Shown here: piece after piece, positions 1 to 64,000 of the stretch | Numbering within the stretch: position 1 is the first letter of the stretch | How the letters are laid out: the number at the start of each line of letters is the position of its first letter | DNA from: Escherichia phage UPEC01 | Length of the DNA: 64,000 nucleotides | Strand: one strand, 5' to 3' | Sequence record: MW233709 | The notes under the pieces: model-generated | The model's database searches: none | Seen by the model: only the letters and a program-made list of their open reading frames with translations | What the model was told of the DNA's origin: nothing | Position numbers and translations under genes: made by a program

Positions 1-183
1 CAAATTAATCTCCTTGACCAACAGCGCCAGGAATATGTTGAACACCTGCAGAAGGAAAATGATAAACTTCGCGCAGATGCAAAACGTACTAAGGTTGTGG
101 CAGCGAAGCCTAAATTAGTTGAAAAACAGATTAATCAGTCTTTTGATAAGTTCGCCCAGGACTTCCAGGAGCTCACCAAATGA
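1..183 (+). CDS. i-spanin-like protein, C-terminal fragment (5' end outside window)
   Basis: Frame open from window edge to TGA 181-183; charged coiled-coil-like sequence; stop overlaps ATG of the downstream lipoprotein gene, as in the T4 pseT.3/pseT.2 pair upstream of pseT (recalled). Confidence 0.45.
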   Translation, partial: QINLLDQQRQEYVEHLQKENDKLRADAKRTKVVAAKPKLVEKQINQSFDKFAQDFQELTK

Positions 184-470
184 TGAAATCTATCATGGCA
201 GTATGTTTGGCTATTGGACTCGTTTCATGTGCCCAGAAGCCCGTTGTGGAGCCCACAATCCAAGTTCATCCTAATTGGCCTGTTGCATTGGCTGATTACA
301 AACAGCAATGGGAAGTTAAGGTAATTGAGGGTCAAGCCTGGGTTGGCATGCCTTTTGAAGCATCGCAAGAATTCAGGATTTGGATGAATGATGTAAAAAG
401 GTATGTACATGACCAAAAAGGTATGTTATGTTATTATCGTTCTGAACTAAAAGAGGAACGTTGCAAATGA
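180..470 (+). CDS. o-spanin-like outer-membrane lipoprotein
   Basis: 96 aa; N-terminal signal peptide MMKSIMAVCLAIGLVSC with lipobox LVSC; ATG overlaps upstream stop (ATGA); position matches T4 pseT.2. Confidence 0.55.
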   Translation: MMKSIMAVCLAIGLVSCAQKPVVEPTIQVHPNWPVALADYKQQWEVKVIEGQAWVGMPFEASQEFRIWMNDVKRYVHDQKGMLCYYRSELKEERCK

Positions 471-570
471 TAGAGTGTAGCCTTGGTTGGGATATTGTTA
501 GATTTGGTGCATTCTGTTTTTGTTTTGGAATTGCGGCCACTTTATGTGTTCAAGGTCTTTTTGGAAAGTA

Positions 571-606
571 GTGTACAAACTCTTGGGAGCATTATACTCT
601 GCTCCC
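571..606 (+). promoter_or_regulatory. early sigma70-like promoter with -10 inside a hairpin loop
   Basis: -35 GTGTAC 571-576, 17-nt spacer, -10 TATACT 594-599; stem GGGAGC 585-590 / GCTCCC 601-606. Confidence 0.5.
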
Positions 607-634
607 ACGGATTATAAAATTTGAGGAAATTATT

Positions 635-1856
<1,222 letters not shown>

Positions 1857-1857
<1 letters not shown>

Positions 1858-2054
1858 TGAATAATATCGAAAAGATTTTTCGTACAATCGAAGAAATTGA
1901 AAAACGTAAATGCTTTTTCTTCGGCGTATGGCCTTTAACCGATGGACGTATTGGCCTGGATGTAATGGACTATAAAGATGAAGACAAGGTCGATGGCGGT
2001 ATCTTTAAATCCGCTCCAGAACTCTTGACCTTCTTGGAAGAACATTATGTATAA
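1857..2054 (+). CDS. hypothetical protein (cd.x-like cluster)
   Basis: 65-aa ORF, start overlaps pnk stop; small early-gene cluster between pseT and cd. Confidence 0.45.
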
Positions 2055-2262
2055 CAAACACCATGAAGTTGAAGAAGAAGCTTATAAAGAGCTTCAGAAA
2101 CTGGTAGGGCAGAATATGTCTCCTGCTCTTATCAACAACCTGGCTGCACTGCGTAATGACCTCAATGAACGGTACAAGGGCGAATATTATGTTGAATTCG
2201 TTCCGCTGACTGAAGTCATTGACCGATTTATTGTTAATGTCAAGGTGCATACCGTCCATTAA
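2047..2262 (+). CDS. hypothetical protein (cd.x-like cluster)
   Basis: 71-aa ORF overlapping previous ORF by 8 nt. Confidence 0.45.
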   Translation: MYNKHHEVEEEAYKELQKLVGQNMSPALINNLAALRNDLNERYKGEYYVEFVPLTEVIDRFIVNVKVHTVH

Positions 2263-2287
2263 CGCTTTAAAAATTTTATGTTATAAT
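2261..2287 (+). promoter_or_regulatory. middle-type promoter cassette (MotA-box-like + TATAAT)
   Basis: aaCGCTTTA 2261-2269, 12-nt spacer, TATAAT 2282-2287, followed by GGGGTCTAGGTCC (cassette family). Confidence 0.5.
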
Positions 2288-2333
2288 GGGGTCTAGGTCC
2301 TTTGGATACCCCAATAACTAAGCGAGAAAAGAA

Positions 2334-2612
2334 ATGTTTCCTACATATTCTGAAATTGTTAAAGTAGTTTTTAGTCAGATTGTATCTGATTATCTATACG
2401 AAAGCGTCGACGTGTCGACTGAACTAAAGGTGCATGGTCGTTTGTCTGCTATTCTGGAAATCATGTTCCCAGATGCAGTTGATGCAATCACTGTTCAACT
2501 CACACCTGGTGCAGCATTTGCAATTGTTCCGTTTAAAATTGATAACCACATTTTGGCTATTTCATGCAAAATGGACTTCCAGAAACAAACGGTAGTTGTC
2601 GAAGCAATTTAA
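2334..2612 (+). CDS. hypothetical protein (cd.x-like cluster)
   Basis: 92-aa ORF preceded by middle-type promoter cassette at 2261-2287. Confidence 0.5.
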   Translation: MFPTYSEIVKVVFSQIVSDYLYESVDVSTELKVHGRLSAILEIMFPDAVDAITVQLTPGAAFAIVPFKIDNHILAISCKMDFQKQTVVVEAI

Positions 2613-2614
2613 GT

Positions 2615-2643
2615 GTTTACTTTCACCACGGATGGTGTATAAT
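2615..2643 (+). promoter_or_regulatory. early promoter
   Basis: GTTTAC 2615-2620, 17-nt spacer with TG, TATAAT 2638-2643. Confidence 0.6.
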
Positions 2644-2672
2644 GAATTTCATCAACACATGAGGAAAACAAA

Positions 2673-3215
2673 ATGAGTAATTTCTTTGAAGAAGGCAAGT
2701 TTTACAAGTTCGCATCTGAAAATGCCAAAAAACAGTTTATTGCCGGAGGCTGGGCAGCTAATTACCAAATTGCCAAATACATCGGTATGACTCCGTTTGA
2801 AGTTAAGATTGTCCCTGATACTGCTAGCGGTGGAAGAAAAGTTTGTGAGATTCGTTTGATTGATGAAAAGAATTTTGTGGATTTGGCAAAAATATCTGGT
2901 GCAGAAAACAGGCATCATGGGGCAATGTTTGTTTCTGCTGGTCCATTGTCTGATGAATTTGATTATTTCATCCAAGCGGAAGTTGGCGTTAAGCCAGAAG
3001 TTGAACCTGTGCCAGTAAAACTTGCATCAGTTTGGAAATTGCTTGTGGTTAAAAATGGCAAGATTGAGATTAACTCTCGTCATGTGTCAAAAGAATATGC
3101 GGAAGGCGAAGCAGAGCGTCTGTTAAACCATGGTACTGCAGAAGATTGCTATATTATCAAAGGCGATATCACAAAAGCTTCTATCATTAAACAAGTAAAA
3201 CAGGAGACAATCTGA
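2673..3215 (+). CDS. hypothetical protein (cd.x-like cluster)
   Basis: 180-aa ORF; early promoter GTTTAC-N17-TGTATAAT at 2615-2643 and SD GAGGA upstream. Confidence 0.55.
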   Translation: MSNFFEEGKFYKFASENAKKQFIAGGWAANYQIAKYIGMTPFEVKIVPDTASGGRKVCEIRLIDEKNFVDLAKISGAENRHHGAMFVSAGPLSDEFDYFIQAEVGVKPEVEPVPVKLASVWKLLVVKNGKIEINSRHVSKEYAEGEAERLLNHGTAEDCYIIKGDITKASIIKQVKQETI

Positions 3216-3460
3216 TGCTTAGCGAAACCCCAATTACTGTTGAAGAGTTCCACGAAAAAGTGAAAGCATTCGCTCAAGCGATGATTAACCGTGTATCAGA
3301 GCGATTCCCTAATGCGACTTTGCAAGTTATTCAGGAATCTGCACGCAGTTTTATGATTGTCATTAATCCGAAAATTACTCTAAAAGGTGGTGACCAATTG
3401 ACCCAACTGAAATTGGGTTCTGATGGTCTGGTTGAAGCGCAGCGAGTGTATATTCAATGA
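3215..3460 (+). CDS. hypothetical protein (cd.x-like cluster)
   Basis: 81-aa ORF, ATGA overlap with upstream gene. Confidence 0.45.
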   Translation: MLSETPITVEEFHEKVKAFAQAMINRVSERFPNATLQVIQESARSFMIVINPKITLKGGDQLTQLKLGSDGLVEAQRVYIQ

Positions 3461-3792
3461 TGAATTTAATGGATATTTTCCAGGAAGCACTTAAAAATGA
3501 TTTGGGTGACCATCGTAAGTTGGACCCGGAGACAGCCGCATTTATCAAAGTAACGCTTGCGAATGATGCTCTGTTTAAAAGTATTCACCCAAGTAATTAT
3601 GATGCGGTTGTTATTACAGAAGCTCCTGTAGAAATTGGTGAGCGAATGTTTGGGGTGATTTTTGGCGATAAGAAAAAACGCTTCAGCGACGGTGATAGTA
3701 TAATTACAACACATGTTAAGAGCATTACTAAATTGCGACATGAATTATATCGTGTTGAAACTATTAAAACCAATTATCTCGTGGTGATGTAA
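3457..3792 (+). CDS. hypothetical protein
   Basis: 111-aa ORF immediately upstream of cd, overlap-coupled to neighbours. Confidence 0.45.
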   Translation: MMNLMDIFQEALKNDLGDHRKLDPETAAFIKVTLANDALFKSIHPSNYDAVVITEAPVEIGERMFGVIFGDKKKRFSDGDSIITTHVKSITKLRHELYRVETIKTNYLVVM

Positions 3793-4374
3793 ATGAAACC
3801 AACTACTGTTCTGCAAATCGCATACCTTGTATCTCAAGAATCCAAATGTTGCTCCTGGAAAGTGGGAGCTGTTATTGAAAAGAATGGCCGCATTATTTCT
3901 ACAGGGTATAATGGTTCCCCTGCGGGTGGGGTTAACTGTTGCGAGCATGCGGAAGAGCAAGGTTGGTTACTGAATAAACCTAAACCTGTTCTCGTCCCTG
4001 GTCATAAGCCAGAATGTGTGAGATTCAGTAAGGTTGACCGTTTTGTATTGGCGAAAGCCCATCGCGAAGAACATTCTGCATGGTCAAAGAACAACGAAAT
4101 TCATGCCGAGCTTAATGCGATTCTGTTCGCAGCCAGAATGGGTTCATCAATTGAAGGCGCTACTATGTATGTGACGCTTTCTCCTTGCCCTGATTGTGCA
4201 AAGGCAATTTCTCAATCAGGAATCAAGAAATTGGTTTACTGTGAAACGTATGATAAGAATATTCCTGGTTGGGATGATATCCTGAAGAACGCGGGAATTG
4301 AGGTGTTCAATGTGCCTAAGCGTAGTTTAGACAAATTGAACTGGGAAAACATTAACGAATTTTGTGGTGAATAA
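3793..4374 (+). CDS. cd: dCMP deaminase
   Basis: 193 aa; cytidine/deoxycytidylate deaminase zinc motifs CEHAE and PCPDC; matches T4 Cd position. Confidence 0.9.
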   Translation: MKPTTVLQIAYLVSQESKCCSWKVGAVIEKNGRIISTGYNGSPAGGVNCCEHAEEQGWLLNKPKPVLVPGHKPECVRFSKVDRFVLAKAHREEHSAWSKNNEIHAELNAILFAARMGSSIEGATMYVTLSPCPDCAKAISQSGIKKLVYCETYDKNIPGWDDILKNAGIEVFNVPKRSLDKLNWENINEFCGE

Positions 4375-4607
4375 TGAAATTTCGTCTAGTTAAGTTTTCA
4401 GGTCTGAACTCAAAAGGTGAAAACCTGGTAGCCTTTTCAGTAGAATATAAAAAGTACTTTTTCTCTCGTTGGAAATCGTACTATAAATCTGAGTGGGTTC
4501 GCGCCGAAATGAAATATAAAACGGTGCCTATTCTTGATAATTGTCATAGCCTATTAAGAGCTCTAAAAGAGCGTAATGCAACAACCATTAAAACTGTTTT
4601 GGAATAA
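4374..4607 (+). CDS. hypothetical protein (31.2 position)
   Basis: 77-aa ORF between cd and gene 31. Confidence 0.45.
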   Translation: MKFRLVKFSGLNSKGENLVAFSVEYKKYFFSRWKSYYKSEWVRAEMKYKTVPILDNCHSLLRALKERNATTIKTVLE

Positions 4608-4609
4608 TT

Positions 4610-4909
4610 ATGATTTTAACTGAACAAGAAACAATTCGTCTCCGTGAAAAAGTCAAGACTATTTTGTCTGTTGGTTTTCACGAAGTTCTGTTTGAAAAAG
4701 CAGATGGTAGCATCCGTCGTATGACTTGTACTCGCGACCTGGACCTGCTGCCGTATAAAGAAATCCAGACCCCTGGACCAGAAGCTCATAAAGAACCAGT
4801 TAGCTATATCCGGGTATTTGATACCAAGCTTAATGAATGGCGTTCATTCTGTTTCAATAAATTGATTTCCGTGAATGGACTACAGACCGAGACACTGCTT
4901 GTCCTTTAA
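4610..4909 (+). CDS. hypothetical protein (31.1 position)
   Basis: 99-aa ORF between cd and gene 31. Confidence 0.45.
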   Translation: MILTEQETIRLREKVKTILSVGFHEVLFEKADGSIRRMTCTRDLDLLPYKEIQTPGPEAHKEPVSYIRVFDTKLNEWRSFCFNKLISVNGLQTETLLVL

Positions 4910-4940
4910 TGCTTCAAACGGTGCGTGTTATTATTAATAC

Positions 4941-5288
4941 ATGACCAAACAACATGGATTAAATATGGAATTACCAATTAAAGCAGTAGGTGAATATATT
5001 ATTTTGGTTTCTGAGCCAAAGCAAGCTGGTGATGAAGAAACTACGGCATCAGGTATCGTTATCGGAAAACTCCATCAGGGTGAAATCCCAGAGATGTGTG
5101 AAGTATTTTCGATTGGTCCGGATGTTCCTGAAGGTTTCTGTGAAGTGGGTGATTTGACTCCTCTTCCGGTTGGCAAGATTGCAAACGTTCCACATCCTCT
5201 GGTTGCTCTGGGACTTAAGCAGGCTAAAGAAGTTAAGCAGAAATTTGTGACCTGTCATTATAAAGCTGTTCCTTGTCTTTATAAGTAA
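4941..5288 (+). CDS. 31: GroES-like co-chaperonin for capsid protein folding (gp31)
   Basis: Protein ...[23 protein letters not shown]...[15 protein letters not shown] is near-collinear with T4 gp31 as recalled; true start may be ATG at 4965. Confidence 0.8.
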
Positions 5289-5297
5289 AATTAGCGT

Positions 5298-5305
5298 TAT
5301 AAATA
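5298..5305 (+). promoter_or_regulatory. late promoter TATAAATA upstream of rIII
   Basis: Exact TATAAATA just after gene 31 stop. Confidence 0.5.
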
Positions 5306-5445
5306 ATAATATGGATTGGCTGCCGGACCCGTTAGTTAACCGGAGAATCCTAAACGGTGGACTACAACTGAGAGACTTGCCGAAAGGAAGTGAAATTCAG
5401 AAGAACGTGTCCACCAAATATTCACCTCGTATTGAGGCTTCTAAA

Positions 5446-5700
5446 ATGTCTTTAAATAAACAATTACAACACGCTCTTGAACTGCAACGCACTGCATGGA
5501 ATAACGGTCACGAAAACTACGGCGCATCTATTGATGTTGAAGCCGAAGCACTGGAAATTCTGCAGTATTTCAAACATCTTAACCCGATTCAAACCGACCT
5601 TCGCGCAGTGCTCGAAGCAAAAGATGAACTGAAATTTGCTAAGCCGCTGGCATCTGCTGCGCGTAAAGCTGTTCGTCATTTTGTCGTAACCCTGAAGTAA
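5446..5700 (+). CDS. rIII: rIII lysis inhibition accessory protein
   Basis: 84 aa from internal ATG (MSLNKQLQHALELQRTAWNNGHENYG...), matching recalled T4 rIII; SD GAGG upstream; listed ORF start at 5311 judged an in-frame extension. Confidence 0.75.
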   Translation: MSLNKQLQHALELQRTAWNNGHENYGASIDVEAEALEILQYFKHLNPIQTDLRAVLEAKDELKFAKPLASAARKAVRHFVVTLK

Positions 5701-6097
5701 GCTGTAGGTGATTCGCTACCTTAGTGCGGCTAGAAAATCGAGGAGCCGCCGAATTATCTGATTAATGATTTGCGAATCATTATAGTTTTAGACCCCGATA
5801 ATTTTGTGGTGTACCTCTTGAATGTTATTCTTATAGCGGCAAGTGCATGCTACCCCGAGGTGATGGCCAATCGGGAGTACGCCTCAAGGCCTATATATCC
5901 ATCAGTATATATCTTATCCTCGAGAAATCGAACCCGGAACCTTTAAGCTAACGGTGTGCAACAGATAAGAGCTATAAGGTATGATGACGAGGTTTATGGT
6001 TATCCTGTCGTTAAATATCCGAAACCTAATGTTCCCTTCGAGGGCTTGCGCAGGCAATGCCAATAAGTCCTGCATTCTATTTTAAAGAGAATTTAAT

Positions 6098-6260
6098 ATG
6101 GCTAAGAAAGAAGTTAAAGTTGTTGATGGCTCCTCCAAACGCGATGGTTACAAGCGTGCGTCCAACAAGCGAATCAATCAGGTAACTGATAAACTTCAGG
6201 CTCGTGCTCGTGCGGTATTGCGTGCCGATGCAGCTTGCTTTGGTAAGCCGAAAGCATAAG
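6098..6260 (+). CDS. hypothetical small basic protein
   Basis: 53-aa ORF (below track cutoff) with SD AAGAGA and followed by strong terminator 6265-6290. Confidence 0.4.
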
Positions 6261-6264
6261 TTCA

Positions 6265-6290
6265 GGGACTCTTCGGAGTCCCTTTTTTAT
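6265..6290 (+). terminator. intrinsic terminator
   Basis: GGGACTC-TTCG-GAGTCCC followed by TTTTTTATTTT. Confidence 0.7.
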
Positions 6291-6303
6291 TTTCCATAAA
6301 GGG

Positions 6304-6333
6304 GTTTACAACAGGGTTGGTCCAGTGCATAAT
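6304..6333 (+). promoter_or_regulatory. early promoter with conserved leader
   Basis: GTTTAC 6304-6309, 18-nt spacer, CATAAT 6328-6333; downstream 23 nt identical to copy at 30559. Confidence 0.55.
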
Positions 6334-6374
6334 GATTCCATACTGAGTTACACAATAAAACACTGGAGAATAAA

Positions 6375-6743
6375 ATGAAAATCAATCTTAACTCATACAT
6401 CAAAGGTAAAGACCACGACGGTTACAAAGCCATTGAAACTAAAGAAATGCAATGGCACTTGTATAAAGAACAATTTGAATTCGTTTCTTGCATGACTCCA
6501 GAAGGTCCTTCTGATGACTTCTCCTGGAAAATTATGGTAACAAACTTTTTTACTGGTGATACCTACGAACTGAAAACTTTGATTCTTGGTAAGATTCGTT
6601 GTAAGACCTATGAAGATGAAGAAACTGGTTATTCTGAAGATGTTACATGGTATCAAAATGGTCGCACCACTGCTGATGATTTGATTGAAAAAATGAAAGC
6701 TAAGGGTGAATTAAATTTAGATAATTGGATTAAAGTCGCATAA
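6375..6743 (+). CDS. hypothetical early protein (30.x-like cluster)
   Basis: 122-aa ORF with early promoter at 6304-6333 and SD GGAG; leader nearly identical to that of ORF 30606. Confidence 0.5.
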   Translation: MKINLNSYIKGKDHDGYKAIETKEMQWHLYKEQFEFVSCMTPEGPSDDFSWKIMVTNFFTGDTYELKTLILGKIRCKTYEDEETGYSEDVTWYQNGRTTADDLIEKMKAKGELNLDNWIKVA

Positions 6744-6747
6744 AACA

Positions 6748-6787
6748 GTTTACTTTGGTACAGGTTATGATATTATAGACCTGTACC
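6748..6787 (+). promoter_or_regulatory. early promoter with -10 inside a hairpin loop
   Basis: GTTTAC 6748-6753, 17-nt spacer, TATTAT 6771-6776; inverted repeat GGTACAGGT 6757-6765 / ACCTGTACC 6779-6787. Confidence 0.55.
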
Positions 6788-6814
6788 AACAAATGAAAAC
6801 AACTGGAGAATAAA

Positions 6815-7180
6815 ATGAACTACATCAACTTTGAACGCAAATATGTTTCTAACTGCATCCCAGGTTCTTCTGAAGTTATTTGCTTGTGGAAACATAAAAA
6901 TGGTTCAGTGTGCGAAATTGAGCAGTATATGACTCCTAACTACGTTTATATGCGATTTGAAAATGGTATCACTCTTTCAATCACTATGACTGGTTCAACT
7001 TTTAAAATTGCTTTAGATGATGATTTCCGTGAACGTGATTTAGGGACTCATCCTTGCTGGAATGGTGTTAATCGCAAGCTGTTGGTTAAAACTTGGATTC
7101 GTCATATCCTGGGTAACAAAGCAAAACCTGAACACCTGGAAGCAATCTTTGATGTAGTTCTTAATGAATTTGATATCTAA
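6815..7180 (+). CDS. hypothetical early protein (30.x-like cluster)
   Basis: 121-aa ORF; promoter-in-hairpin element at 6748-6787 and SD GGAG upstream. Confidence 0.5.
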   Translation: MNYINFERKYVSNCIPGSSEVICLWKHKNGSVCEIEQYMTPNYVYMRFENGITLSITMTGSTFKIALDDDFRERDLGTHPCWNGVNRKLLVKTWIRHILGNKAKPEHLEAIFDVVLNEFDI

Positions 7181-7217
7181 TCTTAAATGGGGGCGAAAGC
7201 CCCTTGAGGAAAATACT

Positions 7218-7505
7218 ATGTTTATGACTACTTACTTTGATACACGTAAAAATTTCTGTGAAGTTGTTTTCTCTAAAAAAGGCCCTAATGTTCCTGCTGG
7301 GTGTGAACCAACACGCGATTCCATTAAGAACTATGTTGATGTAGTTTGCCCAGTTGAATTCAGGACTGTTAATGGACGTGATACTCTGGCAATCACCAAG
7401 CTTAGACGCGACATTGATATTGACCCAATTGCGGCGCGGGAAATTAATTCATCTGATATTAATGGCGGTAATGTTAAATCGCGCGGTTTCCTGACGAGGT
7501 TCTAA
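7218..7505 (+). CDS. hypothetical protein (30.x-like cluster)
   Basis: ATG at 7218 with SD GAGGA; track start at 7164 overlaps the GGGGC-GAAA-GCCCC hairpin at 7189-7203 and is less likely. Confidence 0.45.
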   Translation: MFMTTYFDTRKNFCEVVFSKKGPNVPAGCEPTRDSIKNYVDVVCPVEFRTVNGRDTLAITKLRRDIDIDPIAAREINSSDINGGNVKSRGFLTRF

Positions 7506-7699
7506 TGCAACTATTCTTATCACAAACAGTTCAGTTAAAAGGTGTGGGTATTCCTGGAATGATTTCTAAGGTCTTACCTGCTTTTAAATTGGGTAATAAC
7601 CAAATTAAAGAAGCCTATGTAGTCCTGTGGGTTGATGGAACTGAAGATGTTCGCATGGACGGTGAACTGTCTGTAATCAAATGTTTAAGGCGAGGATAA
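7505..7699 (+). CDS. hypothetical protein (30.x-like cluster)
   Basis: 64-aa ORF, tightly packed with neighbours. Confidence 0.4.
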   Translation: MQLFLSQTVQLKGVGIPGMISKVLPAFKLGNNQIKEAYVVLWVDGTEDVRMDGELSVIKCLRRG

Positions 7700-7700
7700 T

Positions 7701-7913
7701 ATGTTTAAGAAACTGATTCAGAAAATTTTGGGCACAGAAATGGTTGAAGTTACTTATCGCGTAACTGACGTGAGTCCATGGGCCCGAAATATTGAACCAT
7801 ATACTAAAACAATTAAAATGCTGAAATCTGACGGTGGATTATCTATTAAAGACCGTCTACCTGGTTATGGTCATTGGGCTGATGTAGATATTATCAGTGT
7901 CAAAGATGTCTGA
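7701..7913 (+). CDS. hypothetical protein (30.x-like cluster)
   Basis: 70-aa ORF, tightly packed with neighbours. Confidence 0.4.
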   Translation: MFKKLIQKILGTEMVEVTYRVTDVSPWARNIEPYTKTIKMLKSDGGLSIKDRLPGYGHWADVDIISVKDV

Positions 7914-8364
7914 GTTAGAAATCAGAAGCAATTTCCCATGGCCATCATGTGCATTAAGTAACTTTGCTAAATGGCCTTTTGTTATGGATGGCATCCAGTT
8001 TGGAGGTCTTGAAGGCTTCCTCCAAGGGTGTAAGGTGAGAAATCATGAACAACAAAAACGTATATTTGGGATGTCCGGTCTGGCCGCACAACAAACTGGA
8101 AGAGCTTATGCTAGAGCTGCGGACCGTGGGACGCTTTTCTGGCTTGGAATTCCCTTTTCAAGATACTCTGCATCATGGAAAGAGTTGTATACAAATGCTT
8201 ATTTTGAAGCAGCGCTTCAAAACAAAGGATTCCGCGACGCATTACAAGCTACAAAGGGCAAAGTTTTAAAGCATTCGATGGCGAGCCACCTTACTGTTCA
8301 TGATACAATATTGACTGAACAAGAATTTATTGACATACTTAACCAATTGAGAGATGCATTATGA
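7897..8364 (+). CDS. NADAR/YbiA-like (DUF1768-type) protein
   Basis: 155 aa; segment LSNFAKWPFVMDGIQFGGLEGFLQGCKV resembles the YbiA core DFSNFAAWPIKVDGKTWPTSEHYFQAQKF (recalled); position corresponds to T4 30.3. Confidence 0.5.
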   Translation: MSKMSELEIRSNFPWPSCALSNFAKWPFVMDGIQFGGLEGFLQGCKVRNHEQQKRIFGMSGLAAQQTGRAYARAADRGTLFWLGIPFSRYSASWKELYTNAYFEAALQNKGFRDALQATKGKVLKHSMASHLTVHDTILTEQEFIDILNQLRDAL

Positions 8365-9185
8365 AACCCGTTATTTTAACAGATATTGATGGCGTATGTT
8401 TGTCATGGCAGTCTGGCTTGCCTTATTTCGCCCAAAAATATAATTTACCCCTGGAACATATCCTTAAGATGATTCAGGATGAAAAATTTGTGACCCCTGG
8501 TAAACTGTTCAATTGTGATGAAGAGTTGGGAGCACAGTTGATTGAGAAATATAACTGTTCAGATTTTATTCGCTATTTGTCTCCTTACGCAGATGCATTA
8601 GGGGTTATTAATAACCTCAAAGAGCAATATGATTTTGTGGCTGTTACGGCTCTGGGTGATTCCATTGATGCCCGTCTGAATCGTCAATTCAACCTGAATG
8701 CTTTGTTCCCTGGCGCATTTAAAGAAGTGATGATGTGCGGCCATACAGCCTCTAAAGAAGAGTTATTTCAGAAAGCGAAGACCAAATATAATGTCGTTTG
8801 TTATATTGATGACCTTGCACACCATTGCGACCATGCGAGTGAAATCCTTGAAGTCCCGGTTTATTGGATGGCTCGTGGCGAACGTGATGCTATTCCTAAA
8901 ACAGCTTCCAAAGTTTTTAATTGGGACGATGTTGCTGGACAGCTTAAGTTGAAACACAAAGATGAACCGGTCAAACCCGAATTCACCCCAGATGAACTCC
9001 GTAAACTGGAAGAGTTGTTTCGTGAAAGTCGACGTCTTCAACAACAAATGCAGCAAGGATGGCAACCAGGTCAACCATGGACCCCTGGATATAATCCAGC
9101 ATATCCATATCAATATGGCCAGCGCGTAGGTACTGGTATTGAATACTGGTACAATCAACCGACCGGTGGCCAAGGGGGTAATTGA
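8361..9185 (+). CDS. HAD-like hydrolase with Q/P/G/Y-rich C-terminal tail
   Basis: 274 aa; HAD motif I LTDIDGV at N-terminus; C-terminal 50 aa low-complexity (QQQMQQGWQPGQPWTPGYNPAYPYQYGQ...). Confidence 0.55.
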   Translation: MKPVILTDIDGVCLSWQSGLPYFAQKYNLPLEHILKMIQDEKFVTPGKLFNCDEELGAQLIEKYNCSDFIRYLSPYADALGVINNLKEQYDFVAVTALGDSIDARLNRQFNLNALFPGAFKEVMMCGHTASKEELFQKAKTKYNVVCYIDDLAHHCDHASEILEVPVYWMARGERDAIPKTASKVFNWDDVAGQLKLKHKDEPVKPEFTPDELRKLEELFRESRRLQQQMQQGWQPGQPWTPGYNPAYPYQYGQRVGTGIEYWYNQPTGGQGGN

Positions 9186-9463
9186 TGTTTGTCGTTCATA
9201 CTATTTCTGACCGTGGCCCAACTACCACGATGGATTACGGTCATGTTAACCAGTTTATTCGTCATGTGAATCATAATTACTCGTTTGATATTAATCCGGC
9301 TAAAGATAATCCTGTTTGGCGGGAATGTGTTGAACAAGGATTTATCTATGTTCACTTCATGACTAAAATGAAACCAGATGGTGCAACTAAATTTGTGCTC
9401 ACTTATCATAAGCGTCTGGATTTGCTTTTGGAAGACGTGGCATATAATAGAGTCAACGACTAA
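9182..9463 (+). CDS. hypothetical protein (30.1 position)
   Basis: 93-aa ORF immediately upstream of DNA ligase. Confidence 0.45.
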   Translation: MMFVVHTISDRGPTTTMDYGHVNQFIRHVNHNYSFDINPAKDNPVWRECVEQGFIYVHFMTKMKPDGATKFVLTYHKRLDLLLEDVAYNRVND

Positions 9464-9466
9464 GAG

Positions 9467-11014
9467 GTGATTATGATTTTAGATATTTTAAATGAAATTG
9501 CTGCAACCGATTCTACTAAAGAGAAACAAGCTATTCTGGAATCGTATTCTGATAATGAAACCCTTAAACGCGTGTATCGTTTGACATATTCCAAAGGCAT
9601 CCAGTTCTATATCAAGAAATGGCCAAAACCTGGGGCAACGTCTCAAAGCTTTGGCATGTTGAATATCGATGATATGCTTGACTTTATCGAATTCACATTA
9701 GCCGCGCGTAAATTAACAGGTAATGCTGCAATCGAGGAATTATCTGGCTATATTGCTGATGGTAAAAAAGCAGATGTTGAAGTCCTGCGCCGTGTGATGA
9801 TGCGTGACCTGGAATGTGGTGCATCCGTATCGATTGCGAATAAAGTTTGGAAAGGTTTAATTCCTGAGCAGCCACAGATGCTCGCTTCTTCTTATGATGA
9901 AGCAGGTATTGCCAAGAACATTAAGTTCCCGGCCTTTGCACAATTGAAAGCCGATGGCGCCAGGTGTTTTGCAGAAGTTCGTGGCGATGAGTTGGATGAT
10001 GTTCGATTGCTATCCCGAGCTGGTAACGAATACCTTAAGCTTGACCTCCTTAAAAAGGAATTGATTGAAGCTACCCGTGAAGCGCGTGAGAGACATCCTG
10101 AGGGCGTTTTAATTGATGGCGAGTTAGTATACCATGAACAGAAAGTAGCTCCCCAGAATGACGGTTTGGGCTTCCTTTTTGACGATATGCCTGAGCTTAG
10201 CAAAGCAAAAGAATTTGCAGAATTTGCAGAATCAAGAACCTTTTCAAATGGGCTGGCAAACAAATCATTGAAAGGAACTATTTCTGCAACAGAAGCTTCT
10301 TGCATGAAATTTCAGGTTTGGGATTATGTTCCACTGATTGAAGTCTATTCTGATGTTAAGATTCTCAATCCATTGAAATATGATGTGCGTTTTTCTGTTC
10401 TGGAAAAAATGATTGCAGATAACGTGGTGCTGCATGGTTTCGACCGCATGATTCTGATTGAAAACCATGTTGTTAACAATCTCGATGAAGCGAAGGTTAT
10501 CTATAAGAAATATGTGGATGAAGGCCTTGAAGGTATTATCCTTAAGAACATGGCATCGATTTGGGAAAACAAGCGCTCAAAGAACTTGTACAAGTTCAAA
10601 GAAGTAATTGACATTGCAATGGAAATCATTGGATATTACGAGCACGATAAAGACCCGAATAAGATTGGCGGTGTTGTGCTTCGTTCTTCTTGTGGTAAGA
10701 TTACAAATAACTGTGGTTCTGGCTTTAAAGACACAACTCAAGTTAAAGATAAGAAAACCAAAAAATGGGTTACTATTCCGATTGAGGAGCGTCATGAAAT
10801 GGACCGTGAAGCCTTGATGGTTAAAGCTCGTAAAGGTGAATTGGTTGGAATGATTGCCGACTGTGAATGTAATGGTTGGTTGACTTCCGAGACTCGTAAA
10901 GATAATACGGTTGCATTGTTCCTGCCGATTATCAAAGGGTTCCGTTTCGATAAAGACCATGCAGACACATTCGAAGATGTATTTGGCGACTGGGCAAAGA
11001 CCGGGTTAAAATAA
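9467..11014 (+). CDS. 30: ATP-dependent DNA ligase (gp30)
   Basis: 515 aa; adenylation motif KADGARC; N-terminus MILDILNEIAA... and overall sequence closely match recalled T4 DNA ligase. Confidence 0.95.
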   Translation: MIMILDILNEIAATDSTKEKQAILESYSDNETLKRVYRLTYSKGIQFYIKKWPKPGATSQSFGMLNIDDMLDFIEFTLAARKLTGNAAIEELSGYIADGKKADVEVLRRVMMRDLECGASVSIANKVWKGLIPEQPQMLASSYDEAGIAKNIKFPAFAQLKADGARCFAEVRGDELDDVRLLSRAGNEYLKLDLLKKELIEATREARERHPEGVLIDGELVYHEQKVAPQNDGLGFLFDDMPELSKAKEFAEFAESRTFSNGLANKSLKGTISATEASCMKFQVWDYVPLIEVYSDVKILNPLKYDVRFSVLEKMIADNVVLHGFDRMILIENHVVNNLDEAKVIYKKYVDEGLEGIILKNMASIWENKRSKNLYKFKEVIDIAMEIIGYYEHDKDPNKIGGVVLRSSCGKITNNCGSGFKDTTQVKDKKTKKWVTIPIEERHEMDREALMVKARKGELVGMIADCECNGWLTSETRKDNTVALFLPIIKGFRFDKDHADTFEDVFGDWAKTGLK

Positions 11015-11015
11015 C

Positions 11016-11037
11016 AAAAGGGCTTCGGCCCTTTTTT
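11016..11037 (+). terminator. intrinsic terminator after DNA ligase
   Basis: GGGC-TTCG-GCCC followed by TTTTTT, A-run upstream. Confidence 0.65.
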
Positions 11038-11039
11038 AG

Positions 11040-11047
11040 TATAAATA
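11040..11047 (+). promoter_or_regulatory. late promoter TATAAATA upstream of alt
   Basis: Exact TATAAATA 25 nt upstream of alt ATG, just after ligase terminator. Confidence 0.6.
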
Positions 11048-11072
11048 CATCATATTTTATAAGGAACCTATT

Positions 11073-13133
11073 ATGTCTGAACAATTAAATGAACTCTTTG
11101 ACAAATATATCGAAGCCTTCGGTTATCCTGTCATTAATATGAACCCAAAATACAAGGTCCCACAGGTTTGGCAATTCGGTGTTCCTGGGACAAATTCTCT
11201 TATGGCTCGTTTGATGCAATTCACGGGCAAAGAAACGGTTAAACAATATAAACGCGGTGATGCGATTGCCGAGGTATTTCTGTTATCCGGGACTTCACAT
11301 GGCCATGCTATTCCTCTGAAGGGTGGTCTAGGTGAAAAACCTCTTGACGCGATTAACCTGATTTTTGTTACAGTCTGGGAAAGCATTAAACTAGGTAAAC
11401 CTGATGTAGTCTTGTTCCGTTTCCCATCCAAAAAGATGAAAGGACAAGACCAAGCTGTTATTCGTATTATGAATCGACTGATTCAAATGAAAACCAGCGG
11501 ACGTTATCATGTTCTTCCGAATGCTTCTGGCCTCGGTAAAAAGAACGCTTATGTAATTATGTACAAAAAGGGTGTTGACCTGCTTTCGGTTGATGGTATG
11601 CCACCAGTCCCTGAGAAATATCAAAAAGTTGAAACTAAAGTTGGCGATGTATTCACCAATAAAGATACAGGCGCGCAAGTCTCCAAACAAGAAATCGCAG
11701 CCGAAGTTCTGATTAACGCAGCAAACAAAAAGACCGACGCAGCTGTTGCCCAGAAAACTAAAATCAGTCGCCGAGCTATTGCACAAGCCCAGTACGCACC
11801 AAGTGATTCCGTGCCAGAAGGTTGGGACGAAATTGATGCAGAAGCTGCTAAGTTTAGTCGACCGGCTACGGCAGAACTTATCGATGATTATGAAGAACTG
11901 GAAATTTTTGTTCGACCTTCCGAAACGAATACTATGGCTCGTATGCGCGCCGCGGATACGGCTATGCGAGCAAATGGTGTTTGGAAAGAAGAAATTCGTG
12001 TTGAAGACTCTGACCCAATTTTTAACCGTATGCATCGTGAACTTAAACGTGCCCCAGTTGGTAGCATGAAGCAGATGCAGATTTTTGCCGAATCATGCGC
12101 AGAGATTCTTAACCTTCGCAAAGCCGCATTTATCGAAAGAAAAATGAATGATGCTCCTCCTAACCTGGATGCAGCCACTTATGCAGCCTCGCTCTGGGAA
12201 AAAGAATACACAAGCGCCATTCGTGTTGCAGTTAAAGACTTTGCCGAAGAAGCATCAGAAAATACTCTTAATTTCACAGCAGGGTATACTGACAACCGTT
12301 TCCATTATGGCCAGCGAGAAGCAATTGCAGATTATTGTGGAGCAAACTATGCCGATATTAATAATTATTTGATGGGCAAATATTATGAAGAAGAAGCTGA
12401 ATTCCTAAATCTAGACAGAGTTGTCGAAACAATTAAGGAATTGGATTCGGCCTTTGAAATTGGACATAAGTTGCCGCCTAATACAACTCTTTGGCGTGGT
12501 CAATATTTAAATGTTCCTACATTTGATAAAATTAAGCAATCGAAATTATTTTATTTCAGGAACTATGTATCAACGTCGTTTAAACCGATTATCTTTGGTG
12601 GTTGGGTGGCGAACGTTGCTATGGCTGCAGTTCATCAGGACTATCGTGATGGGACATCTTTCCAGGCTGATGACGAAATTGTTTTACCAGATATGCCGGA
12701 TGCACGCCGCGACCACGTAATGATGCATGTTGGTTGGAAAATTTCTGGGGCGGACTTAATTAACGTAATTGTTCCTGGGGAATTGTCAAGCAACCCGTCC
12801 GAGCAGGAAGTTATTCTTCCTCGTGGGACTGTAGTTAAGATTACCAAAATTACTGATGCTTCGTATCAAGGAAACGCGAACGTCAAAATGCTGGAAGCTG
12901 ATATCCAGACTACGGACCAACTGGATGAAAATGCAGTTATCTATGATGGCGATGTGTTGATGGAAACTGGTGAGCTTGTCGTTTATCAGGGCGAGGAAAC
13001 AGAAGAGCCAGTAGAATCTGTTGACTTTGCATCGTTTGCATCCTCTGGTGTAACGAAGAAAGTCAATCAAGGTCTTGGTATTCTTGCTAGTTGTATTAAT
13101 TTGGAAGCTATTCCTCCTAAATTCCTTTCGTAG
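11073..13133 (+). CDS. alt: Alt-like mono-ADP-ribosyltransferase (head-packaged)
   Basis: 686 aa; conserved KVETKVGDVFTNKDTGAQV...KISRRAIAQ region as in T4 Alt; C-terminal ART motifs YVSTSF and EQE; late promoter TATAAATA at 11040-11047. Confidence 0.88.
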   Translation: MSEQLNELFDKYIEAFGYPVINMNPKYKVPQVWQFGVPGTNSLMARLMQFTGKETVKQYKRGDAIAEVFLLSGTSHGHAIPLKGGLGEKPLDAINLIFVTVWESIKLGKPDVVLFRFPSKKMKGQDQAVIRIMNRLIQMKTSGRYHVLPNASGLGKKNAYVIMYKKGVDLLSVDGMPPVPEKYQKVETKVGDVFTNKDTGAQVSKQEIAAEVLINAANKKTDAAVAQKTKISRRAIAQAQYAPSDSVPEGWDEIDAEAAKFSRPATAELIDDYEELEIFVRPSETNTMARMRAADTAMRANGVWKEEIRVEDSDPIFNRMHRELKRAPVGSMKQMQIFAESCAEILNLRKAAFIERKMNDAPPNLDAATYAASLWEKEYTSAIRVAVKDFAEEASENTLNFTAGYTDNRFHYGQREAIADYCGANYADINNYLMGKYYEEEAEFLNLDRVVETIKELDSAFEIGHKLPPNTTLWRGQYLNVPTFDKIKQSKLFYFRNYVSTSFKPIIFGGWVANVAMAAVHQDYRDGTSFQADDEIVLPDMPDARRDHVMMHVGWKISGADLINVIVPGELSSNPSEQEVILPRGTVVKITKITDASYQGNANVKMLEADIQTTDQLDENAVIYDGDVLMETGELVVYQGEETEEPVESVDFASFASSGVTKKVNQGLGILASCINLEAIPPKFLS

Positions 13134-13135
13134 GG

Positions 13136-13165
13136 GTTTACAAGCACAAGGAAGTGCGATACAAT
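13136..13165 (+). promoter_or_regulatory. early promoter
   Basis: GTTTAC 13136-13141, 18-nt spacer, TACAAT 13160-13165; leader 3' end identical to that at 2656-2676. Confidence 0.55.
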
Positions 13166-13196
13166 GTTCATATCAATTGCACATGAGGAAAACAAA

Positions 13197-13487
13197 ATGA
13201 AATCATCTTTTCGCTTTAATGGTCAGGAACTGGTAGTTGAGAATGTTATCCCGGCTTCAGAAGAGTTTGACAGCGCGGTGGGTAATGAACTGCGGCGTGT
13301 GTTTGGCGAAGATAAGAAGTTTGACCTTCGCCCTGTTGAAAACTTTGTAAATTCTGAACAAACAGAAAATATTTTTAATGGTGTAGTAACTGGGCAACTT
13401 GAATCTGAAGCACCAATTGCAATTACAGTCTTTGCTAAGAAAGAAGTTGTAATGACTGCAGCAGGTTTCATTTCATTCCGCAAATAA
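13197..13487 (+). CDS. hypothetical early protein downstream of alt
   Basis: 96 aa from ATG 13197 with SD GAGGA; early promoter 13136-13165; terminator 13486-13516. Confidence 0.5.
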   Translation: MKSSFRFNGQELVVENVIPASEEFDSAVGNELRRVFGEDKKFDLRPVENFVNSEQTENIFNGVVTGQLESEAPIAITVFAKKEVVMTAAGFISFRK

Positions 13488-13516
13488 AAAAGGGACCTTC
13501 GGGTCCCTTTCTTTTT
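13486..13516. terminator. bidirectional intrinsic terminator (alt region + / gene 54 -)
   Basis: AAAAAA-GGGACC-TTCG-GGTCCC-TTTCTTTTT. Confidence 0.7.
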
Positions 13517-14474
13517 ATAATATACGTTGACTTCCACCAGAGACTGTTCTCCCAGAACCAGTGAACGTATTGTACAGACTTGTTAATCCAGATTGAGCAC
13601 CAGACAAGCGGCTCAATCTGGCAACTTCTGAGTTCAAGTTGTTATCTGAACTAATACCAGATACACCTTTAATAACCTTATCTTCCAACCATTCCAATGC
13701 CGCAGCTCTTCCCACCGCACCAGTTGACATAACGCGATAAGCAAAAGTCACATCAAATGTAGCTATCTGATTATCCCCTTCATAACTCAATTCAGGTGCA
13801 GATACACTTACAGGAACACAACCAGTTAACATAACAACCGTATGCGGTAACCCATTACGCGAATGAAGGTTAACCTGAATATCAGCTTCAACGTCTTCAG
13901 GCAAGGCCCTTAGCTGGGTAACTGGGTCCTGTACAGAGTTGACCCAATCGTTAAATGCTCTAAAGTTCCCTGCCTCTGAATCCATTCTAAAGCTCAATAC
14001 CAACGGAGAATATTCTCTCCCGGTTATCTTGATATTTGGTGCATTATGGTTAAGGTCCATTTCGTAGTTCAATGTGTTATCCGGAAGCTTAACAGAGTGA
14101 ACTAATAGACCAGCCGTTGGATAAGCCATATTAAAGAAATCAAGCAGGTAAGTACCAACCTCAAATTCCCCTAGTAACGATTGCACAACACGGTTACTCA
14201 TTGCCCCGATAAGATATTTGCTTATCCCTGATTTGCGAATAAGCTTTTGTGTCCCGGCAGTAACAAGAGTTGTTATCCCCTGAGTTAAGTCACCTTGTGT
14301 TAATCCGAACCAATCTGAGTTAACAGGAAGGTTACTGAATAATGCGCCACCGAACTGGTCCAGAAGATTCTGAGATTTGGAGGAAGGCGTGGTCGCGAAG
14401 ACCACACTAAAAAGGTTATTCCTCTGCAAGTCGATATTAATCGCTTGTGTTTGAAATTCTTGTAAAGTAAACAT
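13515..14474 (-). CDS. 54: baseplate tail-tube initiator (gp54)
   Basis: 319 aa; size and position match T4 gp54 in the 51-27-28-29-48-54 hub block. Confidence 0.85.
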   Translation of the reverse strand: MFTLQEFQTQAINIDLQRNNLFSVVFATTPSSKSQNLLDQFGGALFSNLPVNSDWFGLTQGDLTQGITTLVTAGTQKLIRKSGISKYLIGAMSNRVVQSLLGEFEVGTYLLDFFNMAYPTAGLLVHSVKLPDNTLNYEMDLNHNAPNIKITGREYSPLVLSFRMDSEAGNFRAFNDWVNSVQDPVTQLRALPEDVEADIQVNLHSRNGLPHTVVMLTGCVPVSVSAPELSYEGDNQIATFDVTFAYRVMSTGAVGRAAALEWLEDKVIKGVSGISSDNNLNSEVARLSRLSGAQSGLTSLYNTFTGSGRTVSGGSQRIL

Positions 14475-15568
14475 TAGAAACCTTCCGCATATAGTGAGCC
14501 ACGGTTAAGCGTAATGATTTCACGGAAAGTGATTTCAAGTACAAAAGTCGATGGCAGGTTAGGAGCAATAGCTAATCCACCGAAATGACCATCCGGAGAT
14601 TTATCGAATCTTATGCTCTGAATCTGACATGGCCCAAATAGCTCCCCACGGCCATCGTACGAGCTTGTATCACCGAAGTTGCGGATATACCAGATAGTAG
14701 GGTTAGAGACCACCAGAACGTTCGTTAGGAAGCTTGTTATCTCTTCACCGAGCAACTTGCCGTCAAAGTTATCGATTGCTTCCTTTTTGAAGGTGGATTT
14801 ATACCATGTATCGATTTTATCTTTCAGCTCGGAAGCAAACGAACTTTTACCGGTTTCCCCATAGGAGTAATAGTTAAAAATCTCGTATATCTTCACTATC
14901 TGGATTAAGTCCTGGGCCGAACGTGGAGTCATTTCCCAGGTGTAAACTTTTGTCCTGTTATCAGGACCAGCATACATGCTTCGCGCGGTTGTGTAAATCT
15001 GTTCGCCGTGGTCGGCCATTACACCATTTGTAACTGATTCGAGGGCGCCGAAAACTGCAGTCGATGCGATGTTACTAAGAATACCTGTAGCTGAGCCGCC
15101 ACCTTTCGTAATAAGAGATTCACCAACATCGTTGAATCGGTGCGATACGGATTCTACATCAGACTTCGAACGAGGCAACAGGATATTTGCAACAGCGTTT
15201 GAATCAAAACTTTTACCTGTTGAGCCAGCGCCGGTTAATTTCGATTTAGCAAAAGATGTTAAACTTTTAACCGGGTTAAATGAAGCACCATTGGAAACTT
15301 TCTTTAATGAAGTCAATTGGCTTGACCTGTCTGAGCGTAATTCCGGAGATGTTCTTGAACTGAAATTGTATGCCGTGAATAACAGACCATTTTTATAAAG
15401 GTCATTAACTCGCATATCATCTGAAGAATCATTACCGGAAGCTCGTTCTGCTGGATATTGCGCCACAATAGTAGCTTGAGTCTGGGCAGCTTTTGACTGC
15501 CCAGCGGAGGTCTTAGAACCTCCGTTAAATAAACCCGCAATATCAATATCGAGTTCTTTTACTTTCAT
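14474..15568 (-). CDS. 48: baseplate tail-tube cap (gp48)
   Basis: 364 aa; synteny and size match T4 gp48. Confidence 0.85.
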   Translation of the reverse strand: MKVKELDIDIAGLFNGGSKTSAGQSKAAQTQATIVAQYPAERASGNDSSDDMRVNDLYKNGLLFTAYNFSSRTSPELRSDRSSQLTSLKKVSNGASFNPVKSLTSFAKSKLTGAGSTGKSFDSNAVANILLPRSKSDVESVSHRFNDVGESLITKGGGSATGILSNIASTAVFGALESVTNGVMADHGEQIYTTARSMYAGPDNRTKVYTWEMTPRSAQDLIQIVKIYEIFNYYSYGETGKSSFASELKDKIDTWYKSTFKKEAIDNFDGKLLGEEITSFLTNVLVVSNPTIWYIRNFGDTSSYDGRGELFGPCQIQSIRFDKSPDGHFGGLAIAPNLPSTFVLEITFREIITLNRGSLYAEGF

Positions 15569-15576
15569 GTTATTCC

Positions 15577-17322
15577 TTAGTTAATTCTCGTGGCCTGTCT
15601 CATGCCAGGGGCAGGGGTTGAACTTTGAGGAGGCATATTGTATTGCGTCCTGGAAGTCTTCTGAATATTATTGACCGTGTTAATTTGTGCCTGAGCTGGT
15701 ACATCCTTGTATTTATTTTCTTTGGCCTTCATGCCTTCGTCAACCTTCGCAGCTTGTTGTGCATCCGGAGAAGTCTTAACATCCGGCGGTTTAACTTTCG
15801 GTTCGTCTTTGAACTTCTCGAGAGACTTATCAAGTTTTTCCAACAGGGCGCGCATATTCAGGTCTTTCGGAGCCCCACCTTTTGCCATAGCTGGGTCAGC
15901 TAATTGTTTTTCAATTTTAGCTCTCATTTCCATCGCATTCTTTTTATCGGTTGCGTCTGGCTTCATTAGGTTGTCAGCAGTTTGGGTCAAACGAATAATA
16001 TCAGCCTGTGCTTTGTCACGCTTCTTGAAATAGTCCAGACGTTCTTCTTCTGGAAGGTCTCTGAAGCTTGTGTCAATACCACCCGCGCGAAGCTGGTCAG
16101 CTTGTTCCTTGGTAAGGTTACCATATTTTTCGGCTTGATTAATTAGTTCAGGTTTATCCTTATACTTCTTATTCATCTTCTCTGCAGCTTCCATTGCTTC
16201 GGCCGAACGTTTGTCATGATATTTTGCTATCTTGGTTTGGTCTTCATCATCCAGAGTTGCCCCTGTATTTTGCTGATAAGACATCAAAGCTGAGGCTTCC
16301 ACATTATCTGCTAAATCGCCCATCCCAGGGATTTTGCTTAAGATAGCTGAAATCAGTTTCGAAATACCAAGCATAAGAAGTTGAGCCATGTTCTTCGTTA
16401 AGTTGACCATTCCGCGAATAATCGCTTCGGCTAATCCTAACCAGTTCCTTTCACTAAACATCGCTTCGGCGTTCTTAGCCCAAGTCATTAGTCCTTCAAG
16501 CAACGGTCCCCATTCTTTGAACTTATCATTAAATTCGGCCCAGCCTTTTTCGAATTGCTTCATGAAATATTGGAAGTAAACTCGTATTGCATCGATACCG
16601 AATACCAACAACAATAATCCACCAATAAGCTTGGCTGCTTCGGCTGCTGCCGTAATTGTATATTTGAATAGCATCCCGGAGATTCGGTCAGCTACAGAAA
16701 TCGATGCCTTAAATCCTTTTTCGGTTATCTTCGAAAGGGTATCAAGCTTATCACCAAGTGACCAGGTATTAGTCTCTTTACCTTCTGCATCGTTTTTTGG
16801 CTGTTCTGGTTCCGGAATGAAGTCTGCATCGGGCTTTTTTTCTTCTGGCGGTATGAGCGCTGGAACGCTCGCTGTGGGCTTATTCTCTTCAGGCTCTGGT
16901 AGTGCATCCTCCACAGGTTTAAGGCTTTCAGAACCAGCCACAGGAGACGTGACGCCTATTTTACCGCTTATCATTGCACTGAGTTTGTCGAGCTTATCCG
17001 AGAGAATATCCGTGAGGTTTTTAATCCCTTGTTGAGTCTTCTCGGTGGCTTCGGCCGTTAGTTCGACCCCAGCACTGATATCCTGGAGGACCCCATTGTT
17101 GGTCTGGATATTCTCAATAATCTGATTACCCTTATCCTCAATAGCTTCCGATACAAGTTCGGTTGCAGCTTGAGTATTTGTAAGAGTTGTATTCAGATTC
17201 GATAATTCATCATTCTGTTCAGCAGAGAGGGCTTCCGCCCTCCTTTGTGGTGCTAATTCTTCGATAAGCTTTTTATTAGGTCCACCGCGTCTGAAGCTCG
17301 TTTGTTCGGAGTTTTTATTCAT
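15577..17322 (-). CDS. 29: baseplate hub subunit / tail length determinator (gp29)
   Basis: 581 aa, extended low-complexity helical protein; synteny with T4 gp29. Confidence 0.85.
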   Translation of the reverse strand: MNKNSEQTSFRRGGPNKKLIEELAPQRRAEALSAEQNDELSNLNTTLTNTQAATELVSEAIEDKGNQIIENIQTNNGVLQDISAGVELTAEATEKTQQGIKNLTDILSDKLDKLSAMISGKIGVTSPVAGSESLKPVEDALPEPEENKPTASVPALIPPEEKKPDADFIPEPEQPKNDAEGKETNTWSLGDKLDTLSKITEKGFKASISVADRISGMLFKYTITAAAEAAKLIGGLLLLVFGIDAIRVYFQYFMKQFEKGWAEFNDKFKEWGPLLEGLMTWAKNAEAMFSERNWLGLAEAIIRGMVNLTKNMAQLLMLGISKLISAILSKIPGMGDLADNVEASALMSYQQNTGATLDDEDQTKIAKYHDKRSAEAMEAAEKMNKKYKDKPELINQAEKYGNLTKEQADQLRAGGIDTSFRDLPEEERLDYFKKRDKAQADIIRLTQTADNLMKPDATDKKNAMEMRAKIEKQLADPAMAKGGAPKDLNMRALLEKLDKSLEKFKDEPKVKPPDVKTSPDAQQAAKVDEGMKAKENKYKDVPAQAQINTVNNIQKTSRTQYNMPPQSSTPAPGMRQATRIN

Positions 17323-17833
17323 TTAGGAGTTCCATTATTTTCAGTAACCCCTTAACAGGACCATTCGGGCCCGGGATTGCTAATGTGCTTGTTATATCGT
17401 CTGCCCACTTAGCAACAAAAGCAGGCATATCCAGAAAGTCTGGAACATCTTCCCCGAGATAAAGGGTCTCCAGGAGATTGTCAACTGGTCCGAATTCTTC
17501 ATACGGTTTATTGGAGCGGAATTTAAATGTCTTTCCTTGATAAGAGAATTCAAGGCGCTGACAGATATAAACATCATCCAGCTTATATGTAAACCCATCA
17601 ATCTCACGTTTGTCTTTTAGCTTACCATTAAATTCCAGAAGATGTAAAGATACAAAGTCGGATTCGGCTGCTGTAAGATTAGGGAATATCGATTGCATAA
17701 TCTTTCTTAATGCAACATAAGGATTAGGTTCGTTTTTAATCAGATTGTGATGCTTGAGTCCAAGCTTGGGAACGTGAATCTCTTTATCACCCAGCTGTAT
17801 TTTCTTCGTCGGCAGAATCAGTTTTAAGTTCAT
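17315..17833 (-). CDS. 28: baseplate hub distal subunit (gp28)
   Basis: Start assigned to internal ATG ([11 protein letters not shown]...), giving 172 aa; track ORF extends to 17875 overlapping gene 27. Confidence 0.75.
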
Positions 17834-18956
17834 TTTTAACCTTCGGTGGTTCTTCAACTTCGATAGGCTTACCATTGGTAAACATATAGAGGTTTGTAAT
17901 TGATGTATTGTTACTCACTTCATGAATAACTTCGTCTACGTAAAAATCATATTTGAATTGGTTCTTAGGGTCAAAGAAATTTATCTTATCACCCGGGGTC
18001 AGTTCAAAGTTCCCGTATGTTTTGCAATGTGCGTAACCGTCATATTGTGACATGGTTATTAATCGCTGAGCTTCCTCGAAACCATTTCGGTATGTGTAAT
18101 CTGCATAGCCCCCGGAACGAGATACCAGAATACTGTTTTGTCCTTCCCCAAAAGTTATTCTGGTTGCGTTCTTATCAAGGAATGAATGCGCATACACGGT
18201 TGCGTTTTCATATGGTTTTCTTGTATGTTGGTTCGCCTTTGTTAACCATTCAAAATCGAAGGCTAAAGGAGTAGTCAGGTTTTGTACAAATTGCCCAACC
18301 AATCGAGGTTCCCCCACCACAAAATTAATTGGCTCTTGTGATGTTAGCCATTCATAATCCTGGATACTTATTCCATCAATATCTTCCCATACAAAAACAA
18401 ATTTATCAGTTTCTACCGACAGGCCAACTTCCCTTATGAATTCCATATATTGGTTCATCGAATCACACCATGGAACGTTAGGAGCATAAACGTTTATGCC
18501 GTTTATTGGTGGGGAAAGTAATGGTCTATCTTGATAAATTACCCCGGTCATTTCGACTAATGTTTCCTGTACGCTCGGGTAAAACATACGACTAAATTTC
18601 AAGTCTTCAATTTCGTGAATAGGAGCCAGCTGAATTGTAATTATGTTATCACCCTTTGAATCCACGGAAACAGCAAAGTGTTTACTTCCATATATTCTGG
18701 ATTGGGTTCGGTCGGAGTTAGCATTCTTAACAGAAATCTGAATAACCTGTTCACCATTCATTTTTGTATGCAGGTTTTTCGTATCATAGAATTGCAAGAG
18801 CCCCTCGTTTCTTCCATAAAGGGAATCACGCATGGTTAACGTTGTAAAGGTGGCAGCTAGTTCCACAAAACGGTGTTCAAGCCATGCATCATAATCTTCG
18901 TAAAGGCGGATGCTGATATTAGGAAAGCCTTCACGCTGCATAGATTTAACTGTCAT
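17787..18956 (-). CDS. 27: baseplate hub subunit (gp27)
   Basis: 389 aa; synteny and size match T4 gp27. Confidence 0.85.
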
Positions 18957-19705
18957 TTTTTCAAGTCCTTCTCAACTAGTGATAAAGCAATACCTCGTTC
19001 AATAGGAATCATATGCATGATGCTATCTAGCGAATATTGATTCTTTACCAGCAAGTGGTTAATTTGATAAAATATAAAGACTTCATCCGGGTTAAGGATA
19101 AGCTTAAAGACGTCAAGCAGGTCAGTATATTCGGTTTTGTGCTTTTCACAACAGCCATATGTAAATGGAAGATAAACCGAATGCATTTTCTTAAGGAGTG
19201 CTTCGAGGCTCTCTATATCAATTGCATCGATAACCTGCATCTTTGTTTCTTCAGGGAGGTCTTCCCAATTGTATTTTTGTTCCGAGTCTTCGACGGTCTG
19301 GATGGTATTCAATACAAGCTCTGACTTATCTTTATATTCCACTTCAGGGAACTTAAACTGTATTTTTATCCCGGCGGTTTCCATCGTTGGATTTACTAAT
19401 GGACCCTGATTCATGTTAAACAAAGTCTGCTTTGTCTTTTTACATTTTTGACATTCAAACGCTACCGGGACTTTTGTCTTACCGATAGAGGAAGTGAATA
19501 CCTTCAGGAATATGTAAGGCCTCCATGCTTTTGGATATTCTCCAAAATAATCTTCCAACAGTTCGTCTAATAATTGTTTTTGTTCTTCGACGGGTTTGTT
19601 GTTCATGTCGTTTCGCACAAGCAGTAAATCACGGTAATCAGCGACTGTAAACGGTTTGAAACGATGAACTCCGTCTGGCATTTCACATCTTACGATATTG
19701 GCCAT
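18953..19705 (-). CDS. 51: baseplate hub assembly catalyst (gp51)
   Basis: 250 aa; synteny; divergent from gene 26 across a shared late-promoter region. Confidence 0.8.
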
Positions 19706-19729
19706 AGAATCCCCTTTTATCTTTATTGA

Positions 19730-19741
19730 TATTTATAAATA
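19730..19741. promoter_or_regulatory. overlapping divergent late promoters for genes 51 and 26
   Basis: TATTTATAAATA: TATAAATA on + strand (19734-19741) and on - strand (19730-19737). Confidence 0.65.
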
Positions 19742-19758
19742 CAGTAAAGGAGCAAATT

Positions 19759-20382
19759 ATGACTTATGAATTTATTGTCCAAATTAAAAATAAAACTATA
19801 AATTGTAGGGCTTTTACCTTGCGCGAATACAAAGATTTGCTTCAGGCAAAATTAGAAAAGCGTATGGAACCTGCAATAATTGAACTGCTTAATAAATGCA
19901 CTGATGCTAAAGGGCTAAACAAACAGGAAGCCGAGCTGCTTCTTATTAATCTCTGGGCAAATAGTCTCGGAGCTGTTAACGTCGAGCATACATGGGTATG
20001 TGAGTGCGGAAAGGAACAAGATATTCCTGTGACTATAAGTCGCGCAAACATCGTGGATGAGTCTGAAGTTATTCGTGATTTCGGGGCGTTTAAAATTAAA
20101 TTCCGTTATCCTGGGCTATTTGAAGACGGTGATAAAGGAAAAATGATTGCTTGCTGTATCGAATATATTATCACGGAAGGCGGTGAGCGCATCGTTGTTG
20201 ATGACTTAAATGAAGCCGAAATCGAGGACCTGTACAATGCAATTACCCTCGATGATATAAATGCACTAACAGAAGAACTTCTCAAGCCACAGGTCCAAAT
20301 GGCTATTCCTATCTCTTGCGAGTGTGGAGCACATTCTGTCCATGTAATTAAGGGGCTTAAAGAATTCTTTAAGTTTATGTAA
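19759..20382 (+). CDS. 26: baseplate hub subunit (gp26)
   Basis: 207 aa from ATG 19759 with SD AGGAG; late promoter TATAAATA 19734-19741. Confidence 0.8.
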   Translation: MTYEFIVQIKNKTINCRAFTLREYKDLLQAKLEKRMEPAIIELLNKCTDAKGLNKQEAELLLINLWANSLGAVNVEHTWVCECGKEQDIPVTISRANIVDESEVIRDFGAFKIKFRYPGLFEDGDKGKMIACCIEYIITEGGERIVVDDLNEAEIEDLYNAITLDDINALTEELLKPQVQMAIPISCECGAHSVHVIKGLKEFFKFM

Positions 20383-20772
20383 ATGAATATAAACAAAATG
20401 TATAGCGATGTGTCTCCCGACTTATCTACAAGTTGGGATAAAGACGTTGCTAAAGTAACCGGTGCAAGGTCTGTTAAGAACAGTCTTCTGGGAATAATCA
20501 CCACAAGAAAAGGGTCAAGGCCTTTTATGCCTGAATTTGGATGTGATATAAGTAATCAGCTTTTTGAGAATATCACTCCATTAATCACAGATACCATTAA
20601 ACGCAACATCGTCTCCGCTGTGCGGAACTTTGAACCAAGGATAAGCAATCTACAGGTTGCAGTTGTCCCTATGTATGATGATAACTCCATTATCGTAACG
20701 GTTCAGTTCAGCATTGTTGATGACCCTGATACCCTCGAACAAATCAGGATTCAGCTAAGTCAAAACGGTTAA
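20383..20772 (+). CDS. 25: baseplate wedge subunit, lysozyme-like fold (gp25)
   Basis: 129 aa; NINKMYSD...LLGIITTRKGSRPF.PEFGCD...NFEPRI collinear with recalled T4 gp25. Confidence 0.9.
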   Translation: MNINKMYSDVSPDLSTSWDKDVAKVTGARSVKNSLLGIITTRKGSRPFMPEFGCDISNQLFENITPLITDTIKRNIVSAVRNFEPRISNLQVAVVPMYDDNSIIVTVQFSIVDDPDTLEQIRIQLSQNG

Positions 20773-20797
20773 TGCTTTAATTTTATGGCTGTATAAT
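20771..20797 (+). promoter_or_regulatory. middle-type promoter cassette upstream of uvsY
   Basis: aaTGCTTTA 20771-20779, 12-nt spacer, TATAAT 20792-20797, followed by GGTTCTAGACC. Confidence 0.6.
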
Positions 20798-20825
20798 GGT
20801 TCTAGACCCTTACATTGGATACATT

Positions 20826-21260
20826 ATGAAAACAGAGATTGAATATAAGTTGGAAGTCTTTCAGGACGAGTTAGATGCAGATTTAAAAATTGATGGTACA
20901 CAACTTCAATATGAAACACAAAACAACGTTTTGTTGCATAGCAAATGGTTGAGATTGTATACCAACTGCAAGAAAGAAATAATGCGTCTTGAGATTCAGA
21001 AGAAAACTGCACTGAAAAAACGACTAGACCATTATACGGGAAGGGGTGACCCAGGGGAAGAAGTATGCATGGATGTGTACGAGAAGTCAGAATTGAAAAC
21101 AGTCATGGCCGCAGATTCAAGCGTGTTGAAGATTGATACTTCAATTCAATATTGGGCACTGCTCCAGGACTTCTGTAGCGCTGCATTAGATGGTGTTAAG
21201 TCACGAAGTTTCGCACTTAAACATATGTTAGAAATAAGACAATTTGAGGCGGGCAAGTAA
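20826..21260 (+). CDS. uvsY: recombination mediator UvsY
   Basis: Internal ATG start; ...TQLQYETQNNVLLHSKWL...HMLEIRQFEAGK matches recalled T4 UvsY; middle-type promoter 20771-20797 upstream. Confidence 0.9.
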   Translation: MKTEIEYKLEVFQDELDADLKIDGTQLQYETQNNVLLHSKWLRLYTNCKKEIMRLEIQKKTALKKRLDHYTGRGDPGEEVCMDVYEKSELKTVMAADSSVLKIDTSIQYWALLQDFCSAALDGVKSRSFALKHMLEIRQFEAGK

Positions 21261-21493
21261 TGCGATATTCTATCGACGATGCGTTTAACCAAGACGAAGA
21301 GTTCGAAGAAGAAATTAAGTATATGATGAAGGAATGGAAATTGAATCGTGCAGATATTCGTATCTGCGCTGACCACCCTTGTGGTGAAGATGTTATCTAT
21401 GTTAAAGGTAAATTTGCGGGATACATCGATGATGCGTTCTATTCTCACAATATGGGAATAGATACTGGTATGAGATACTTTAAGGAAAATTAA
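21260..21493 (+). CDS. hypothetical protein (uvsY.-1 position)
   Basis: 77-aa ORF overlap-coupled to uvsY. Confidence 0.5.
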   Translation: MRYSIDDAFNQDEEFEEEIKYMMKEWKLNRADIRICADHPCGEDVIYVKGKFAGYIDDAFYSHNMGIDTGMRYFKEN

Positions 21494-21604
21494 ATGAAAA
21501 ATATTAGTAAGATTCTCGACGAGATGGTTATCTCTGCAAACCGAATAACCGAAATTGTTAATGAGATGAAAGCTCGTGCTGCTATTATGAAGAGCACTAA
21601 ATAG
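21494..21604 (+). CDS. hypothetical small protein
   Basis: 36-aa ORF with SD AAGGA (below track cutoff). Confidence 0.3.
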   Translation: MKNISKILDEMVISANRITEIVNEMKARAAIMKSTK

Positions 21605-21632
21605 ATATGTAAGTTTAACTGAGGAGACAATC

Positions 21633-21800
21633 ATGTCAGATAAGATTTGTGTTGTCTGTAAAACTCCAATCGATTCTGCATTGGTTGTGGATACAGACCA
21701 AGGTCCGGTGCATCCGGGCGCCTGTTATAATTATGTTCAGAGTTTGCCAGTTACGGAAAATACAGAAGAGCAACTGAACGAGACCCAACTTTTAATTTAG
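21633..21800 (+). CDS. hypothetical small Cys-containing protein
   Basis: 55-aa ORF with strong SD GAGGAG; CxxC...HPGAC spacing; terminator 21828-21856 downstream. Confidence 0.4.
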   Translation: MSDKICVVCKTPIDSALVVDTDQGPVHPGACYNYVQSLPVTENTEEQLNETQLLI

Positions 21801-21827
21801 CTAGTGTTGTTAACCATTTTTGGTTTT

Positions 21828-21856
21828 GCCCCTTCCTTTTGGTTGGGGCCTTTTTA
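21828..21856 (+). terminator. intrinsic terminator after uvsY region
   Basis: GCCCC...GGGGC stem followed by CTTTTTATTT. Confidence 0.5.
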
Positions 21857-21857
21857 T

Positions 21858-22085
21858 TTAGAAATCTTCGTCTTCGTCTTCGTCCATATCCTCAAGCTCG
21901 GCACGTTTACCGGCAAGAGCGTCACGAACACTGATATCATCGGAATCTTTCAGTTCAGCTTCTTTGCTGCGTTTCTTATAATAGCCTTCCAACTCCTTCA
22001 GACCGTCCATGGTCTGACAGGAACCAATCTTAGCCATAAAGCCTTCAATTGATGCTTCGTACATAATTTCTTCGAAGGATTTCAT
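21858..22085 (-). CDS. uvsW.1: UvsW.1-like small helical protein
   Basis: 75 aa with RDALAGKRAELED core and acidic C-terminus resembling recalled T4 UvsW.1; start overlaps HNH gene stop. Confidence 0.7.
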   Translation of the reverse strand: MKSFEEIMYEASIEGFMAKIGSCQTMDGLKELEGYYKKRSKEAELKDSDDISVRDALAGKRAELEDMDEDEDEDF

Positions 22086-22780
22086 TATATTTCCACCTGT
22101 TTAATTAAATTTCTGATTTTATATAAAGAAAGCCCCGTTGCTACAGAAGCTTGCTTCATCGAACCATATTCAATCCCGTTTAAAACCACTTTCTTAGCGG
22201 CAGGATTTTTGGATGGGTCTTTATAACGTTCTTTTGCTTTATCTGAAATTTTCTTTGATGCTTCTGGTGTATGTGATTTACCATACATCCAATTACCTTC
22301 ACCTTTATTTCTTTCGGATATAGCTTGACATTGTGCTTGAGAGTATTTATACGGATTCGCTTTCTTTGTCGCAGATATTTTATCGGCCCAAGTTATTTTG
22401 CGACCCTTTAATAATTGGCTCATATATTCTTTATGTTCTTCAGTATGGTGCTTACCATAAAAAGGATTGCCTTCACCAGTCTGAAGAACTGACATTTGTC
22501 TACGCTCCCATCCATACGATTTATTGAATTGTCGTTGATGTGTTCGAGAGCTCATACCCATAGCAATGACGGCCTTTATAAGACCGTAATGATTGGGATG
22601 AATTTTGGCCAATAATTTATGTGCAATAAAATGTTCTTCCGGAGTAAGGTTGACTCTGTTTTCTTGTGTATCAGGTCCACCCATACATTCTGGAATGATA
22701 TGGTGAGATTCCGTGTATCCAATCGGTTTGGAAGCCTTTCGGCTCCCAATTAAATCATCATATATTTTTTGATAATTCAA
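22085..22780 (-). CDS. HNH homing endonuclease (free-standing)
   Basis: 231 aa; HNH motif HHIIPECMGG...NRVNLTPEEHFIAH; two GEGN-x-YGK-H-T-E repeats (NUMOD-like); TTG start 4 nt after SD; flanked by 19-bp direct repeats. Confidence 0.85.
   Translation of the reverse strand: MNYQKIYDDLIGSRKASKPIGYTESHHIIPECMGGPDTQENRVNLTPEEHFIAHKLLAKIHPNHYGLIKAVIAMGMSSRTHQRQFNKSYGWERRQMSVLQTGEGNPFYGKHHTEEHKEYMSQLLKGRKITWADKISATKKANPYKYSQAQCQAISERNKGEGNWMYGKSHTPEASKKISDKAKERYKDPSKNPAAKKVVLNGIEYGSMKQASVATGLSLYKIRNLIKQVEI
22089..22107. repeat. 19-bp direct repeat ATTTCCACCTGTTTAATTA (copy 1)
   Basis: Identical to 22781-22799; on - strand encodes IKQVEI-stop plus SD for uvsW.1. Confidence 0.9.
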
Positions 22781-24276
22781 ATTTCCACCTGTTTAATTAC
22801 ATAGTTAAAACGTTCATCAGCATATCGTTGTATACGTTCAAGGCCATGTTTTAGGGCAAAGTTCAAATGAACATATTTCTTTTTAGCATTTGCCGATTTA
22901 GGTTTAACACCCATATCATCAACGATATCAAAAACGTTTGCTTGTGATTTGGATTCATGTTTTCTAAGCACACGACCAATTGTCTGGAGTACAATTACCT
23001 TTGACTTGACCGGGTGAGCGAAAATAATATGATGGAGGTTTTTAACGGAAATCCCCGTTGAGAATACACCATATGAAGCTACAACAATAATTCCCTTTCC
23101 ATTCTCTGCCATGACCTTCAGAGCATTACGAGTTTCGGTATCGACTTCCCCAGAAACATAATACACTTTTTCATGACCAGCTTCCTTAAGCATTTCAAAC
23201 ATCGATTTACCATGCTCGATATTCTTAAACATCAAAAAGACGTTTTCATCTTTTTTAGAAAGCTTGAGTGCAAGGTTTGTTACCCATTTATTTCGGCGTG
23301 CAGCTTTTGTAATTACCTTGATTTCATCCTGATAAGTTTTACCTTTCATTTTAACGGTGAATTCATCAGGGTAACGAAGGAAAATACTATTTATTTTAAG
23401 GTCAGTAACCTGACCATCTTCCATTAATTTAGATGTTGATACTGGTTTAAAGATATCACCAAACAGACCCATATATTGCATAAGGTTGGCTTTGCCATCA
23501 CGGAGTGAACCTGACAGACCAAATTTAAACATGCAATTCGTAAGGCCTTCGATAACCGTCGAAATCGATTTACCTGTAGCCATATGACATTCGTCATTCA
23601 TAAACTGACCGAACTGTTCAAACCATTCTTTAGGTTGTTTTACAGCCGTCTGATAAGTCGATACATAAATCATCGCATCAGAATCGCGTTTAGTCCCGGA
23701 ACGAATACCCAGACAAGCTGCACGAGGGAAAAGCCGATAATCAACAAAGTCATTAATCATCTGGTCAACAAGGGCCGTTGTAGGAACAAGGATAAGTACC
23801 TTGCCTTCATAGTTCTCGAGATAATATCGCGCCAGAAGCGCCTGGATGAGGCTTTTACCTGCAGACGTAGGTAAGTTCAGAATCTTTCTTCTGTTGACCA
23901 GACCATCATATACGGCGTCAGATTGATACCAATGGGGCGTTATCTTGGTATTGCCTGAATAGATTTCTTTTGACTCGACCCATTTGTCGAATTCTTCGCG
24001 AGAGATTTCTTCTTTCTCGGTGATTTGCGGGTCAATCCAGAATGAATAACCAAACTGGTCAGCGAACTTTTTAATTTGATTAACCAAACCGTATGGTAAT
24101 TTACGATTGTAATCCAGGAGGCGGATTCGTCCGTCCCAAACTCCCTGCTTGAACTTTGGATTGAAGCGATAGTTTTCAGCTTCGAAGCTGAAGTAATCAC
24201 GGAGTTCGTAGAAGATTCCATCTTCACATTCAACATGCACGTGACTAAAATTTAGAAAGTTGATTTTAATATCCAT
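22777..24276 (-). CDS. uvsW: UvsW SF2 DNA/RNA helicase
   Basis: 499 aa from MDIKINF...; Walker A LPTSAGKS and DECH box; collinear with recalled T4 UvsW; track ORF start at 24315 judged an extension. Confidence 0.9.
   Translation of the reverse strand: MDIKINFLNFSHVHVECEDGIFYELRDYFSFEAENYRFNPKFKQGVWDGRIRLLDYNRKLPYGLVNQIKKFADQFGYSFWIDPQITEKEEISREEFDKWVESKEIYSGNTKITPHWYQSDAVYDGLVNRRKILNLPTSAGKSLIQALLARYYLENYEGKVLILVPTTALVDQMINDFVDYRLFPRAACLGIRSGTKRDSDAMIYVSTYQTAVKQPKEWFEQFGQFMNDECHMATGKSISTVIEGLTNCMFKFGLSGSLRDGKANLMQYMGLFGDIFKPVSTSKLMEDGQVTDLKINSIFLRYPDEFTVKMKGKTYQDEIKVITKAARRNKWVTNLALKLSKKDENVFLMFKNIEHGKSMFEMLKEAGHEKVYYVSGEVDTETRNALKVMAENGKGIIVVASYGVFSTGISVKNLHHIIFAHPVKSKVIVLQTIGRVLRKHESKSQANVFDIVDDMGVKPKSANAKKKYVHLNFALKHGLERIQRYADERFNYVIKQVEI
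22781..22799. repeat. 19-bp direct repeat ATTTCCACCTGTTTAATTA (copy 2)
   Basis: Identical to 22089-22107; on - strand encodes the UvsW C-terminus IKQVEI-stop plus SD for the HNH gene. Confidence 0.9.
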
Positions 24277-24304
24277 GATGATTCCAAGGTAATAAATATA
24301 TCTA

Positions 24305-24312
24305 TATTTATA
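24305..24312 (-). promoter_or_regulatory. late promoter upstream of uvsW
   Basis: TATAAATA on - strand about 29 nt upstream of uvsW ATG. Confidence 0.55.
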
Positions 24313-24330
24313 CACTAACCGAGGTTCATC

Positions 24331-24996
24331 ATGATTGACAAGAACTACATTGAGGAAATTCGTGTCCTCGAGAAAAAAGAAGCCAAAGAAAAATTAGCCG
24401 AATACGCAGCATCACTTGGTGTTGATGTTAAGAAAACAAAAACCTTTGATAATATGTTGGCCGACCTGGAAGCAGGACTTAAAGCATTTGCTGACATGCC
24501 TATGCCTGATGATAATGAAGGCCTGAGCATCACTGACCTTATCGACGCCGATGATGAATTGTCAGGTGCTAAATTTGATGGCGACGAGTCAGCTAAAGAA
24601 GAAGCTAAACTCTTATTTGATGCTCCAACCGAAGCAAAGGTTGAAGTTGTTGAAATCGAAGAACCAGTTGTTGTGGTTGAAGAAGATGTTCCTTTTGTCG
24701 AAGAAAAGTTCGAAGCGGCTGTTGCTAAGGTTATCGAATCTGAAAAACCTGTATTTGCTCTGCCAAAAAACTTTAGCCCGAATTTAATGCTTATTGGTAA
24801 GAACCCTGGATTCTGTACTGTTCCATGGTGGATTTATCAGTGGATTGCCGAGACTCCAGATTGGAAAGAACGTCCAACTGCTTTCCCACATCCCACCGCG
24901 CACCAAACTCTATTCAGTTTGATTTATTACATCAATCGTAATGGGTCTGTTCTAGTACGAGAAACTCGTAACTCATCTTTTGTCACTTTAAAATAA
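24331..24996 (+). CDS. inh: Inh-like prohead protease inhibitor
   Basis: 221 aa, acidic low-complexity middle; located between uvsW and hoc as T4 inh; assignment by synteny, moderate. Confidence 0.55.
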   Translation: MIDKNYIEEIRVLEKKEAKEKLAEYAASLGVDVKKTKTFDNMLADLEAGLKAFADMPMPDDNEGLSITDLIDADDELSGAKFDGDESAKEEAKLLFDAPTEAKVEVVEIEEPVVVVEEDVPFVEEKFEAAVAKVIESEKPVFALPKNFSPNLMLIGKNPGFCTVPWWIYQWIAETPDWKERPTAFPHPTAHQTLFSLIYYINRNGSVLVRETRNSSFVTLK

Positions 24997-25005
24997 GGGT
25001 TTATT

Positions 25006-26139
25006 ATGGCTTATACCGTAACTATTGCTCCTTTGGCGGCTACGGCCGTTATTGGAGCAACAACCAATTTCACTGCGACCGGTTCCGGTGCTGCAGCTGA
25101 AGGTACCGAATCATTTGTCTGGACCGTTGATGGCGTTCCTCAATCTTCTGTGACTGCTGCAATGGATTATGTTGCTGTTGGTCCAGCAGGCAGTAAGACT
25201 ATTAAAGTTGTTGCAACAACTACACCAGCGGACGGCGAACCAGAAACAGCTGAAGCCGAAACAACTTTAACTATCCAGAATAAAACAATGCCTGCTATTA
25301 CATTGACTTTAGACCCGGCCTCTGTTACTAAAGAAGTGGGGCAATCTCAAGTTGTTACTGCTAACGTGACAGGCGCTCCTTCTGGTGCAACAATCGCTTA
25401 TGTTTGGAAACGAAATGCCGACGTAATCGCAGGTCAAACTGGTAAAACTATTACCGTCACCGAATCAGCAGAAGCAAATTATACATTGAACTGTGAAGTT
25501 ACTGTTTCTGCACCCGATTATAATAATGGCACCGCATCTAAAGGAGCTGCGGTAACTTTTGTTAAGAAAACTATGTCGGGTGTTTCTGTTACTTTAGCAC
25601 CAACCTCTATTAATGTTCCTGAAGGAACTCCGGCTTCATTTAAAGCAGATGTAGTTGGCGCACCGAGTGGAGCTACTTTTGCCTATTCTTGGAAGAAAGA
25701 CGGTTCTCCTGTAGTTGGCACCACGGATACTTTAGCAATCGATACAAGCGCCGAAGGTTCCCAGTTAATTGAAGTTTCTGTTGTTGTATCTGCTACAGAT
25801 TATAATCCTGTTACAGTTACCAAAACCGGTAATGTAACAGTCACGGCTAAAGTCGCACCAGTTCCAGAGGGTGAACTACCTTACGTTCATCCGCTGCCAG
25901 TTCGTAATTCAGCTTATATCTGGTGTGGTTGGTGGGTTATGGATGAAATTCAGAAAATGACTCTTGCTGGACAAGACTGGAAAACCGATGACCCAGATAG
26001 CCCGTATTATTTGCACCGATATACACTTCAAAAAATGATTACCGACTATCCAGAGGTTGATGTACAGGAATCTCGTAATGGTCGAATTATTCATCGCACC
26101 GCTTTAGAAACTGGTATTATATACGATTACGTTTATTAA
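25006..26139 (+). CDS. hoc: Hoc outer capsid decoration protein
   Basis: 377 aa; tandem T/V-rich Ig-like repeats; C-terminal PYVHPLP...YIWCGWWVMDEIQKMT...DDPDS.YYLHRYTLQKM matches recalled T4 Hoc. Confidence 0.9.
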   Translation: MAYTVTIAPLAATAVIGATTNFTATGSGAAAEGTESFVWTVDGVPQSSVTAAMDYVAVGPAGSKTIKVVATTTPADGEPETAEAETTLTIQNKTMPAITLTLDPASVTKEVGQSQVVTANVTGAPSGATIAYVWKRNADVIAGQTGKTITVTESAEANYTLNCEVTVSAPDYNNGTASKGAAVTFVKKTMSGVSVTLAPTSINVPEGTPASFKADVVGAPSGATFAYSWKKDGSPVVGTTDTLAIDTSAEGSQLIEVSVVVSATDYNPVTVTKTGNVTVTAKVAPVPEGELPYVHPLPVRNSAYIWCGWWVMDEIQKMTLAGQDWKTDDPDSPYYLHRYTLQKMITDYPEVDVQESRNGRIIHRTALETGIIYDYVY

Positions 26140-26141
26140 TT

Positions 26142-26170
26142 AAAAAGGGACCTTCGGGTCCCTTTATTTT
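26142..26170 (+). terminator. intrinsic terminator after hoc
   Basis: AAAAA-GGGACC-TTCG-GGTCCC-TTTATTTTT. Confidence 0.7.
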
Positions 26171-26260
26171 TATGGTACTGAGCAAACGTTGTCTGGACCC
26201 TTTCTCCAGTGAGTCTTTGTGGTCATACCATAACAATTGTTCATCTGACATAAAACTCCT

Positions 26261-26290
26261 GTTTACAAGTTAAAAATTCCATGTTAAGAT
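26261..26290 (+). promoter_or_regulatory. early promoter-like element
   Basis: GTTTAC 26261-26266 with weak -10 (TAAGAT) at 17-18 nt. Confidence 0.4.
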
Positions 26291-26319
26291 AGCTTCACTA
26301 ACTCAACATGAGAATCATT

Positions 26320-26511
26320 ATGGATAAGGTTAAAGTACATTTTCTGCATGAATCTGGCATGACATTTATTGAAATCGCCAAGGTATTAGGCGGGACTGCT
26401 AAAGAGATGGCAAAAGCCTGGGTTGATGTAGAACAAGCCAAAGCTAAATTTAAAGCGAAAGAAAAGATTGTTTATCGTAAACGTTTGAATAACAAAAAGG
26501 TGAAGAAATGA
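26320..26511 (+). CDS. hypothetical protein (24.3 position)
   Basis: 63 aa from ATG 26320; early promoter-like element 26261-26290. Confidence 0.4.
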   Translation: MDKVKVHFLHESGMTFIEIAKVLGGTAKEMAKAWVDVEQAKAKFKAKEKIVYRKRLNNKKVKK

Positions 26512-26771
26512 CATTCGCAGAAGAACTACGCCAAATGGCAAAAGAGTCACAAGATAAAGTTGCAAATGACTTTATTGCTATATTCCGCAAAGTGGCTATT
26601 GCCGCCGCTGAAAATGGCAAAGATTTTGTTAATATGGCAGTTTCTGAAAAAGAATATGAAGAAGGCAATCGTGGAAAAATATCTGATTTTCTGCGGGCAG
26701 AAAAATTTACATCATTTACCTGGAATTTTGATTGGCAAGAAAACAAGCCAACATTGTATGTAAAATTCTGA
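26508..26771 (+). CDS. hypothetical protein (24.2 position)
   Basis: 87-aa ORF, ATGA overlap with upstream ORF. Confidence 0.45.
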   Translation: MTFAEELRQMAKESQDKVANDFIAIFRKVAIAAAENGKDFVNMAVSEKEYEEGNRGKISDFLRAEKFTSFTWNFDWQENKPTLYVKF

Positions 26772-26775
26772 CCTT

Positions 26776-26803
26776 TTTGCTTCAAATAAAATTGTGGTAT
26801 AAT
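26776..26803 (+). promoter_or_regulatory. middle-type promoter cassette upstream of rnlB
   Basis: ttTGCTTCA 26776-26784, 13-nt spacer, TATAAT 26798-26803, followed by GGTTCTAGACC. Confidence 0.6.
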
Positions 26804-26901
26804 GGTTCTAGACCTTCCGATACGATTAATTTCTTTTCAGAGAAAGAAAGTATAGAGAGTCTAATTTATAATGATATTTATAACATCAAAAGTGAGAGAT
26901 T

Positions 26902-27909
26902 ATGTTTAAGAAATACAACAGCCTTGAAAATCACTATAACAACAAGTTCATTGAAAAGATTCGCCTGCAAGGCTTCACCAACGGTGAATGGGTAGCTCGT
27001 GAAAAGATTCATGGTACCAACTTTTCATTAATCATTGAACAAGACAATGTGACATGTGCGAAACGCACTGGACCTATCCTACCTGCAGAAGATTTTTATG
27101 GTTATGAAATTGTATTAAAGAACTATGCAGATTCTATTAAATCTGTACAGAAACTTTTGCAGGATATTAATTACCAGGCATATCAGATTTATGGCGAGTT
27201 TGCTGGTACAGGTATTCAGAAGAATGTGAATTACGGCGATAAAGATTTCTATGTGTTTGATATCCGCGTTACTAAAGAAGATGGTTTTGAATCCGTCCTG
27301 ACTGACACACTTATGGAAGCCTTTTGTATTATTCATAAGTTTAAAGTTGCTCCGCGCCTGGCTACTGGTAGCTTTGAAGACCTTATTAAGCTACCTAATG
27401 ACCTGGATTCTGTGGTCCCTGATTACAATTTTACAGTGGATAATGCAGGATTGACTACAGCAAATACCACTGATTTTGATGCAAAGGTGGAAGGTAAAGT
27501 ATTCACTGCTGAAGGATTTGTATTAAAACCTGATGTTCCTGCCTGGTTACCTAACGGCGAGCGTGTGGCGATTAAATGCAAGAACTCTAAATTCAGCGAA
27601 AAGAAAAAGTCTGATAAGCCTATTAAGGCCGCTGTTGTGTTGTCCCAGGAAGACCTGGATATTTTATGGCAGTTCACTGATTACGTGACTGTTAACCGTA
27701 TTAATAATGTTATCAGTAAAATTGGGGAAGTATCGCCGAAGGATTTTGGGAAGGTAATGGGTTTGACTGTCCAGGATATCCTGGAAGAAGCTGGTCGTGA
27801 AGGCCTTGAATTGACCCAGTCAGAAAATCCTGTTGAAGTTAAAAAGCAACTTATCACAAATGTAAGAGAAACATTAAGACATGTTTGGATTGCATTAATT
27901 AGTGAATAA
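26902..27909 (+). CDS. rnlB: RNA ligase 2
   Basis: 335 aa; MFKKY.SLENHYN.KFIEK...[16 protein letters not shown] with KxHGxN adenylation motif; collinear with recalled T4 Rnl2. Confidence 0.9.
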
Positions 27910-27940
27910 AAAAAAGGGCCGCAAGGCCCTTATTCTTTTT
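27908..27940. terminator. bidirectional intrinsic terminator (rnlB + / gene 24 paralog -)
   Basis: AAAAAAAA-GGGCC-GCAA-GGCCC-TTATTCTTTTT. Confidence 0.7.
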
Positions 27941-29213
27941 CCAGTGGCGGAAGTTTAACGCCAAGATAAGAACTCAATTGGCTTTGGTTAGCCATCTTAT
28001 CCATATCAGCCCCATCAATAAGGCGGGCTTCTTTATCGTCTTTAGCAACGGTATAGGGGTTCGCTGTCAATGCATAACGAGCTAACAGTGCAACCGTAGG
28101 CTGTAAGCTTTCAGGGTCAACAATAACCTTGAATTCTCCGACCGATGTATCCCCCTCATCATCAACTTCGCTAAGTCCTTCCGTATAAGGCGCATAATAC
28201 AAAGATGCGACCGTCTGACCTTCACCCATATCAGCATTTACACCGACAATAACATAATCACATGGACTATTCATATCTGCGTAAAGAGGCAAACCGTTCT
28301 TCAGAACACCATAGGCTAATTCATCCTGGTCTTCCTTTTTCTCAACCCAGCCAGAAGCGGCTAAAATAGCTGCACAACGGGAAGAAGCAACCGCATATGT
28401 ACCAGCAAACGAAGTCTGACGTTGAACTGCAGAATTCATTTCACACATATAATAATACAGGGTTCGTGCGCGGTCCTGTGCGTTATCATATTTCGGGTCA
28501 GTGAGATTCAACACACCTTTTTCAGAAACACCTTGTACCTTGAAGCGAGAACTAACAGTAATAAGGGATTGCAATACATCCTTATTAATTTCCTCTGCCA
28601 TTTGAATGCCGAGAATATTATCGATGAAGTCTGTTGCATCGAAACCGTTTGCTTCCAGGTCCTGAGCAAGCTCGACAGTTAAAGAAGTTTTCAACTTTCT
28701 GGATTTAACTTCAGTCTGCCATTTATCGATACGGAAACCAGCTTCAGCAATTTCAGGATGCCCCTTTTCAAATTTATCAGTGAAAGCAGCATCTGACATC
28801 ATTCTTATATGTCCAGCAGCAATGGCTTCAGAAATAACTTCACCTAAATCAGTTTCGAGTGTCCCGGCAAAGGGGGAAGCTTCCAGAACTTTGAATACAA
28901 CGCTTTCAAACTGAAACATATCGCCGACTGCATAAGCTTCATCTTTGTTCGTAAATTCTGGAATATTCTTACGCTCGAACATACCAATCTGACCTGCAAA
29001 TGTTGCTCCACCGAGATATGTCATTTTATCATCTGGGTTCAGAACACGAACACCATACAACGCTGCAACAGGCTGTGTAGTTTTCTGTTCGGCAACGAGT
29101 GCTTTAAAAATTCGTTTATTCGTGGCCTGGGTATAAGAAAGCAAATTAGGACGGGCGACCTGGTTGGCCGCCGTTAATGTTGATTCGTGAATTAGTGCGT
29201 TAATCTTTTGCAT
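27930..29213 (-). CDS. head vertex protein gp24 paralog (diverged second copy)
   Basis: 427 aa; shares gp24 family blocks (VKSRKLKT.LTVELAQDLEANGF, EINKDVLQSLITVS, FKVIVDPESLQP, ANPYTVAKDDKEAR) with the upstream copy but is clearly diverged. Confidence 0.8.
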   Translation of the reverse strand: MQKINALIHESTLTAANQVARPNLLSYTQATNKRIFKALVAEQKTTQPVAALYGVRVLNPDDKMTYLGGATFAGQIGMFERKNIPEFTNKDEAYAVGDMFQFESVVFKVLEASPFAGTLETDLGEVISEAIAAGHIRMMSDAAFTDKFEKGHPEIAEAGFRIDKWQTEVKSRKLKTSLTVELAQDLEANGFDATDFIDNILGIQMAEEINKDVLQSLITVSSRFKVQGVSEKGVLNLTDPKYDNAQDRARTLYYYMCEMNSAVQRQTSFAGTYAVASSRCAAILAASGWVEKKEDQDELAYGVLKNGLPLYADMNSPCDYVIVGVNADMGEGQTVASLYYAPYTEGLSEVDDEGDTSVGEFKVIVDPESLQPTVALLARYALTANPYTVAKDDKEARLIDGADMDKMANQSQLSSYLGVKLPPLEKE

Positions 29214-30494
29214 TTACGCCTCATAAATGATTGGCGGAAGTTTAACACCGAGCAGATAAGACATATTGCTCTGACCGGCCATTAAATCCATATTGGTTGC
29301 ATCGATAATACGAGCTTCTTTATCGTCTTTAGCAACGGTGTAAGGGTTAGCTGAAAGTGCATAACGAACCATCAAAGAGATAGCTGGTTGCAAACTGTCA
29401 GGGTCCACAATGACTTTAAACGCGCCTACATGCTCTTCATCATCTAAGTCCAGGCCTTCGGTATAAGGAGCATAGAAGATTGAGCCTACGACTTCGTTTC
29501 CGCCGTAATTTTCTTTAACGCCAACGGTTACATAATCCAATGGACTGTTAACATCACAGAATACAGGAAGACCATTAATCAAATAACCGTACGCTGTTTC
29601 AGGAAGCCACTGTTCGTCTTCAGGTTTATGCTTCAGCCAGCCAGAACCGGCCAACATAGCAGCAACACGGCTGGAGGCAACAACAAAGGTACCGGAATAA
29701 GATGTAGTTTTCTGAATTTCGGAGTTCATTTCGCAAACCAGTTCGTACAGTTTACGTGCGCCTTCTGGAGCTGCATCATATGTTAAATCGATGGTGCCAT
29801 TGTCAGAAACACCAGTTACTTTATAACGCTTGGAAACGGTAATAAGAGACTGAAGAACATCTTTGTTAATTTCATCTGCCATAATAGTAGCAAGCAGGTC
29901 TTCCAGGAAAGCAGGAGCATTAAAGCCATTTGCTTCCATATCCTGAGCAAGCTCAACAGTTAATGCAGTTTTCAATTTACGGGATTTAACAGGAGCATTC
30001 CATTTATTAACCTGGAATACAGCGTTACTAATTTCAACATCACCGGCTTCAAATTTCTCGGTGTGCGCTGCATCAGGAACCAAACGAATGGTTAATGCAA
30101 TAAGACCTTCTTGCAGAACATCTGATAATACAGTTTCGGTAGTCGATGCAAATGGATTATCAACCAGAGCTTTGTAAACGATATTTTGGTATTTTACATA
30201 TTCGCCTTTAGCAACAGGCTGAGTGGCTGTAGTTAATTCTGGAATAGTTGTACGGTCTTTAGAACCGACTTCGCCTCCATAAGTAGCGCCCGTCTGGAAA
30301 CTGAATTCATTATCAGGAGTAAGATATTTAACACCATACAGTGCAGCAACAGGCTGGTTAGTACGTTGTTCAGCGATGATATCGCGGTAAATCAATTTAG
30401 TCGTAGCGCGGGTCAAAGCAACAAGATTCGGGCGGCCCAATGAGTTGCTGGTAGTAATAGTTGACTCGCGCAGTAATTTGTTAATCTTTGCCAT
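29214..30494 (-). CDS. 24: head vertex protein gp24
   Basis: 426 aa; MAKINKLLRESTITTSNSLGRPNLVALTRATTKLIY... closely matches recalled T4 gp24; late promoter at 30521-30528. Confidence 0.9.
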   Translation of the reverse strand: MAKINKLLRESTITTSNSLGRPNLVALTRATTKLIYRDIIAEQRTNQPVAALYGVKYLTPDNEFSFQTGATYGGEVGSKDRTTIPELTTATQPVAKGEYVKYQNIVYKALVDNPFASTTETVLSDVLQEGLIALTIRLVPDAAHTEKFEAGDVEISNAVFQVNKWNAPVKSRKLKTALTVELAQDMEANGFNAPAFLEDLLATIMADEINKDVLQSLITVSKRYKVTGVSDNGTIDLTYDAAPEGARKLYELVCEMNSEIQKTTSYSGTFVVASSRVAAMLAGSGWLKHKPEDEQWLPETAYGYLINGLPVFCDVNSPLDYVTVGVKENYGGNEVVGSIFYAPYTEGLDLDDEEHVGAFKVIVDPDSLQPAISLMVRYALSANPYTVAKDDKEARIIDATNMDLMAGQSNMSYLLGVKLPPIIYEA

Positions 30495-30520
30495 TTGCGC
30501 TTTCCTTTTGTGATATACTT

Positions 30521-30528
30521 TATTTATA
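30521..30528 (-). promoter_or_regulatory. late promoter upstream of gene 24
   Basis: TATAAATA on - strand 27 nt upstream of gp24 ATG. Confidence 0.6.
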
Positions 30529-30534
30529 AAAGTT

Positions 30535-30564
30535 GTTTACAACCAGATTAAGATAAGACATAAT
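30535..30564 (+). promoter_or_regulatory. early promoter with conserved leader
   Basis: GTTTAC 30535-30540, 18-nt spacer, CATAAT 30559-30564; leader matches copy at 6328. Confidence 0.55.
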
Positions 30565-30605
30565 GATTCCATACTGAGTTAACAAACAAAACCTGGAGTT
30601 TAAAA

Positions 30606-30887
30606 ATGAACAAAGCAACTTTCCTTCTGAACACCTTTAAAAAATTGGAAATTGAAGTTATTGCATTGGTCAACAAATACCCAAATGGCGTTAATGGTAA
30701 TGCTCTGAACAAACTAGTTAAAAAATATGAAAACTTAGCATATGACACTGATTTCTGGTGGAATGGTAATTATTCTACTCACACTAAAGATAAAAATGGT
30801 AACTGGTTGAAACTTCAAGAAAACAATGTTAACTTCAGAGACCTCATCAAGCGCCGGGTAGAAGTTCATTTAAATGGTATGGTATGA
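30606..30887 (+). CDS. hypothetical early protein inserted between genes 24 and 23
   Basis: 93-aa ORF on opposite strand to the capsid operon; own early promoter 30535-30564, SD GGAG, bidirectional terminator 30895-30921. Confidence 0.55.
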   Translation: MNKATFLLNTFKKLEIEVIALVNKYPNGVNGNALNKLVKKYENLAYDTDFWWNGNYSTHTKDKNGNWLKLQENNVNFRDLIKRRVEVHLNGMV

Positions 30888-30894
30888 AAACAAG

Positions 30895-30921
30895 AAAGGG
30901 ACCTCAAGGGTCCCTTTTTAT
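30895..30921. terminator. bidirectional intrinsic terminator (ORF 30606 + / gene 23 -)
   Basis: AAA-GGGACC-TCAAG-GGTCCC-TTTTTATTT. Confidence 0.65.
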
Positions 30922-30937
30922 TTAACTTAATCTAAGA

Positions 30938-32497
30938 TTAAATTCCTTTAACATATACGCGGCGGAAGTAACCGTTCAAGCCGAGGCTGTTAACGATGTC
31001 CGGCATGCCGTTTTGAATACGCTTGGTCGGAGCCTGAGCTGTCGGGTCAGCGAACGGGTTAATACCGATACCGTAACGGGTTTTGAAGCCCATAACCGGC
31101 TGGAAGTTTTTCGGGTCAGAGCCACGCAGCGGAGTCAGTGCAACATATGGTGCATAGTAGATACCAGCATCCATTTCGTTAGCGCCTTTGTAACCGATGG
31201 TGAAGTAGTCTGCACGAGCATACTGGTCGATATAGACACGGTATTTGCCACCCAGAACACCAGCGAACACAGCTTTAGTGGTGTCAACGTTGAAACCTTT
31301 ACCCAGACCCTGAGCAGCATAAGATACGGAGGTATCAACTGCAGCCAGTACGTTAACTACGTTACGGGAAGCGATGATGAAGTTACCTGCACCACGGCCA
31401 GTCTGACGAGCGATTTCAGCAGCTTCTTTGTCAATCTGGAACAGTAAAGCTTTGAAGCTTTCACCAGCCCAACGAGCACCACGGATATCAATCGGGTCCT
31501 GGAAGTCAAACACACCAGCTTTAGCGCCAACGGTGTTGGTCATACCAGATTTACCAACCTGAGCGGAGTAGTTAATCCAATCGATAACTTCGCGGTTGAT
31601 TTCCAGCATAATTTCGGTAGCCAGAATACCACTCAATTCAGCATCAGCATCCATACCGTGGACAGCGCGGAGGTCCTGCGCCAGTTCGATAGAGTAGCTT
31701 GCTTTAAGCTGACGGGATTTAGCTTCGATAACTTGTTTGTCGATGCGGAAGCCCATTTCGTTCCACGGGTTATCAGTAGAACCGTTAAAGCCTTCCTGCA
31801 ATTCGGCGATAGAGGTAGCCATACCTTCAGCGATTTCTGCCAGCTTACCAGCTTCGAGCAGTTTGGTAACTTCAGCGTCAAGTTTAGCAGCATCAGTAGC
31901 GGCGGCATCGACGGTTACAGCTTCAACAGCCTGGTAGTGCGCAGAACCGGTTGCTTCGAAGAAGTGTGAATAAATTTTACCAACGGTAAGAACTTTGCTT
32001 GCAGCCAGAGCTTCGAAAGCTTCAGCAGCGCCCTGACCAGAGAACATAGCGTTCGGAGCATACATCGGGTGGAAAGCTTCTTTAGCACCAGCAGCTACAG
32101 GGTCTTTACCGTAAACTGCACGCAGGGCAAATACCTGGCCAGTCGGGTTGTTCAGAGGCTGTACGCCACAAATATCAAACGCAATCAGATGCGGGATAGC
32201 ACGACGAACCATACCCATAACTGCCGGCCCAATCTGAGTTACTGCGCCAGAGGTCTGGCCAGCAGCGATATTGGTAGCATCATAACCATGGTCACCACCG
32301 ATTTCAGCTTCGGTCAGGAAAGAACCAAATGCTTCGGAGATTTTTTCGTCACGGTATTCAGGAGCGGTCAGAATATCTTGTTCCTGGTTTTCAAAGATTT
32401 TAGCGATGATAGCTTGTTTAGAAGCACCAACGATTTCCGGAAGAGCTTCGTTTTCCAGCAGAGCGGACCATTTTTGAACTAATGCATTCTTTTTCAT
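30938..32497 (-). CDS. 23: major capsid protein gp23
   Basis: 519 aa; long identical stretches to recalled T4 gp23 (e.g. AIIAKIFENQE, GGDHGY.ATNIAAGQTSGAVTQIGPAVMGMVRRAIP, NFQPVMGFKTRYGIGINPFA). Confidence 0.95.
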   Translation of the reverse strand: MKKNALVQKWSALLENEALPEIVGASKQAIIAKIFENQEQDILTAPEYRDEKISEAFGSFLTEAEIGGDHGYDATNIAAGQTSGAVTQIGPAVMGMVRRAIPHLIAFDICGVQPLNNPTGQVFALRAVYGKDPVAAGAKEAFHPMYAPNAMFSGQGAAEAFEALAASKVLTVGKIYSHFFEATGSAHYQAVEAVTVDAAATDAAKLDAEVTKLLEAGKLAEIAEGMATSIAELQEGFNGSTDNPWNEMGFRIDKQVIEAKSRQLKASYSIELAQDLRAVHGMDADAELSGILATEIMLEINREVIDWINYSAQVGKSGMTNTVGAKAGVFDFQDPIDIRGARWAGESFKALLFQIDKEAAEIARQTGRGAGNFIIASRNVVNVLAAVDTSVSYAAQGLGKGFNVDTTKAVFAGVLGGKYRVYIDQYARADYFTIGYKGANEMDAGIYYAPYVALTPLRGSDPKNFQPVMGFKTRYGIGINPFADPTAQAPTKRIQNGMPDIVNSLGLNGYFRRVYVKGI

Positions 32498-32518
32498 GTG
32501 TTGTATAACCTTATTAAA

Positions 32519-33337
32519 TTAAGAAATTCGTGATGCTGCGAGAGCAGACAAGTCCGCGAAGGACAGGGTAGGCTTGGCGCCTTTTTCTTCAACTGCTTCT
32601 GAAATGTAATTCAGTGCCGCAGCATCGTCTACATTTTTATTTATAGCGGCTTCGGTGATTGGTTTGTCGGTGGGTTCTACCTGACCTTTAACCATTTCAA
32701 CGATAGCGCCAATTTTGGTACCGAATGCATCAGAGTATTCCATGCCTTCTACCAGAGAACCAACTTTTTCTTTTTGGGATTCAGTCAGGTCTTTAGTTGC
32801 TTCAGTCAACGCAACTTCACGTTGGACATAATTGATATAAGCATCACGCTTAGAAACTTCTTCGAACAGGTTAGCGGTTTCTTCTTTCTGTTCAGCCAGT
32901 TCTTCCTGCATTTCTGCAACAACATCGACAGATTCTTCTGGAACAACAACGTTGTGCTCAACGAACAGTTCTTTCATGCCGGTGAACATGGATTCGAACA
33001 GGTCAGCTTTAATGCCACGGTCGACAGCCAGTTTATTTTCAGCGAGCCATTCTTTAGCAACGTGGTCCAGGAATTTAGCTGCAGATTCTTTCAGTTTTTT
33101 CTCTGCTTTTTCGTCGGCTTCTTCTTTATTCTTTTCGACTTCTTCTTCAGCTTTTTCAGCGATGGCGTGAATGTGAGATTCTGCCAGTTTGATGGCGTGT
33201 TGCTTGACGGTAGCTTCGAATACAGTGCCGAAGGTAGCTTTCGCTTCCGGGGACAAATTAACTGATTCGAAAATACTATCGAGAGCAACGGAAGCATCGA
33301 TATTCTGAGCTTCAGAAATGAGTTGTTCTTTAAGCAT
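32519..33337 (-). CDS. 22: prohead core scaffold protein gp22
   Basis: 272 aa, highly charged helical; position between 21 and 23. Confidence 0.85.
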   Translation of the reverse strand: MLKEQLISEAQNIDASVALDSIFESVNLSPEAKATFGTVFEATVKQHAIKLAESHIHAIAEKAEEEVEKNKEEADEKAEKKLKESAAKFLDHVAKEWLAENKLAVDRGIKADLFESMFTGMKELFVEHNVVVPEESVDVVAEMQEELAEQKEETANLFEEVSKRDAYINYVQREVALTEATKDLTESQKEKVGSLVEGMEYSDAFGTKIGAIVEMVKGQVEPTDKPITEAAINKNVDDAAALNYISEAVEEKGAKPTLSFADLSALAASRIS

Positions 33338-33366
33338 TTTGTAGTCCTGTTGTTAAGATATACATT

Positions 33367-33374
33367 TATTTATA
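33367..33374 (-). promoter_or_regulatory. late promoter upstream of gene 22
   Basis: TATAAATA on - strand 30 nt upstream of gp22 ATG. Confidence 0.6.
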
Positions 33375-34008
33375 ACGTCTTTAAAGCCTCTGCGAGAGCC
33401 ATAAAGGCGTCGTCGGCACTTGTATCGGCTTCCGCCGTTTGTGATTCTGTAATCTGCTTTGGTTTGACCCAAGCGTCCGGAGCACTTGGCCCCCATACTG
33501 CATCTACTCCAACCGTCAATTTAAAACCTTCATTGACGATGTTATAACCTTTTGCTGATTTAGTCAGGGAACCGAGCCCACGACTAGATACACCAGGAAT
33601 CCAACCCGCTCTTATATTCGCAGCAAGTTTATCACCTGGGCCATGGTCGCCTTCGATAATACGCGCGCGGCCATATACATCATTCCCTTTCCACCACATT
33701 TCCTCGATAATAATTGCCGCCTGCATAGGGTCAACGTTTGCACGAGGTGGATGGTTTAATTCTCCAAGAGACTGCTTGGTTTCAACCTGTTCGGCGATAT
33801 AGTCCGCAACGGCTTTTTCCAAAATATGTTTAGGATAAAGTCGTTTATTACGGTTAACAACTTCAGCTTGTAGGAAAATACCTTCAATATAAAGTCCTGG
33901 CTTTAAACCGCTGCTGGAACCATCATGAGATTCCAACATCGGTACACCATCTTTAATTTCGCCCGGTTGACCCCAGTGTTCGATTAGTAACTCTGGTTTC
34001 TGTTCCAT
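33370..34008 (-). CDS. 21: prohead protease gp21
   Basis: 212 aa; GELNHPPRANVDPMQAAIIIE.MWWKGNDVYGRAR.IEGDHGPGDKLAANIRAGWIPGVSSRGLGS matches recalled T4 gp21. Confidence 0.9.
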   Translation of the reverse strand: MEQKPELLIEHWGQPGEIKDGVPMLESHDGSSSGLKPGLYIEGIFLQAEVVNRNKRLYPKHILEKAVADYIAEQVETKQSLGELNHPPRANVDPMQAAIIIEEMWWKGNDVYGRARIIEGDHGPGDKLAANIRAGWIPGVSSRGLGSLTKSAKGYNIVNEGFKLTVGVDAVWGPSAPDAWVKPKQITESQTAEADTSADDAFMALAEALKTL

Positions 34009-34436
34009 TAATCAAGTCCGAATGCTTTACGCTTAGCTCGAGCTTTTTTGCGCTTGCGCTCTGCTCTGATTTGCGTAGATGGGTTTGCTCTTTTCGTTTT
34101 AGTAGCCAGACGGGCAATTTGACGACGTTTAGCTTTAGAAAGACCAGTTGTTTGGAAAGCATTACGCTTACGAGTAGCTAGGTCTTTTGTGCGGGTTAAC
34201 TCACCGCGAGACGATACATGTTTAACGATAAATTCGTTAAGCTGAACACCTTCATTCAGAGCGCCGATAACCGTTGCTTTTTCATATTCACCGGCTGCAA
34301 ACATGTTTTCTACAATAATATTTATATCGTCTTTTTCTAAGGCTTCAGATAATGAATCAAATTGTCCCTGAGCTTCTTCGGAAACACTTTCGATGTTTTC
34401 AAGAGTTAATTCGTAATCATCAGGGATAATAAACAT
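34008..34436 (-). CDS. 68: prohead core protein gp68
   Basis: 142 aa; position between 67 and 21 as in T4. Confidence 0.7.
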
Positions 34437-34693
34437 TATTCATCGTCCTCATCTTCATCGTCGTCGCCTTCATCTGCGTCGTCAGATTCTTTTTTGTCTT
34501 TCTTTTCTGCTTTGGCGTCGTCCTTGCCTTCATCATCTTCTTTAGGCTCTTCACCTTCAATCATGATGGAACGTGCAATTTCAATCTTACGTTCTTCAAT
34601 CAAACTACCGCATACTGGGCCAATGTTTTCAGCAAAATATTTGCGAACGGCTACGAGGTCGTTTGATTTAATGGCTTCAAATAAATCATCCAT
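34436..34693 (-). CDS. 67: prohead core protein gp67
   Basis: 85 aa with strongly acidic C-terminus; position after gene 20. Confidence 0.7.
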
Positions 34694-36267
34694 TAGAAAT
34701 CCTCTTCTTCTTCTTCAGGGTTTTGGAAACGAGCCTCTTTGGACTCCAATTCAATTTGCTTAGCTTCTTGATTAATTTCTTCATCAGACATCTGGAGGAA
34801 GTCCTTCATAGCCGTTTGATGCGAAATATATTTACCGATAAACGGTTCAGCCATCGTTAGCATATTGATTCTGCGTTCCATGATTTCTGCATCTTTCATT
34901 TCAGTGAAATAGCTATCACGGTTGAACGTAACTTTAATATTATTTAGTTCCTTGTCCCATTCCTCTTCTGAAATAACTTTTTTCAGGATAAGGTTGGTTT
35001 TAAGCGGGTCGAGGAAAACTTCTTCAAATTTATTCTGTAACTGTCTAATCCATTTAGAGAAATTCAATTCATCGCGAGTAATTGTCGCCCCCGCATCAAA
35101 CATAACGCCGCTGTTCTGGTCATTAGGGATACGAGATAATGGAATTCTGAGAGCCTGATATAGGTTGTTCTTAAACCAGCGAACATCGTCCATATCCGAC
35201 ATGCCTTGTGCACCTGGGAGAGTATCAACTTCGGTGACTGCTTTACCGTCACGACGTTGCAACCAATAGTCTTCTGTCATTGACATATTGTGCTGTTGGT
35301 TTTTGATTTTACCCGTAGTTGCATCATATACGACACGGTTTTTCATCGTGTTCATAATATGTTGCATATGTGCTGCTGCTTTACGAGACGGCATATTCCC
35401 AGTATCGATATAAAAGACTCGGCGGTCTGGAGCACGAGTTATACGATAAATGACTAAAGCATCTTCTAATAGTTTTAATTGGTTTGCAGGTTTGATTGCT
35501 CGTTGCAGGTATCCGATGATATTCTTACCGCAACAATCAAGTAATCCGGAATGCGCATATACAATTGCCGCACGAGGAATTTTTATTTTAGTACCCGCTT
35601 CATATATACGACCATCGGCACAATAACTTTCATGACCTGTATCGTATACAAAATATTCTCTGTAACCGTCAACAATTTTCGTACCATTTTCCATGCGTGT
35701 AACGATTTCACGGATGAACTGGATTTGTCTTGGGTCAAGGCGACGAAGTTCTTGAACACCTTCTTTAAGTTTTGAAGGGTTGATAATTTTGTGGAAGAAA
35801 ATTCGAGAATCCACATACCAACGTTTAAAGTGGTCAGAACCTTTACGCTCGAAATTAAGGAGGTTATTAACTTCCGAGAATTCTTCGAGAATTCGGTCTT
35901 TAATTTTCTGACTAAATTCAGTAGCATCAAGGTTAAGAGCTACAACATCTTTGCCGTCTTCAAATACGATGGCATCAGATACAATCTCTTGAACCGCGTT
36001 ATCAACTTCATAATTATTTAGTAGGTTACGGTATGTGTCAATTAATTCCCTGGTGTTTTTTACTTCCGGTTCGTTGCTCCCGAACATCTGTTGCATCAAT
36101 GCATTATACGGGACGTTTTGTTCTTGTGACTCAATTTCGCGAGCCCCATCATCAAACTTCGGCCCGGTCATTGACTCTAAATTATTTTTTTCTTGTTGCT
36201 TATATTCTTGTTCATCTTCTTTAGCCCAAGGCTTAAGAAAATTTAGTATTGTATTAAAACCTGCCAT
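34693..36267 (-). CDS. 20: portal vertex protein gp20
   Basis: 524 aa; extended near-identity to recalled T4 gp20 (e.g. [43 protein letters not shown]). Confidence 0.95.
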
Positions 36268-36315
36268 TAGAGTCTCCGAAGTTTGGGAAATGAGGCCGAA
36301 GCCTCATAATAACTT

Positions 36316-36323
36316 TATTTATA
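36316..36323 (-). promoter_or_regulatory. late promoter upstream of gene 20
   Basis: TATAAATA on - strand between gene 19 stop and gene 20 start; hairpin ATGAGGC-CGAA-GCCTCAT lies in the leader. Confidence 0.55.
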
Positions 36324-36324
36324 C

Positions 36325-36816
36325 TTATTCCCACCAGTCAATAGCAAACGTTGTTTCAAACGTCTCAATCTCATTATTACTGTCCCAATCCATCTGGACT
36401 TCCCCAACGTTAGTTGGCCACATGCCGGTAATAACAACTTCTTTAGTAACGGTCTTGCCATCACGATGGAACTGGCGGACAGTAGCGGTTTTCTTATAAT
36501 CAGCAGGAGCTGCACCGGTAATTTCGTTGGTCATACCGTGACACATATTTTGCCAATCAACAATTGCTTGACGAACTTTATGAGCATCGTCGTTATAAAT
36601 CGTAATAGTCCAGTCATCAAATGTACGGTCTCCCGCAACGTTGATTTTACGGTTCATGTAACCAACTGGTACTTTTTCTACAATGCCTGCTGGCATCGGG
36701 GCTGCTTTACAATGGAAAGCAAAGTTTTTACCCAGGAATGGGATTTCGACTTCGAACAGGTTAGGGCGAGCAAAGTCACCGGATTCGAAAGCGCGTGTGA
36801 TATCGGTCAACTCCAT
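36325..36816 (-). CDS. 19: tail tube protein gp19
   Basis: 163 aa from ATG 36816 (SD GAGGA, late promoter 36869-36876); TRAFESGDFARPNLF... matches recalled T4 gp19; track start 36867 rejected. Confidence 0.9.
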   Translation of the reverse strand: MELTDITRAFESGDFARPNLFEVEIPFLGKNFAFHCKAAPMPAGIVEKVPVGYMNRKINVAGDRTFDDWTITIYNDDAHKVRQAIVDWQNMCHGMTNEITGAAPADYKKTATVRQFHRDGKTVTKEVVITGMWPTNVGEVQMDWDSNNEIETFETTFAIDWWE

Positions 36817-36868
36817 TAAGGAATCCTCTTTATAGACACAGGTCGCGCGTACGCGTCCCTGATGCATG

Positions 36869-36876
36869 TATTTATA
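36869..36876 (-). promoter_or_regulatory. late promoter upstream of gene 19
   Basis: TATAAATA on - strand about 53 nt upstream of gp19 ATG. Confidence 0.6.
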
Positions 36877-36934
36877 CTAGGTAATATGATTCATCATCTC
36901 AAGATAATGGCTTCCTAGAATCAACCACAGGAGC

Positions 36935-36985
36935 CCGTAGAACCGATTATGCTTTTATTTATAACACTGTATAATGGTTCTACGG
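36935..36985 (+). promoter_or_regulatory. orphan middle-type promoter cassette inside 10-bp inverted repeat (antisense to genes 18/19)
   Basis: aTGCTTTTA 36949-36957, TATAAT 36970-36975, GGTTCTACGG; enclosed by CCGTAGAACC 36935-36944 / GGTTCTACGG 36976-36985; a - strand TATAAATA (36956-36963) overlaps. Confidence 0.45.
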
Positions 36986-37021
36986 TTTTACTGCTAATTA
37001 ATTCTTTCTAAGCGATGATAA

Positions 37022-39001
37022 TTATTGTGGCCCAATCAGCTCATCAAAATCAGCACCAGTGCTTGTGGCTACGAAATTAAGCGTGATGTAGTTGATGCTG
37101 CGCGCAGGTTTAAAATAAATGCTAGCAACAAACTCATTTCGGTCTATGACCGACGGGGTGTTGTTAGTAGTATCACAAACCACACGACCTTCATAAATGC
37201 CACCGAGTGCACGAATACCATCCAAGTATTGAGAAGTTTCCATACGGAATGATGCACGAGTGAAGTTATCGTTAAGCTCAAACAGTTTATATTTGGATGC
37301 GTCACCGATATTTTTCTTCAGCATATTCGTAAGACGGCGAACGTTAATATGGTCCATCGGAGATGGAACTTTAGTTGCAGTCTTATCACCATACAGAACA
37401 AAACCATCACCACCTGCGAAACCAACAACCGGGTTGATAGCTTCTTGATACATGCGGTCACGCTGGGTCTGACGAGGTTCAACAGCCAATTTCAGAACAT
37501 TCAGAATCTGACCACGGTTATAACCAGCCGGAGACATCCAAGGCTGAGAAACATCATCAGTACGAGCACACAGTCCAGCCATATCAGCTGCCAGAGGAAC
37601 CCAACGGTTAACGTCGTTATATTTATCATACTGATATTTATAGTTGCCATCAATCGCTGCATAAGTCGTGCTGATATTCATGTTATCAGTATCAAATGCG
37701 CCAGCACCTGTACGCCAGTCAATCAGGTTATCCACTGCACGGGTCAGAGGAACGTTAACCAACAGACCTTTCGGCGGGGAAATGAATGCCAAGCAATCCT
37801 GACGTTCGTCAGCAATAGAAACCACGTGCTTCTGAACAGTGGAAGCGGTCGCATCACCTTCACCAGCACAAGCACCAGCGATAAGCAGGTTGATATGCAG
37901 AGCTTCACGGTCAGCGAACAGGTCCCAACCTTGCATCAAATCACCAGCGGTAATCTTATCGTTTGCAGAAATACCACCAGACAGATTGATGATACCACTG
38001 AAGCCTACAGGCCAGTTGCGAGATGTTGCATAGATGTAGTTGGAAGTACCTTTTGCAAAGTAGTCATCCAGGTAAATGTTATTACCATAAACATCTTTTT
38101 CGCCCTGCTTAGTAGACAAAACAACGTTTTCGACGATTGCACCATCGCGGCGAACGATAATTGCATATTGGTTTTCGGTCTGAGGACCATAGTTAAACAC
38201 TGCACGAGCTATAGAAGCGCGGGAACCACCACCGGGGAAAATATCCAGATTTGCAGTTGCGCCTTTTTCAAATTCAGCTTTGGATACGATTTCAACTTCA
38301 AGAGTCGAACCAATTTCACCAGGATAAAGAGCAACAACACCCGGCATTGCATATTTTGCCAATGATGCCTGGAATTCCAGAGAAGTAATTGCTTCTTCAC
38401 TGTTTTCTGCTTCAGTCAACAGAATGCCAGAATCGGTAACAATTTTCCCGACAGTGATGGTACCAGATACACCGGAAGAAGTGGTCGTAACTTCTGCAGT
38501 CCATGCACTGCCCAAATTAGGATACTGATTAATAGTTTTAGCAAATGCAATAATCTTATTGGTAGGAATAAAGATTGCCAGAATTTTACCATCAACATCG
38601 ACCTTGGTCACACGGCCAGCCGGTTCAACAACAGTCTGGTTGTGTTTAACTTGAATAACATCACCGACAGCATAGTTTGTACCAGCAGTTACGATGGTAG
38701 TTTCAATATTGCCAGCAATAGGGGATGCGTTTTTAGCTTCGTCACGGTTAACAACACGTACAGTACGGAGGTCGTTACCATATTGCAGGAAGTTCATCCC
38801 ACTCATAAAGTAATCTGCTGTTTCATTATTCGGACCACCAAACAAATCAACAAGTTCAACTTCGTTTGTAATCTGAGTTACCTGGAAAGCTGGGCCCCAC
38901 TGGAATTTACCAACCAGCGCCGCACGACCCGTCGCGTTACGAACAACAGTGCTTTGGACCGTTGTTTCTTTGAGCTCAATGCCCGGAGATAATAAAGCCA
39001 T
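37022..39001 (-). CDS. 18: tail sheath protein gp18
   Basis: 659 aa; LLSPGIELKETTVQSTVV N-terminus and size match T4 gp18; late promoter 39031-39038. Confidence 0.95.
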   Translation of the reverse strand: MALLSPGIELKETTVQSTVVRNATGRAALVGKFQWGPAFQVTQITNEVELVDLFGGPNNETADYFMSGMNFLQYGNDLRTVRVVNRDEAKNASPIAGNIETTIVTAGTNYAVGDVIQVKHNQTVVEPAGRVTKVDVDGKILAIFIPTNKIIAFAKTINQYPNLGSAWTAEVTTTSSGVSGTITVGKIVTDSGILLTEAENSEEAITSLEFQASLAKYAMPGVVALYPGEIGSTLEVEIVSKAEFEKGATANLDIFPGGGSRASIARAVFNYGPQTENQYAIIVRRDGAIVENVVLSTKQGEKDVYGNNIYLDDYFAKGTSNYIYATSRNWPVGFSGIINLSGGISANDKITAGDLMQGWDLFADREALHINLLIAGACAGEGDATASTVQKHVVSIADERQDCLAFISPPKGLLVNVPLTRAVDNLIDWRTGAGAFDTDNMNISTTYAAIDGNYKYQYDKYNDVNRWVPLAADMAGLCARTDDVSQPWMSPAGYNRGQILNVLKLAVEPRQTQRDRMYQEAINPVVGFAGGDGFVLYGDKTATKVPSPMDHINVRRLTNMLKKNIGDASKYKLFELNDNFTRASFRMETSQYLDGIRALGGIYEGRVVCDTTNNTPSVIDRNEFVASIYFKPARSINYITLNFVATSTGADFDELIGPQ

Positions 39002-39030
39002 TTTGAGTCCTCTAATAGTTTGCTTTACTT

Positions 39031-41337
<2,307 letters not shown>

Positions 41338-41341
<4 letters not shown>

Positions 41342-42213
41342 AATGGTACCCTATTTTTTCGCGGTGCTGGTGGTGTTGGGTCAACCGGTACAGGAATATC
41401 CTGCGAGTAGGTTTGAACAGATTCACCTTGCCAGTCTTCTTGGTCGACGTCTCGTGGAACGGCTTCCGAGTCAACAGATTCGAAATTACCTTCCGGTGCA
41501 AGCTCTCTGGAATTCGCAAAGAAGTCAAGATAGATAGTACGGATTTCCCCGGCTACTTCCTTGACCGGTGGATATAACCAACCGTTGACTTCGAACATAA
41601 TGGACCATTCGAGTCTACGACGAGTCATTGCATCACCTTCAATTTGCTCATCCATAGCAATGGACTGGAGCACGATTCTTATATCACGTTCGAACGTAAT
41701 TTCATTCGTATAAAGTTCAGTGATGGTTGTATTAAAATGTGGCTGGAAGTAAGGCATGATTTGTTCGATAATCTGGAACATATCATCTTGATGCCTTGTA
41801 TATATTCCAAGCTCGAAAATCATTTTGACCGGTACAGGAGAATATTGTGATATCTGCTTGCGAGGGTCGTTATTAGCAAATCGCGCCTGTGTGTGATTCT
41901 GGAGAGCCGTTTTATATTGCCCGTTATACATCAAGTCAACCATATGCAGGTTCATACGGGGCAATACGGTCTCGATTTTAGCCTTCTGAGCAGCACGTTC
42001 TTGTGGTGTCATGTCAGGAGTCGGTGTATTCTGAATAGCGGTCCATTTTCCAAGCTGCATCATGAATTTTTCTTTTGAAGCATAAGAAATAGGGACCTTA
42101 ATATATTTAAGTCCAGTGTCTTCTCTGGTTCTGGCCACTTGTACATGGGAAAATAAATCGCCCATTAAAACGATATAGCGACGCAGAGACGAATTATAAA
42201 AATGCCCAAACAA
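41338..42213 (-). CDS. 15: tail sheath stabilizer / tail completion protein gp15
   Basis: 291 aa; [19 protein letters not shown]-terminus as T4 gp15; first codon is TTG 5 nt after SD GGAGG. Confidence 0.85.
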
Positions 42214-42256
42214 AGTAACCTCCAGGCGCCCAATTCGGGCGCATTAATAAATGTAT

Positions 42257-43042
42257 TTATTCATCAAAGAAACTATCGTCAAAGCTATCCTGTTTTGCCT
42301 TCGGAGGAGCCTCAAGTCCACGACCATTCTGCACAAAATATGGTTTAACATATTCAGCTGCTTCTGCGTTAATCTCATCAGATTCTGCATAAGGGATATC
42401 ACTGATATCTGTAAGACCATCGATATTGTGGATTGGTTGCAAATCGAGCTCACTGAATTCTGGAATATTAATACCTTCATTTCGTTGCAATTCGGGTTTA
42501 AGCTCTTCTCCGGAGTAAATGTATTTGCTCGCGGTGATTTTACGAATGGCGTTTTGACCTACCTGATAGAATGGGTCATAAGGCTGTACCCAGGTTATTT
42601 CGAACAGACTGTTATCGAGAGGGAAATAAATCAAATCTCCGGCAATAGGTTCGGTTCCATTGCATTGGTGTTTAAACAGGTTAGGGTTAATCGATATTGT
42701 AATTTCATCGTTCACAGTCATACCGAATTTACTAAAGATAGAACCATCACCCTGATATGCATCGAACGTATCCAGATACCCAGCAAATTTCCATGCTTTA
42801 TCAAATTTACTCTGGAGGTCTTCACCAAATAGTAAATCCGGTTTAACGAATTGTCTTGGGATGTAATAGAGAGACATCCCGCGCATCTGAATACTTTCAG
42901 CAACAATAGCATCGGCTAAAGTCTGGGTATTTTCATGATGCATAAAGTTTATATAGGGGTTCAATATCTCTGTAGCATTGGTATTGTCATACCCGGTCCC
43001 GTCTTCGAGCCGGGCGAATAAGTTCGCGTCATATGTAGCCAT
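42257..43042 (-). CDS. 14: neck protein gp14
   Basis: 261 aa; synteny between 13 and 15. Confidence 0.85.
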
Positions 43043-43980
43043 TAGCCCACCAATATAGGAGTCGGTGCATCCAGCAGGTCAAGTTCTTCGCGAAGACGTT
43101 CTTTTTCCATGCGAGCTTCTTCGATTAAACGAACACCATCAACTGTGGTACCACCTGGCATCATCATCCCCTGGTGTTTAGCCAATACGTTGCCGTTAAC
43201 TTCCTTAACGAGCGCTGTGGCATAGTCTTTCACCCAACGGTTGTTGTATGCACCATCTTGAAGTCCAAGGTCCTCACCGGCTCTCATACCGCTTATTCTG
43301 CGCGCAGGATTATCCCACTGTGCACCAGCATTCCACGGATTATCACAATCGGGCGAGGCAAAACCATAACCAGCTGTATTGCCAACCATTGAATCCACAC
43401 CGTTATATGATTTGGTATAAACTTCAATTACAATCACATCCCCTTGACGGAAGTTGCCCATAATTTTAAGTTGTTCGGTATCATCGTTATACCAGTAATC
43501 TGGAAGCGGAACCATCAGGTCTTGCATCATTGAACGATATTGCATAAGCTGTGTAAAATAACCAAGGTCTGCACCAAAAGCATTTGGACCAAAGCTATTA
43601 CACGAGCTACCCATCCCACCGTTAATCCCGGCAAGGCCCAGAACGAAATCTGTAAACCATGGATATGTGGCTTGTCCGTCCATTGAAGTTAATGAACCGA
43701 CGTTAGTACGAATAATCTGCGTTACTGCAAAAATATTACGTCCTTTTAAATCGAAAACACCATCGCGGAATTTCTGTTGTGAAACTTCATCATGACCGAT
43801 ATAAAAAGCCTGATAACCTTTGTTATATCCATTATAATGATATTCACCGTATAATTCTAATGCACGCTGGATGCAATCATAGACTTGGTCGGTCGTAACT
43901 TCGATATTCGTGATTGGAGCACCAAGACGACGAAGGATTGCATCTTTTAATTGTTTCGGGTTGTATGATTCAGTTGCCAT
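43042..43980 (-). CDS. 13: neck protein gp13
   Basis: 312 aa; synteny; late promoter 43999-44006. Confidence 0.85.
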
Positions 43981-43998
43981 ATGTTTTCCTCTTTACTG

Positions 43999-44006
43999 TA
44001 TTTATA
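43999..44006 (-). promoter_or_regulatory. late promoter upstream of gene 13
   Basis: TATAAATA on - strand 19 nt upstream of gp13 ATG. Confidence 0.6.
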
Positions 44007-44007
44007 C

Positions 44008-44031
44008 GAAAAAAGGGCCGAAGCCCTTTTG
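44008..44031 (-). terminator. intrinsic terminator after wac
   Basis: - strand GGGC-TTCG-GCCC followed by TTTTTT. Confidence 0.65.
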
Positions 44032-45657
44032 TTATGGTCCAACAGTCACGAATGTAGACAAAAGAACCCATGCATTATCAACAAGCACGTAAGGGAGACC
44101 ATCAGTCGCAGGAGCGACAGGAGGTCTTTTGGCGAGCTCCGTTTCCAAGGCTGATACTTTACCTTCTAAAGTAGTTATCTTCGCCTCGGCCGCATCCAGG
44201 CGACCAGGGAGCGGAGTTACTGTACCTTCAAGGGTTGTCACGCGAGTGGTTAATGGTGCAATTTTCGCAGTATCGAGTTTAATTGCATCAATCTCGGTTT
44301 TGGTATCGATAATTTCAGTCCAGGTTCCTTGCTTGCGACCATATAACTTATTGTCCAATGGTGCATCGTTCAGCTTGGACGCCATCAGCATATCCAAGTT
44401 AATTACAACCGGAAGAACACCACGTTCAGCCACGGTAGCACCGTTAGGGTTAGTTCCGTTCATCTGACTAGTTAAAGTCAAAATAGAACCTTTCATACCA
44501 GTGTTATTTGTACCGATTTCGGCTTGTACATCCTGAAGACCTGATGCGATTTCATTAGCCAGTGTAGTGGTCGCATTCAACTTATACGTGATAGTGTTTG
44601 GCTCCGGAGATTGCTCTGTACCAATTCTCTGAGAAAGCCATGCAGTGGTTCCGCGTAAACCAGAGCTTGAATCCTGACCAACAACAACCTGTAAGCCATT
44701 AACATCCGAGCGCAAAGCACTGATTCGACCATTAATTGTTAATGGTTCCAGAGCGGTGCCGATATCAGCTTCAACCTTAGCAAGTCTTGGTTTGATATTC
44801 GCAATATCTGTTTCATTGACCGAAACACGTCCACCAAGATTTTCAACGCGAGTTGTAATTGCAAGTCCGGTACCAAAACCAATAGCTTCTTGAATGTTGG
44901 CAATATCTTCGTCAATTTCGACTGCTTTACCATCAAGAGTATTCAGTCGAACAAATACAGCCGGTTTACCTGTTGCTAAAGTAGACTCACCTAATTCTTC
45001 ACGAATTTTAATTACTTTTACGTTAAGAGAACCAACATCAGAATCATGATAGTTATCTTCAAGAGTCTTAATACGAACTCCATGAGCAACAATAGCCGAA
45101 CTGTTATCGATGATGCGGCGTTTCATGCCTTTTGACGGATTGCCGATAACCTGGAGACCATTTATATCTTGGTCAACATACTGGCCTAATTCATTTTTAA
45201 TCCATACGAGGTCATTACGAACTGTGCGATAATATGAATCGGTTAGCGGGTCATAAACACCAACATCTTCTTTTAACTTTTTTAGGTCTTCAGATGTTTC
45301 GCTTGATAATAATTCGGTATTAAATTGACGTTCATCAAGGTCAAGAATATTCGTACGGTTTTTTTCAATTTGTTTAACAACTTCCGTGTTAGTTGTTATA
45401 TTCAAAGCTTCCTGAATATTATTGACGTTATCAATAATTTCGTTTATTTTTTCTTTAGATGTATTTGAGTTGTCGTCGAGTGTATCTACGTTTGTTTGAA
45501 CGCCAACCGCGGCGGCGTTCAAATTACCATCATGACCATATTTGGTACTGGCCGCAGTCATACAATCACCGTTTTGTATCCAACGAATTCTCTGTTGGCC
45601 TTCGTCTGGAATACCGATGCTATACGGCAGTTCTTTGAGACTGAGTTTATTAATCAT
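44032..45657 (-). CDS. wac: fibritin (whisker/collar protein)
   Basis: 541 aa coiled-coil protein ending in foldon-like ...PYVLVDNAWVLLSTF; terminator immediately downstream. Confidence 0.9.
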   Translation of the reverse strand: MINKLSLKELPYSIGIPDEGQQRIRWIQNGDCMTAASTKYGHDGNLNAAAVGVQTNVDTLDDNSNTSKEKINEIIDNVNNIQEALNITTNTEVVKQIEKNRTNILDLDERQFNTELLSSETSEDLKKLKEDVGVYDPLTDSYYRTVRNDLVWIKNELGQYVDQDINGLQVIGNPSKGMKRRIIDNSSAIVAHGVRIKTLEDNYHDSDVGSLNVKVIKIREELGESTLATGKPAVFVRLNTLDGKAVEIDEDIANIQEAIGFGTGLAITTRVENLGGRVSVNETDIANIKPRLAKVEADIGTALEPLTINGRISALRSDVNGLQVVVGQDSSSGLRGTTAWLSQRIGTEQSPEPNTITYKLNATTTLANEIASGLQDVQAEIGTNNTGMKGSILTLTSQMNGTNPNGATVAERGVLPVVINLDMLMASKLNDAPLDNKLYGRKQGTWTEIIDTKTEIDAIKLDTAKIAPLTTRVTTLEGTVTPLPGRLDAAEAKITTLEGKVSALETELAKRPPVAPATDGLPYVLVDNAWVLLSTFVTVGP

Positions 45658-45665
45658 TTTGGTCC

Positions 45666-47216
45666 TTAATAGTGAACTTTAATAATATAGTTTAAAGACA
45701 TATTCCAAGGTCTTGTTTCATATCCGATAAGGCCTTCACGGTTTAACGTTCCGAGAGAATCACGACCACCACCTAATTCAAATCCGTCATTTGTGAAATA
45801 CGAGGCATTGTCCCAGTCTGCATATTTTCTGGTACCAAGATAACCCTGATAAACTGACGCACCAAATGGAGCTTCATTGCGTTGATATTCACCCCAGCCA
45901 CCAGCGTGTTTATGGTATGACATTTGTTGTGCCTGAACACCGCCAACATGCATTCCATCACAACCAACACCCAAACGGTCTTTACCATAACCATCTTGAC
46001 CACGGTTATTCAGAATATGACCGCCTGTACCTGCGCCACGAACGAATAAGCCGCGCATATCAGGAACGCCAGGGTTATTCCAATCACCACCAAAACGAGT
46101 TCCAACAACATTTCGATAGTCAGGGAACTGGTCGCCATTAACAGTACCACCATGACACATAATCCAACCAGGAGGAGCGCTATCACCTGCAAACATCATC
46201 ACGGTTCCGACAGGAACACGTTCGGAAGCATAACGTTGTGTAGAAAGTAATTGACCGCCCATATGAGCCGTAGTGGAGTCAAAATTGCCAGTGGAAATAT
46301 AATCTAAAGAAAGACTTCCATTAATTCGTTGACCACCTCGAGTGTTAATTACATCTGCATTCCAGGCCAGGGCTCCAGCTCCATCACCACCAGGAGCAAT
46401 CCCAGCCTGAGTAGTTAATCTAACGACACCACGAATATCGGTTGTAGCACCACGACCATTAAGAGTTGCACCAGTTACCGCAACACCATCAGCACTGTTA
46501 TTGATTTCTGACTGATTACCCAGACGAATAATCCCTGCGCGGTCTTGTGTTGCTGTACGAGCATTTAAACCAGCCGGAGAAATTGCCACGCCGTCACCCA
46601 GAGTTCCTGCTTGTACTTCAGCATTTGTAGCAATTCGCACTAAACCAGAAACAGTTTGTGTAGCAGTTGAATAAGTCGGAAGAGCGGCGGTTGCTTTACC
46701 AATTGCCAGAGCAACTTTCAACGGAGACATGGCGGTTGTGTCGTCTGTGCCAGCTAAAGCTGCATCTTCGGTGCTAATACGAAGAACACCCAGATTATTT
46801 TCGGTACCGACACGAACGGTAAAAACATCATCAATTGTTGCTTTTAATGAAGATGGAACAATAGCTGCATCGGTTACTGTCCCTGCAATTGCTTCTGCAT
46901 TAGTGGCATAACGGGTAATACCTACATAAGTTTCGGTAGCTTGTGTAGGGATGTCTAAACGAGCTTTTAAGGTCGCCGGAGTCACAGCAGAGTCTGGACT
47001 AATACCATCAATAACTTCTTGTGTGGTGGCTAGTCTGATGAGCCCTGCGGTCGTTTCGGAAGAGGCTGGGATATATCCATCTAACGCAATTTTATTAAGA
47101 GCTGCTAAAGCCTCTTGTACGTTGGTAACAGTCGACGGGAACGCTGTTCCCGTCGGGTCGAATGTTTTATATTCGGATTTATCGCTAATGTGTTTTAGCG
47201 TGTTAGTCGTTGTCAT
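45666..47216 (-). CDS. 12: short tail fiber protein gp12
   Basis: 516 aa; C-terminal MSYHKHAGG.GEY...ETRPWN.SLNYIIKV matches recalled T4 gp12. Confidence 0.9.
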   Translation of the reverse strand: MTTTNTLKHISDKSEYKTFDPTGTAFPSTVTNVQEALAALNKIALDGYIPASSETTAGLIRLATTQEVIDGISPDSAVTPATLKARLDIPTQATETYVGITRYATNAEAIAGTVTDAAIVPSSLKATIDDVFTVRVGTENNLGVLRISTEDAALAGTDDTTAMSPLKVALAIGKATAALPTYSTATQTVSGLVRIATNAEVQAGTLGDGVAISPAGLNARTATQDRAGIIRLGNQSEINNSADGVAVTGATLNGRGATTDIRGVVRLTTQAGIAPGGDGAGALAWNADVINTRGGQRINGSLSLDYISTGNFDSTTAHMGGQLLSTQRYASERVPVGTVMMFAGDSAPPGWIMCHGGTVNGDQFPDYRNVVGTRFGGDWNNPGVPDMRGLFVRGAGTGGHILNNRGQDGYGKDRLGVGCDGMHVGGVQAQQMSYHKHAGGWGEYQRNEAPFGASVYQGYLGTRKYADWDNASYFTNDGFELGGGRDSLGTLNREGLIGYETRPWNMSLNYIIKVHY

Positions 47217-47881
47217 TACGATACTCGCTTATAATGGTAAAGTGAAATTGCGCCATTTGCTGTGCCACCGGATAATGTCTGGGTTGAAGTTCCAAGATAT
47301 TCCCAGGAACCATAACCACCGCGCGGTTGCTGTGTAATAGTCTGGCTAAGCGTACAACCATATTGAGCGAAAGGTGCAAAATTATGGTTTTGATAGTCGT
47401 TATATGTAATATTTAATATAGACTGGTCCACACTATCAATTGCAGAGCTTGACACGATTAAACTATCCGCAACAGCCGTCAACAAAGCATCGTTAACTTT
47501 GGAAGCAACCAATACAGCTGAATCCCCGACAATAACCTCAACCGGAATACCAAAAATGAAAAATAAAACAGTATCACCGACCCCGGCACCAGAAATAGAC
47601 CCGGTGAATTTAATTTTATCCGACTGGCTGATTGCTGCCGGAGAAAGGTTATTTGTATTAGTAATTACACTACCAACTGGAAGCTCGTATCGAAATGCGA
47701 TATCATCTATTGCGCTCTGAACTGTTGGGTAAAAAATACCTTCGGTTGTCTGTGTTGCGGATGGGCCGCCGATTGCTCGTTGACCCATAACAGCCGTAAT
47801 ATTTTTTGATGTATTTTGAAATTCTAAGCAACTAGCAAGGCGGGAAATTACTCCAGCCTTTTTATTCGTTAATGTTTTCAT
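47216..47881 (-). CDS. 11: baseplate wedge protein gp11
   Basis: 221 aa; synteny and size. Confidence 0.85.
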   Translation of the reverse strand: MKTLTNKKAGVISRLASCLEFQNTSKNITAVMGQRAIGGPSATQTTEGIFYPTVQSAIDDIAFRYELPVGSVITNTNNLSPAAISQSDKIKFTGSISGAGVGDTVLFFIFGIPVEVIVGDSAVLVASKVNDALLTAVADSLIVSSSAIDSVDQSILNITYNDYQNHNFAPFAQYGCTLSQTITQQPRGGYGSWEYLGTSTQTLSGGTANGAISLYHYKRVS

Positions 47882-49692
47882 TAAGCAATCCTTACCCAGC
47901 GATGAGCAATCAAATATGGAGGCATTGTATAAACCGGTTGAGCTTGAGGGTCTTGCGCCTGATTAATGGTGGCTTTATCTTCTCTGTATTTGGTATAAGC
48001 TGGACCTTGTGCATCCGGGTCTACCTGACAACCGCCAACAACAATCGGACCATTATCATCAACAACCAAAACTTTCTCGTCGGTTTCAAGTTTAGGTACG
48101 TTTATATCTTTAATATGAACTTCAACACTACCACCTGTGCCACCCGCCGTCGCTTGTGGGTTACCACCAGAATCCAGGTCATTATTGTTTGTATGGAAGT
48201 TTGAGGCAGGGTCATCAGACCAGGCAACGATTACACGTTCTTTCAAACGTTTCCATGAACCGAATCCCATATAAGTAACCGGGTTATTCGGGTTAACCGT
48301 ATTTTCGTAAATTGTACCAACCGGATAGAATAATTCAAAGATAGCACCAACAGAAGATGGAACAACTTCCTGAAGACCGACTGGTTCAACGTTTGGTGCA
48401 AACGGATTATCAAAATCTGTGATACGCACACGACCGGTTAGGCTCAATGTATTTCCCTGAGAAACATAAAGAGTATCAGTCTCATCACGGATTTCATCCA
48501 TGGTCATAGTTGTGCCGATATCGTTATTGTACCAAATGACTGACAGAATATCACCGTCTTCAAATTCACGGTAAATGCTAATGCCTTCGATACGGTTATC
48601 ATCATCAAATTGCAGCAAATAATCCTGGTTTGATTCAGACCAGCTACCACCATTTGCACTACATTCTGCAGCAGTAGAACCTTGTGCACCTTCACAATAA
48701 AATACTGGAGTTCCCGCAGTACCAGCTTGATGTTGCAAAATACTGTTAATGAATACCTGACATGCGTTTGGGTTAATTGGGCTACCTGGAGAAATACCAA
48801 GTTCTTCAATTGTAAAGGTGTGTTTGGTTGTCAAATCTGTAACAATCAAAGAACCATTAATTGTTGTTTCTTTGGTCCTGTCTTGACTACGAACAAGTAT
48901 ATCACGACGATTATACGAACTACGCCATTGAGCAATACCATCATTAAATGTTCGGATGATAACAGTATCACCTTCAGCGCATGGCATTTTCAAACGGATA
49001 CTTTTGCCGTCAAGCGCAACAATTTCACCAGGGTTTGCACCAGGGGAACCAAATTCAGCATTCACCGGGTCGAAAATATCATCTTTACCATAAAACAGGT
49101 CGTTACCACGATGTTTGACTTCTAAGTTCGATACGCTATACGGAATAGCACCAAACACATTGATAAAGTCAGTTTGTCCTTCGGTAGCAATAAACTGTTG
49201 GGATGCAACTGTAGCAACGTCGTTATTTGAAATTTTATCGACTTGTTTATTATCGATATATTCCCAACGACCTGGTGAACAATATACAAGTTCAAGGTCA
49301 GCTAAGTTGCGTTTAATTTCTACTGGATTTGGTGAGCCTTTAATCGTATCCCCGACTGCAGGAACAATTGTCACCGGGTTGATTTGCCAAGTAGCAAACA
49401 CGTCACGCAAGCGAATTACATAATTGTATTCTTGAGTTGTTCCTTTCGGGAGGACGACTCGAACTGCACCGGCTGATGTATCGATGGTATAGCTTCGACC
49501 CATAACAGCAGACAACTCGGTGCCTTCTTGTGTAGTCCAAGTTTTCCATGCACCAGCCGCATGAGGATTTTCACCGTCCCCCAGCTGATAATAAAGGTCG
49601 TCAAAGTTATTGTTTATTTTTTGACCGCCGAGACGAAGGTAATCACCAGTACCATCATCAACCATATTGCCAATTTTTAAATTCTGTTTCAT
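47881..49692 (-). CDS. 10: baseplate wedge protein gp10
   Basis: 603 aa; synteny and size. Confidence 0.85.
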   Translation of the reverse strand: MKQNLKIGNMVDDGTGDYLRLGGQKINNNFDDLYYQLGDGENPHAAGAWKTWTTQEGTELSAVMGRSYTIDTSAGAVRVVLPKGTTQEYNYVIRLRDVFATWQINPVTIVPAVGDTIKGSPNPVEIKRNLADLELVYCSPGRWEYIDNKQVDKISNNDVATVASQQFIATEGQTDFINVFGAIPYSVSNLEVKHRGNDLFYGKDDIFDPVNAEFGSPGANPGEIVALDGKSIRLKMPCAEGDTVIIRTFNDGIAQWRSSYNRRDILVRSQDRTKETTINGSLIVTDLTTKHTFTIEELGISPGSPINPNACQVFINSILQHQAGTAGTPVFYCEGAQGSTAAECSANGGSWSESNQDYLLQFDDDNRIEGISIYREFEDGDILSVIWYNNDIGTTMTMDEIRDETDTLYVSQGNTLSLTGRVRITDFDNPFAPNVEPVGLQEVVPSSVGAIFELFYPVGTIYENTVNPNNPVTYMGFGSWKRLKERVIVAWSDDPASNFHTNNNDLDSGGNPQATAGGTGGSVEVHIKDINVPKLETDEKVLVVDDNGPIVVGGCQVDPDAQGPAYTKYREDKATINQAQDPQAQPVYTMPPYLIAHRWVRIA

Positions 49693-50561
49693 TATACCGG
49701 TACTCCGATTGTTTGGGCGGAAATTACTTTAATAGCGAGCTTCATGGCAGTGGGTGAGCTTATAGCCGCCTGAATGATATCCTGGTTATCAATTCTAAAA
49801 TCGATGGCATATATCTCATCTTCTTCATTAGTTTGTCCACGTCTGATTACAGCGTATTCTGTGCTATATACCTTGCGGTCCTTAAGGTCGATGTAAAGTA
49901 ATATTTCTGATGCTTTGTATTTAGTTTCGTCTGTTGAAATAGCCGTCAGCATCAATTTGATAGTTTTATAATCTGCACGGAAAGCAAGTGGAATATCACG
50001 AACAACCGAGCTCATATTGTATGTTTTGTCGAGCAATACAGATTGGTTGCCAAACATACTTTCAATTTTGTAGTCCCATGTCCCTACGCCGTTAGCATCG
50101 TCAATACACCACAATGTAATTTTTGTATAAGGCTGAGTAAATTTCATTTTGTTCGTTGCAGCAGTCAGGAATGAATCCGTGCCTTGTAGTTCAACTTCCA
50201 GAGGCAACGAGGTGGATAATGAACCATTGGAGTTAATAAAGATAACACCTTCGCCTGCTTTACCTTTTGCAATTCTTGCAGTGATAACACCTTCGGCAGT
50301 ATTGACATCCCGCATAGAACCGAGAGCAACAGTTGAGTTCCATTCAATGATATTTGTGGCTTTTTGATAGTAGCCGGTCGCATGAAGTACCTGGGAGTTT
50401 TCTCCATTATTCACAGAGTACAGACGCTGGTCGCCGAATGTATTATACAAACTGTCTAAATCCACGTTCAGTTTACGACCGCCTTCATATAGAATATCAC
50501 CGGTGCTGGCGTTACCAATCTCGCCGATGTCTACTAATAATTTTGGGGTTTGATTAATCAT
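49692..50561 (-). CDS. 9: baseplate wedge / long-tail-fiber socket protein gp9
   Basis: 289 aa; synteny; late promoter 50589-50596. Confidence 0.85.
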   Translation of the reverse strand: MINQTPKLLVDIGEIGNASTGDILYEGGRKLNVDLDSLYNTFGDQRLYSVNNGENSQVLHATGYYQKATNIIEWNSTVALGSMRDVNTAEGVITARIAKGKAGEGVIFINSNGSLSTSLPLEVELQGTDSFLTAATNKMKFTQPYTKITLWCIDDANGVGTWDYKIESMFGNQSVLLDKTYNMSSVVRDIPLAFRADYKTIKLMLTAISTDETKYKASEILLYIDLKDRKVYSTEYAVIRRGQTNEEDEIYAIDFRIDNQDIIQAAISSPTAMKLAIKVISAQTIGVPV

Positions 50562-50588
50562 AGGTAAGCCTCGTTATTGATATAGCTA

Positions 50589-50596
50589 TATTTATA
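50589..50596 (-). promoter_or_regulatory. late promoter upstream of gene 9
   Basis: TATAAATA on - strand 28 nt upstream of gp9 ATG. Confidence 0.6.
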
Positions 50597-50599
50597 GAA

Positions 50600-50623
50600 T
50601 AAAAAAGGGACCCGAAGGTCCCT
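50600..50623 (-). terminator. intrinsic terminator after gene 8
   Basis: - strand GGGACC-TTCG-GGTCCC followed by TTTTTT. Confidence 0.65.
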
Positions 50624-50625
50624 TG

Positions 50626-51630
50626 CTAGAATTCAAAAATAATGTTAACTTCTTCTGTCTGGTCCATTGCACGAATAATCGGTGGGCGGTTTTCCATATA
50701 AATCATTTCCCCGGAATGACGGTCCAAATCAATTGCATCGTAGTATTCTTTGATTGCTTTGATATTTGGGTCATTAGGATGTACTTTAACTTCAAGTGGG
50801 TTGGATATAATCGACAGCTGGCGGAAGCCTTTGTTCCCCGGGAGACTGAACTCTGGGAAATAAATGGAATCCATAAATGCTTTAAATCTGATTGTATATC
50901 CTTTGATTCTGTATATTAAACCGAAATCATCTTGTTGCCAGCTGATATTGTCTTTGTAGCCCCAACGTGATGGGTCTTCTTCGATTTCTTCAGGCCATGG
51001 AACAACAATATATTCGTTAGTACAACGGTTGATGGATACATCAGGTGGAATCTCATACAAATATTCCCAGAGATAACCATCGCCCATATCGACTCGTCCT
51101 TCTGTATCACCAGTCCCAGCTGGAGCTCTCGTCGAGTTATATTCTGCAGTCCATTTACCACCGAGTTTTAAACACTCTTCTTTATTGATAATAGAATAAA
51201 TGGAGCAAGTCCCAACATCAGGAACGTCTACACAACGATAAACCATCCAACCTTTACCAACATCAGTTCGGTTATACGGAGCACTGTTAGCTACAACAAT
51301 TTCCCCTACCTGGAAGTTAAGCGGATTGGGATATCTGATATCGCCCCAGTCTTTACGTGGGACAACACAATCAAGCATTGACTTATAAACTTTGACTGCA
51401 CCCATCATATTTGTCCAAGTATCTTCAACACCTTGCGCTGTGTCAACCGGATAAGGAGGGGCGAACCCCGGGTCATTCTCATTCGAAGCCCAGGGTTCAG
51501 CGCGACCGAATGTTACATACATCGTATTCTGGTCGGGCTCGTTACCAATCATTTTATAAAAGTTATACATTTTTTCAGTTCGAAATTTCGAGGTAATTAT
51601 CGAACGATAAACTACAGATGAATTATTCAT
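50626..51630 (-). CDS. 8: baseplate wedge protein gp8
   Basis: 334 aa; synteny and size; terminator 50600-50623. Confidence 0.85.
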   Translation of the reverse strand: MNNSSVVYRSIITSKFRTEKMYNFYKMIGNEPDQNTMYVTFGRAEPWASNENDPGFAPPYPVDTAQGVEDTWTNMMGAVKVYKSMLDCVVPRKDWGDIRYPNPLNFQVGEIVVANSAPYNRTDVGKGWMVYRCVDVPDVGTCSIYSIINKEECLKLGGKWTAEYNSTRAPAGTGDTEGRVDMGDGYLWEYLYEIPPDVSINRCTNEYIVVPWPEEIEEDPSRWGYKDNISWQQDDFGLIYRIKGYTIRFKAFMDSIYFPEFSLPGNKGFRQLSIISNPLEVKVHPNDPNIKAIKEYYDAIDLDRHSGEMIYMENRPPIIRAMDQTEEVNIIFEF

Positions 51631-54600
51631 TTACCTTTACCTGTGTTGGGTCTTTCGTGTCGCGTGGATTACCAATATCATCCTTAAGACGTTGATTAAC
51701 CAAATTGCGCCAGTTAGCAAAAGTCACGGCGGACTGGTCAAACAATGGACTGTATTTTTTACGACGTTCAGACGGGAGAGTCCCATGAAAATCTGAAAAA
51801 TCGTTTTCGGCATCATAATCTGCCGGTAATGGGAACGGTAAACCTGCGTTAGGAGCAATATTATATACTGCTTCACCTGTAACAGGGTTATGCTCAATGT
51901 TTCCATCAGCTCCAATAACTGCAATACGGTCACACCATTCTGACGGAATACCCGACGACCAACGATAGTTGTTCAGTTTATTGATAATGGTTTCTGTATG
52001 TTTTAATGACAGACCAGCATTAACAAACATTGTCAATAATGTAATTCCAACAAATCCAAATCCAACCGGATGAACAAATCGCAATACGTCATTACGATAA
52101 CGAGATGTAGGGAGACTTGATTTAATGGTCATTACATAGTAAGAACGATTTCGGTTGATATAATCGATGTTATTGCTAAGTAATTCTTTCCCGCGAACAC
52201 CCTGAACAATCATGCCTTCAAAGGAAGTCCTTTCGGATTTAATTTCTTGCCCAACAATAAAGCGACCAAGCAAGTTATGAATCGTGATACGCCATCTCAA
52301 TTTACCCTGTTTGTAGTCACGCTCCATATAGGTAACGTTACTGCGGCCAGTTGGTGTGTAAATTGTTTGTCCAACAATATCTTCGCTGATATTATCAGAT
52401 TCGACGATTATGTCATACTCGGTTCCGTTCTTGGATTCAATATCGATTTCAACGTCTTCATTATATAACAATTTGAATAAAAACTTATAGGATGCTTCAG
52501 TCCCCTTGGTTGCCCAAAAATCAGACTGTCTTGCTTCAAAGAAACGAACTACTTCGTCACGCTTGGTCTTTGACAAATATATATTTCTTTTGTACATTTC
52601 ACTCCAAAGGTATTCCCATGCATCTTCCTCGCGTGGGTACTGGTTGCGAATCAAGTTCAAAAGGTTGTTATAATATGTGCCAGAGCCATCACTGATAAAC
52701 TGCAAATAATATTCACAGAATTTTTCGAAGTTGCTATCCTGGAGCAAATAACTATCCGGAACCATCTTTGTTAAAAGAGGACGCAAGTCCGGGTCTTTCT
52801 CTTGTTCATCATTATCCGGGGTCCATGGAATATCATGTTCCTGGTTCTGTAATTCTGCAGTGAACATAACTTCTTTCGGTTTCCAGATTAATCTAACTTC
52901 ATCACGCATACGATAGTCAAATTCAAAATAACCAATAAGCTCACCAGTATTTTTATGTAACATAATACCCGAGGCATATTTTTTAAAGCCATTGAATTCG
53001 ATGTTAGGAGAAGTAACTTTTACTTGACCTTTATTCCAGTATTCGTGTACAATACGTTCAGGGGATGAACCACCAAAGGTATCGATAATCTTTTGATACA
53101 GCATGTCATTATATACAACCAGAGCTCTGTCTGATGTGGTAATCCAACAACGAGTATCATCACGGCGAGACCAGTTAAAGAACGGTTCAGCGTAATATGA
53201 CATACGTCCAGGTTTAAACTCTTCCCAACCTGAATCTTTATTCGACCTAAAACTCATCATCAAATAATGCTTGTCATGTATCCATTGTTCATCATACACA
53301 TATTTGACTGCTTCGTTAACTTCTTCAGGATACTTAGCGGGGAGTTCGGTATCTGGCTCAATGGAATAACGGAAGTTACTTGAACTGATAAAAAGTTCAA
53401 TTCCATCAGTTGACATGCTTGTGTAACCATGTTCAATACGGCGACGTTCATCCTCTGTATTACCAAAAACTCGTGTCCATGTATCGGTATCGGTATTTAA
53501 TTTATAAACGCCCTTTGATAATGAATCGACAACGTTTTCAGGCTTAGTCGGGTCTTGGCGTTCTTCCTTTACTTCACCCGTGATTAATGCAAACACTTCA
53601 CCGTCAATTGAATCCATCTTGTAACAAACAGCTTTTGGGTTGCCGCTTATTGTGCTATATCCAGCTTCAAATAATTTTTCACCGAATGTTGGAGAGTTAG
53701 GGTCATTATCAATTGGAGCATCAGAGGATTTAGCTTTGTATACACGGTCGCGGCCAGCAACGTAAATCATGGAATCGGTCGTAGTAATTGCTTCGGCAAT
53801 TGTTGAGATATATGCCGGGAGTCTTGCGTATGTGCCAAATATTTCAATATCAAATCCGAGATTGATATCCGAACCAATTTTTGCAAATGTTATATCCTGG
53901 GAACTGAATCGAACATCATCAGCAGACCATCTTATGTCACTTGATTTGCGACCGTAAAAAATTCGGTCATACCCGAGTACGTAAGTTGTCGTATCTGATT
54001 GATAATAAATTGTGCGCGATACCGGGTTACCGATACGGTCATTAAACAATTTTACATAATACCAGTTCTGCCCTTTATCATTGGAGACTTTGACAGTTGT
54101 CTGGAATCGTTCAAACAAATACAGTACACCACCGAGTTCAGCAATCATCGTACGATTAACATCGTTACACACTGGCTGAATACTGCCCTGAATTTCGTGA
54201 TATTGGTCTTCTTTTAATACATAGTTTGAAATTGAAGACAAATGAGAATAAGCAGGAGTAAAGCTAAAATCTTCGGACATCAACGATGCCATAATTGCAT
54301 CATTATTAAAGTTGATATAGGCCTGGTTATTGTTTGTGAATTTTTCTTCGATGAATTTATTTGTTAATGTAAACTCACGCATGTGTTCAAATGTGTATGC
54401 GTTAGTTGCAAAGGTTTCAAATTCTTCGGTATAAACCCAATCAGATTGTTCAAAACCCATTGCTGCAACAGCAACACGCATTTTGTAAAATGATACTGGA
54501 CGAATAAAATCTTGTTCGAACCATTCATTGTCTGGAGTATAACCTAAATTCCTCCATAACAGATTTTCTTCTGGAATAGCAACACCATTTTCTTTTGTCG

Positions 54601-54721
54601 GAGCAATCTCAACAAAATAATAAAAGTTGGCGCCAACATTATCCCATTTTATGCTAACCTGGTTAGCAGATAGTTTATCAATCCGTAAGCTGGTTACATA
54701 AGGGGCTTTAACACTCATCAT
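51623..54721 (-). CDS. 7: baseplate wedge initiator gp7
   Basis: 1032 aa from MMSVKAPYVTSLRIDKLSANQV...; SD AAGGAAA; extensive match to recalled T4 gp7; track start 54814 rejected. Confidence 0.9.
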   Translation of the reverse strand: MMSVKAPYVTSLRIDKLSANQVSIKWDNVGANFYYFVEIAPTKENGVAIPEENLLWRNLGYTPDNEWFEQDFIRPVSFYKMRVAVAAMGFEQSDWVYTEEFETFATNAYTFEHMREFTLTNKFIEEKFTNNNQAYINFNNDAIMASLMSEDFSFTPAYSHLSSISNYVLKEDQYHEIQGSIQPVCNDVNRTMIAELGGVLYLFERFQTTVKVSNDKGQNWYYVKLFNDRIGNPVSRTIYYQSDTTTYVLGYDRIFYGRKSSDIRWSADDVRFSSQDITFAKIGSDINLGFDIEIFGTYARLPAYISTIAEAITTTDSMIYVAGRDRVYKAKSSDAPIDNDPNSPTFGEKLFEAGYSTISGNPKAVCYKMDSIDGEVFALITGEVKEERQDPTKPENVVDSLSKGVYKLNTDTDTWTRVFGNTEDERRRIEHGYTSMSTDGIELFISSSNFRYSIEPDTELPAKYPEEVNEAVKYVYDEQWIHDKHYLMMSFRSNKDSGWEEFKPGRMSYYAEPFFNWSRRDDTRCWITTSDRALVVYNDMLYQKIIDTFGGSSPERIVHEYWNKGQVKVTSPNIEFNGFKKYASGIMLHKNTGELIGYFEFDYRMRDEVRLIWKPKEVMFTAELQNQEHDIPWTPDNDEQEKDPDLRPLLTKMVPDSYLLQDSNFEKFCEYYLQFISDGSGTYYNNLLNLIRNQYPREEDAWEYLWSEMYKRNIYLSKTKRDEVVRFFEARQSDFWATKGTEASYKFLFKLLYNEDVEIDIESKNGTEYDIIVESDNISEDIVGQTIYTPTGRSNVTYMERDYKQGKLRWRITIHNLLGRFIVGQEIKSERTSFEGMIVQGVRGKELLSNNIDYINRNRSYYVMTIKSSLPTSRYRNDVLRFVHPVGFGFVGITLLTMFVNAGLSLKHTETIINKLNNYRWSSGIPSEWCDRIAVIGADGNIEHNPVTGEAVYNIAPNAGLPFPLPADYDAENDFSDFHGTLPSERRKKYSPLFDQSAVTFANWRNLVNQRLKDDIGNPRDTKDPTQVKVNE

Positions 54722-54728
54722 GGTTTCC

Positions 54729-54750
54729 TTAAAAAGCCTCCGAAGAGGCT
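54729..54750 (-). terminator. terminator/attenuator hairpin between genes 6 and 7
   Basis: - strand AGCCTC-TTCG-GAGGCT followed by TTTTT then SD AAGGAAA of gene 7; overlaps gene 6 stop codon. Confidence 0.45.
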
Positions 54751-56696
54751 TATAGTGTAATTGGTTCAAGGTCAATCTTTGTATATTGCGGACGAAGGTC
54801 ATTCTCAAATACAATCAGTGAACCATCTTGCGTGTATATATTATCTTGGTTAGGACTTGCATAAAGTTCGATTGATTGAACTTCAAAGCGCTCGGAGGTT
54901 AATCCAATCGCGGCGATATCCCAAAAAATATAATCAGAGTAATAGTCAATTTCGCCAATTGCGTAATAAACTGTTTGGTCAGCCGGAGCTTCCATTTTAT
55001 TAAAGTCATCTTGTAGGTAAGGCTGGATGTTTACGTTTTCAATAACATCGCCTGGACGGAATGGACCAATTACCATTTTACCATCACCACGAGAATCTTT
55101 ATCAGTTGCAACAATGCGAACGTTATAGGCTTCACCCGTGGTCGGAACAAATTCAAATTCACTTGATTCGACTGAACGGTTGCCATACTGGTTATAGTAT
55201 TTAATGCCGGATTCTGGAGTCTTAAAGAAGTTCAGGACTTCACGCACCATCGAAATGGTTGCAGATGAACCAAGAATACTATGGTCAGTATTATCCACAT
55301 ACGTAAGCATTTTTGACTTAGCAAAACTTCTGTTAAAGATTTCAACTTCATCGATATAATAACGGTCAATCTGATTAATGATTTGTGCTTGCAACCATTG
55401 TTCAGATTCTTGTAATTTGTTCAGCGCATAAGATACTTTGATATTATGTTTAAGGAACAAATAATCCGGAGAAATTACCGATGGTGTAATTGTTGATACG
55501 TTGAACTCACTAAGGTAGTTCTGGATGTCCTCACGCTGCACTGCAGTGAGATACAAGCCCGATTTAGGCTTAACTGATATAAACGCATACCCAGGCTTAT
55601 TTGCGTCTGTAAACGTCTGTACGGCTTGCACGATTGAACCAAATCTTTCAGATACGAAGGTATCATAATCTGTTCCGGTGACAGCACGCATCTGCGCTTC
55701 ACGTTTAACAACAGCCAGTTCACGGATACGTTCGATATCTTCTGGGTCACCCCCGCCATCGGCACCGACATAATCAGGGTCGTCATTGTAGTTTTCAGTA
55801 ATTTTATCCACTGTGATATATGACAAAGTATCGGCATAACTGAAATCAACAGCACCGTTTGCATCTGCCCCTGAGGTACGAAGATATTCAATAACAATTG
55901 TCGAATCTTGCACCGGTTTGAGACCACCAATATAGTTGGCTTCCATAACGCCGCCGGCTACAGATTTGGTGGATTCACCTTCACCGAAGAAAAATTCAGT
56001 ATAGCCATCGATTGTTTCACGCATATAAAATATGGTGGAAGTCGAACCAGCATGGACCATTGATTTGTTCGTCCAGTCAACCCACTCAACACCGTTCACA
56101 TATAACTTAACTTCTTTGCGGTCGATATCCGGGTCGCGAATAAGAATAGGTTGTTTCGGGTCATATAAAAGTTCTGTACGAATAATACGGCCCTGGGCTA
56201 GAGATACAATCGGAAGGTATTGGTTGTTAATATCTTTAACTGCAATAACGTTTTCCGTGGTAACAAAAACATAAGGGTCAGCTGATGTATCACGAGCATA
56301 TGCCAGGAATTTAGTTCCTCGTGGGATTTCAATATTCGATGGTTGCAGAGCATGAGAACATGTCAACATAACCGAAGTCTTTGCGGCCGAACGTGAAGAT
56401 GGAAGATATCCATTATCCTGTGCTGCCTGAACAACCGAAGACCTTAAGTTTGCAGTTCCGATAAATGATTCATAAACTGCTGTATTAGCAAACTGCTGCA
56501 TATAAAGTGTATTATACGCAAGCATGTCAATCAGGATATTCATTCGCGAACCTACGAAATCATAATCCTTAAATTCATCCTGGCTTGATAACCAGTCGAT
56601 GATATTCTTTTTAATTTCTTCAAACGTAGCTCCCACAAATACTTTTGGGATAGCGTTAACGGTTCTTGTTAATTGGTAATTCGTAGGAGTAGCCAT
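54750..56696 (-). CDS. 6: baseplate wedge protein gp6
   Basis: 648 aa; synteny and size. Confidence 0.9.
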   Translation of the reverse strand: MATPTNYQLTRTVNAIPKVFVGATFEEIKKNIIDWLSSQDEFKDYDFVGSRMNILIDMLAYNTLYMQQFANTAVYESFIGTANLRSSVVQAAQDNGYLPSSRSAAKTSVMLTCSHALQPSNIEIPRGTKFLAYARDTSADPYVFVTTENVIAVKDINNQYLPIVSLAQGRIIRTELLYDPKQPILIRDPDIDRKEVKLYVNGVEWVDWTNKSMVHAGSTSTIFYMRETIDGYTEFFFGEGESTKSVAGGVMEANYIGGLKPVQDSTIVIEYLRTSGADANGAVDFSYADTLSYITVDKITENYNDDPDYVGADGGGDPEDIERIRELAVVKREAQMRAVTGTDYDTFVSERFGSIVQAVQTFTDANKPGYAFISVKPKSGLYLTAVQREDIQNYLSEFNVSTITPSVISPDYLFLKHNIKVSYALNKLQESEQWLQAQIINQIDRYYIDEVEIFNRSFAKSKMLTYVDNTDHSILGSSATISMVREVLNFFKTPESGIKYYNQYGNRSVESSEFEFVPTTGEAYNVRIVATDKDSRGDGKMVIGPFRPGDVIENVNIQPYLQDDFNKMEAPADQTVYYAIGEIDYYSDYIFWDIAAIGLTSERFEVQSIELYASPNQDNIYTQDGSLIVFENDLRPQYTKIDLEPITL

Positions 56697-56704
56697 TTTA
56701 TTTC

Positions 56705-56998
56705 CTATTTTATAAAGACTTTTGATGAGGCTTGAGCCACAGTATCACCACATGAAATCGGGTCTGCCATTTGAACAGCTTTCTTACCGGTAACAAATAC
56801 TTTTGATGTGCGCGGTTGTGTTACTCCACCGTGAGTTTCATATGGTTTTTTAATTTCGGTATGCTCGGTAATAGGGTCTCCGGCAACTAACACCGGAATT
56901 CCCCCGGTGAATACTTTACCTTGAGTTGCATTAATTACAGTCGGTGGCCATGCTTCGTGGCCTGCTGTAACACATTGATTGAAACTTAATCCAGCCAT
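56705..56998 (-). CDS. 5.4: PAAR-like baseplate spike tip protein gp5.4
   Basis: 97 aa; position between 5.x and 6 as T4 gp5.4. Confidence 0.7.
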
Positions 56999-57519
56999 TA
57001 ATCCCTCGCGTATACGTATGAACGCAATTTATCTGCCCATCTTGACCAGTTACCAACGATAGTTTTTGTGTAAACTTTTGTCATTGTCTTTCTTACTGGA
57101 GCAGGAGGTGGGTCGGTCTCATTACCTGCACGGCTATTACTGCCGCCAGAGCTCCCTGTGTCTCCACCAGAGCTCTCTTCTTGAAAGTCATAGGTTAGGG
57201 TTACCGTGTATGAAAAGACCTTCTGGAGGCTCGCTGGGGCCCTCCAGAGATACAATTGAGTACTCTTATCGGTAGGAAGGTCTTCCCATGAACCGGCAGT
57301 TTTGAATTCATCATTAAGCCGATATTTAAGTGCATCATCTGCGAATCCGAACACGGATTCATAAACACCATAAAGATGATTACCCTCAACATTAACGCCA
57401 GGGGTGGCCTCATATTCAGTTATATTTATTTCGACTAATGTTTCGTTTGTTTCTAATTGAGCTGTAAACGTAACATCGATTGAGGCTCCTTCCATGGAGT
57501 CTCCTAGGTCAGTGCTCAT
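56998..57519 (-). CDS. gp5.1-like protein
   Basis: ORF between gene 5 and 5.4; start set at first ATG not overlapping gene 5 (MSTDLGDS...); start uncertain. Confidence 0.5.
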
Positions 57520-57529
57520 TGGAAGTATA

Positions 57530-59272
57530 TTAGCCAATGTCAATCCTCGAACCATCAATAGTATATTGACCAGATGCAATAGAACTCATTGTTGACATTG
57601 TTTCGGACCAATTGCCAGCCACGGTCATATCAACGTTTCCATTAACGGACCATTTGACATTACCATTTACCGTATAATCATGGTTACCTTCGACAAGAGT
57701 TTTTGCGTCACCTTTAACAGTTATTTCAGCATTACCTTCGACCAGAATACTTACATTACCTTTGACGATAATTGTACCGTCACCTTCGATAGTTTTGGTT
57801 TCATTCCCACGAATATGAATGCTTTCGTTTCCATCGGTCTGACGACGAACGTTAGCCATATTATAATAGGTTTCATCACCACCAACGTTGACTTTATTAT
57901 TACCACCAACGTAAGTACTCGAATCGCCCTGGGTCATATAATAACCATCAGCTACTGTCTTCGAAGTCTTACGACCATCTGGTGCAACTTCCTCATAGGA
58001 ACCGGTTGGATGAATCAGTCGATAACGTTCTTGTCCAGGGGTATTATCGAATTCCTGAATATGACCGCCTTCAGTTTGCATTGTCTGCACGTAAGGATAT
58101 TCGCCCTTGTAACTTGATTCTGGCTCTTTAAATAGAATCCTTGTATCTTCTGGGGTCCACGGGTCGGCTGGGTCAGAATTTGCAGGGGCTGCAAAGGTTT
58201 GAATCATCCTATATGAACGCCCTTTAAATGACCTTTCTTTAGGGGCCATAATACCATATGATTCCATATTACCGGTAAGGATAATCATTGATACCCTTGA
58301 TGCACGTCCTTTAGTTTGGTTAAACCATACTGAATTACGAGCTTCCTCAAATGCCTTTTTATAATCACCTACTAACATTGCGCTAAGCATACCACGGAAT
58401 TTAGCCAATCCACCCAATCCCATTTGGAAAGCCATGTTTTCAAGAGCCATTTGTCTCGAACGGTTTTCTTTATTGTAAACTGGACCCACAACACTATGCC
58501 GGCCTATATCGTTTTGGACTTTTTTAAGGTCTTCTTGGAATAATTTAGAGGCCTCGTCCATTGATATTGCACCAGGGTTGCCTTTAACTTCACGGCCTAT
58601 TTGATTAGATAATATTTTGTTTATTTGATTCATATCTCTAATAGGTTGTGGCGTAATTAAGTGTCCTATACCTATAGTAGGATAACCTTCGGTGTCCCAA
58701 TATACTTTCAAACGAAGACCTTCATCACGGTGAAGCATATTTTCAATTGTGAAATTAGGATTATCATCTGGCTTAACTTGACTCAAATCAAGGCCATCGG
58801 GGTTAATACCAAGGTCAAGGTTTGCATCCTGAATTACGTTCGAAGTTGCATCGTAACCGACCTCACCGCCTCGGTTGAGCGCAGCAGCATCATTACCTAC
58901 ATAAAGTGGATATTGTCCTGTGGGGTCAGAGAAGCCTTCGTTGGGATTTGCTTTTTGTCTTGAGGCTGAACCATACGTACCAATAACAAGTCCGTTGAGT
59001 TTCCACTTGTCTAAAAAGTGACCATATACCTGAGTCCCTGGCACCATACCAGTCATTGCAGTTTGAATACCAGAAACTGATGCAGATGATGTTGGCATCA
59101 GTACAGACATCCATGGCAGGTCTTCAGTTCTGATACCTTTTACAGGTCCTTGCGATTTCTCATATGGATGCATACCCCATACACGGACACGGACTCGACC
59201 TTGTTGAAGTGGGTCCATTCGGTCTTCGACAACACCGACGAACCAACTTACATTATCTGACATATTAATCAT
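57530..59272 (-). CDS. 5: baseplate central spike with tail lysozyme (gp5)
   Basis: 580 aa; N-terminal WFVGVVEDRMDPLQQGRVRVRVWGMHP; C-terminal V.G-rich beta-helix repeats; synteny. Confidence 0.9.
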   Translation of the reverse strand: MINMSDNVSWFVGVVEDRMDPLQQGRVRVRVWGMHPYEKSQGPVKGIRTEDLPWMSVLMPTSSASVSGIQTAMTGMVPGTQVYGHFLDKWKLNGLVIGTYGSASRQKANPNEGFSDPTGQYPLYVGNDAAALNRGGEVGYDATSNVIQDANLDLGINPDGLDLSQVKPDDNPNFTIENMLHRDEGLRLKVYWDTEGYPTIGIGHLITPQPIRDMNQINKILSNQIGREVKGNPGAISMDEASKLFQEDLKKVQNDIGRHSVVGPVYNKENRSRQMALENMAFQMGLGGLAKFRGMLSAMLVGDYKKAFEEARNSVWFNQTKGRASRVSMIILTGNMESYGIMAPKERSFKGRSYRMIQTFAAPANSDPADPWTPEDTRILFKEPESSYKGEYPYVQTMQTEGGHIQEFDNTPGQERYRLIHPTGSYEEVAPDGRKTSKTVADGYYMTQGDSSTYVGGNNKVNVGGDETYYNMANVRRQTDGNESIHIRGNETKTIEGDGTIIVKGNVSILVEGNAEITVKGDAKTLVEGNHDYTVNGNVKWSVNGNVDMTVAGNWSETMSTMSSIASGQYTIDGSRIDIG

Positions 59273-59871
59273 AATGACTTCTCCATCTCACGGATTAATG
59301 CCGAAATAAATGATTCGATATCATTAGGGTCGATTATCTTTATTTCTCGTTTATATTCATTTTTGCGAATAGCGTCTTCATAGATATCTACTGCAGCTAA
59401 TGGACCTTCATATTGTGGGTACAATTTATTCTTATCACCTTTATCATACCAGGTGTACGGATTATCAGGATAAGAAACAAGATTCCAGAATTTTTCACCA
59501 TCTTCATTTACATGATAAAGAACCTGATTACCACCTATATTCGAATAGCGTTGAATTGATGCCTGATACGATGATTCTTGTGAACATATCCAACCATAAT
59601 AAGGGTCATAGATATTATTAAGCATAAGGAGAACCCAATAGAGTTGCGTGTTTCCATAGAGCTGGTATGCAAGTTCTTCAGGTCTCGGAGCTCCGGCGAT
59701 GTAATGCGTTTTCGGTGTATAATTAACCGCAACCTTATCAAAATAGGCACGATAGTTTCTGAAGATGTCAGTCATCGGGATGCTTAAGACGTCTTCTTTC
59801 GTTAATGATGCCGAGTTTTTTCTGATTGTTTTAGCATCATAATCAATTGGGTTAAAAAATGAAAAAAGCAT
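59269..59871 (-). CDS. 53: baseplate wedge protein gp53
   Basis: 200 aa from ATG 59871 with strong SD GGAGG; track start at 59901 would overlap the gene 4 late promoter. Confidence 0.8.
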   Translation of the reverse strand: MLFSFFNPIDYDAKTIRKNSASLTKEDVLSIPMTDIFRNYRAYFDKVAVNYTPKTHYIAGAPRPEELAYQLYGNTQLYWVLLMLNNIYDPYYGWICSQESSYQASIQRYSNIGGNQVLYHVNEDGEKFWNLVSYPDNPYTWYDKGDKNKLYPQYEGPLAAVDIYEDAIRKNEYKREIKIIDPNDIESFISALIREMEKSL

Positions 59872-59883
59872 AAAGCCTCCATT

Positions 59884-59891
59884 TATAAATA
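59884..59891 (+). promoter_or_regulatory. late promoter upstream of gene 4
   Basis: TATAAATA 29 nt upstream of gp4 ATG; - strand of the same palindromic ATTTATAAAT reads TATAAATG upstream of gene 53. Confidence 0.6.
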
Positions 59892-59919
59892 AGTATATCA
59901 ATATTTATTAGGAGGCTAT

Positions 59920-60369
59920 ATGGCATACTCCGGGAAATTTAAGCCCACCAATATAGAAAAATATAAGGGCGACTGGAAGAAAATACAATACCGGTCAAGT
60001 TGGGAGGCTTGGCTGATGAGATGGCTCGACAACCATCCGAACGTTGTTCAATGGGGTTCTGAGACTGTGATTATTCCATACTTCTGCAACGCGGAAGGGA
60101 AAAAGCGCAGATATTATATGGATTTCTGGGTTAAGTTCGATACGGGGCAACAGTTCTTTTTCGAAGTTAAACCATTAAAAGAAACAAGACCCCCAACCAA
60201 ACCGGCCAATAATACCACTGCGAGTAAAAAGAGATTTATTAATGAGATGTACACCTGGAGCGTTAACTCTGACAAATGGAAAGCTGCGCAAGCTACCGCG
60301 GATAAGATGGGTATAACGTTCAGGATAATCACTGAAAACTCACTGAAAAAATTAGGATGGAAAGGATGA
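59920..60369 (+). CDS. 4: head completion protein gp4
   Basis: 149 aa; late promoter TATAAATA 59884-59891; order 4-2-3-1 as in T4. Confidence 0.8.
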
Positions 60370-61190
60370 GTATTTTTACATTTATCAATGAATCTGCAGA
60401 TAAACCAGGTCCGAAACCCAGTAAATCAGAACAACAATGGGTTGAAATAGGGGTTGAATTTTATACAGCAAAAGAAAAGGGAATGACCTCGAAGAAGTTT
60501 GCTGAAGAGAAAGGAATCAACTATTCGACCTTTACCAAAAGCATGTCGAGATATCATTCGAGAATTCAGACTGCTTATAAAGTATCCAAGCTCAAAAAGA
60601 AACCCGCCGGTAAACTTACGAAGGCTGAACGTCAGCTGATAATGGTGAATAGCTTTAGAAAGAGCATAAGAGATAAGATTGCTAACGAAGGCGCTGCAAG
60701 CAACACCAAATCTGCCAGATGGTTCGCTGAGACAATTAAGAAATCAGTTCGTGGTCACGTAACGGCTAAACCTCAACCGGGTAAGATTTATGCTTATATC
60801 TATGATGCAAAGCATAAGGATACTCTTCCGTATTGGGACAAATATCCGTTAATCATTTATCTTGGGCTAGGTAAGCACAATTTGATGTATGGTTTGAACT
60901 TGCACTATATTCCACCGAAGGCACGTCAAGAGTTCCTTGAGGAACTTCTTAAGCAATATGCTAATACTCCTACGATTACGAACAAGACTCATCTGAAGAT
61001 TGATTGGTCAAAGGTGAAGGGATTTAAAGGGGCTGACCAGATGATTAAAGCATATATACCTGGCAATATAAAAGGTACTATTACTGAAATCAAGCCCAGC
61101 GACTGGGCAAACGTTGTTATGCTTCCGTTGCAACAATTTATGTCGAAAGGCAAAAGATTCTCTTCCCAGAAAGTATGGAGAAATTCATAA
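60357..61190 (+). CDS. 2: DNA end protector protein gp2
   Basis: 277 aa, basic; synteny between 4 and 3. Confidence 0.8.
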
Positions 61191-61202
61191 TCTATTATCG
61201 GT

Positions 61203-61262
61203 CAGTGTTATTGGTAAGGACAAAAGGTCTAGAACCATTATAACACTGATTGTTTTAAAGCA
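61203..61262 (-). promoter_or_regulatory. orphan middle-type promoter cassette on - strand (antisense to gene 2)
   Basis: - strand reads TGCTTTA-N13-TATAAT-GGTTCTAGACC (+ coords 61262-61226); inverted repeat CAGTGTTAT 61203-61211 / ATAACACTG 61240-61248. Confidence 0.45.
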
Positions 61263-61275
61263 AACAAGGTGCACT

Positions 61276-61875
61276 ATGTCAGGTTTATATAATCAAACTA
61301 ACACGACTAACTTTATATTAGAGGTGAGCGATTCAAACCTCACACAGACCTTTAAACTCAACGTTCAAGACGTTACCCTCCCAGGAGTTCACATTCCTGT
61401 GACGGATGTTCCTGGCGGAACACAAGGTATAAATCGCTCCAGTCTTCCTGGTAGTACAATAGAATTCGACCCGCTGATTGTTAACTTTCTGTGTGACAAA
61501 GACCTAAGAGCGTGGCTTGACATCTATAAATGGATGCTCTCGCTCAACAACTACATCACACACGAATCAAAAGCATGGCATCCGAAGGGTCGTCCCGAAG
61601 CGGTCACGCTTCATATCTTAGATAATAACAAGGACAAAATTGTCATGTCAATCCATTACTATGGTGCATGGCCGTCCGACCTGTCAGAGATTCAGTATTC
61701 ATATAAAGAAGATTCTGACCCGGCTATCAATGCAACAGCAACTTTTAACTTTAAGTCTTTTGCTGTAGAAATTGATGGTATAATAATAGAAGGTAGACCA
61801 CAGATTGATAGTAATGCAGCAATGCAACAGGAAATCAGGTCTAAGTCAATGCATCCATCTATGAGAAACGTATGA
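61276..61875 (+). CDS. 3: tail completion and sheath stabilizer protein gp3
   Basis: 199 aa from ATG 61276 (SD AAGGTG); tail-tube-like; track start 61114 rejected as extension. Confidence 0.7.
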   Translation: MSGLYNQTNTTNFILEVSDSNLTQTFKLNVQDVTLPGVHIPVTDVPGGTQGINRSSLPGSTIEFDPLIVNFLCDKDLRAWLDIYKWMLSLNNYITHESKAWHPKGRPEAVTLHILDNNKDKIVMSIHYYGAWPSDLSEIQYSYKEDSDPAINATATFNFKSFAVEIDGIIIEGRPQIDSNAAMQQEIRSKSMHPSMRNV

Positions 61876-62548
61876 AATTAATTGCGATTGTGGGTAAAAA
61901 ACGCAGTGGTAAAGATACGACTGCTGATTATGTTATTAGTCAAAATGGAACAAAGTGGCAGCTTGCAGGTCCGATTAAAGAAGCGCTTTATAACGCGTGG
62001 ATTCGTCAAGACCTGCCACACAATTTGACCCTGGAAAATTTTGATGGACAAGGTTACGACCGTGAAAAAACCTTAATAATGAACAACACCGAAGCTTATA
62101 TTCTTCTGGTTGATGCTCTTGAATGGTTGAAACAACAATACAATCTTGACCTTCCGAATCCGGATATGGTTCGTAAAATTATTGAATTTCACACACTAAA
62201 TAATGTTGAGCCCTGGACAGTTAGACGTTTCATGCAGACCCTTGGAACTGACATTGTTTGTACAGAGTTCGACAGCATGTTTTGGATTAAAACTTTTGCC
62301 TGCGACTATCTTGACAACCTCTATTCTGGATATAAATATTACGTTGTCCCAGATGTTCGCCAAAAGAACGAACTTGATTCGCTTCGGGCGATGGGTGCTA
62401 CAATAATCTTTGTAGAACGCGATGAAGCAAATCATTCTACTGATACACACATTACGGAAGCTGGACTTCCACCACTAGCTAGTGACATTGTTATTAAAAA
62501 CGATGGCACACTCGAAGAACTTTTTGATAAAATTAATAAGGTAATATA

Positions 62549-62549
<1 letters not shown>
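61872..62549 (+). CDS. 1: deoxynucleoside monophosphate kinase gp1
   Basis: 225 aa; P-loop GKKRSGKDT; YQLAGPIK, VRR.MQ.LGTD, YY.VPD.RQ..E...R.MGAT, DTHITEAGLP match recalled T4 gp1. Confidence 0.9.
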
Positions 62550-63239
<690 letters not shown>

Positions 63240-63240
<1 letters not shown>

Positions 63241-63279
63241 TGTACAAATGAGTGTAGGTGCAGTATTATGTTCCTACAC
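63240..63279 (+). promoter_or_regulatory. early promoter with -10 inside a hairpin loop, upstream of IP-like genes
   Basis: GTGTAC 63240-63245, 18-nt spacer, TATTAT 63264-63269; stem GTGTAGG 63252-63258 / CCTACAC 63273-63279; AAGTAGTGTACAAA also at 567-580. Confidence 0.5.
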
Positions 63280-63300
63280 CAATGAACGAACGGAGTTAAA

Positions 63301-63633
63301 ATGAACATCAAAACTTACAACGAGTTTTTAGCCGAATCCGCCATCAATGAGACCAAATCAATTGATGATAGTGAAGGCTCTCTGAAATTTGGTTTATCCA
63401 AAAATGCAGATGGTGTTTTCTTTCAGATTGGTAATGAACGTTTTCAAACGTCCAAATATTCCAAAGCTGCAGTTGAAGCTGTCCTGAAATCTGGTGGCAA
63501 GTGGAAAGGCAAAGAAGGTACTAAAGAAATTGGTATCGCTGTTGACGGCGGTATGGCTTATTTTAAAATTGGCGATGAACAATTTATTATGTCTGCTCGC
63601 GGACGTAAAGAACTGGCAAAACTTTATAAATAA
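63301..63633 (+). CDS. internal-protein-like head-packaged protein with capsid targeting sequence
   Basis: 110 aa; N-terminus MNIKTYNEFLAE matches T4 internal-protein CTS consensus MKTYQEFIAE (recalled) with predicted gp21 cut after LAE; at the ipI position. Confidence 0.6.
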   Translation: MNIKTYNEFLAESAINETKSIDDSEGSLKFGLSKNADGVFFQIGNERFQTSKYSKAAVEAVLKSGGKWKGKEGTKEIGIAVDGGMAYFKIGDEQFIMSARGRKELAKLYK

Positions 63634-63641
63634 GGTTTCTT

Positions 63642-63914
63642 ATGAAAACTTTCAATGAATTTTTCAACGAGTCACAACTGAATGAAGAAGTAAAAATTAG
63701 TAAAGCAGTCAAATCTATGATTGACAATATCAATCACCTGTATAGCATTGACTTGACTGACCATATAACAATTGGTAACAAACGCAACTTTTTCGCGTTT
63801 GACATTTCAGAACTTGACCAGAACCAAATTAATAACATTGAGCGTTTTGCCAATGACAAGGGTCTCCGTCATGAGACAGCTGGTTATAAAAAATATGCAA
63901 TTTATCTAAAATAG
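63642..63914 (+). CDS. internal-protein-like head-packaged protein with capsid targeting sequence
   Basis: 90 aa; N-terminus MKTFNEFFNE; tandem paralog-type arrangement. Confidence 0.6.
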   Translation: MKTFNEFFNESQLNEEVKISKAVKSMIDNINHLYSIDLTDHITIGNKRNFFAFDISELDQNQINNIERFANDKGLRHETAGYKKYAIYLK

Positions 63915-63922
63915 GATTTCAA

Positions 63923-64000
63923 ATGCAAACTTTTCATGAATTTTTGGTAGAAAACAATTACCTGGCAGAAGCAAAAACCTGGCCTCTGGGTCTTCAGAAG
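63923..64000 (+). CDS. internal-protein-like protein, N-terminal fragment (3' end outside window)
   Basis: ATG 63923; N-terminus MQTFHEFLVEN; runs off window end. Confidence 0.5.
   Translation, partial: MQTFHEFLVENNYLAEAKTWPLGLQK

What the first reader, a model, noticed from the sequence alone, without database searches (positions are those of the whole stretch)
5701..6097. Roughly 400-bp ORF-free, hairpin-rich region downstream of rIII in an otherwise tightly packed genome
Between rIII and the next small gene there is no ORF of 60 aa or more on either strand, unusual for this genome. The region contains a perfect 8-bp hairpin with a UGCG loop (5763-5782), a 6-bp stem GCGGCT/AGCCGC (5726-5750), a tandem TATATATC repeat (5892-5913) and a weak GTGTAC-type promoter-like element near 5809-5837. 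I looked for a tRNA cloverleaf around the GGTTCGA-like stretch at 5929-5942 and could not build one. It could encode a small RNA, a replication or recombination site, or be a decayed gene.
Basis: seen in the sequence. Interest (0 to 1): 0.45.

Follow-up and report, generated by a model that had tools for sequence, protein, structure and literature searches.

The report
New structured RNA in T4-like phages
The gene-free gap after the rIII gene holds a roughly 150-base RNA that folds into a conserved four-armed shape locked by a loop-to-loop contact. It occurs in hundreds of T4-like phages (not in T4 itself), matches no catalogued RNA family, and its job is unknown.

Summary
5701-6097 has no ORF of 60 aa or more and lies in the longest such stretch of the 64-kb window.

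The core (5837-5971) is 85-100% identical in about 400 T4-like phages of Escherichia, Klebsiella, Enterobacter, Citrobacter, Serratia, Yersinia, Erwinia and Edwardsiella. It always lies between rIII and 30.9 on the sense strand. The neighbouring rIII gene is only 63-77% identical.

Across 35 distinct sequences, 99.5% of base-pair cells pair. 25 of 46 pairs show compensatory changes (0 of 500 shuffles reach this). The fold is a gapless four-way junction with seven helices and a 6-bp L2-L3 kissing loop seen in four covarying versions.

Unpaired nucleotides are the most conserved. The internal 34-aa ORF is broken by stop codons in 12 of 23 homologues. Rfam 15, ARAGORN, E. coli genomes, plasmids, 185,579 reference genomes and the literature gave no match. 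T4 lacks exactly this segment, and some phages carry a 53-nt hairpin there instead.

Verdict: a real, uncatalogued, gain-and-loss structured RNA. Its function is inferred only.

The parts
5446..5700 (+). rIII coding sequence (84 aa, true start MSLNK...). It is the upstream neighbour in every phage that carries the RNA.
   Evidence: Translation; PHROG 1457, lysis inhibition accessory protein, E 5e-42. The T4 late-promoter motif TATAAATA lies at 5298-5305 upstream.
5707..5738 (+). Module M (GGTGATTCGCTACCTTAGTGCGGCTAGAAAAT). It overlaps the GCGGCT/AGCCGC stem (5726-5749). Conserved block of unknown role, not part of the core RNA.
   Evidence: Alignments. It directly abuts helix P1 in Klebsiella, Enterobacter CIP9 and Yersinia fHe-Yen9-01 phages, but lies 90 nt upstream of it here. 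It is also present in T4.
5763..5782 (+). 8-bp hairpin with a UGCG loop, followed by UAUAGUUUU. Possibly a weak terminator or 3' stabiliser of rIII. Not part of the core RNA.
   Evidence: Read. Identical in T4, which lacks the RNA. Not called by the terminator scan.
5829..5979 (+). The whole structured RNA element, from the 5' strand of P1 to the 3' strand of P1. This is the finding proper.
   Evidence: Covariance-model hit at 5825-5984, 187 bits, the only hit in the window. 99.5% of cells paired and 25 of 46 pairs with compensatory changes. T4 lacks about 5826-5980.
5830..5837 (+). P1 5' strand (CTTATAGC), pairing with 5971-5978 (GCTATAAG). This is the closing helix.
   Evidence: The sequence differs by lineage but stays paired: Moon TTTATAAGC/GCTTATAAA, Klebsiella TAAAC/GTTTA, EcL8g ACAC/GTGT, PS2 CATAC/GTATG.
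5838..5891 (+). Arm P1a-P2. P1a is GGC 5838-5840 with GCC 5889-5891. The internal loop is AAGTGCAT 5841-5848 opposite CTCAAG 5883-5888. P2 is 5849-5858 with 5871-5882 (bulges A5876 and C5880). Loop L2 is the 12 nt 5859-5870.
   Evidence: 8 of 10 P2 pairs and 1 of 3 P1a pairs show compensatory changes. The internal-loop bases GCAU are invariant.
5861..5866 (+). L2 half of the kissing loop (TGATGG), pairing with L3 at 5899-5904 (CCATCA).
   Evidence: Perfect 6-bp complementarity in all 23 sequences checked, in four versions: CGAUGG/CCAUCG, UGAUGG/CCAUCA, CUAUGG/CCAUAG, CAAUGA/UCAUUG. Pair counts are, helices 4 and 5.
5892..5911 (+). P3 hairpin (5892-5898 with 5905-5911, loop 5899-5904).
   Evidence: 3 of 7 pairs show compensatory changes (UAUAUAU to UAUACAU, UAUUCAU, UGCGUAU with matching partners).
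5912..5970 (+). P4 domain. P4 is 5912-5918 with 5964-5970. P5 is a hairpin, 5920-5923 with 5928-5931, GAAA loop. P6 is 5932-5936 with 5952-5957, with the nearly invariant 15-nt loop GAACCTTTAAGCTAA (5937-5951). The invariant joiner GCAACA is at 5958-5963.
   Evidence: Compensatory changes occur in P4 (3 pairs), P5 (2) and P6 (2, for example G-C to A-U in fHe-Yen9-01 and A-U to U-A in the Erwinia-type sequence). The block GCTAACGGTGTGCAACAGAT is nearly invariant.
5980..6026 (+). Module X: a bulged hairpin GAC(G)AGG/CCTGTC with a conserved loop, plus the tail CGTTAAATATCCGAAACC. A separate conserved module, not part of the core RNA.
   Evidence: Present in T4. It lies downstream of the RNA here and in Moon, EcL8g and fHe-Yen9-01, but upstream of it in Klebsiella, CIP9 and PS2 phages. 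Stem covariation was seen by eye only.
6030..6097 (+). Module U: the leader of gene 30.9. It holds the hairpin CCCTTCGAGGG (6034-6044), the stem GCAGG/CCTGC (6050-6054 with 6069-6073) and the ribosome-binding region.
   Evidence: Conserved with or without the RNA (T4 and VR20-like phages).
6098..6259 (+). Gene 30.9 (53 aa, basic, function unknown). It is the downstream neighbour in every RNA-bearing phage checked, and is followed by the only intrinsic terminator of the unit (6264-6283 plus a T run).
   Evidence: PHROG 1427, E 2e-25. Terminator found. tblastn map of rIII and 30.9 in 48 loci.

Best explanation
SHOWN. Window 5829-5979 (+) encodes a member of an uncatalogued family of structured non-coding RNA found in a subset of T4-like (Tevenvirinae) phages.

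The RNA lies inside the rIII-30.9 transcription unit. The late promoter is at 5298-5305, the only terminator is at 6264-6290, and no promoter or terminator was detected in between.

It folds into a four-way junction with no unpaired junction nucleotides:
- P1 is the closing helix.
- P1a-P2 is an arm with a conserved asymmetric internal loop.
- P3 is a hairpin.
- P4 opens into a three-way sub-junction carrying P5 and P6.
- A 6-bp Watson-Crick kissing interaction joins loops L2 and L3.

INFERRED. The kissing loop holds arms P2 and P3 side by side and fixes a compact tertiary fold. That fold presents the nearly invariant single-stranded blocks (AAGNGCAU, the 15-nt loop of P6, GCAACA) as a binding or active surface.

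Three observations point to a self-contained RNA module. The element sits in different orders relative to its neighbouring modules. It is cleanly present or absent between near-identical genomes. No conserved expression platform follows it. It therefore probably works by itself, binding a protein, a small ligand or another RNA, rather than as a dedicated switch for 30.9.

My best guess is an accessory RNA of the kind phages gain and lose in host-specific conflicts, such as a decoy or sponge for a host factor. That last step is a guess and is untested.
For: Conservation. The core 5837-5971 is 94-96% identical in Klebsiella and Enterobacter phages whose flanks cannot be aligned. 410 phage records match the 152-nt core, and 395 cover at least 80% of it. 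Core identity exceeds that of the adjacent rIII gene: 93.6 vs 74.2%, 92.2 vs 65.6%, 81.7 vs 67.6%, 78.2 vs 63.2%.

Structure. RNAalifold on a MAFFT alignment gives 43 pairs, 15 of them with compensatory changes. On 35 distinct sequences, 99.5% of cells pair, 25 of 46 pairs change on both sides, 0 of 500 shuffles reach this, and slid controls give 2-6 such pairs. The kissing loop is perfect in 23 of 23 sequences, in four versions.

Strand. G-U pairs (for example columns 93-100 in 32 of 35 sequences and 117-128 in 10 of 35) would be A-C mismatches on the other strand. The functional strand is therefore the transcribed one.

RNA-like constraint. Unpaired columns are more conserved than paired ones (37 of 55 invariant vs 35 of 86).

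Not coding.

Autonomy. 20 of 48 rIII loci from IMG/VR carry it, always downstream of rIII on the + strand. Three states occur at one site: empty, the RNA, or a 53-nt hairpin. Its order relative to modules X and M differs between genera.

No known family. Rfam at E up to 10, on the gap and on the core alone, and gathering-threshold scans of five divergent members, returned nothing.
Against: There is no expression data. That a discrete or stable RNA exists, and that it acts in trans, is pure inference.

The element is always found between rIII and 30.9. That fits a cis role at least as well as a trans role.

Sequence diversity is modest. There are about 8 clearly distinct lineages, and many sequences are over 90% identical, so several compensatory events are inherited rather than independent.

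The largest alignment was fitted to the covariance model, which favours the model's structure. However, the MAFFT alignment gives the same helices, and the kissing loop was found independently of the model.

P2 (about 15 bp including P1a) is much longer than P3 (7 bp). An intramolecular kiss therefore needs a sharp kink at the internal loop. The same complementarity could instead join two molecules.

No partner protein, ligand or defence system has been identified.
Confidence: 0.55

Rival explanations
1. Riboswitch-like cis regulator. The element is an aptamer in the 5' leader of gene 30.9. Ligand binding stabilises P1 and P4 and alters the folding of the downstream leader (modules X and U), setting translation or read-through of 30.9.
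For: The architecture is aptamer-like: a closing P1, a multi-helix junction, a kissing loop, and the highest conservation in unpaired bases. It always lies upstream of 30.9 in the same transcription unit, which ends at a terminator straight after 30.9. The pyrimidine-rich 5' strand of P4 (UCUUAUCC) could in principle pair with purine-rich ribosome-binding sites; this is my reading of the sequence, not a tool result.
Against: No conserved expression platform exists. What follows P1 is module U in Klebsiella phages but X plus U here, 110-120 nt from the start codon. T4 and VR20-like phages keep the same 30.9 leader without the element. No Rfam riboswitch model matches, even at E up to 10. The terminator scan finds nothing between the element and 30.9.
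Confidence: 0.18
2. Self-cleaving ribozyme or other RNA-processing element that separates the rIII and 30.9 messages.
For: The size (about 150 nt), the many invariant unpaired nucleotides and the gapless four-way junction with conserved loops on two arms recall the natural hairpin ribozyme (from my knowledge of that family). The element sits between two cistrons of one transcript.
Against: No ribozyme model in Rfam 15 matches, including hairpin, twister, twister-sister, hatchet, pistol, hammerhead and HDV-like. The stretch resembling the hairpin-ribozyme loop B sequence (GUAUAUAUC) is a covarying helix here (P3), not a conserved loop. No activity has been tested.
Confidence: 0.12
3. Cis-acting mRNA element without a specific partner. 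It would act as a 3' stabiliser of rIII mRNA against exonucleases, or as a put/EAR-like RNA that modifies RNA polymerase so it reads through the terminator after 30.9.
For: The element lies 3-130 nt after the rIII stop codon and upstream of a strong terminator. It is always in the sense orientation.
Against: Simple hairpins suffice for 3' protection. That role would not explain invariant single-stranded blocks or a covarying kissing loop. T4 manages without the element. It shows no resemblance to put or EAR RNAs in Rfam.
Confidence: 0.08
4. A recently spread insertion with no function of its own. Its conservation would reflect recent horizontal transfer between co-infecting phages rather than selection.
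For: The presence/absence pattern is clean at one site in near-identical flanks, and an alternative 53-nt insert occupies the same site. The core is 100% identical between phages whose flanks are about 93% identical. Truncated copies exist in Shigella phage CT01 and in OLB35.
Against: Divergent members (65-82% identity) keep every helix through compensatory changes, and keep the kissing loop in four versions. That requires long-term selection on the fold. No mobility gene, terminal repeats or target duplication were seen at the junctions in the alignments.
Confidence: 0.05
5. A missed small protein gene (the 34-aa ORF 5847-5951, annotated 'hypothetical protein' in many GenBank records), a decayed gene remnant, or a DNA-level site such as an origin or recombination site.
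For: The ORF is intact in the window and in some relatives, and several records annotate it.
Against: Stop codons interrupt the frame in 12 of 23 homologues, and fHe-Yen9-01 has no ATG. No Shine-Dalgarno sequence precedes the ATG. There are no Pfam or PHROG hits. The substitutions seen are paired compensatory changes and do not preserve the reading frame. The strand-specific G-U pairs argue against a duplex-DNA site.
Confidence: 0.02

Closest known systems
Lysine riboswitch (L-box, Rfam RF00168)
   Same: A multi-helix junction closed by P1. A long P2 arm is interrupted by a conserved internal loop that must bend for its terminal loop to form a 6-bp Watson-Crick kissing helix with L3. A further arm ends in a GNRA-type loop. 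The size is about 150-180 nt. These L-box features are from my knowledge of the published structures.
   Different: The L-box has a five-way junction with conserved junction nucleotides that form the lysine pocket. Here the junction is four-way with no unpaired nucleotides, and conservation sits in the P1a/P2 internal loop and the P6 loop. There is no sequence similarity (no Rfam hit at E up to 10). It is not next to lysine genes and no expression platform is evident.
Natural (four-way junction) hairpin ribozyme (Rfam RF00173)
   Same: A perfect four-way junction in which two adjacent arms carry conserved internal elements and lie side by side. The size is comparable.
   Different: The loop A and loop B consensus is absent. 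The arms here are tied by a terminal loop-loop helix rather than by docking of internal loops. No covariance-model match exists. Cleavage has not been tested.
Purine riboswitch and similar junction RNAs organised by L2-L3 loop-loop contacts
   Same: Parallel P2 and P3 arms are held by a loop-loop interaction that pre-organises a junction-proximal pocket. P1 is the closing helix.
   Different: Those RNAs are about 70-nt three-way junctions with non-canonical loop contacts and a ligand pocket in the junction. This element is twice as large, has a Watson-Crick kissing helix and has an extra three-way sub-domain.
Phage T4 stable RNAs rnaC and rnaD (species 1 and 2 RNAs)
   Same: Non-coding RNAs of about 120-140 nt encoded by T-even phages, of unknown function.
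   Different: They lie in the tRNA cluster, and rnaC has a tRNA-like 3' end. Model R1 finds nothing in that T4 region with filters off (best hit 6.5 bits, E 0.8). T4 lacks the present element altogether.
phi29 pRNA
   Same: A phage RNA whose function depends on covarying complementary loops.
   Different: In pRNA the loops pair between molecules to build a ring on the packaging motor. Here intra- and intermolecular pairing cannot be told apart by sequence. There is no sequence or context similarity, and T4-like packaging needs no RNA.

Membership tests
Any Rfam 15 family (4227 covariance models) | Covariance-model score at or near the family's gathering threshold | tested here: not met
   No hit inside 5701-6097 at E up to 10. 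With the core alone and the laxest filters, the only hit is 7.9 bits to a snoRNA at the 3' edge. Five divergent homologous loci gave 0 hits at the gathering threshold.
tRNA / tmRNA / tRNA-like gene | Cloverleaf with acceptor, D, anticodon and T arms | tested here: not met
   ARAGORN finds 0 genes in the whole window. The GGTTCGA-like string is on the non-functional strand and spans two different helices.
Lysine riboswitch | Five-way junction with a conserved lysine-binding core, and a match to RF00168 | tested here: not met
   The junction is four-way and gapless. There is no Rfam match.
Lysine riboswitch | Location in the leader of lysine biosynthesis or transport genes, with a terminator or RBS-sequestering platform | tested here: not met
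   The neighbours are rIII and 30.9. No terminator-like site lies between the element and 30.9.
Lysine riboswitch | 6-bp L2-L3 kissing loop | tested here: met
   This is a resemblance in architecture only.
Hairpin ribozyme | Loop A (N*GUC / AGAA) and loop B consensus, a match to RF00173, and self-cleavage | tested here: not met
   There is no Rfam match. The loop-B-like string is a covarying helix. Cleavage itself cannot be tested with these tools.
Self-cleaving ribozyme (any class, including new ones) | Site-specific self-scission in vitro | not testable with these tools
   Needs a transcription and cleavage assay.
Riboswitch (any class, including new ones) | Specific ligand binding coupled to a change in expression of the downstream gene | not testable with these tools
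   Only indirect evidence is available: no conserved expression platform, and the 30.9 leader is the same in phages without the element.
Intrinsic terminator | GC-rich hairpin followed by a U tract | tested here: not met
   The only terminator-like site in 5200-6450 is at 6264-6283, after 30.9. The GenBank 'terminator' annotation on P2 in phage SA21RB has no U tract.
Sigma-70, T4 late or T4 early promoter inside the gap | Consensus hexamers with correct spacing, or TATAAATA | tested here: not met
   There are no promoter-like sites in 5701-6097. The nearest TATAAATA is at 5298-5305. MotA-dependent middle promoters are not covered by the scan, so module M remains untested.
Small protein-coding gene | Reading frame conserved among homologues, a ribosome-binding site, and protein-family matches | tested here: not met
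   Stop codons occur in 12 of 23 homologues. There are no Pfam or PHROG matches for the 34-, 58- and 53-aa ORFs.
T4 rnaC-type stable RNA | Homology to rnaC/rnaD and location in the tRNA cluster | tested here: not met
   R1 with filters off on the T4 tRNA-rnaC region gives a best hit of 6.5 bits, E 0.8.
Conserved structured non-coding RNA (generic) | Base pairs maintained by compensatory substitutions beyond what shuffled and slid controls give | tested here: met
   (0 of 500 shuffles; slid controls give 2-6 pairs against 25).

The most novel reading that the evidence does not exclude
The element is the founding member of a new functional RNA class specific to T-even-like phages. It would be one of three things: a new ligand-sensing aptamer, a new self-cleaving ribozyme, or the first RNA decoy or sponge that T4-like phages swap in and out to counter a host factor or defence system.
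Probability: 0.3. Interest if true: 0.85.

Novelty: new variant of a known kind. Interest (0 to 1): 0.66.

Why it matters
T4-like phages are the most intensively studied phages. Yet this RNA is unannotated or mis-annotated in roughly 400 sequenced genomes, as 'hypothetical protein', 'terminator' or even 'glycogen branching enzyme'. The likely reason is that T4 itself lacks it.

An RNA with a gapless four-way junction, a covarying kissing loop and invariant single-stranded blocks has the hallmarks of RNAs that bind ligands or proteins or that catalyse reactions. Its gain-and-loss behaviour between near-identical phages resembles that of accessory host-conflict genes.

Natural isogenic pairs already exist at one site: the RNA, an empty site, and a 53-nt hairpin. 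The function is therefore directly testable by swapping alleles. At the least, the family is a ready candidate for Rfam and a correction to phage annotation.

Tried and rejected
- Rfam at E up to 10, on the gap and on the core alone, and at the gathering threshold on five divergent loci: nothing.
- ARAGORN: no tRNA or tmRNA.
- Host origin or mimicry: no match in 5,426 complete E. coli genomes. Only two chance 30-nt matches in plasmids. No exact match of the 20-nt signature GCTAAYGGTGNGCAACAGAT in one genome for each of 185,579 species. The 14 metagenome hits confirmed by the model are all close relatives.
- Homology to T4 rnaC/rnaD: none.
- Remote homologues in rIII loci that lack the RNA: none, using the second model R2 with filters off.
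- Resemblance recalled from memory to the SAM-I riboswitch (UCUUAUC...CCCGGAACC...GGUG.GCAA...AGAUAAGAG): rejected. The covariation supports P6 (ACCCG/CGGUGU), not an S-box-like P3, and the SAM model does not hit.
- Shared 8-10-mers with E. coli RNase P RNA, recalled from memory: not collinear, about what chance gives, and no RNase P model hit. Rejected.
- Hammerhead CUGAUGA on the minus strand: the string is CUGAUGG or CCGAUGG and belongs to the kissing loop. Rejected.
- Earlier pseudoknot idea AGGYG/CGCCU, and an 11-nt tetraloop receptor: not supported by the variants. Both were replaced by the L2-L3 kissing loop.
- K-turn or loop E in the internal loop: the consensus is not met.
- Pairing between the single-stranded blocks (J1a/2, L6, J6/4): no covariation found.
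- Literature: seven full-text searches and checks of two structured-RNA discovery papers found no description of the element. The only related item is that RIII binds ribosomal protein S1 and blocks RegB activation (PMC9409239). Its relevance is unknown.
- An alignment of the 30.9 leaders with RNAalifold was spoilt by imprecise start coordinates and was not used.

Full report
Context. The window is a T4-like phage. The 397-nt interval is 100% identical to Escherichia virus TH41 and 96-98% identical to vB_EcoM_RZ, SP18 and VR26. On the + strand the gene order is cd, 31.2- and 31.1-like genes, 31 (4941-5288), rIII (5446-5700), the gap, 30.9 (6098-6259) and 30.8. A T4 late-promoter motif lies at 5298-5305. 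The only intrinsic terminator nearby follows 30.9 at 6264-6283. The gap is therefore intercistronic RNA of an rIII-30.9 transcript.

The observation. No ORF of 60 aa or more overlaps 5701-6097. 5701-6374 is the longest such stretch of the window, 674 nt against 179 nt for the next. There is no tRNA, no Rfam match and no promoter-like site in the gap. Folding energy of the single sequence is unremarkable (z -1.5 and -2.1).

What comparison shows. BLAST of the gap finds 995 phage records, but only 178 cover most of it. Ranked hits reveal a mosaic. T4, T2 and many Tequatroviruses match the two ends and lack the middle. Klebsiella, Enterobacter and Raoultella phages match only the middle (query 137-271, window 5837-5971), at 91-96% identity. 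In those phages the segment also lies just downstream of rIII, while the flanks are unalignable.

A search with the 152-nt core alone finds 410 records, all T4-like. They infect Klebsiella, Escherichia, Shigella, Enterobacter, Yersinia, Salmonella, Citrobacter, Serratia, Raoultella and Erwinia. An Edwardsiella phage was found. The core is far better conserved than the adjacent rIII gene: 93.6 vs 74.2%, 92.2 vs 65.6%, 81.7 vs 67.6% nucleotide identity. RIII proteins are 65-87% identical.

Structure. I collected distinct copies from several sources: GenBank, IMG/VR by signature and by rIII and metagenomes.
- RNAalifold on a MAFFT alignment of 20 sequences predicts 43 pairs, 15 of them with compensatory changes.
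- A covariance model built from that alignment finds exactly one copy in the window, at 5825-5984 with 187 bits. It also recovers divergent members: Yersinia fHe-Yen9-01 (112 bits), Escherichia EcS1 (118 bits) and an Erwinia IT22-type sequence (159 bits).
- Reading the model-based alignment, I noticed that loop L3 is always the exact complement of six bases in loop L2. There are four versions: CCAUCG/CGAUGG, CCAUCA/UGAUGG (window 5899-5904 with 5861-5866), CCAUAG/CUAUGG and UCAUUG/CAAUGA. A script confirmed this in 23 of 23 sequences.
- With this kissing loop added, 35 distinct sequences give 99.5% paired cells and 25 of 46 pairs with changes on both sides. No shuffle out of 500 reaches this. 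Partners slid by 1-3 columns give 2-6 such pairs and 25-42% pairing.
- Every helix, P1, P1a, P2, P3, P4, P5, P6 and the kissing helix, has at least one compensatory pair.
- G-U pairs fix the sense strand as the functional one.
- Unpaired columns are more conserved than paired ones.

The fold is a four-way junction with no unpaired junction nucleotides. P1a-P2 carries an asymmetric internal loop (AAGNGCAU opposite CUCAAG). P4 opens into a three-way sub-junction with a GAAA-type hairpin (P5) and P6, whose 15-nt loop and the following GCAACA are almost invariant.

Not a gene, not a DNA site. The 34-aa ORF that several GenBank records annotate is interrupted by stop codons in 12 of 23 homologues and lacks an ATG in one. 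It has no ribosome-binding site and no family match.

A gain-and-loss cassette. Three states occur at the same point, after CTTGAATGT (5817-5825) and before ATGATGACG (5981-5989):
- empty (T4 and others);
- the 150-nt RNA;
- a 46-53-nt hairpin (VR20-like phages and several Tequatroviruses).

The flanks are 90-99% identical across these states. Of 48 rIII loci in IMG/VR, 20 carry the RNA. A second, broader model with filters off finds no degenerate copy in the others.

The neighbouring modules are shuffled. Hairpin module X (5980-6026) is downstream of the RNA here and in Moon, EcL8g and fHe-Yen9-01, but upstream of it in Klebsiella, CIP9 and PS2 phages. Module M (5707-5738) abuts P1 in some lineages and is 90 nt away here. 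The 30.9 leader (6030-6097) is the same with or without the RNA. Truncated copies exist.

How it most likely works. Shown: a strongly selected, strand-specific RNA tertiary architecture embedded in the rIII-30.9 transcript.

Inferred: the kissing loop locks P2 against P3, which needs a kink at the internal loop because P2 is about twice as long as P3. The invariant single-stranded blocks then form a binding or catalytic surface.

No expression platform is conserved. The position relative to neighbours varies. Closely related phages do without the element. I therefore favour a self-contained module that binds a partner, possibly an accessory decoy-type RNA (confidence 0.55 for the package; the existence of the structured RNA itself about 0.95).

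The rivals are:
- a riboswitch for 30.9 (0.18);
- a self-cleaving or processing element (0.12);
- a generic stabiliser or antitermination RNA (0.08);
- a functionless recent insertion (0.05);
- a coding or DNA-level feature (0.02).

None of these can be settled without experiments. The loop complementarity could also act between molecules.

Comparison with known systems. The closest architecture I know is the lysine riboswitch, with its bent P2 and 6-bp L2-L3 kiss. After it come the four-way-junction hairpin ribozyme and the purine-riboswitch type of loop-loop-organised junction. The defining features of each family are not met, and no covariance model matches. It is unrelated to T4 rnaC/rnaD.

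Nothing similar occurs in E. coli genomes, plasmids or the reference genomes of 185,579 species. Seven literature searches found no description. One paper shows that RIII binds ribosomal protein S1 and blocks RegB activation (PMC9409239). That gives the neighbouring gene a link to RNA biology, of unknown relevance.

Verdict. The finding is real and more interesting than first scored. It is an uncatalogued structured RNA family with unusually clean covariation, widespread in T4-like phages but missing from T4. It behaves as an exchangeable cassette. The function is unknown. The family is new, while the general kind (a junction RNA organised by a kissing loop) is familiar.

Noticed in passing
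window 5980-6026: Module X is a bulged hairpin, GAC(G)AGG/CCTGTC, with a conserved loop (UUNUNGGUUAU) and the tail CGUUAAAUAUCCGAAACC. The stem seems to covary (EcS1: GUC(G)UAG/CUAGAC). It is present in T4 and swaps sides relative to the RNA between genera. It begins with a conserved AUGAUG, but the ORF that follows varies from 3 to 34 codons.
   Followed up: partly
window 5707-5738: Module M (GGTGATTCGCTACCTTAGTGCGGCTAGAAAAT) is conserved across genera. In Klebsiella phages it reads TTTGCTAC...TAGAAAAT, which resembles a MotA box plus a -10 element of a T4 middle promoter. A start there would truncate helix P1, so its role is unclear.
   Followed up: partly
L030 1883-1935 (IMG/VR UViG_2706795408; also L033, L039, L041); the equivalent site in the window is 5826: A 46-53-nt alternative insert (ATTTTGTACTATCACGCGTCAGAAAAAGGTTATCTGTCTAAGTCGTGGTTGGT) sits exactly where the 150-nt RNA sits in the window. 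It folds into a hairpin of about -9 kcal/mol. It could be a second small cassette or a deletion remnant.
   Followed up: partly
window 5763-5782: The 8-bp AU-rich hairpin with a UGCG loop, followed by UAUAGUUUU, is identical in T4. It may be a weak terminator or a 3' stabiliser for rIII. The consensus scan does not call it.
   Followed up: no
window 5289-5445: About 140 nt of non-coding leader lie between the late promoter (TATAAATA, 5298-5305) and the true rIII start (5446). The mechanical ORF list extends rIII to 5311 (129 aa), which is probably an artefact.
   Followed up: no
GenBank records under the RNA (e.g. MZ170040, ON720975, OL870316, NC_054935; OL960580; PP889492): The RNA is mis-annotated in public records. 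Labels include '1,4-alpha-glucan branching enzyme GH-13', 'rho-independent terminator' (placed on P2) and one to three 'hypothetical proteins'.
   Followed up: partly
Shigella phage CT01 OK018184.1 128924-129000; Escherichia phage OLB35 MH992122.1 131612-131661: These are truncated copies of the RNA. CT01 keeps only the 3' half, from L3 onward, and OLB35 keeps a 50-nt remnant. The element can evidently decay.
   Followed up: no
window 6098-6259: Gene 30.9 encodes a 53-aa, very basic protein (PHROG 1427, function unknown). It is the invariable downstream partner of the RNA and sits alone before a strong terminator. Whether it binds RNA is unknown.
   Followed up: no
window 5859-5866: In the window's version, L2 and the end of P2 read GAGGUGAU, an 8-nt match to the anti-Shine-Dalgarno end of 16S rRNA. 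Klebsiella-type copies read GAGGCGAU, so this is probably incidental.
   Followed up: no

What the first reader, a model, noticed from the sequence alone, without database searches (positions are those of the whole stretch)
6304..6377. Duplicated promoter-plus-leader cassettes shared between unrelated early genes
The leader from the -10 to the start codon at 6328-6377 and at 30559-30608 begins with 23 identical nucleotides (CATAATGATTCCATACTGAGTTA) and ends with a similar AAAAC-CTGGAG-A/T-rich-ATG, although the downstream proteins are unrelated. A second pair (2656-2676 and 13180-13200) shares 21 identical nucleotides CACATGAGGAAAACAAAATGA. Both leader types place GGAG or GAGGA in the SD, the kind of site cut by T4 RegB endoribonuclease in early mRNAs. 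This indicates regulatory cassettes are copied between loci, and these genes are likely early and RegB-regulated.
Basis: partly seen in the sequence, partly recalled or inferred. Interest (0 to 1): 0.5.

Follow-up and report, generated by a model that had tools for sequence, protein, structure and literature searches.

The report
Shared early promoter-leader cassettes in T4-like phage
The repeated stretches are real copies of a multi-copy early promoter, leader and ribosome-site cassette of a T4-like phage, a known kind of element (PeSL) that switches on early genes and marks the borders where genes are swapped between related phages.

Summary
Both exceed chance, since 100 simulated sequences gave no exact repeat above 20 nt. 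The window is a Gaprivervirus (SP18/VR7/TH41-like T4 relative).

The four sites are T4-type early promoters (GTTTAC, 17-18 nt, TATAAT-like) with short, A-rich, unstructured leaders ending in a Shine-Dalgarno sequence and ATG. They front unrelated genes: 30.8, a VR7ORF190c-like ORF, a VR7ORF232c-like ORF and alt.-3.

They are not private duplications. Relative VR7 carries the ATACTGAGTTA leader start 11 times, always 6 nt after a -10 box on the early strand, and a second type (ATCAACTAC) 13 times. Similarity is confined to UP, -35 and -10 to +13; the spacers are at background.

T4 has promoter cassettes at the same positions, and its genes there give early RNA. Gene swaps between phages break exactly at the cassette borders. 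This matches the published PeSL cassettes.

The RegB idea holds in part. 30.8 and 30.7 carry the exact RegB/S1 consensus GGAGAAUAAAA. The 30535 leader matches 9 of 11 positions. The second pair has GGAA, a poor substrate.

Verdict: new member of a known kind.

The parts
6264..6289 (+). Intrinsic terminator hairpin (AGGGACTC-TTCG-GAGTCCCT followed by a T run) closing the 30.9 unit; the stem-loop part of the cassette in front of 30.8
   Evidence: RNA fold -14.2 kcal/mol, z = -3.8; also found by the terminator scan; the same hairpin sits at the same place in T4, teqdroes and Kpn BM7
6304..6333 (+). T4-type early promoter of 30.8: -35 GTTTAC(A) at 6304-6310, 17-nt spacer, -10 CATAAT at 6328-6333; A/T-rich stretch just upstream
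   Evidence: the VR7 family profile shows conserved UP, -35 and -10 blocks with a variable spacer
6340..6350 (+). Conserved start of the transcript, ATACTGAGTTA. The start site is predicted at A6340, 7 nt after the -10; it has not been mapped.
   Evidence: 11 exact copies in VR7, all on the early strand and all 6 nt after a -10, with no one-mismatch copies; also 4 copies in Morganella phage MP1 and 1 in Dhakavirus IME341
6365..6375 (+). Shine-Dalgarno GGAG plus A-rich tail, GGAGAATAAAA: an exact match to the RegB/S1 11-nt target consensus. It overlaps the first base of the ATG (6375-6377).
   Evidence: (PMC1702504); the leader 6340-6392 folds with MFE 0 kcal/mol, so it is predicted single-stranded
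6375..6743 (+). Gene 30.8 (122 aa)
   Evidence: Pfam Phage_30_8, E = 7e-44; SP18 and VR7 annotation
6748..6815 (+). Next cassette, early promoter of 30.7: -35 GTTTAC 6748-6753, -10 TATTAT 6771-6776, an 11-bp stem (6755-6789) straddling the -10, second exact GGAGAATAAAA at 6805-6815, ATG at 6815. It shares 18 nt (6802-6819) with the 30.8 leader (6362-6379).
   Evidence: fold -17.4 kcal/mol, z = -5.3; the orthologous promoter and stem are conserved in T4
30521..30528 (-). Late-promoter consensus TATAAATA (read on the - strand) for the divergent gene 24 (start codon at 30494-30492). It overlaps the A/T-rich region upstream of the early promoter at 30535.
   Evidence: sequence; same arrangement in T4 between gene 24 and segD; function inferred from the T4 late-promoter consensus
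30535..30564 (+). T4-type early promoter: -35 GTTTAC(A) at 30535-30541, 17-nt spacer, -10 CATAAT at 30559-30564
30571..30605 (+). Leader: ATACTGAGTTA (30571-30581, predicted start site 30571), an A-rich stretch, then GGAGTTTAAAA (30595-30605), which matches 9 of 11 positions of the RegB/S1 consensus
   Evidence: fold -1.6 kcal/mol, z = +1.4
30606..30887 (+). Small early-strand ORF (93 aa, VR7ORF190c / JS98 ORF173c-like), lying alone between late genes 24 and 23; T4 has segD at this position
   Evidence: no Pfam family
30893..30919 (+). Terminator hairpin closing the single-gene early unit
   Evidence: fold -17.0 kcal/mol, z = -3.2; a member of the GGGACC...GGTCCC hairpin family
2615..2676 (+). 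Early promoter (-35 GTTTAC 2615-2620, -10 TATAAT 2638-2643) and leader ending in the shared 21-mer 2656-2676 (SD GAGG 2661-2664, ATG 2673-2675). It fronts the ORF at 2673-3215 (VR7ORF232c-like).
   Evidence: the T4 ortholog is annotated Pe133295 and fronts cd.2 with the same ATGAGGAAAACAAAATG
13136..13200 (+). Early promoter (-35 GTTTAC 13136-13141, -10 TACAAT 13160-13165) and leader ending in the shared 21-mer 13180-13200 (ATG 13197-13199). It fronts alt.-3 (13197-13487). A terminator stem follows at 13489-13510.
   Evidence: Pfam DUF5498; the T4 alt.-3 ortholog has ACATGAGGAACACAAAATG

Best explanation
The repeats are four members of a genome-wide family of early regulatory cassettes of a T4-like phage (genus Gaprivervirus), of the kind published as PeSLs (promoter-early stem-loops).

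Anatomy. Each cassette has an A/T-rich upstream region, a -35 G(T/G)TTAC(A), a 17-18-nt variable spacer and a -10 (T/C)ATAAT. Next comes a short, A-rich, unstructured leader whose first 11-13 nt are one of two fixed sequences (AUACUGAGUUA or AUCAACUAC). The cassette ends in a strong Shine-Dalgarno sequence and the ATG. Often an intrinsic terminator hairpin lies just upstream, or a hairpin straddles the promoter.

How it most likely works (inferred from T4). Host sigma-70 RNA polymerase fires these promoters immediately after infection. The open leader gives efficient translation. Where the Shine-Dalgarno sequence is GGAGAAUAAAA (30.8 and 30.7), the phage RegB nuclease with ribosomal protein S1 cuts it minutes later and shuts the message off. 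The upstream terminator insulates each unit.

Why the copies look alike. They share descent, and the polymerase-contacting block (-12 to +13) and the ribosome site are under strong selection.

Evolutionary role. Because the same 18-23-nt blocks flank unrelated small genes, they act as portable homology. Genes are inserted, lost or swapped between related phages at these borders.

Shown here: the anatomy, the copy number, the block-wise conservation and the exchange borders. Inferred: early timing, the transcription start sites, RegB cleavage and the recombination mechanism.
For: Exact repeats are beyond chance.

Promoter anatomy at all four sites.

Family size in VR7: 11 exact ATACTGAGTTA and 13 ATCAACTAC on the early strand, with 0 and 2 on the other strand. 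All 11 type-A copies follow a -10 box and precede a Shine-Dalgarno/ATG of small ORFs. There are 9-13 BLAST places per Gaprivervirus genome.

Conservation is block-like: UP, -35 and -10 to +13 are conserved, while spacers are at background.

Hairpins: a terminator upstream of the 30.8 promoter and a stem straddling the -10 of the 30.7 promoter.

Leaders are 47% A and far less structured than random same-strand windows (P = 2e-13).

T4 has early-type promoter-like sequences and leaders at the orthologous positions, with the same terminator / promoter / Shine-Dalgarno layout. T4 30.8, 30.7, cd.2 and alt.-3 are classed as early RNA, and segD as early RNA.

Module exchange at cassette borders:
- Tequatrovirus teqdroes is 93-100% identical to T4 per 40-nt window upstream of the 30.8 ATG and from about 10 nt past its stop. 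Inside the ORF it is 85-95% like this window and 38-72% like T4.
- T4 segD and the ORF190c-like gene occupy the same promoter-to-terminator slot.
- An ORF232c-like gene sits between the cd.2-type cassette and cd.2.
- SP18 has an extra 30.6A unit right after the 30.9 terminator.

RegB: the gene is present in the genus, and the exact 11-nt RegB/S1 consensus is present at 6365 and 6805.

The published PeSL definition and the recombination evidence match this layout.
Against: There are no transcription or cleavage data for this phage. Start sites, early timing and RegB cutting are inferred from T4.

The stem-loop component is uneven. It is clear at 6304 and 6748, only weak 4-5-bp hairpins lie in the spacers at 2615 and 13136 (whole region not better than shuffles), and there is none upstream of 30535.

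Most indels between this window and VR7 lie at homing-endonuclease or late-region variable genes, not at these cassettes.

Exchange borders coinciding with cassettes could simply reflect that intergenic conserved DNA is the only available homology.

The pair-2 sequence is conserved at both loci since before the T4 split, so for that pair selection rather than copying explains the present identity.
Confidence: 0.8

Rival explanations
1. Independent convergence. The loci were never copied from one another. Each promoter, leader and ribosome site has been driven to the same optimum by selection (strong sigma-70 promoter, good escape sequence, open A-rich leader, optimal Shine-Dalgarno sequence, RegB/S1 site).
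For: Conservation is confined to functional blocks while spacers are at background. GGAGAAUAAAA is a known functional consensus shared by many T4 early genes. The pair-2 sequence ATGAGGAA[A/C]ACAAAATG is kept at both orthologous loci in T4, so it is old and maintained by selection.
Against: No known requirement specifies 11-23 exact nucleotides after the -10. T4 uses different sequences at the same positions: TAGTATtatcttACACAAAC and TATTATaatcatATACAAAC. The type-A subfamily shares the non-consensus C of CATAAT, which selection for promoter strength would not produce. In T4 the alc and alt.-3 promoters match at 52 of 53 nt, spacer included, which shows real copying in this phage group.
Confidence: 0.12
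2. The invariant transcript start (AUACUGAGUUA) is itself a specific regulatory RNA or DNA signal. It would be a binding or processing site for a phage or host factor that defines a co-regulated set of small early genes. The cassette similarity would then be a by-product of that regulon rather than of recombination.
For: All 11 VR7 copies are exact, with no one-mismatch copies, while the adjacent leader varies by indels. Exact copies also occur in the distant Morganella phage MP1 (4) and in Dhakavirus IME341 (1). The motif begins exactly at the predicted +1.
Against: No factor is known. No Rfam family matches. The RNA is unstructured. T4 (100-150 kb checked) lacks the motif yet expresses the orthologous genes early. 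The block from -12 to +13 is also what RNA polymerase contacts in the open complex, so ordinary promoter function can explain it. The copies outside VR7 were found by an exact-match search, so they are biased towards perfect copies.
Confidence: 0.07
3. Chance resemblance among A/T-rich intergenic sequences.
For: The genome is A/T-rich (59% A+T), and generic sigma-70-like matches are no more frequent than in shuffles (40 found against 35.7 expected).
Against: No simulation gave an exact repeat of 21 nt or more. The 11-mer occurs 11 times on one strand of VR7 and never on the other. My own estimate for a random 169-kb genome is under 0.1 copies. Every copy is in register with a -10 box.
Confidence: 0.01

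Closest known systems
PeSL (promoter-early stem-loop) cassettes of T4-like phages: RB49/phi1 (Arbiol et al. 2010, PMC2839356); T4/PST and KVP40/nt-1 (Comeau et al. 2014, PMC4122927)
   Same: Composite of an A/T-rich region, a sigma-70-type early promoter (for T4/PST: TTTACW, N17, TAYWAT), a stem-loop upstream of or overlapping the promoter, and the Shine-Dalgarno sequence plus start codon at the 3' end. Many copies per genome, mostly before small ORFs of unknown function. Gene insertions, deletions and replacements between close relatives have borders in the cassettes. Crossovers were mapped between the -10 and the ATG. All of this matches.
   Different: This genus (Gaprivervirus) was not analysed in those papers. 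The stem-loop is absent or weak at three of the four sites in the finding. The near-invariant first 11-13 transcribed nucleotides, in two classes, are not described there. Mini-circle formation was not and cannot be tested here.
Bacteriophage T4 early promoters (Pe), as reviewed by Hinton 2010 (PMC2988021)
   Same: Very strong UP / -35 / (TGn) / -10 promoters used by unmodified host polymerase. That review notes that alignments show additional regions of consensus. T4 has early-type promoter-like sequences at the orthologous positions, and its genes there are early. In T4 itself the alc and alt.-3 promoters plus leaders match at 52 of 53 nt.
   Different: The -10 here is often CATAAT, and the -35 in the relatives is often GTGTAC. 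The sequence from -6 to +13 differs from T4 at the same loci.
RegB/S1 cleavage sites in T4 early mRNAs (Durand et al. 2006, PMC1702504; Uzan and Miller 2010, PMC3014915)
   Same: An 11-nt single-stranded target, GGAGRAYARAA (T4 consensus GGAGAAUAAAA), lying in the Shine-Dalgarno region of early genes. 30.8 and 30.7 here carry it exactly in unstructured leaders, and the genus encodes RegB.
   Different: The 30535 leader deviates at positions 5 and 6. Pair 2 has A at position 4 (GGAA), reported as very poorly cut. No cleavage data exist for this phage.

Membership tests
PeSL cassette | Sigma-70-type early promoter, -35 and -10 about 17 nt apart (T4/PST form TTTACW, N17, TAYWAT) | tested here: met
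   TTTACA-17-CATAAT (6305; 30536), TTTACT-16-TATAAT (2616), TTTACA-17-TACAAT (13137). CATAAT departs from TAYWAT at its first base.
PeSL cassette | Stem-loop just upstream of, or overlapping, the promoter | tested here: inconclusive
   Clear at 6264-6289 (upstream of the 30.8 promoter, z = -3.8) and at 6755-6789 (straddling the -10 of the 30.7 promoter, z = -5.3). Only 4-5-bp hairpins in the spacers at 2615 and 13136 (region z > 0). None upstream of 30535, where a divergent late promoter lies instead. About 4 of the 11 VR7 type-A copies have the upstream GC hairpin.
PeSL cassette | A/T-rich region upstream of the -35 | tested here: met
   AAAAAG-type consensus upstream of the -35 in the family profile; window sequences.
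PeSL cassette | Shine-Dalgarno sequence and start codon of the downstream gene form the 3' end | tested here: met
   GGAG or GAGG lies 6-8 nt before the ATG at all four sites; leaders are 19-45 nt in VR7.
PeSL cassette | Many conserved copies per genome, mostly before small variable ORFs | tested here: met
   VR7 has 11 type-A and 13 type-B copies on the early strand, mostly before unnamed small ORFs; 9-13 places per Gaprivervirus genome. Only the relatives could be scanned genome-wide; the window itself holds about 7-8 early promoters.
PeSL cassette | Gene insertion, deletion or replacement between related phages has its borders in the cassettes | tested here: met
   30.8 ORF swap between T4 and teqdroes, bounded by the two cassettes; segD against the ORF190c-like gene; the ORF232c-like insertion; SP18 30.6A after the terminator. 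Anecdotal, not a statistical test; most window/VR7 indels lie elsewhere.
PeSL cassette | Recombination between neighbouring cassettes yields excised mini-circles | not testable with these tools
   Needs inverse PCR on infected cells. The 18-nt repeat at 6362/6802 would predict a 440-bp circle carrying 30.8.
T4-type early promoter (Pe) | Active immediately after infection without phage protein synthesis | not testable with these tools
   Indirect only: the T4 genes at the orthologous positions are classed as early RNA, and T4 annotates Pe133295 at the cd.3/cd.2 junction.
RegB/S1 target site | GGA plus G at position 4, followed by an A-rich 7-mer without C at positions 5, 6 and 9 (GGAGRAYARAA) | tested here: met
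   Met exactly at 6365-6375 (30.8) and 6805-6815 (30.7). 30595-30605, GGAGTTTAAAA, matches 9 of 11 positions.
RegB/S1 target site | Same feature, applied to the second pair (2656-2676 and 13180-13200) | tested here: not met
   GAGGAAAACAAAA has A at position 4 (GGAA). Durand et al. report GGAA as very poorly cut even with a perfect A-rich tail.
RegB/S1 target site | Target is single-stranded | tested here: met
   Predicted MFE is 0 and -1.6 kcal/mol for the two type-A leaders, less structure than in shuffles; family-wide P = 2e-13. This is a prediction, not probing.
RegB/S1 target site | The phage encodes RegB | tested here: inconclusive
   regB lies outside the 64-kb window. The relative VR7 has it (gp120; Pfam REGB_T4, E = 3.8e-72). 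pseT (polynucleotide kinase, which helps decay after RegB cuts in T4) is in the window at 952-1857.

The most novel reading that the evidence does not exclude
The exact 11-13-nt transcript start AUACUGAGUUA(C/A)C may be a sequence-specific functional signal in its own right. It is found on 11 early units per Gaprivervirus genome with no degenerate copies. It is also found exactly in the distant Morganella phage MP1 (4 copies) and once in a Dhakavirus, but not in T4 (100-150 kb checked). It could tune promoter escape by (Alt/Mod-modified) polymerase, or control 5'-end-dependent stability or factor binding, and so define a lineage-restricted early regulon carried on mobile cassettes.
Probability: 0.25. 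Interest if true: 0.55.

Novelty: new member of a known kind. Interest (0 to 1): 0.28.

Why it matters
It shows that the published PeSL picture also applies to Gaprivervirus phages, which are used and isolated widely as E. coli, Shigella and Yersinia phages. In that picture, early promoter, leader and ribosome-site cassettes serve both as expression units and as the seams along which T4-like genomes exchange small genes.

It gives concrete, testable sites:
- two exact RegB/S1 consensus sites (6365, 6805);
- a predicted 440-bp excisable 30.8 module (repeats at 6362/6802);
- a clean natural example of a gene swap bounded by cassettes (T4 against teqdroes).

The one point that goes beyond the literature I could read is the invariant first 11 transcribed nucleotides, which may merit a promoter-escape or RNA-stability experiment. 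Otherwise the finding is ordinary for T4-like phages.

Tried and rejected
- Generic sigma-70 and terminator scan: 40 promoter-like sites against 35.7 expected, so not discriminating.
- Rfam on the whole window: no family.
- The search for related loci with gp30.8 and with the ORF190c-like protein returned only close relatives. Replaced by tblastn over the phage collection and five targeted fetches.
- The apparent 1-kb insertion near the 30535 locus in MN01 and TH41: the MN01 map shows the same gene order and sizes as VR7, so I take the extra span as an effect of the tandem gene-24 paralogs on the joined alignment. I did not align it.
- Window against VR7 indels: mostly homing endonucleases and late-region variable genes, so they give no support for cassette-mediated change inside this window.
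- IMG/VR scan for ATAAT-N6-ATACTGAGTTA: the 18 loci from contigs outside the known phage genomes lack a -35 and a Shine-Dalgarno sequence and look like chance matches to a 16-base pattern. Only the Gaprivervirus, MP1 and IME341 hits are real.
- Literature search for the motif itself returned only unrelated primer hits. The T4 genome review (PMC150520) is not held.
- I looked by eye for leader hairpins pairing the 5' end with the Shine-Dalgarno sequence; folding shows none.
- A first script was submitted empty, and one script failed on file names.
- The alt.-3 protein was mistranslated (start off by one base); it was retranslated correctly, and the correct frame was used for Pfam.
Full report
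**1. The observation**

The sequence is as described. CATAATGATTCCATACTGAGTTA lies at 6328-6350 and at 30559-30581. CACATGAGGAAAACAAAATGA lies at 2656-2676 and at 13180-13200.

In 100 third-order Markov simulations of the window the longest exact direct repeat was 14-20 nt. Both repeats therefore exceed chance.

The repeat list of the window is dominated by regulatory DNA. After a 26-nt repeat inside the tandem gene-24 paralogs come a 24-nt terminator hairpin, these two leaders, an 18-nt ribosome-site repeat (6362/6802) and an 18-nt middle-promoter repeat.

From the -10 to the ATG the two pairs are 0.90 and 0.85 identical. Other early-promoter pairs in the window are 0.52-0.68 identical. The -35/-10 spacers of the two pairs are at background, 0.50 and 0.56.

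The downstream proteins are unrelated. BLASTP found nothing better than E = 0.5 among gp30.8, gp30.7, the ORF190c-like and the ORF232c-like proteins; alt.-3 was mistranslated in that run. By Pfam they are Phage_30_8, Phage_T4_Gp30_7, DUF5498 for alt.-3, and no family for the other two.

**2. What the window is**

It is a T4 relative of the genus Gaprivervirus. It is 100% identical to TH41 over 5-9 kb and about 95-97% identical to SP18, VR7 and others.

On the + strand run early genes: pseT, cd, 31, rIII, 30.9 to 30.1, 30 and alt. The virion genes follow on the - strand.

| Site | Gene it fronts |
|---|---|
| 2615 | VR7ORF232c-like ORF (2673-3215) |
| 6304 | 30.8 (6375-6743) |
| 13136 | alt.-3 (13197-13487) |
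| 30535 | 93-aa VR7ORF190c-like ORF (30606-30887), lying alone on the early strand between late genes 24 and 23 |

**3. Anatomy**

All four sites are T4-type early promoters: GTTTAC(A), a 16-17-nt spacer, then TATAAT, CATAAT or TACAAT. A fifth promoter lies at 6748 in front of 30.7. Weaker ones lie at 571, 26261 and 63240.

The 30.8 promoter is preceded by a terminator hairpin with a UUCG loop and a U run (6264-6289; -14.2 kcal/mol, z = -3.8). The 30.7 promoter has an 11-bp stem straddling its -10 (-17.4 kcal/mol, z = -5.3). The ORF190c-like unit ends in its own terminator.

The predicted start site is the A located 7 nt after the -10. This is exactly where the conserved ATACTGAGTTA begins.

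The leaders are 35 nt long and unstructured, with MFE of 0 and -1.6 kcal/mol, which is less structure than in shuffles.

**4. A family, not two pairs**

I fetched the whole genome of relative VR7.

- ATACTGAGTTA occurs 11 times, all on the early strand. My own estimate for a random 169-kb genome is under 0.1 copies. Every copy lies 6 nt after a -10 box and before a Shine-Dalgarno sequence and the ATG of a mostly unnamed small ORF.
- Six copies carry the full 23-mer of the finding.
- About four copies have a GC hairpin and T run just upstream.
- A second leader start, ATCAACTAC, occurs 13 times on the early strand. The pair-2 leaders (ATCAA...CACATGAGG) are variants of it.
- GGAGAATAAAA occurs 9 times on the early strand and never on the other; GAGGAAAACAAAATG occurs 4 times.
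- Per-column conservation is block-like. The A/T-rich upstream region, the -35 and a nearly invariant block from -12 to +13 are conserved. The spacer is poorly conserved, and the leader downstream varies with indels.
- There are no one-mismatch copies of the type-A 11-mer.
- Leaders as a class are 47% A and much less structured than random same-strand windows (P = 2e-13).

Each Gaprivervirus genome has 9-13 BLAST places for the 50-nt leader.

The type-A start also occurs exactly four times in Morganella phage MP1 (Gualtarvirus) and once in Dhakavirus IME341, before frd.1. It does not occur in T4 between 100 and 150 kb. The type-B leader is widespread among T-even phages, including T4 and T2.

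**5. Comparison with T4 at the same positions**

T4 has the same layout at every one of these loci.

| Locus | T4 arrangement |
|---|---|
| 30.9 to 30.8 | hairpin, GTTTACA, 17 nt, TAGTAT, then ...ACACAAACAAAGGAGAATAAAATG |
| 30.7 | the same promoter with the same stem |
| cd.3/cd.2 | the annotated Pe133295, ending AAATGAGGAAAACAAAATG |
| alt.-3 | ACATGAGGAACACAAAATG |
| gene 24/segD | late promoter, TTTACA, 17 nt, TATTAT, leader, segD, terminator |

Three conclusions follow.

- First, the positions of the cassettes are old.
- Second, the pair-2 ribosome-site sequence was already shared by the two loci before T4 and this genus split. Selection, not recent copying, keeps it identical.
- Third, the 23-mer of pair 1 is lineage-restricted. 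T4 has different sequences from -12 to +10 at both loci, whereas here both loci carry the form that is multi-copy in this genus. That points to spread or homogenisation within the lineage.

T4 shows such copying itself: its alc and alt.-3 promoters plus leaders match at 52 of 53 nt, spacer included.

In published T4 omics tables 30.8, 30.7, cd.2 and alt.-3 are early at both the RNA and the protein level, and segD has early RNA (PMC9697503 supplement).

**6. Cassettes as exchange borders**

- Tequatrovirus teqdroes is 93-100% identical to T4 (per 40-nt window) up to the 30.8 ATG, and again from about 10 nt after its stop, through the 30.7 promoter. Inside the 30.8 ORF it is 85-95% like this window and 38-72% like T4. 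One ORF allele has therefore been exchanged, bounded by the two cassettes.
- T4 segD and the ORF190c-like gene occupy the same promoter-to-terminator slot.
- In this window an ORF232c-like gene sits between the cd.2-type cassette and cd.2, which has its own Shine-Dalgarno sequence.
- SP18 has an extra 30.6A unit, with its own hairpin, inserted right after the 30.9 terminator.

These cases are anecdotal. Most indels between the window and VR7 involve homing endonucleases or late-region variable genes.

**7. RegB**

Durand et al. define the RegB/S1 target as 11 single-stranded nucleotides, GGAGRAYARAA, with T4 consensus GGAGAAUAAAA. They report GGAA as very poorly cut.

| Leader | Sequence | Match |
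|---|---|---|
| 30.8 (6365-6375) | GGAGAATAAAA | exact |
| 30.7 (6805-6815) | GGAGAATAAAA | exact |
| 30535 unit (30595-30605) | GGAGTTTAAAA | 9 of 11 |
| Pair 2 | GAGGAAAAC | fails at position 4 |

The genus encodes RegB (VR7 gp120; Pfam REGB_T4, E = 3.8e-72), but the gene lies outside the window. pseT, whose kinase helps the decay of RegB-cut RNA in T4, is in the window.

**8. Comparison with what is known**

The layout and behaviour match the PeSL cassettes of Arbiol et al. 2010 and Comeau et al. 2014. Those are A/T-rich region, early promoter, stem-loop upstream of or overlapping the promoter, and Shine-Dalgarno sequence plus ATG at the 3' end. They are multi-copy, lie next to variable small ORFs, and their crossovers map between the -10 and the ATG.

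Membership is met on promoter, A/T-rich region, Shine-Dalgarno/ATG, copy number and association with exchanges. It is mixed on the stem-loop and untestable for mini-circles.

Hinton's review already notes extra regions of consensus in T4 early promoters.

I found no description of these cassettes in Gaprivervirus or of the invariant transcript start in the library available to me. No Rfam family matches.

**9. Verdict**

This is a new member of a known kind. Its interest is modest, apart from the sharply bounded, exact conservation of the first 11 transcribed nucleotides across several genera. That could reflect a specific function in initiation or in RNA fate.

Noticed in passing
window 20763-20825 (+), 26797-26831 (+), 36941-36982 (+), 61265-61225 (-): A second repeated regulatory family: MotA-box middle-promoter-like sites (TGCTT, about 12 nt, TATAAT) that all continue with GGTTCTA(GACC). 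There is an 18-nt exact repeat at 20791 and 26797. One site is at the uvsY position (T4 oriF region) and one is upstream of rnlB. Two point antisense into late-gene clusters, beside window/VR7 indels at 37000-37022 and 61187. The 36941 copy has GTAGAACC...GGTTCTAC arms around the promoter, like the PmSL described for phage nt-1. VR7 has 5 copies.
   Followed up: partly
window 22089-22107 and 22781-22799: A 19-nt exact direct repeat, ATTTCCACCTGTTTAATTA, flanks a ~690-bp insert (22110-22781). The insert is 73% identical to the VR7 homing-endonuclease gene ORF236w and is absent at this place in VR7. It looks like a homing-endonuclease insertion with a duplicated ribosome-site-like border.
   Followed up: no
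window 13487-13510, 26142-26165, 30889-30924, 50598-50633: A family of near-identical terminator hairpins, AAAAAGGGACCTTCGGGTCCCTTT (24 nt exact at 13487 and 26142). Regulatory stem-loops are repeated as well as promoters.
   Followed up: partly
window 27945-28142 and 29232-29429: Gene 24 (capsid vertex protein) is present as two tandem, diverged copies (71% identity over the 198-nt repeat; spacing 1287), as annotated in VR7 as 24(1) and 24(2).
   Followed up: no
L008 (T4 NC_000866) 136336 and 123093, - strand: In T4 the early promoters plus leaders of alc and alt.-3 match at 52 of 53 nt (GTTTACAAGTCCCTCGTGTTGTGTTATAGTAGTCTTACT[G/A]ACATAACATGAGGA), spacer included: a duplicated promoter-leader in the type phage.
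   Followed up: partly
L018 (phage teqdroes NC_054932) 221-600: A Tequatrovirus whose flanks are T4-like but whose 30.8 ORF is of the Gaprivervirus type (94% aa identity to this window, against ~39% for typical Tequatrovirus records): a clean inter-genus allele swap bounded by two promoter cassettes.
   Followed up: yes
window 5000-9000 versus 29000-33000: The window is 100% identical to phage TH41 over 5-9 kb. Over 29-33 kb its best match is TH40 at 97.2%, and TH41 is listed at 95.1% as a two-piece match of 5,056 bases, longer than the query. The source may be a mosaic or a phage not in the collection, but the TH41 figure may be lowered by the gene-24 paralogs; I did not align it.
   Followed up: no
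window 571-635 and 63240-63320: Two further early-type promoters with GTGTAC at -35 and inverted repeats straddling the -10: GGGAGCA..TATACT..TGCTCCC at 571 and GTGTAGG..TATTAT..CCTACAC at 63240. These have the PeSL geometry most common in RB49.
   Followed up: no
L008 (T4) 133261-133275: The T4 record starts cd.2 at a GTG. The ATG directly after the GAGGAAAACAAAATG ribosome site would give MLLSEKPITV, matching this window's cd.2 N-terminus MLSETPITV. This suggests a frame or start-site discrepancy in the T4 annotation or sequence.
   Followed up: no

What the first reader, a model, noticed from the sequence alone, without database searches (positions are those of the whole stretch)
7897..8364. 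NADAR/YbiA-like ORF in the early cluster upstream of DNA ligase and the Alt ADP-ribosyltransferase
The 155-aa protein contains LSNFAKWPFVMDGIQFGGLEGFLQGCKV, which resembles the conserved core of E. coli YbiA-type NADAR proteins (SNF-WP...DG...E..F.Q..K). NADAR domains act on NAD/ADP-ribose-derived substrates, and some remove ADP-ribose from guanine in DNA. A phage copy encoded about 3 kb from alt could process ADP-ribosylated substrates or counter host ADP-ribosylating defence toxins. The assignment is from memory of the motif, not a search.
Basis: inference. Interest (0 to 1): 0.55.

Follow-up and report, generated by a model that had tools for sequence, protein, structure and literature searches.

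The report
Phage AdfN: known anti-DarT NADAR enzyme

Summary
The ORF is real. Its likely start is the ATG at 7906 (152 aa), not the GTG at 7897. The window is a T-even phage (Tevenvirinae), closest to Escherichia virus TH41 and Dhakavirus-type phages. The protein hits Pfam PF08010 (Phage_30_3) at E=1.9e-64 and is 86% identical, without gaps, to T4 gp30.3. It lies in the T4 gene order 30.4, 30.3, 30.2, 30.1, ligase, alt.

It gives no direct hit to Pfam NADAR (PF08719). The remote relationship still holds:
- 34 of 108 family members hit PF08719.
- A family profile aligned to E. coli YbiA gives 90.7% probability, E=1.2e-6.

E36, K43 and the phage-type H123 are conserved. The C-terminal helix lost in the inactive RB69 allele is intact.

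T4 gp30.3 was named AdfN in 2025. It is a guanine-specific DNA ADP-ribosylglycohydrolase, necessary and sufficient for T-even resistance to DarTG1. The NADAR assignment and the anti-toxin idea are therefore supported. The suggested link to alt has no support beyond conserved T4 gene order. Verdict: correct, ordinary, already known.

The parts
7906..8364 (+). adfN (T4 gene 30.3 orthologue) coding sequence, 152 aa plus stop. A stand-alone NADAR-fold DNA ADP-ribosylglycohydrolase.
7897..7905 (+). Probably not translated as part of the protein.
   Evidence: The T4 and PSD9 annotations and the published residue numbering start at MSELEIRS.
7906..7913 (+). ATGTCTGA overlap: the start of adfN overlaps the stop of gene 30.4 (7701-7913). 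This suggests translational coupling.
   Evidence: Sequence. T4 has the same 8-nt overlap (30.4 at 6759-6965 and 30.3 at 6308-6766 in L001).
7954..8037 (+). It holds the invariant S18-N19-F20 and the E36-G-F-x-Q40-x-x-K43 active-site helix.
   Evidence: Invariant or near-invariant columns in the 108-sequence family alignment. Aligned to YbiA S30-N-F and E48...K55.
8011..8013 (+). Codon GAA = E36, the catalytic glutamate. Equivalent to AdfN-T4 E36, YbiA E48 and, per the literature, PnNADAR E43.
   Evidence: Invariant in A1. The E36A mutant of T4 AdfN is defective in vivo and in vitro (PMC11825919).
8032..8034 (+). Codon AAG = K43, the phosphate-binding lysine. Equivalent to AdfN-T4 K43 and YbiA K55.
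   Evidence: At least 90% conserved in A1 and invariant in A2. The K43A mutant of T4 AdfN is defective.
8272..8274 (+). Codon CAT = H123. This histidine follows the last beta strand and replaces the Glu of the YbiA family and the Asp of DarT1-linked NADARs. It is the signature of the phage gp30.3 subfamily.
   Evidence: Invariant in all 108 family members. The subfamily definition is in PMC11543638 and PMC11125620.
8317..8358 (+). C-terminal alpha helix (residues 138-151), needed for full activity. It is missing from the naturally truncated, DarTG1-sensitive RB69 allele.
   Evidence: Helix H138-151 in the model. RB69 gp30.3 ends after T137. The truncation phenotype is in PMC11825919.
8361..8364 (+). 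ATGA overlap: the stop of adfN overlaps the start of gene 30.2 (8361-9185).
   Evidence: Sequence. The same 4-nt overlap occurs in T4 and in 10 close relatives (gap 0).

Best explanation
Window 7906-8364 encodes AdfN (anti-DarT factor NADAR, T4 gp30.3). It is a small, single-domain NADAR-fold N-glycosidase made by the phage during infection. When a DarTG1-carrying host releases the DarT1 toxin, DarT1 puts ADP-ribose on guanine bases of phage DNA and blocks replication. AdfN hydrolyses the guanine-ADP-ribose bond, releases ADP-ribose and restores the base, so replication proceeds. It works as an orphan antitoxin: a functional analogue and distant homologue of DarG1, but without a partner toxin.

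Shown here: orthology to T4 AdfN, the NADAR fold, intact catalytic residues E36, K43 and H123, an intact C-terminal helix, and conserved T-even gene order.

Shown by others on the T4 orthologue: hydrolysis of guanine-ADP-ribose but not thymine-ADP-ribose, and necessity and sufficiency for DarTG1 resistance in T-even phages.

Inferred: that this 86%-identical allele has the same activity.
For: - Family: PF08010 E=1.9e-64.
- Orthology: 86% identity, no gaps, 152/152 residues aligned to T4 gp30.3. Same gene order as T4, RB69 and PSD9.
- Conservation: E36 and H123 are invariant and K43 is at least 90% conserved across 108 homologues.
- Remote sequence link: hhalign of the family profile against YbiA gives 90.7% probability, E=1.2e-6. 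34 of 108 members hit PF08719, best 1.5e-7.
- Intact length: full protein, against the RB69 truncation.
- Literature: AdfN-T4 is necessary and sufficient against DarTG1, and E36A, K43A and the C-terminal truncation impair it (PMC11825919). In vitro it hydrolyses G-ADPr but not T-ADPr (PMC11125620). Transposon insertions in T4 30.3 are lost only when DarTG1 is present (bioRxiv 10.1101/2025.11.20.689424).
Against: - No experiment exists on this allele. It differs from the T4 protein at 22 of 152 positions, clustered partly in the 124-131 loop, although none falls at an invariant family position.
- The single sequence does not reach Pfam NADAR (no hit at E<=1), and sequence-only PDB searches stay marginal (E=1.2 and 0.062).
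- T4 AdfN does not rescue DarT1 toxicity in uninfected cells and helps non-T-even phages only partly. The mechanism therefore has an unidentified context dependence, and DarT1-modified DNA may not be its only substrate.
Confidence: 0.9

Rival explanations
1. It is a YbiA-type metabolic N-glycosidase that hydrolyses reactive riboflavin-pathway intermediates (or another small ribosylated metabolite), not a DNA repair or counter-defence enzyme.
Against: The TIGR02464 score is 12.9 bits against a cut-off of 73.7. The Glu that defines the YbiA family is replaced by an invariant His. The T4 orthologue has a clear DarTG1-dependent phenotype and acts on DNA. YbiA itself also hydrolyses guanine-ADPr in vitro.
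Confidence: 0.03
2. It works with the phage's own ADP-ribosyltransferases (Alt, encoded 2.7 kb downstream, or ModA/ModB) by reversing or editing their protein or RNA modifications. This is the reader's first alternative, processing ADP-ribosylated substrates near alt.
For: Alt is encoded nearby on the same strand (11073-13133; PF03496 hit). NADAR substrate range beyond DNA guanine has not been fully explored (PMC11125620 discussion).
Against: The adfN-to-alt spacing is simply the conserved T4 gene order, with ligase, 30.1 and 30.2 in between. In divergent phages the neighbours of adfN homologues vary widely. Alt modifies arginine in proteins, and all demonstrated NADAR activity is on guanine N-glycosidic ADP-ribose. 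T4 adfN is dispensable on hosts lacking DarTG1.
Confidence: 0.03
3. It is a decayed or inactive allele, as in RB69, kept only by synteny.
For: Broken alleles are common. RB69 is truncated. The databases hold frameshift chimeras and a deletion fusion (P0014, P0019, P0018).
Against: This copy is full length, carries every invariant family residue, has the complete C-terminal helix, and folds with pLDDT 95.5.
Confidence: 0.03

Closest known systems
AdfN-T4 (T4 gp30.3, anti-DarT factor NADAR; Pfam PF08010 Phage_30_3). Johannesman et al., Nat Commun 2025 (PMC11825919); Cihlova et al., Toxins 2024 (PMC11125620).
   Same: Same family, length (152 aa), residue numbering, catalytic E36/K43/H123, C-terminal helix, flanking genes and start/stop overlaps. 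86% amino-acid identity.
   Different: 22 substitutions, for example SHLTVHD against SGLTKDD at 125-131. The host genome is a TH41/Dhakavirus-type T-even phage, not a Tequatrovirus. This allele has not been tested experimentally.
DarG1, the DarT1-associated NADAR antitoxin (BC4488 subfamily; G. lovleyi NADAR, PDB 8BAT; E. coli C7 NADAR). Schuller et al., Mol Cell 2023 (PMC11543638).
   Different: No adjacent DarT toxin gene. No N-terminal extension: 152 aa against 219 aa, and the core starts at about residue 12. His replaces the catalytic Asp in the last strand. The T4 orthologue does not neutralise DarT1 in uninfected cells.
E. coli YbiA (PDB 2B3W; YbiA subfamily of NADAR, riboflavin-intermediate N-glycosidase)
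   Different: About 20% identity. The subfamily-defining Glu in the LVEH strand is His here. TIGR02464 is far below cut-off. Different biological role.
AdfN-Bas32 and AdfN-Bas60, NADARs of T5-like and Vequintavirinae phages (PMC11825919)
   Same: Phage-encoded NADARs that counter DarTG1 by the same chemistry.
   Different: According to the paper they belong to other NADAR clades, were acquired independently, and work without T-even-specific context. I did not compare their sequences here.

Membership tests
Phage_30_3 / AdfN (T4 gp30.3) family | Significant match to the PF08010 profile over its full length | tested here: met
   E=1.9e-64, 216 bits against a cut-off of 36, profile positions 2-138 of 138. 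phrog_652 E=8.4e-51.
Phage_30_3 / AdfN (T4 gp30.3) family | Orthologous position in the T-even early region (30.4, 30.3, 30.2, 30.1, ligase, alt) | tested here: met
   Window ORFs and Pfam hits compared with the T4, RB69 and PSD9 annotations.
Phage_30_3 / AdfN (T4 gp30.3) family | Histidine in place of the YbiA-family Glu or BC4488-family Asp after the last strand | tested here: met
   H123 is invariant in 108 of 108 sequences.
Phage_30_3 / AdfN (T4 gp30.3) family | Full-length protein with the C-terminal helix (absent from the inactive RB69 allele) | tested here: met
   152 aa. Helix 138-151 in the model. Alignment with RB69.
Phage_30_3 / AdfN (T4 gp30.3) family | Removes ADP-ribose from guanine in DNA and confers resistance to DarTG1 | not testable with these tools
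   Shown only for the T4 and T2 orthologues.
NADAR superfamily (Pfam PF08719 / DUF1768) | Direct significant hit of this protein to the PF08719 profile | tested here: not met
   No PF08719 hit at E<=1 for the window protein. The PDB sequence search reaches YbiA only at E=1.2.
NADAR superfamily (Pfam PF08719 / DUF1768) | Remote homology through family profiles or intermediate sequences | tested here: met
   34 of 108 family members hit PF08719, best E=1.5e-7. hhalign of the family profile against YbiA: probability 90.7%, E=1.2e-6, 103 columns.
NADAR superfamily (Pfam PF08719 / DUF1768) | NADAR/YbiA fold (helical core flanked by two small sheets) | tested here: met
NADAR superfamily (Pfam PF08719 / DUF1768) | Conserved catalytic Glu and Lys in the E-x-[FY]-x-Q-x-x-K helix | tested here: met
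   E36 and K43 align to YbiA E48 and K55. Conserved family-wide.
YbiA subfamily (riboflavin-intermediate N-glycosidase, TIGR02464) | Catalytic Glu in the last strand, and a score above the TIGR02464 cut-off | tested here: not met
   His at that position. 12.9 bits against a cut-off of 73.7.
DarG1 (DarT1-linked NADAR antitoxin, BC4488 subfamily) | Encoded next to a DarT1 ADP-ribosyltransferase, with an N-terminal fold extension and a catalytic Asp | tested here: not met
   The neighbours are 30.4 and 30.2, with no ART adjacent. The protein is 152 aa with no extension. His, not Asp. No PADLOC hit.

The most novel reading that the evidence does not exclude
AdfN-T4 is reported to need an unidentified T-even factor for full activity. 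The translationally coupled downstream gene 30.2 (8361-9185) could be that factor. It has a weakly HAD/PNK-phosphatase-like N-domain and a Q/G/P/Y-rich tail. Alternatively, this His-type NADAR may have a further substrate, such as guanine-ADPr on RNA or products of other defence ARTs. My data do not exclude either idea, but they do not favour them. gp30.2-like genes accompany adfN in only 17 of 83 diverse loci, and the T4 transposon-screen paper reports 30.3/adfN for the DarTG1 condition and never mentions 30.2.
Probability: 0.06. Interest if true: 0.5.

Novelty: already known. Interest (0 to 1): 0.12.

Why it matters
This is a correct functional annotation of a gene that most deposited T-even genomes still label 'hypothetical protein'. 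An intact adfN predicts that this phage resists DarTG1-carrying hosts, which is useful for predicting host range and choosing therapeutic phages. It adds no new biology. The family was classed as a phage NADAR in 2012, according to the later papers. It was shown to hydrolyse guanine-ADP-ribose in 2024, and shown to be the T-even anti-DarTG1 factor in 2025.

Tried and rejected
1. Direct Pfam NADAR hit for the single sequence: none at E<=1. A family-profile search of PDB sequences improved YbiA only to E=0.062, with spurious RNF8 coiled-coil hits nearby. Sequence-only evidence is therefore marginal until profile-profile or fold methods are used.

2. gp30.2 as a conserved operon partner of AdfN. 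tblastn and a 4-round iterated HMM search over all ORFs in 83 loci found it in 17 loci only, mostly close T-even relatives. The genes immediately downstream in the other loci fall into many unrelated small clusters. I rejected a conserved two-gene module.

3. The embedded ORF 30.3' (8045-8269) as a real overlapping gene. It hits Pfam DUF2883. However, 2056 of 5000 synonymous-codon shuffles of adfN keep a +1 open run at least as long, and the +1 frame is not kept open in distant homologues (mean 50 codons). So I found no evidence beyond a by-product of the AdfN sequence.

4. Bacterial context of family members. The P0051 (Methylocystis) look-up found no record. P0108 lies on a jumbo-phage-like contig of over 300 kb, not next to a toxin.

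5. gp30.2 identity. Nothing significant in PDB sequences, NCBIfam or PADLOC.

6. The promoter scan gave no more sites than shuffled sequence (27 against 23.3 +/- 5.8), so I make no claim about the transcription unit.

Full report
**Observation.** The sequence around the start reads ...GTG TCA AAG ATG TCT GAG.... The ATG at 7906 overlaps the TGA stop of the upstream ORF (7701-7913) as ATGTCTGA. Starting at 7906 gives a 152-aa protein beginning MSELEIRS. That is exactly the length and N-terminus of annotated T4 gp30.3 and of the PSD9 CDS, and it puts the published catalytic residues at their published numbers. The ORF's stop overlaps the start of the next gene as ATGA (8361-8364).

**What genome this is.** A 3-kb stretch around the ORF matches 713 phage records. 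The best are Escherichia virus TH41 (98.5%) and many T4-like coliphages at about 94-95%. The protein is 100% identical to the TH41 copy and 96.7% identical to that of Shigella phage PSD9, a Dhakavirus in Tevenvirinae. Pfam and PHROG hits on the neighbours, together with the annotated T4, RB69 and PSD9 regions, show the canonical T-even order: 31, rIII, 30.9, 30.8, 30.7, 30.6, 30.5, 30.4, 30.3, 30.2, 30.1, 30 (ligase), alt.

**Family assignment.** The protein hits Pfam PF08010 (Phage_30_3) at E=1.9e-64, full length, and phrog_652. It is 86% identical to T4 gp30.3 over 152 of 152 residues with no gaps.

It does not hit Pfam NADAR (PF08719) even at E<=1. The only PDB sequence hit is YbiA, at a non-significant E=1.2.

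1. I aligned 108 homologues from the 5.8-billion-protein search. Scanned individually, 34 of the 108 hit PF08719, best E=1.5e-7. These sequences bridge the two families.
2. hhalign of that family profile against E. coli YbiA, taken from the MG1655 record, gave 90.7% probability and E=1.2e-6 over 103 columns.

The protein is a NADAR-fold enzyme.

**Active site and integrity.**
- E36 and H123 are invariant and K43 is at least 90% conserved in the family alignment.
- E36 and K43 align with YbiA E48 and K55.
- According to Schuller et al. 2023 and Cihlova et al. [quoted passage not shown] The window protein has the phage-type His (VLK-H123).
- The RB69 allele, which a frameshift truncates 15 residues early and which fails to protect against DarTG1, ends after T137 in my alignment. 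The window protein continues through a confidently modelled helix at 138-151.
- The window copy is therefore an intact allele. Several database entries are not. P0014 and P0019 are frameshift chimeras between the AdfN frame and the +1 frame, and P0018 is a deletion fusion of gp30.7 with the C-terminal half of AdfN.

**Mechanism, from the literature on the orthologue.** Johannesman et al. 2025 (PMC11825919) mapped DarTG1 resistance in T2/T4 x RB69 chimeras to gene 30.3 and renamed it adfN. They showed that:
- it is sufficient, because ectopic expression rescues RB69, and necessary, because T2 and T4 deletions no longer plaque on DarTG1 hosts;
- it does not bind DarT1;
- the purified protein removes ADP-ribose from DarT1-modified DNA, whereas the catalytically inactive variant used in that assay does not;
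- the E36A, K43A and C-terminally truncated variants give only partial rescue;
- it does not counter the thymine-modifying DarTG2.

Cihlova et al. 2024 (PMC11125620) showed in vitro hydrolysis of guanine-ADPr but not thymine-ADPr by the T4 phage NADAR, and no rescue of DarT1 toxicity in uninfected cells. A 2025 transposon screen confirmed that T4 30.3/adfN insertions are lost only when DarTG1 is present.

By orthology, the window gene most likely does the same thing. It is a type-IV-like orphan antitoxin that enzymatically erases the toxin's DNA modification.

**The alt connection.** Alt lies 2.7 kb downstream, but ligase, 30.1 and 30.2 lie in between and the arrangement is simply T4 gene order. 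In 66 divergent AdfN-bearing loci the flanking genes vary widely. I found nothing that links AdfN to Alt functionally.

**Side tests.** T4 AdfN is said to need an unknown T-even factor, so I asked whether the coupled downstream gene 30.2 is a conserved partner.
- tblastn and an iterated HMM search find gp30.2-like genes in 17 of 83 loci only.
- They are immediately adjacent (0-24 nt) in the close T-even relatives and in one 45%-identity locus, and 0.7-1.3 kb away in four others.
- The pairing is therefore lineage-specific, and the T4 screen paper never mentions 30.2.
- gp30.2 itself has only sub-threshold HAD and PNK-phosphatase similarity and no hits in PDB sequences, NCBIfam or PADLOC.

The embedded ORF 30.3' (8045-8269) hits Pfam DUF2883. 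Its open frame is expected from the AdfN amino-acid sequence alone: 41% of synonymous-codon shuffles do as well.

**Verdict.** The gene is an ordinary, intact orthologue of a published and experimentally characterised anti-defence enzyme. Novelty: already known. Interest is low. Its value is as an annotation that predicts DarTG1 resistance for this phage.

Noticed in passing
window 8045-8269 (+), +1 frame inside adfN: The T4 '30.3'' internal ORF is present (74 aa, Pfam DUF2883 E=1.6e-26). Synonymous-codon shuffles of adfN keep an equally long +1 open run in 41% of 5000 trials, and the frame is not kept open in distant homologues. The ORF, and perhaps the Pfam family, may be a by-product of the AdfN sequence rather than a gene.
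   Followed up: partly
database proteins P0014, P0019, P0018, P0004, P0013, P0016 (homologues of window 7906-8361): Broken adfN alleles recur in public data: chimeras that switch between the AdfN frame and the 30.3' frame, a gp30.7-AdfN deletion fusion, and N-terminally shortened gene calls that lack E36/K43. This resembles the natural RB69 truncation and suggests frequent loss, or sequencing or gene-calling errors.
   Followed up: partly
window 8361-9185 (+), gene 30.2: A 274-aa protein coupled to adfN by an ATGA overlap. It has only weak HAD_2 (E=0.11) and PNK-phosphatase PHROG (E=0.002) similarity, and a Q/G/P/Y-rich low-complexity C-terminal tail (about residues 225-274). The 212-aa variants in PSD9 and several IMG/VR relatives lack that tail. 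Function unknown. It accompanies adfN in only 17 of 83 loci.
   Followed up: partly
window 11015-11072, between ligase (ends 11014) and alt (starts 11073): The small gene alt.1, present in T4, RB69 and PSD9, is absent here. The 58-nt gap holds a GC-rich hairpin (11016-11035, AAAAGGGC-TTCG-GCCCTTTT) that the scan flags as terminator-like.
   Followed up: no
window 6264-6376: A strong terminator-like hairpin (6264-6283, 8 pairs followed by a T-run) lies between 30.9 and 30.8. It is followed by promoter-like sites (6305-6333 and 6347-6376) just upstream of gene 30.8, a possible start of the transcription unit containing adfN. Across the region, promoter-like sites are no more frequent than in shuffled sequence.
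   Followed up: no
L085 6001-6468 (ENA contig of 308 kb) and L086/L087: A 37%-identical AdfN homologue sits on a very large contig of small unannotated ORFs, with Thg1-like, NUDIX and AAA genes nearby. The contig looks like a jumbo phage, so the gp30.3-type NADAR extends well beyond T4-like genomes.
   Followed up: no
PMC11125620 methods compared with T4 record L001 6308-6766: Cihlova et al. list their 'E. coli T4 phage NADAR (gp30.3)' construct as residues 1-208, whereas the T4 RefSeq gp30.3 and the window protein are 152 aa. The construct may come from another phage or include extra sequence. Worth checking before comparing activities.
   Followed up: no

What the first reader, a model, noticed from the sequence alone, without database searches (positions are those of the whole stretch)
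20771..20811. Five-copy promoter cassette: MotA-box-like element, extended -10, and a conserved downstream GGTTCTAGACC
Five loci share (T/C)GCTT(T/C)A, a 12-13-nt spacer, TGTATAATGG, then TTCTAGACC or a close variant: 2261-2300 (+), 20771-20811 (+), 26776-26817 (+), 36949-36985 (+) and 61226-61262 (-). The first part fits T4 middle promoters (MotA box about 12 nt upstream of the -10). The conserved near-palindromic sequence after the -10 is not part of the generic promoter consensus. It suggests a shared initial transcribed element, a protein binding or cleavage site, or a mobile regulatory cassette of the kind proposed to mediate module shuffling in T4-type phages.
Basis: partly seen in the sequence, partly recalled or inferred. 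Interest (0 to 1): 0.6.

Follow-up and report, generated by a model that had tools for sequence, protein, structure and literature searches.

The report
Middle-promoter subclass with conserved start-site element
The five repeats are T4-type middle promoters of an old subclass, shared with phage T4 itself, that keeps a fixed sequence across the transcription start; this sequence is undescribed in the papers I could search and its role is unproven.

Summary
The pattern GCTTYW-N12/13-TATAATGGKKYY occurs 5 times in the window against 0 in 100 shuffles, at exactly the stated places. Three copies share the 17-mer TATAATGGTTCTAGACC.

The window is a Gaprivervirus, a T4-type phage close to Shigella phage SP18, which encodes MotA and AsiA. 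All five sites meet the sequence definition of MotA-dependent middle promoters.

The element after the -10 is not peculiar to this phage. Phage T4, JS98-like phages and other genera carry the same promoters at the same genomic places, each with a version of TATAAT-GGTyCT-A-GGTCC. In T4 three members are mapped middle promoters: PuvsY (origin oriF), PnrdC.7 and P34i (origin oriG). All three start at the A of CTA, 7 nt after the -10.

Two window copies read antisense into late genes, gp18 and gp2. The T4 counterpart of the gp2 copy is absent from the list of 58 mapped T4 middle promoters.

The palindrome is lineage-specific, so a palindrome-cutting or palindrome-binding protein is unlikely. Copies within one genome resemble each other more than expected (p about 0.001).

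Most likely the element is a cis-acting discriminator, start-site and initial-transcribed element. An origin (R-loop) role or an unknown trans factor remains possible.

The parts
2260..2300 (+). Site 1, promoter upstream of cd.3 (ATG 2334). MotA box TAACGCTTTA 2260-2269, 12-nt spacer, TATAAT 2282-2287, start-site element GGGGTCTAGGTCC 2288-2300. Predicted start is A2295.
   Evidence: Mapped to SP18 between gp233 and cd.3. An inverted repeat TAATGGGGT/ACCCCAATA lies at 2284-2292 and 2308-2316.
20770..20811 (+). Site 2, the uvsY promoter, ortholog of T4 PuvsY/oriF. MotA box TAATGCTTTA 20770-20779, 12-nt spacer, TATAAT 20792-20797, element GGTTCTAGACCC 20798-20809. Predicted start is A20804. The uvsY ATG is at 20826.
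   Evidence: T4 PuvsY start 115371 is the A 7 nt after the -10.
26775..26817 (+). Site 3, promoter upstream of rnlB (RNA ligase 2, ATG 26902). MotA box TTTTGCTTCA 26775-26784, 13-nt spacer, TGg-TATAAT 26795-26803, element GGTTCTAGACCT 26804-26815. Predicted start is A26810.
   Evidence: Orthologous promoters exist in JS98-like and other genera, while the T4 group has no intergenic region there.
36947..36985 (+). Site 4, promoter in the gp19/gp18 intergenic region, reading antisense into gp18 (gp18 is 37022-39001 on the minus strand). MotA-like box TTATGCTTTT 36947-36956, 13-nt spacer, TATAAT 36970-36975, element GGTTCTACGG 36976-36985. Predicted start is A36982.
   Evidence: Present in Gaprivervirus, JS98-like phages and one further group; absent in T4.
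36935..36944 (.). Left arm CCGTAGAACC of a perfect 10-bp inverted repeat. The right arm is the start-site element of site 4 (36976-36985). The MotA box and the -10 lie in the 31-nt loop.
61226..61265 (-). Site 5, promoter in the gp2/gp3 intergenic region, reading antisense into gp2 (gp2 is 60366-61190 on the plus strand). MotA box GTTTGCTTTA 61265-61256, 13-nt spacer, TGt-TATAAT 61245-61237, element GGTTCTAGACC 61236-61226. Predicted start is A61230.
   Evidence: The T4 ortholog has its -10 ending at 75993(+).
61202..61249 (.). Perfect 10-bp inverted repeat TCAGTGTTAT (61202-61211) / ATAACACTGA (61240-61249). It encloses the start-site element of site 5. In the late gp2-gp3 mRNA it would form an intercistronic hairpin.
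   Evidence: Equivalent stems in other genera change on both arms together.

Best explanation
The five loci are MotA/AsiA-dependent middle-mode promoters of a Gaprivervirus, a T4-type phage. They belong to a distinct and old subclass of middle promoters found across T4-type phages, T4 included.

In this subclass a perfect TATAAT is followed by G-G-T-Y-C-T-A-G-G-T-C-C. In this phage the sequence is usually GGTTCT-AGACC. The element is not a separate site downstream of the promoter. It spans the discriminator (-6 to -1), the start nucleotide (the A of CTA, 7 nt after the -10) and the first 6-10 transcribed bases.

Shown:
- the repeat itself;
- its match to the middle-promoter definition;
- its orthology to T4 PuvsY;
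- mapped starts at the A of CTA in three T4 members;
- its conservation at several syntenic sites in many genera.

Inferred: the element acts in cis on E. coli RNA polymerase. G at -6 and -5 would contact sigma region 1.2. T(-1), A(+1) and G(+2) would contact the core recognition pockets. Together these would fix the start point and stabilise the open complex at promoters where AsiA has removed the -35 contact. The GC-rich +2 to +6 block has no assigned role.

Site 2 is also the homolog of the T4 oriF primer promoter. Sites 4 and 5 produce non-coding transcripts antisense to late genes gp18 and gp2. The near-identity of copies within one genome most likely reflects homogenisation by gene conversion, or co-adaptation, among paralogous promoters.
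For: Repeat and promoter anatomy.

Identity of the phage: 97-98% identity to Shigella phage SP18 and Escherichia phage DK-13. SP18 encodes motA and asiA.

Published definition: MotA box, 12 +/- 1 bp, TAtaaT, with TGn in about half of promoters. All five sites fit it.

T4 carries the same family at orthologous places: 11890(+), 53332(-), 75993(+), 115378(-) and 153018(-). PnrdC.7 (start 53325), PuvsY (115371) and P34i (153011) are on the list of 58 mapped middle promoters. Their starts fall on the A 7 nt after TATAAT.

The element is conserved across genera while the spacers and the sequence beyond about +10 diverge:
- uvsY site;
- gp3/gp2 site;
- modA site;
- nrdC.6/7 site;
- rnlB site;
- gp19/gp18 site;
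- master table of all sites.

Identity over the 14 nt after the -10 is 0.55 even between different sites in different genomes.

Most other middle promoters in T4 and SP18 have A/T-rich sequence after the -10, so this is a discrete subclass.

No shared RNA fold was found in the first 107 nt of the five predicted transcripts, and there was no Rfam hit. Both favour a DNA-level role.

From established knowledge, not tested here: G at -5/-6 stabilises open complexes through sigma 1.2 (Haugen 2006), and core RNA polymerase reads non-template T(-1) and G(+2) (Zhang 2012; Vvedenskaya 2016). Lambda PR has the similar sequence GATAAT-GGTTGC-A.
Against: No 5'-end data exist for this phage. The starts are inferred from T4.

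Generic RNA polymerase contacts explain -6, -5, -1, +1 and +2. They do not explain the conserved pyrimidines at -3/-2 or the GGTCC/GACC block at +2 to +6.

All these phages use E. coli or Shigella RNA polymerase, yet the +1 to +6 sequence differs by lineage and is shared by paralogs within a lineage: T4 AAGTCC, Gaprivervirus AGACC, JS98 AGGTYY, contig 650627040 GAGTTC (permutation p about 0.001). A pure polymerase-contact model does not predict this.

In many uvsY promoters the triplet after the -10 covaries with a second copy after +1 (GGG...GGG against GGT...GGT). This is unexplained.

The T4 copies antisense to modA and gene 2 are not among the 58 mapped middle promoters, so it is unproven that the antisense copies fire.
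Confidence: 0.55

Rival explanations
1. Origin-type primer promoters. The start-site element marks those middle promoters whose transcripts stay hybridised to the template as R-loops and prime DNA replication, as at T4 oriF and oriG. On this reading the window would hold up to five origin-like sites.
For: Site 2 is the ortholog of T4 oriF. The oriG promoter P34i and its SP18 ortholog carry a related element, TATAATGGTCCCAGAG.

Of the 58 mapped T4 middle promoters, only PnrdC.7, PuvsY and P34i match TATAAT-G[AG]N-YYY-A. The two plasmid-proven R-loop origins are therefore both in this set of three. The chance of that is about 0.002, but the class was defined after seeing the data.

Sites 4 and 5 and the T4 copies at 11890(+) and 75993(+) give untranslated antisense RNAs, as ori34 does. 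The two T4 antisense copies lie 3-4 kb upstream, in their direction of transcription, of the landmarks that the review gives for oriA (soc) and oriE (repEA).
Against: The review states that R-loop formation at oriF does not depend on specific sequences. It also states that no motif is shared by all origins, that oriE has no nearby middle promoter, and that oriA is ascribed to the gene 56 promoter.

A+T content at +8 to +57 is the same for this subclass and for other middle promoters: 0.68 against 0.69 in SP18, and 0.72 against 0.69 in T4. There is thus no class-specific unwinding element.

PnrdC.7 points away from oriC.

From memory, not checked here: plasmid screens of T4 DNA recovered only ori(uvsY) and ori(34).
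Confidence: 0.15
2. Operator or RNA tag for a phage-encoded factor. A lineage-specific protein, or an RNA, recognises the DNA around +1 or the common 5' end of the transcripts (AGACC.. here, AAGUCC.. in T4) and co-regulates this set of promoters or RNAs.
For: The +1 to +6 sequence is lineage-specific but shared among paralogs in one genome, although all these phages use the same host polymerase.

The element looks like two half-sites: a direct repeat GGKYC..GGKYC in most genera, and a near-palindrome in Gaprivervirus.

The promoter set is functionally odd. It includes recombination and replication genes plus antisense RNAs to modA, gp2 and gp18.
Against: No candidate factor is known.

Half-site orientation and spacing are not conserved: they are inverted in Gaprivervirus, direct elsewhere, and the gap varies between 2 and 3 nt. 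That is unusual for a protein site.

JS98 copies differ considerably from each other.

Gene conversion among repeats in a highly recombinogenic phage could give the same within-genome similarity.

No shared RNA structure was found.
Confidence: 0.15
3. Hitch-hiking in a mobile promoter cassette. The downstream sequence has no function of its own. It is carried along in a promoter(+hairpin) cassette of the PeSL/PmSL kind, which spreads by duplication and recombination and mediates module shuffling.
For: Sites 3 and 5 share 47 bp at 83% identity.

Distribution is patchy. The rnlB copy is absent from the T4 group. The gp19/gp18 copy is present in only three groups. The cd.3 copy was seen only in Gaprivervirus, but other genera were not checked for it.

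Sites 4 and 5 are embedded in perfect 10-bp inverted repeats.

JS98 copies at gp3/gp2 and gp19/gp18 share the end CTGGGATAATAGATTA.

Homing-endonuclease genes are inserted right beside the cassette in some genomes.

PmSLs built on Mot-box promoters were described in vibriophage nt-1.
Against: Five sites (uvsY, gp3/gp2, modA, nrdC.6/7 and gene 34) are orthologous between T4 and Gaprivervirus, and all but gene 34, which was not checked there, also occur in JS98-like phages. So the copies are ancient, not recently mobile.

Over that distance the spacers and flanks have diverged freely while -6 to +8 stayed. This means selection acts on the element itself.

In canonical PeSLs the stem-loop lies upstream of the promoter. 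That is not the arrangement here.
Confidence: 0.1
4. Cleavage site of a phage homing endonuclease, such as the HNH protein at 22085-22780, that recognises the near-palindrome GGTTCTAGACC.
For: TCTAGA is palindromic, and 3 of the 4 TCTAGA sites in the window lie in these promoters. Homing-endonuclease genes do lie near some copies.
Against: The palindrome is confined to Gaprivervirus, while the element is conserved as a non-palindrome elsewhere.

The stretches fetched downstream of uvsY from three Gaprivervirus genomes with 3-4 exact copies show no match to this HNH gene.

A self-genome with 3 or more cleavable sites would be self-destructive without protection.
Confidence: 0.02

Closest known systems
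Bacteriophage T4 MotA/AsiA-dependent middle promoters (sigma appropriation), specifically PuvsY, PnrdC.7 and P34i
   Same: MotA box (GCTT core) 12-13 nt upstream of a perfect sigma70 -10, and TGn in 3 of 5 sites. The nearest annotated relative encodes MotA and AsiA. Site 2 is the positional ortholog of PuvsY. The T4 members start at the A of CTA, 7 nt after the -10.
   Different: The published consensus stops at the -10. Here a further 12-16 nt (discriminator, start and early transcribed bases) are conserved in a subset of promoters across genera. Most of the 58 mapped T4 middle promoters have A/T-rich sequence there. Two window copies and two T4 copies point antisense and are not in the T4 list.
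T4 R-loop replication origins oriF (ori uvsY) and oriG (ori34)
   Same: Both are a middle-mode promoter whose transcript primes leading-strand synthesis. Site 2 is syntenic with oriF. ori34 is an antisense, non-coding middle promoter inside a late gene, like sites 4 and 5.
   Different: An origin also needs an A+T-rich unwinding element and a persistent R-loop. No class-specific unwinding signature was found, and nothing here shows replication initiation.
PeSL/PmSL composite promoter/stem-loop cassettes of T4-like phages (Arbiol 2010; Comeau 2014)
   Same: Short, repeated promoter-containing cassettes associated with stem-loops and with variable gene content. A Mot-box version (PmSL) has been described. 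Sites 4 and 5 are wrapped in perfect inverted repeats.
   Different: In PeSLs the stem-loop precedes the promoter and acts as the terminator of the upstream gene, and the elements cluster in hyperplastic regions. Here the stems enclose the promoter or its start. Several copies lie in conserved core regions at orthologous sites. The conserved part is the start-site region.
Strong sigma70 promoters with a G-rich discriminator, for example lambda PR (GATAAT-GGTTGC-A)
   Same: GG directly after the -10, a pyrimidine at -1 and A at +1. These features are known to lengthen open-complex life and fix the start site (own knowledge, not tested here).
   Different: Those are -35-dependent host-type promoters. 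The conserved +2 to +6 block and its lineage-specific versions have no counterpart there.

Membership tests
T4-type MotA-dependent middle promoter | MotA box (a/t)(a/t)(a/t)TGCTTtA centred near -30 | tested here: met
   TAACGCTTTA, TAATGCTTTA, TTTTGCTTCA, TTATGCTTTT and GTTTGCTTTA.
T4-type MotA-dependent middle promoter | MotA box lies 12 +/- 1 bp from the -10 | tested here: met
   The spacers are 12, 12, 13, 13 and 13 nt.
T4-type MotA-dependent middle promoter | Excellent match to the sigma70 -10 (TAtaaT) | tested here: met
   TATAAT in 5 of 5 sites.
T4-type MotA-dependent middle promoter | The phage encodes MotA and AsiA | tested here: met
   motA and asiA are annotated in SP18, which is 97% identical to the window. 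Neither gene lies inside the window itself.
T4-type MotA-dependent middle promoter | Transcripts that depend on MotA and AsiA start a few nt after the -10 in vivo or in vitro | not testable with these tools
   There are no 5'-end data for this phage. The T4 relatives PuvsY, PnrdC.7 and P34i are mapped. The T4 antisense relatives are not on that list.
T4 R-loop origin (oriF/oriG type) | Middle-mode promoter | tested here: met
   As in the rows above.
T4 R-loop origin (oriF/oriG type) | [quoted passage not shown] | tested here: inconclusive
   The region from +8 to +57 is 60-76% A+T, but other middle promoters are equally A+T-rich.
T4 R-loop origin (oriF/oriG type) | Persistent RNA-DNA hybrid, and autonomous replication of a plasmid carrying the site | not testable with these tools
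   This needs experiments (describes the assays).
T4 R-loop origin (oriF/oriG type) | Synteny with a mapped T4 origin | tested here: met
   Met for site 2 only, where it corresponds to uvsY/oriF. Sites 1, 3, 4 and 5 do not correspond to any annotated T4 origin.
PeSL/PmSL cassette | Stem-loop (terminator) immediately upstream of the promoter | tested here: not met
   At site 4 the stem encloses the whole promoter. At sites 1 and 5 the stems enclose the -10 and start. Sites 2 and 3 have none. The canonical layout is described.
PeSL/PmSL cassette | Many near-identical copies associated with gene gain and loss between close relatives | tested here: inconclusive
   Five copies in the window and 9-10 candidates in the SP18 genome. 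Endonuclease gene insertions lie next to some copies. However, most copies are at conserved orthologous sites.
Extended -10 promoter (TGnTATAAT) | TG at -15/-14, one base before the hexamer | tested here: inconclusive
   Present in sites 1, 3 and 5. In sites 2 and 4 the TG directly abuts TATAAT.

The most novel reading that the evidence does not exclude
The conserved start-site element is the missing sequence signature of R-loop-forming primer promoters in T4-type phages.

It distinguishes the few middle promoters whose transcripts stay on the template and prime replication (oriF and oriG) from ordinary middle promoters.

The conserved but unlisted antisense copies would then be further origins or recombination hot spots. 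In T4 these are the copies antisense to modA and gene 2, lying 3-4 kb upstream of the oriA and oriE landmarks. In this window they are the copies antisense to gp2 and gp18.

Their lineage-specific sequence would reflect co-evolution with a phage replication or RNA-processing factor.
Probability: 0.12. Interest if true: 0.75.

Novelty: new variant of a known kind. Interest (0 to 1): 0.42.

Why it matters
T4 middle promoters are a textbook case of sigma appropriation. They are defined only by a MotA box and a -10. Reviews state that T4 origins share no local motif and that oriF and oriG have little homology.

A subclass with about 14 conserved positions across the start site would matter in three ways:
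- It includes both proven R-loop origins.
- It includes conserved promoters that fire antisense into modA, gp2 and gp18.
- It gives a concrete, mutable sequence for two open questions: what makes a middle promoter an origin, and what the antisense transcripts of T4-type phages do.

If the element merely tunes start-site choice and open-complex stability, it is a modest refinement of the promoter consensus, useful for annotating T4-like genomes.

Tried and rejected
- Chance repeat: rejected.
- Element specific to this phage: rejected. T4, JS98-like and other genera have it at orthologous sites.
- Exact 17-mer elsewhere in IMG/VR: found only in Gaprivervirus genomes, plus four metagenome contigs without a correctly spaced MotA box, which is compatible with chance.
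- Shared RNA structure or known RNA family downstream: none. Fold z-scores were unremarkable and differed between sites. Rfam gave nothing in the window.
- Class-specific A+T-rich unwinding element: none.
- Terminators bounding the antisense RNAs: one weak candidate at 61108-61094(-), about 135 nt after site 5. Nothing convincing was found after site 4.
- HNH target: disfavoured.
- Literature search by sequence words found only unrelated primers.
- Searches for T4 antisense or start-site papers found a dRNA-seq preprint reporting 150 T4 starts, 22 of them antisense. Its table is not held as text.
- Brister and Nossal origin-mapping papers are not held.
- Anti-Shine-Dalgarno-like pairing of the pyrimidine-rich 5' end (..GUCCUUCC..) with the mRNAs' own ribosome-binding sites: inspected by eye for uvsY, rnlB, nrdC.6 and cd.3, with no consistent pairing.
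- T4 primase GTT sites in the element: not universal. T4 PuvsY has none.
Full report
**Observation**

Reading the five loci confirms the finding. Each has a MotA-box-like decamer: TAACGCTTTA, TAATGCTTTA, TTTTGCTTCA, TTATGCTTTT or GTTTGCTTTA. Each then has a 12- or 13-nt spacer, a perfect TATAAT, and then GG(T/G)(T/G)(C/T)(T/C).

Three copies share the exact 17-mer TATAATGGTTCTAGACC, at 20792, 26798 and 61226(-). With up to 3 mismatches allowed, 0.13 matches are expected by chance. The composite pattern GCTTYW-N12/13-TATAATGGKKYY finds exactly these five sites, and none in 100 shuffles.

GGTTCTAGACC taken alone with 2 mismatches is not enriched. What repeats is therefore the promoter together with what follows it. 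A canonical TGn extended -10 is present in three of the five sites.

**What the window is**

A 5-kb stretch is 97-98% identical to Escherichia phage DK-13 and Shigella phage SP18 (Straboviridae, Tevenvirinae, Gaprivervirus). SP18 encodes MotA and AsiA.

Mapping onto SP18 places the sites as follows:
- Site 1 lies upstream of cd.3.
- Site 2 lies upstream of uvsY.
- Site 3 lies upstream of rnlB.
- Site 4 lies in the gp19/gp18 intergenic region, pointing into gp18 antisense.
- Site 5 lies in the gp2/gp3 intergenic region, pointing into gp2 antisense.

The whole SP18 genome has three more copies. One lies between srd and modA, antisense to modA. One lies upstream of nrdC.6. One lies inside gene 34, antisense.

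**The key result: the family is old and includes T4**

Scanning the T4 genome (assembled) for MotA box plus -10 shows the same promoters at the same places:

| T4 position | Location | Sequence after TATAAT |
|---|---|---|
| 11890(+) | srd/modA, antisense | GAATCTAAGTCC |
| 53332(-) | nrdC.7 | GGTTCTAAGCCC |
| 75993(+) | gene 3/gene 2, antisense | GGGTCTAAGTCC |
| 115378(-) | uvsY | GAATCTAAGTCC |
| 153018(-) | inside gene 34 | GGTCCCAGAGAG |

The T4 record annotates the uvsY promoter as origin oriF and the gene 34 site as oriG.

Loci from IMG/VR show versions of the element in many other T4-type contigs, at the uvsY, gp3/gp2, modA, nrdC.6, rnlB and gp19/gp18 sites. Examples are GGTCCTAGGTCT, GGGTCTATGGGT, GGTTTTGAGTTC and GACTCTAGGTCT (master table).

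The spacers and the sequence beyond about +10 have diverged freely, but the 12-14 nt after the -10 have not. Identity there is 0.55 even between different sites in different genomes.

The general form is TATAAT-GGTYCT-A-GGTCC(TTCC).

**Where transcription starts**

Table 1 of Hinton's 2010 review lists 58 mapped T4 middle promoters with their start sites. PnrdC.7 (53325), PuvsY (115371) and P34i (153011) are family members. Their starts are the A of CTA or CCA, exactly 7 nt after the last T of the -10.

The conserved element therefore covers the discriminator (-6 to -1), the start and the first transcribed bases. By homology the window starts are A20804, A26810, A36982 and A61230(-). For site 1, which has one extra G, the start is A2295.

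Most of the 58 T4 promoters, and most other MotA-box promoters in SP18, have A/T-rich sequence after the -10. This is therefore a discrete subclass.

The two clockwise T4 copies, antisense to modA and gene 2, are not in the table of 58.

**Mechanism**

The published definition of a middle promoter stops at the -10. The most economical reading is that the element works in cis on RNA polymerase:
- G at -6/-5 matches the sigma 1.2 discriminator optimum.
- T(-1), A(+1) and G(+2) match the core recognition element.
- Lambda PR has the similar sequence GATAAT-GGTTGC-A.

These three points come from established knowledge and were not tested here.

SP18 early promoters also have G at -6 (14 of 14) and A at the seventh position (11 of 14). 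They have A/T at -5 and no conserved transcribed block. Part of the element is therefore generic and part is specific to the family.

Nothing supports an RNA-structure role. The five predicted 5' regions have no common fold and unremarkable z-scores, and Rfam finds nothing.

**What this does not explain**

The +2 to +6 block (GGTCC or GACC) is conserved, yet it differs by lineage and is shared by paralogs within a lineage:
- T4: AAGTCC three times, and AAGCCC once.
- Gaprivervirus: AGACC three times, plus GACC without the A at the nrdC.6 site.
- JS98-like: AGGTYY.
- Contig 650627040: GAGTTC twice.

At the nrdC.6/7 site the 38 nt up to GGTTCT are almost identical in the three groups. Each group then switches to its own version.

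In a permutation test on 32 sequences from 10 genomes, paralogs in one genome are more alike than sequences from different sites in different genomes. Identity is 0.65 against 0.55 over 14 nt (p < 0.001), and 0.56 against 0.45 over +1 to +6 (p = 0.002).

All these phages use the same host polymerase. This points to gene conversion among the copies or to co-adaptation with a phage factor.

In many uvsY promoters the triplet after the -10 also covaries with a second copy after +1. I have no explanation for this.

**Origin hypothesis**

Both plasmid-proven T4 R-loop origins, oriF and oriG, use promoters of this subclass. Under a strict pattern only three of the 58 mapped promoters belong to it. 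This is suggestive, but the class was defined after seeing the data.

The evidence against a class-wide origin role is:
- The Kreuzer and Brister review says R-loop formation at oriF needs no specific sequence.
- The same review says that origins share no motif, and that oriE has no middle promoter nearby.
- I found no class-specific A+T-rich unwinding element.

I keep this reading as the most novel one the data do not exclude.

**Cassette hypothesis**

Several observations fit a mobile cassette:
- Site 4 is enclosed by a perfect 10-bp inverted repeat whose right arm is the element itself.
- Site 5 has a perfect 10-bp repeat around its start.
- In other genera the equivalent stems change on both arms together.
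- Sites 3 and 5 share 47 bp at 83% identity.
- Some copies are lineage-restricted.
- Endonuclease genes are inserted beside the cassette in some genomes.

This resembles the PeSL/PmSL cassettes of Comeau et al. 2014. However, the layout differs, and most copies are orthologous over large distances. Mobility may explain how copies arose. It does not explain why the start-site sequence is kept.

**Endonuclease idea**

The stretches fetched downstream of uvsY from three Gaprivervirus genomes show no match to the HNH gene of the window, yet those genomes keep 3-4 exact 17-mers. The palindrome is also not conserved outside the genus. I consider this idea very unlikely.

**Verdict**

The sites are middle promoters of a known kind, and site 2 is the counterpart of T4 PuvsY/oriF.

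What appears new is a recognisable subclass with a conserved discriminator, start and early-transcribed element. It is shared across T4-type genera, homogenised within genomes, and includes conserved antisense promoters. I found no description of it in the literature available to me.

Its function is inferred, not shown. Interest is moderate.

Noticed in passing
whole window (and SP18 genome, L001-L004): GATC is completely absent from the 64-kb window, where 219 copies are expected from trinucleotide counts. It occurs only 5 times in all of SP18 (593 expected). T4 has 191 against 566 expected. This is a very strong avoidance of the Dam/MboI-type site.
   Followed up: no
window 584-596 (-), 63264-63276 (+); SP18 record 6905, 137307, 166746, 167153 (-): Early promoters of this phage (GTGTACA at -35, then TATAAT) carry an inverted repeat that places the -10 in a hairpin loop, for example GGGAGCagagTATAATGCTCCC. 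They look like PeSL-type promoter/stem-loop cassettes.
   Followed up: partly
window 36935-36944 / 36976-36985 and 61202-61211 / 61240-61249: Perfect 10-bp inverted repeats wrap the two antisense promoters. In the late mRNAs they would form intercistronic hairpins after gp18 and gp2. Equivalent stems in JS98-like and other phages change on both arms together.
   Followed up: partly
T4 (AF158101) -10 ending at 11890 (+) and 75993 (+): T4 has consensus-quality MotA-box promoters pointing antisense into modA and gene 2. They are conserved in other genera but are absent from the list of 58 mapped T4 middle promoters, all of which lie on the other strand.
   Followed up: partly
loci L209-L235 (upstream of uvsY in many T4-type contigs): Around the uvsY start the triplet after the -10 covaries with a second copy after +1. 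Examples are GGGTCTATGGGT, GGGTCCATGGGT and GGGTTTACGGGT against GGTCCTATGGTT and GGTCCTACGGTC. This is unexplained.
   Followed up: no
window 21029-21036 (-): TATAATGGTCTAGTCG lies on the minus strand inside the uvsY coding region, facing the uvsY promoter, with no MotA box. It overlaps the codons for LDHY and may be coincidental.
   Followed up: no
window 20796 vs 20826: The SP18 RefSeq annotation starts uvsY at the ATG inside the -10 hexamer (TATAATGG). The start conserved across genera, and downstream of the predicted transcription start, is the ATG at 20826.
   Followed up: yes
window 22085-22780 (-): The HNH homing-endonuclease gene between uvsW.1 and uvsW varies in presence. Many close relatives match only 87% of the 5-kb query. 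The gene was not found downstream of uvsY in the stretches fetched from three IMG/VR Gaprivervirus genomes.
   Followed up: partly
L009 3995-4669 (IMGVR_UViG_2706795401): In one Gaprivervirus genome a 224-aa HNH endonuclease gene is inserted between gp2 and the antisense promoter cassette. The junction falls right after the shared GATAATAGATTA.
   Followed up: no
window about 26850-26862 (+); SP18 record 108439-108451 (-): About 45 bp downstream of site 3 there is a second, degenerate copy of the -10 plus element: TATAGAGAGTCTA here and TATAGTGGGTCTA in SP18. This hints at a tandem duplication of the core.
   Followed up: no
T4 115378-115402 (-) (L028): The spacer of T4 PuvsY is itself a palindrome (CACGTTAAAACGTG) lying between the MotA box and the -10. 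It is absent from the Gaprivervirus ortholog.
   Followed up: no
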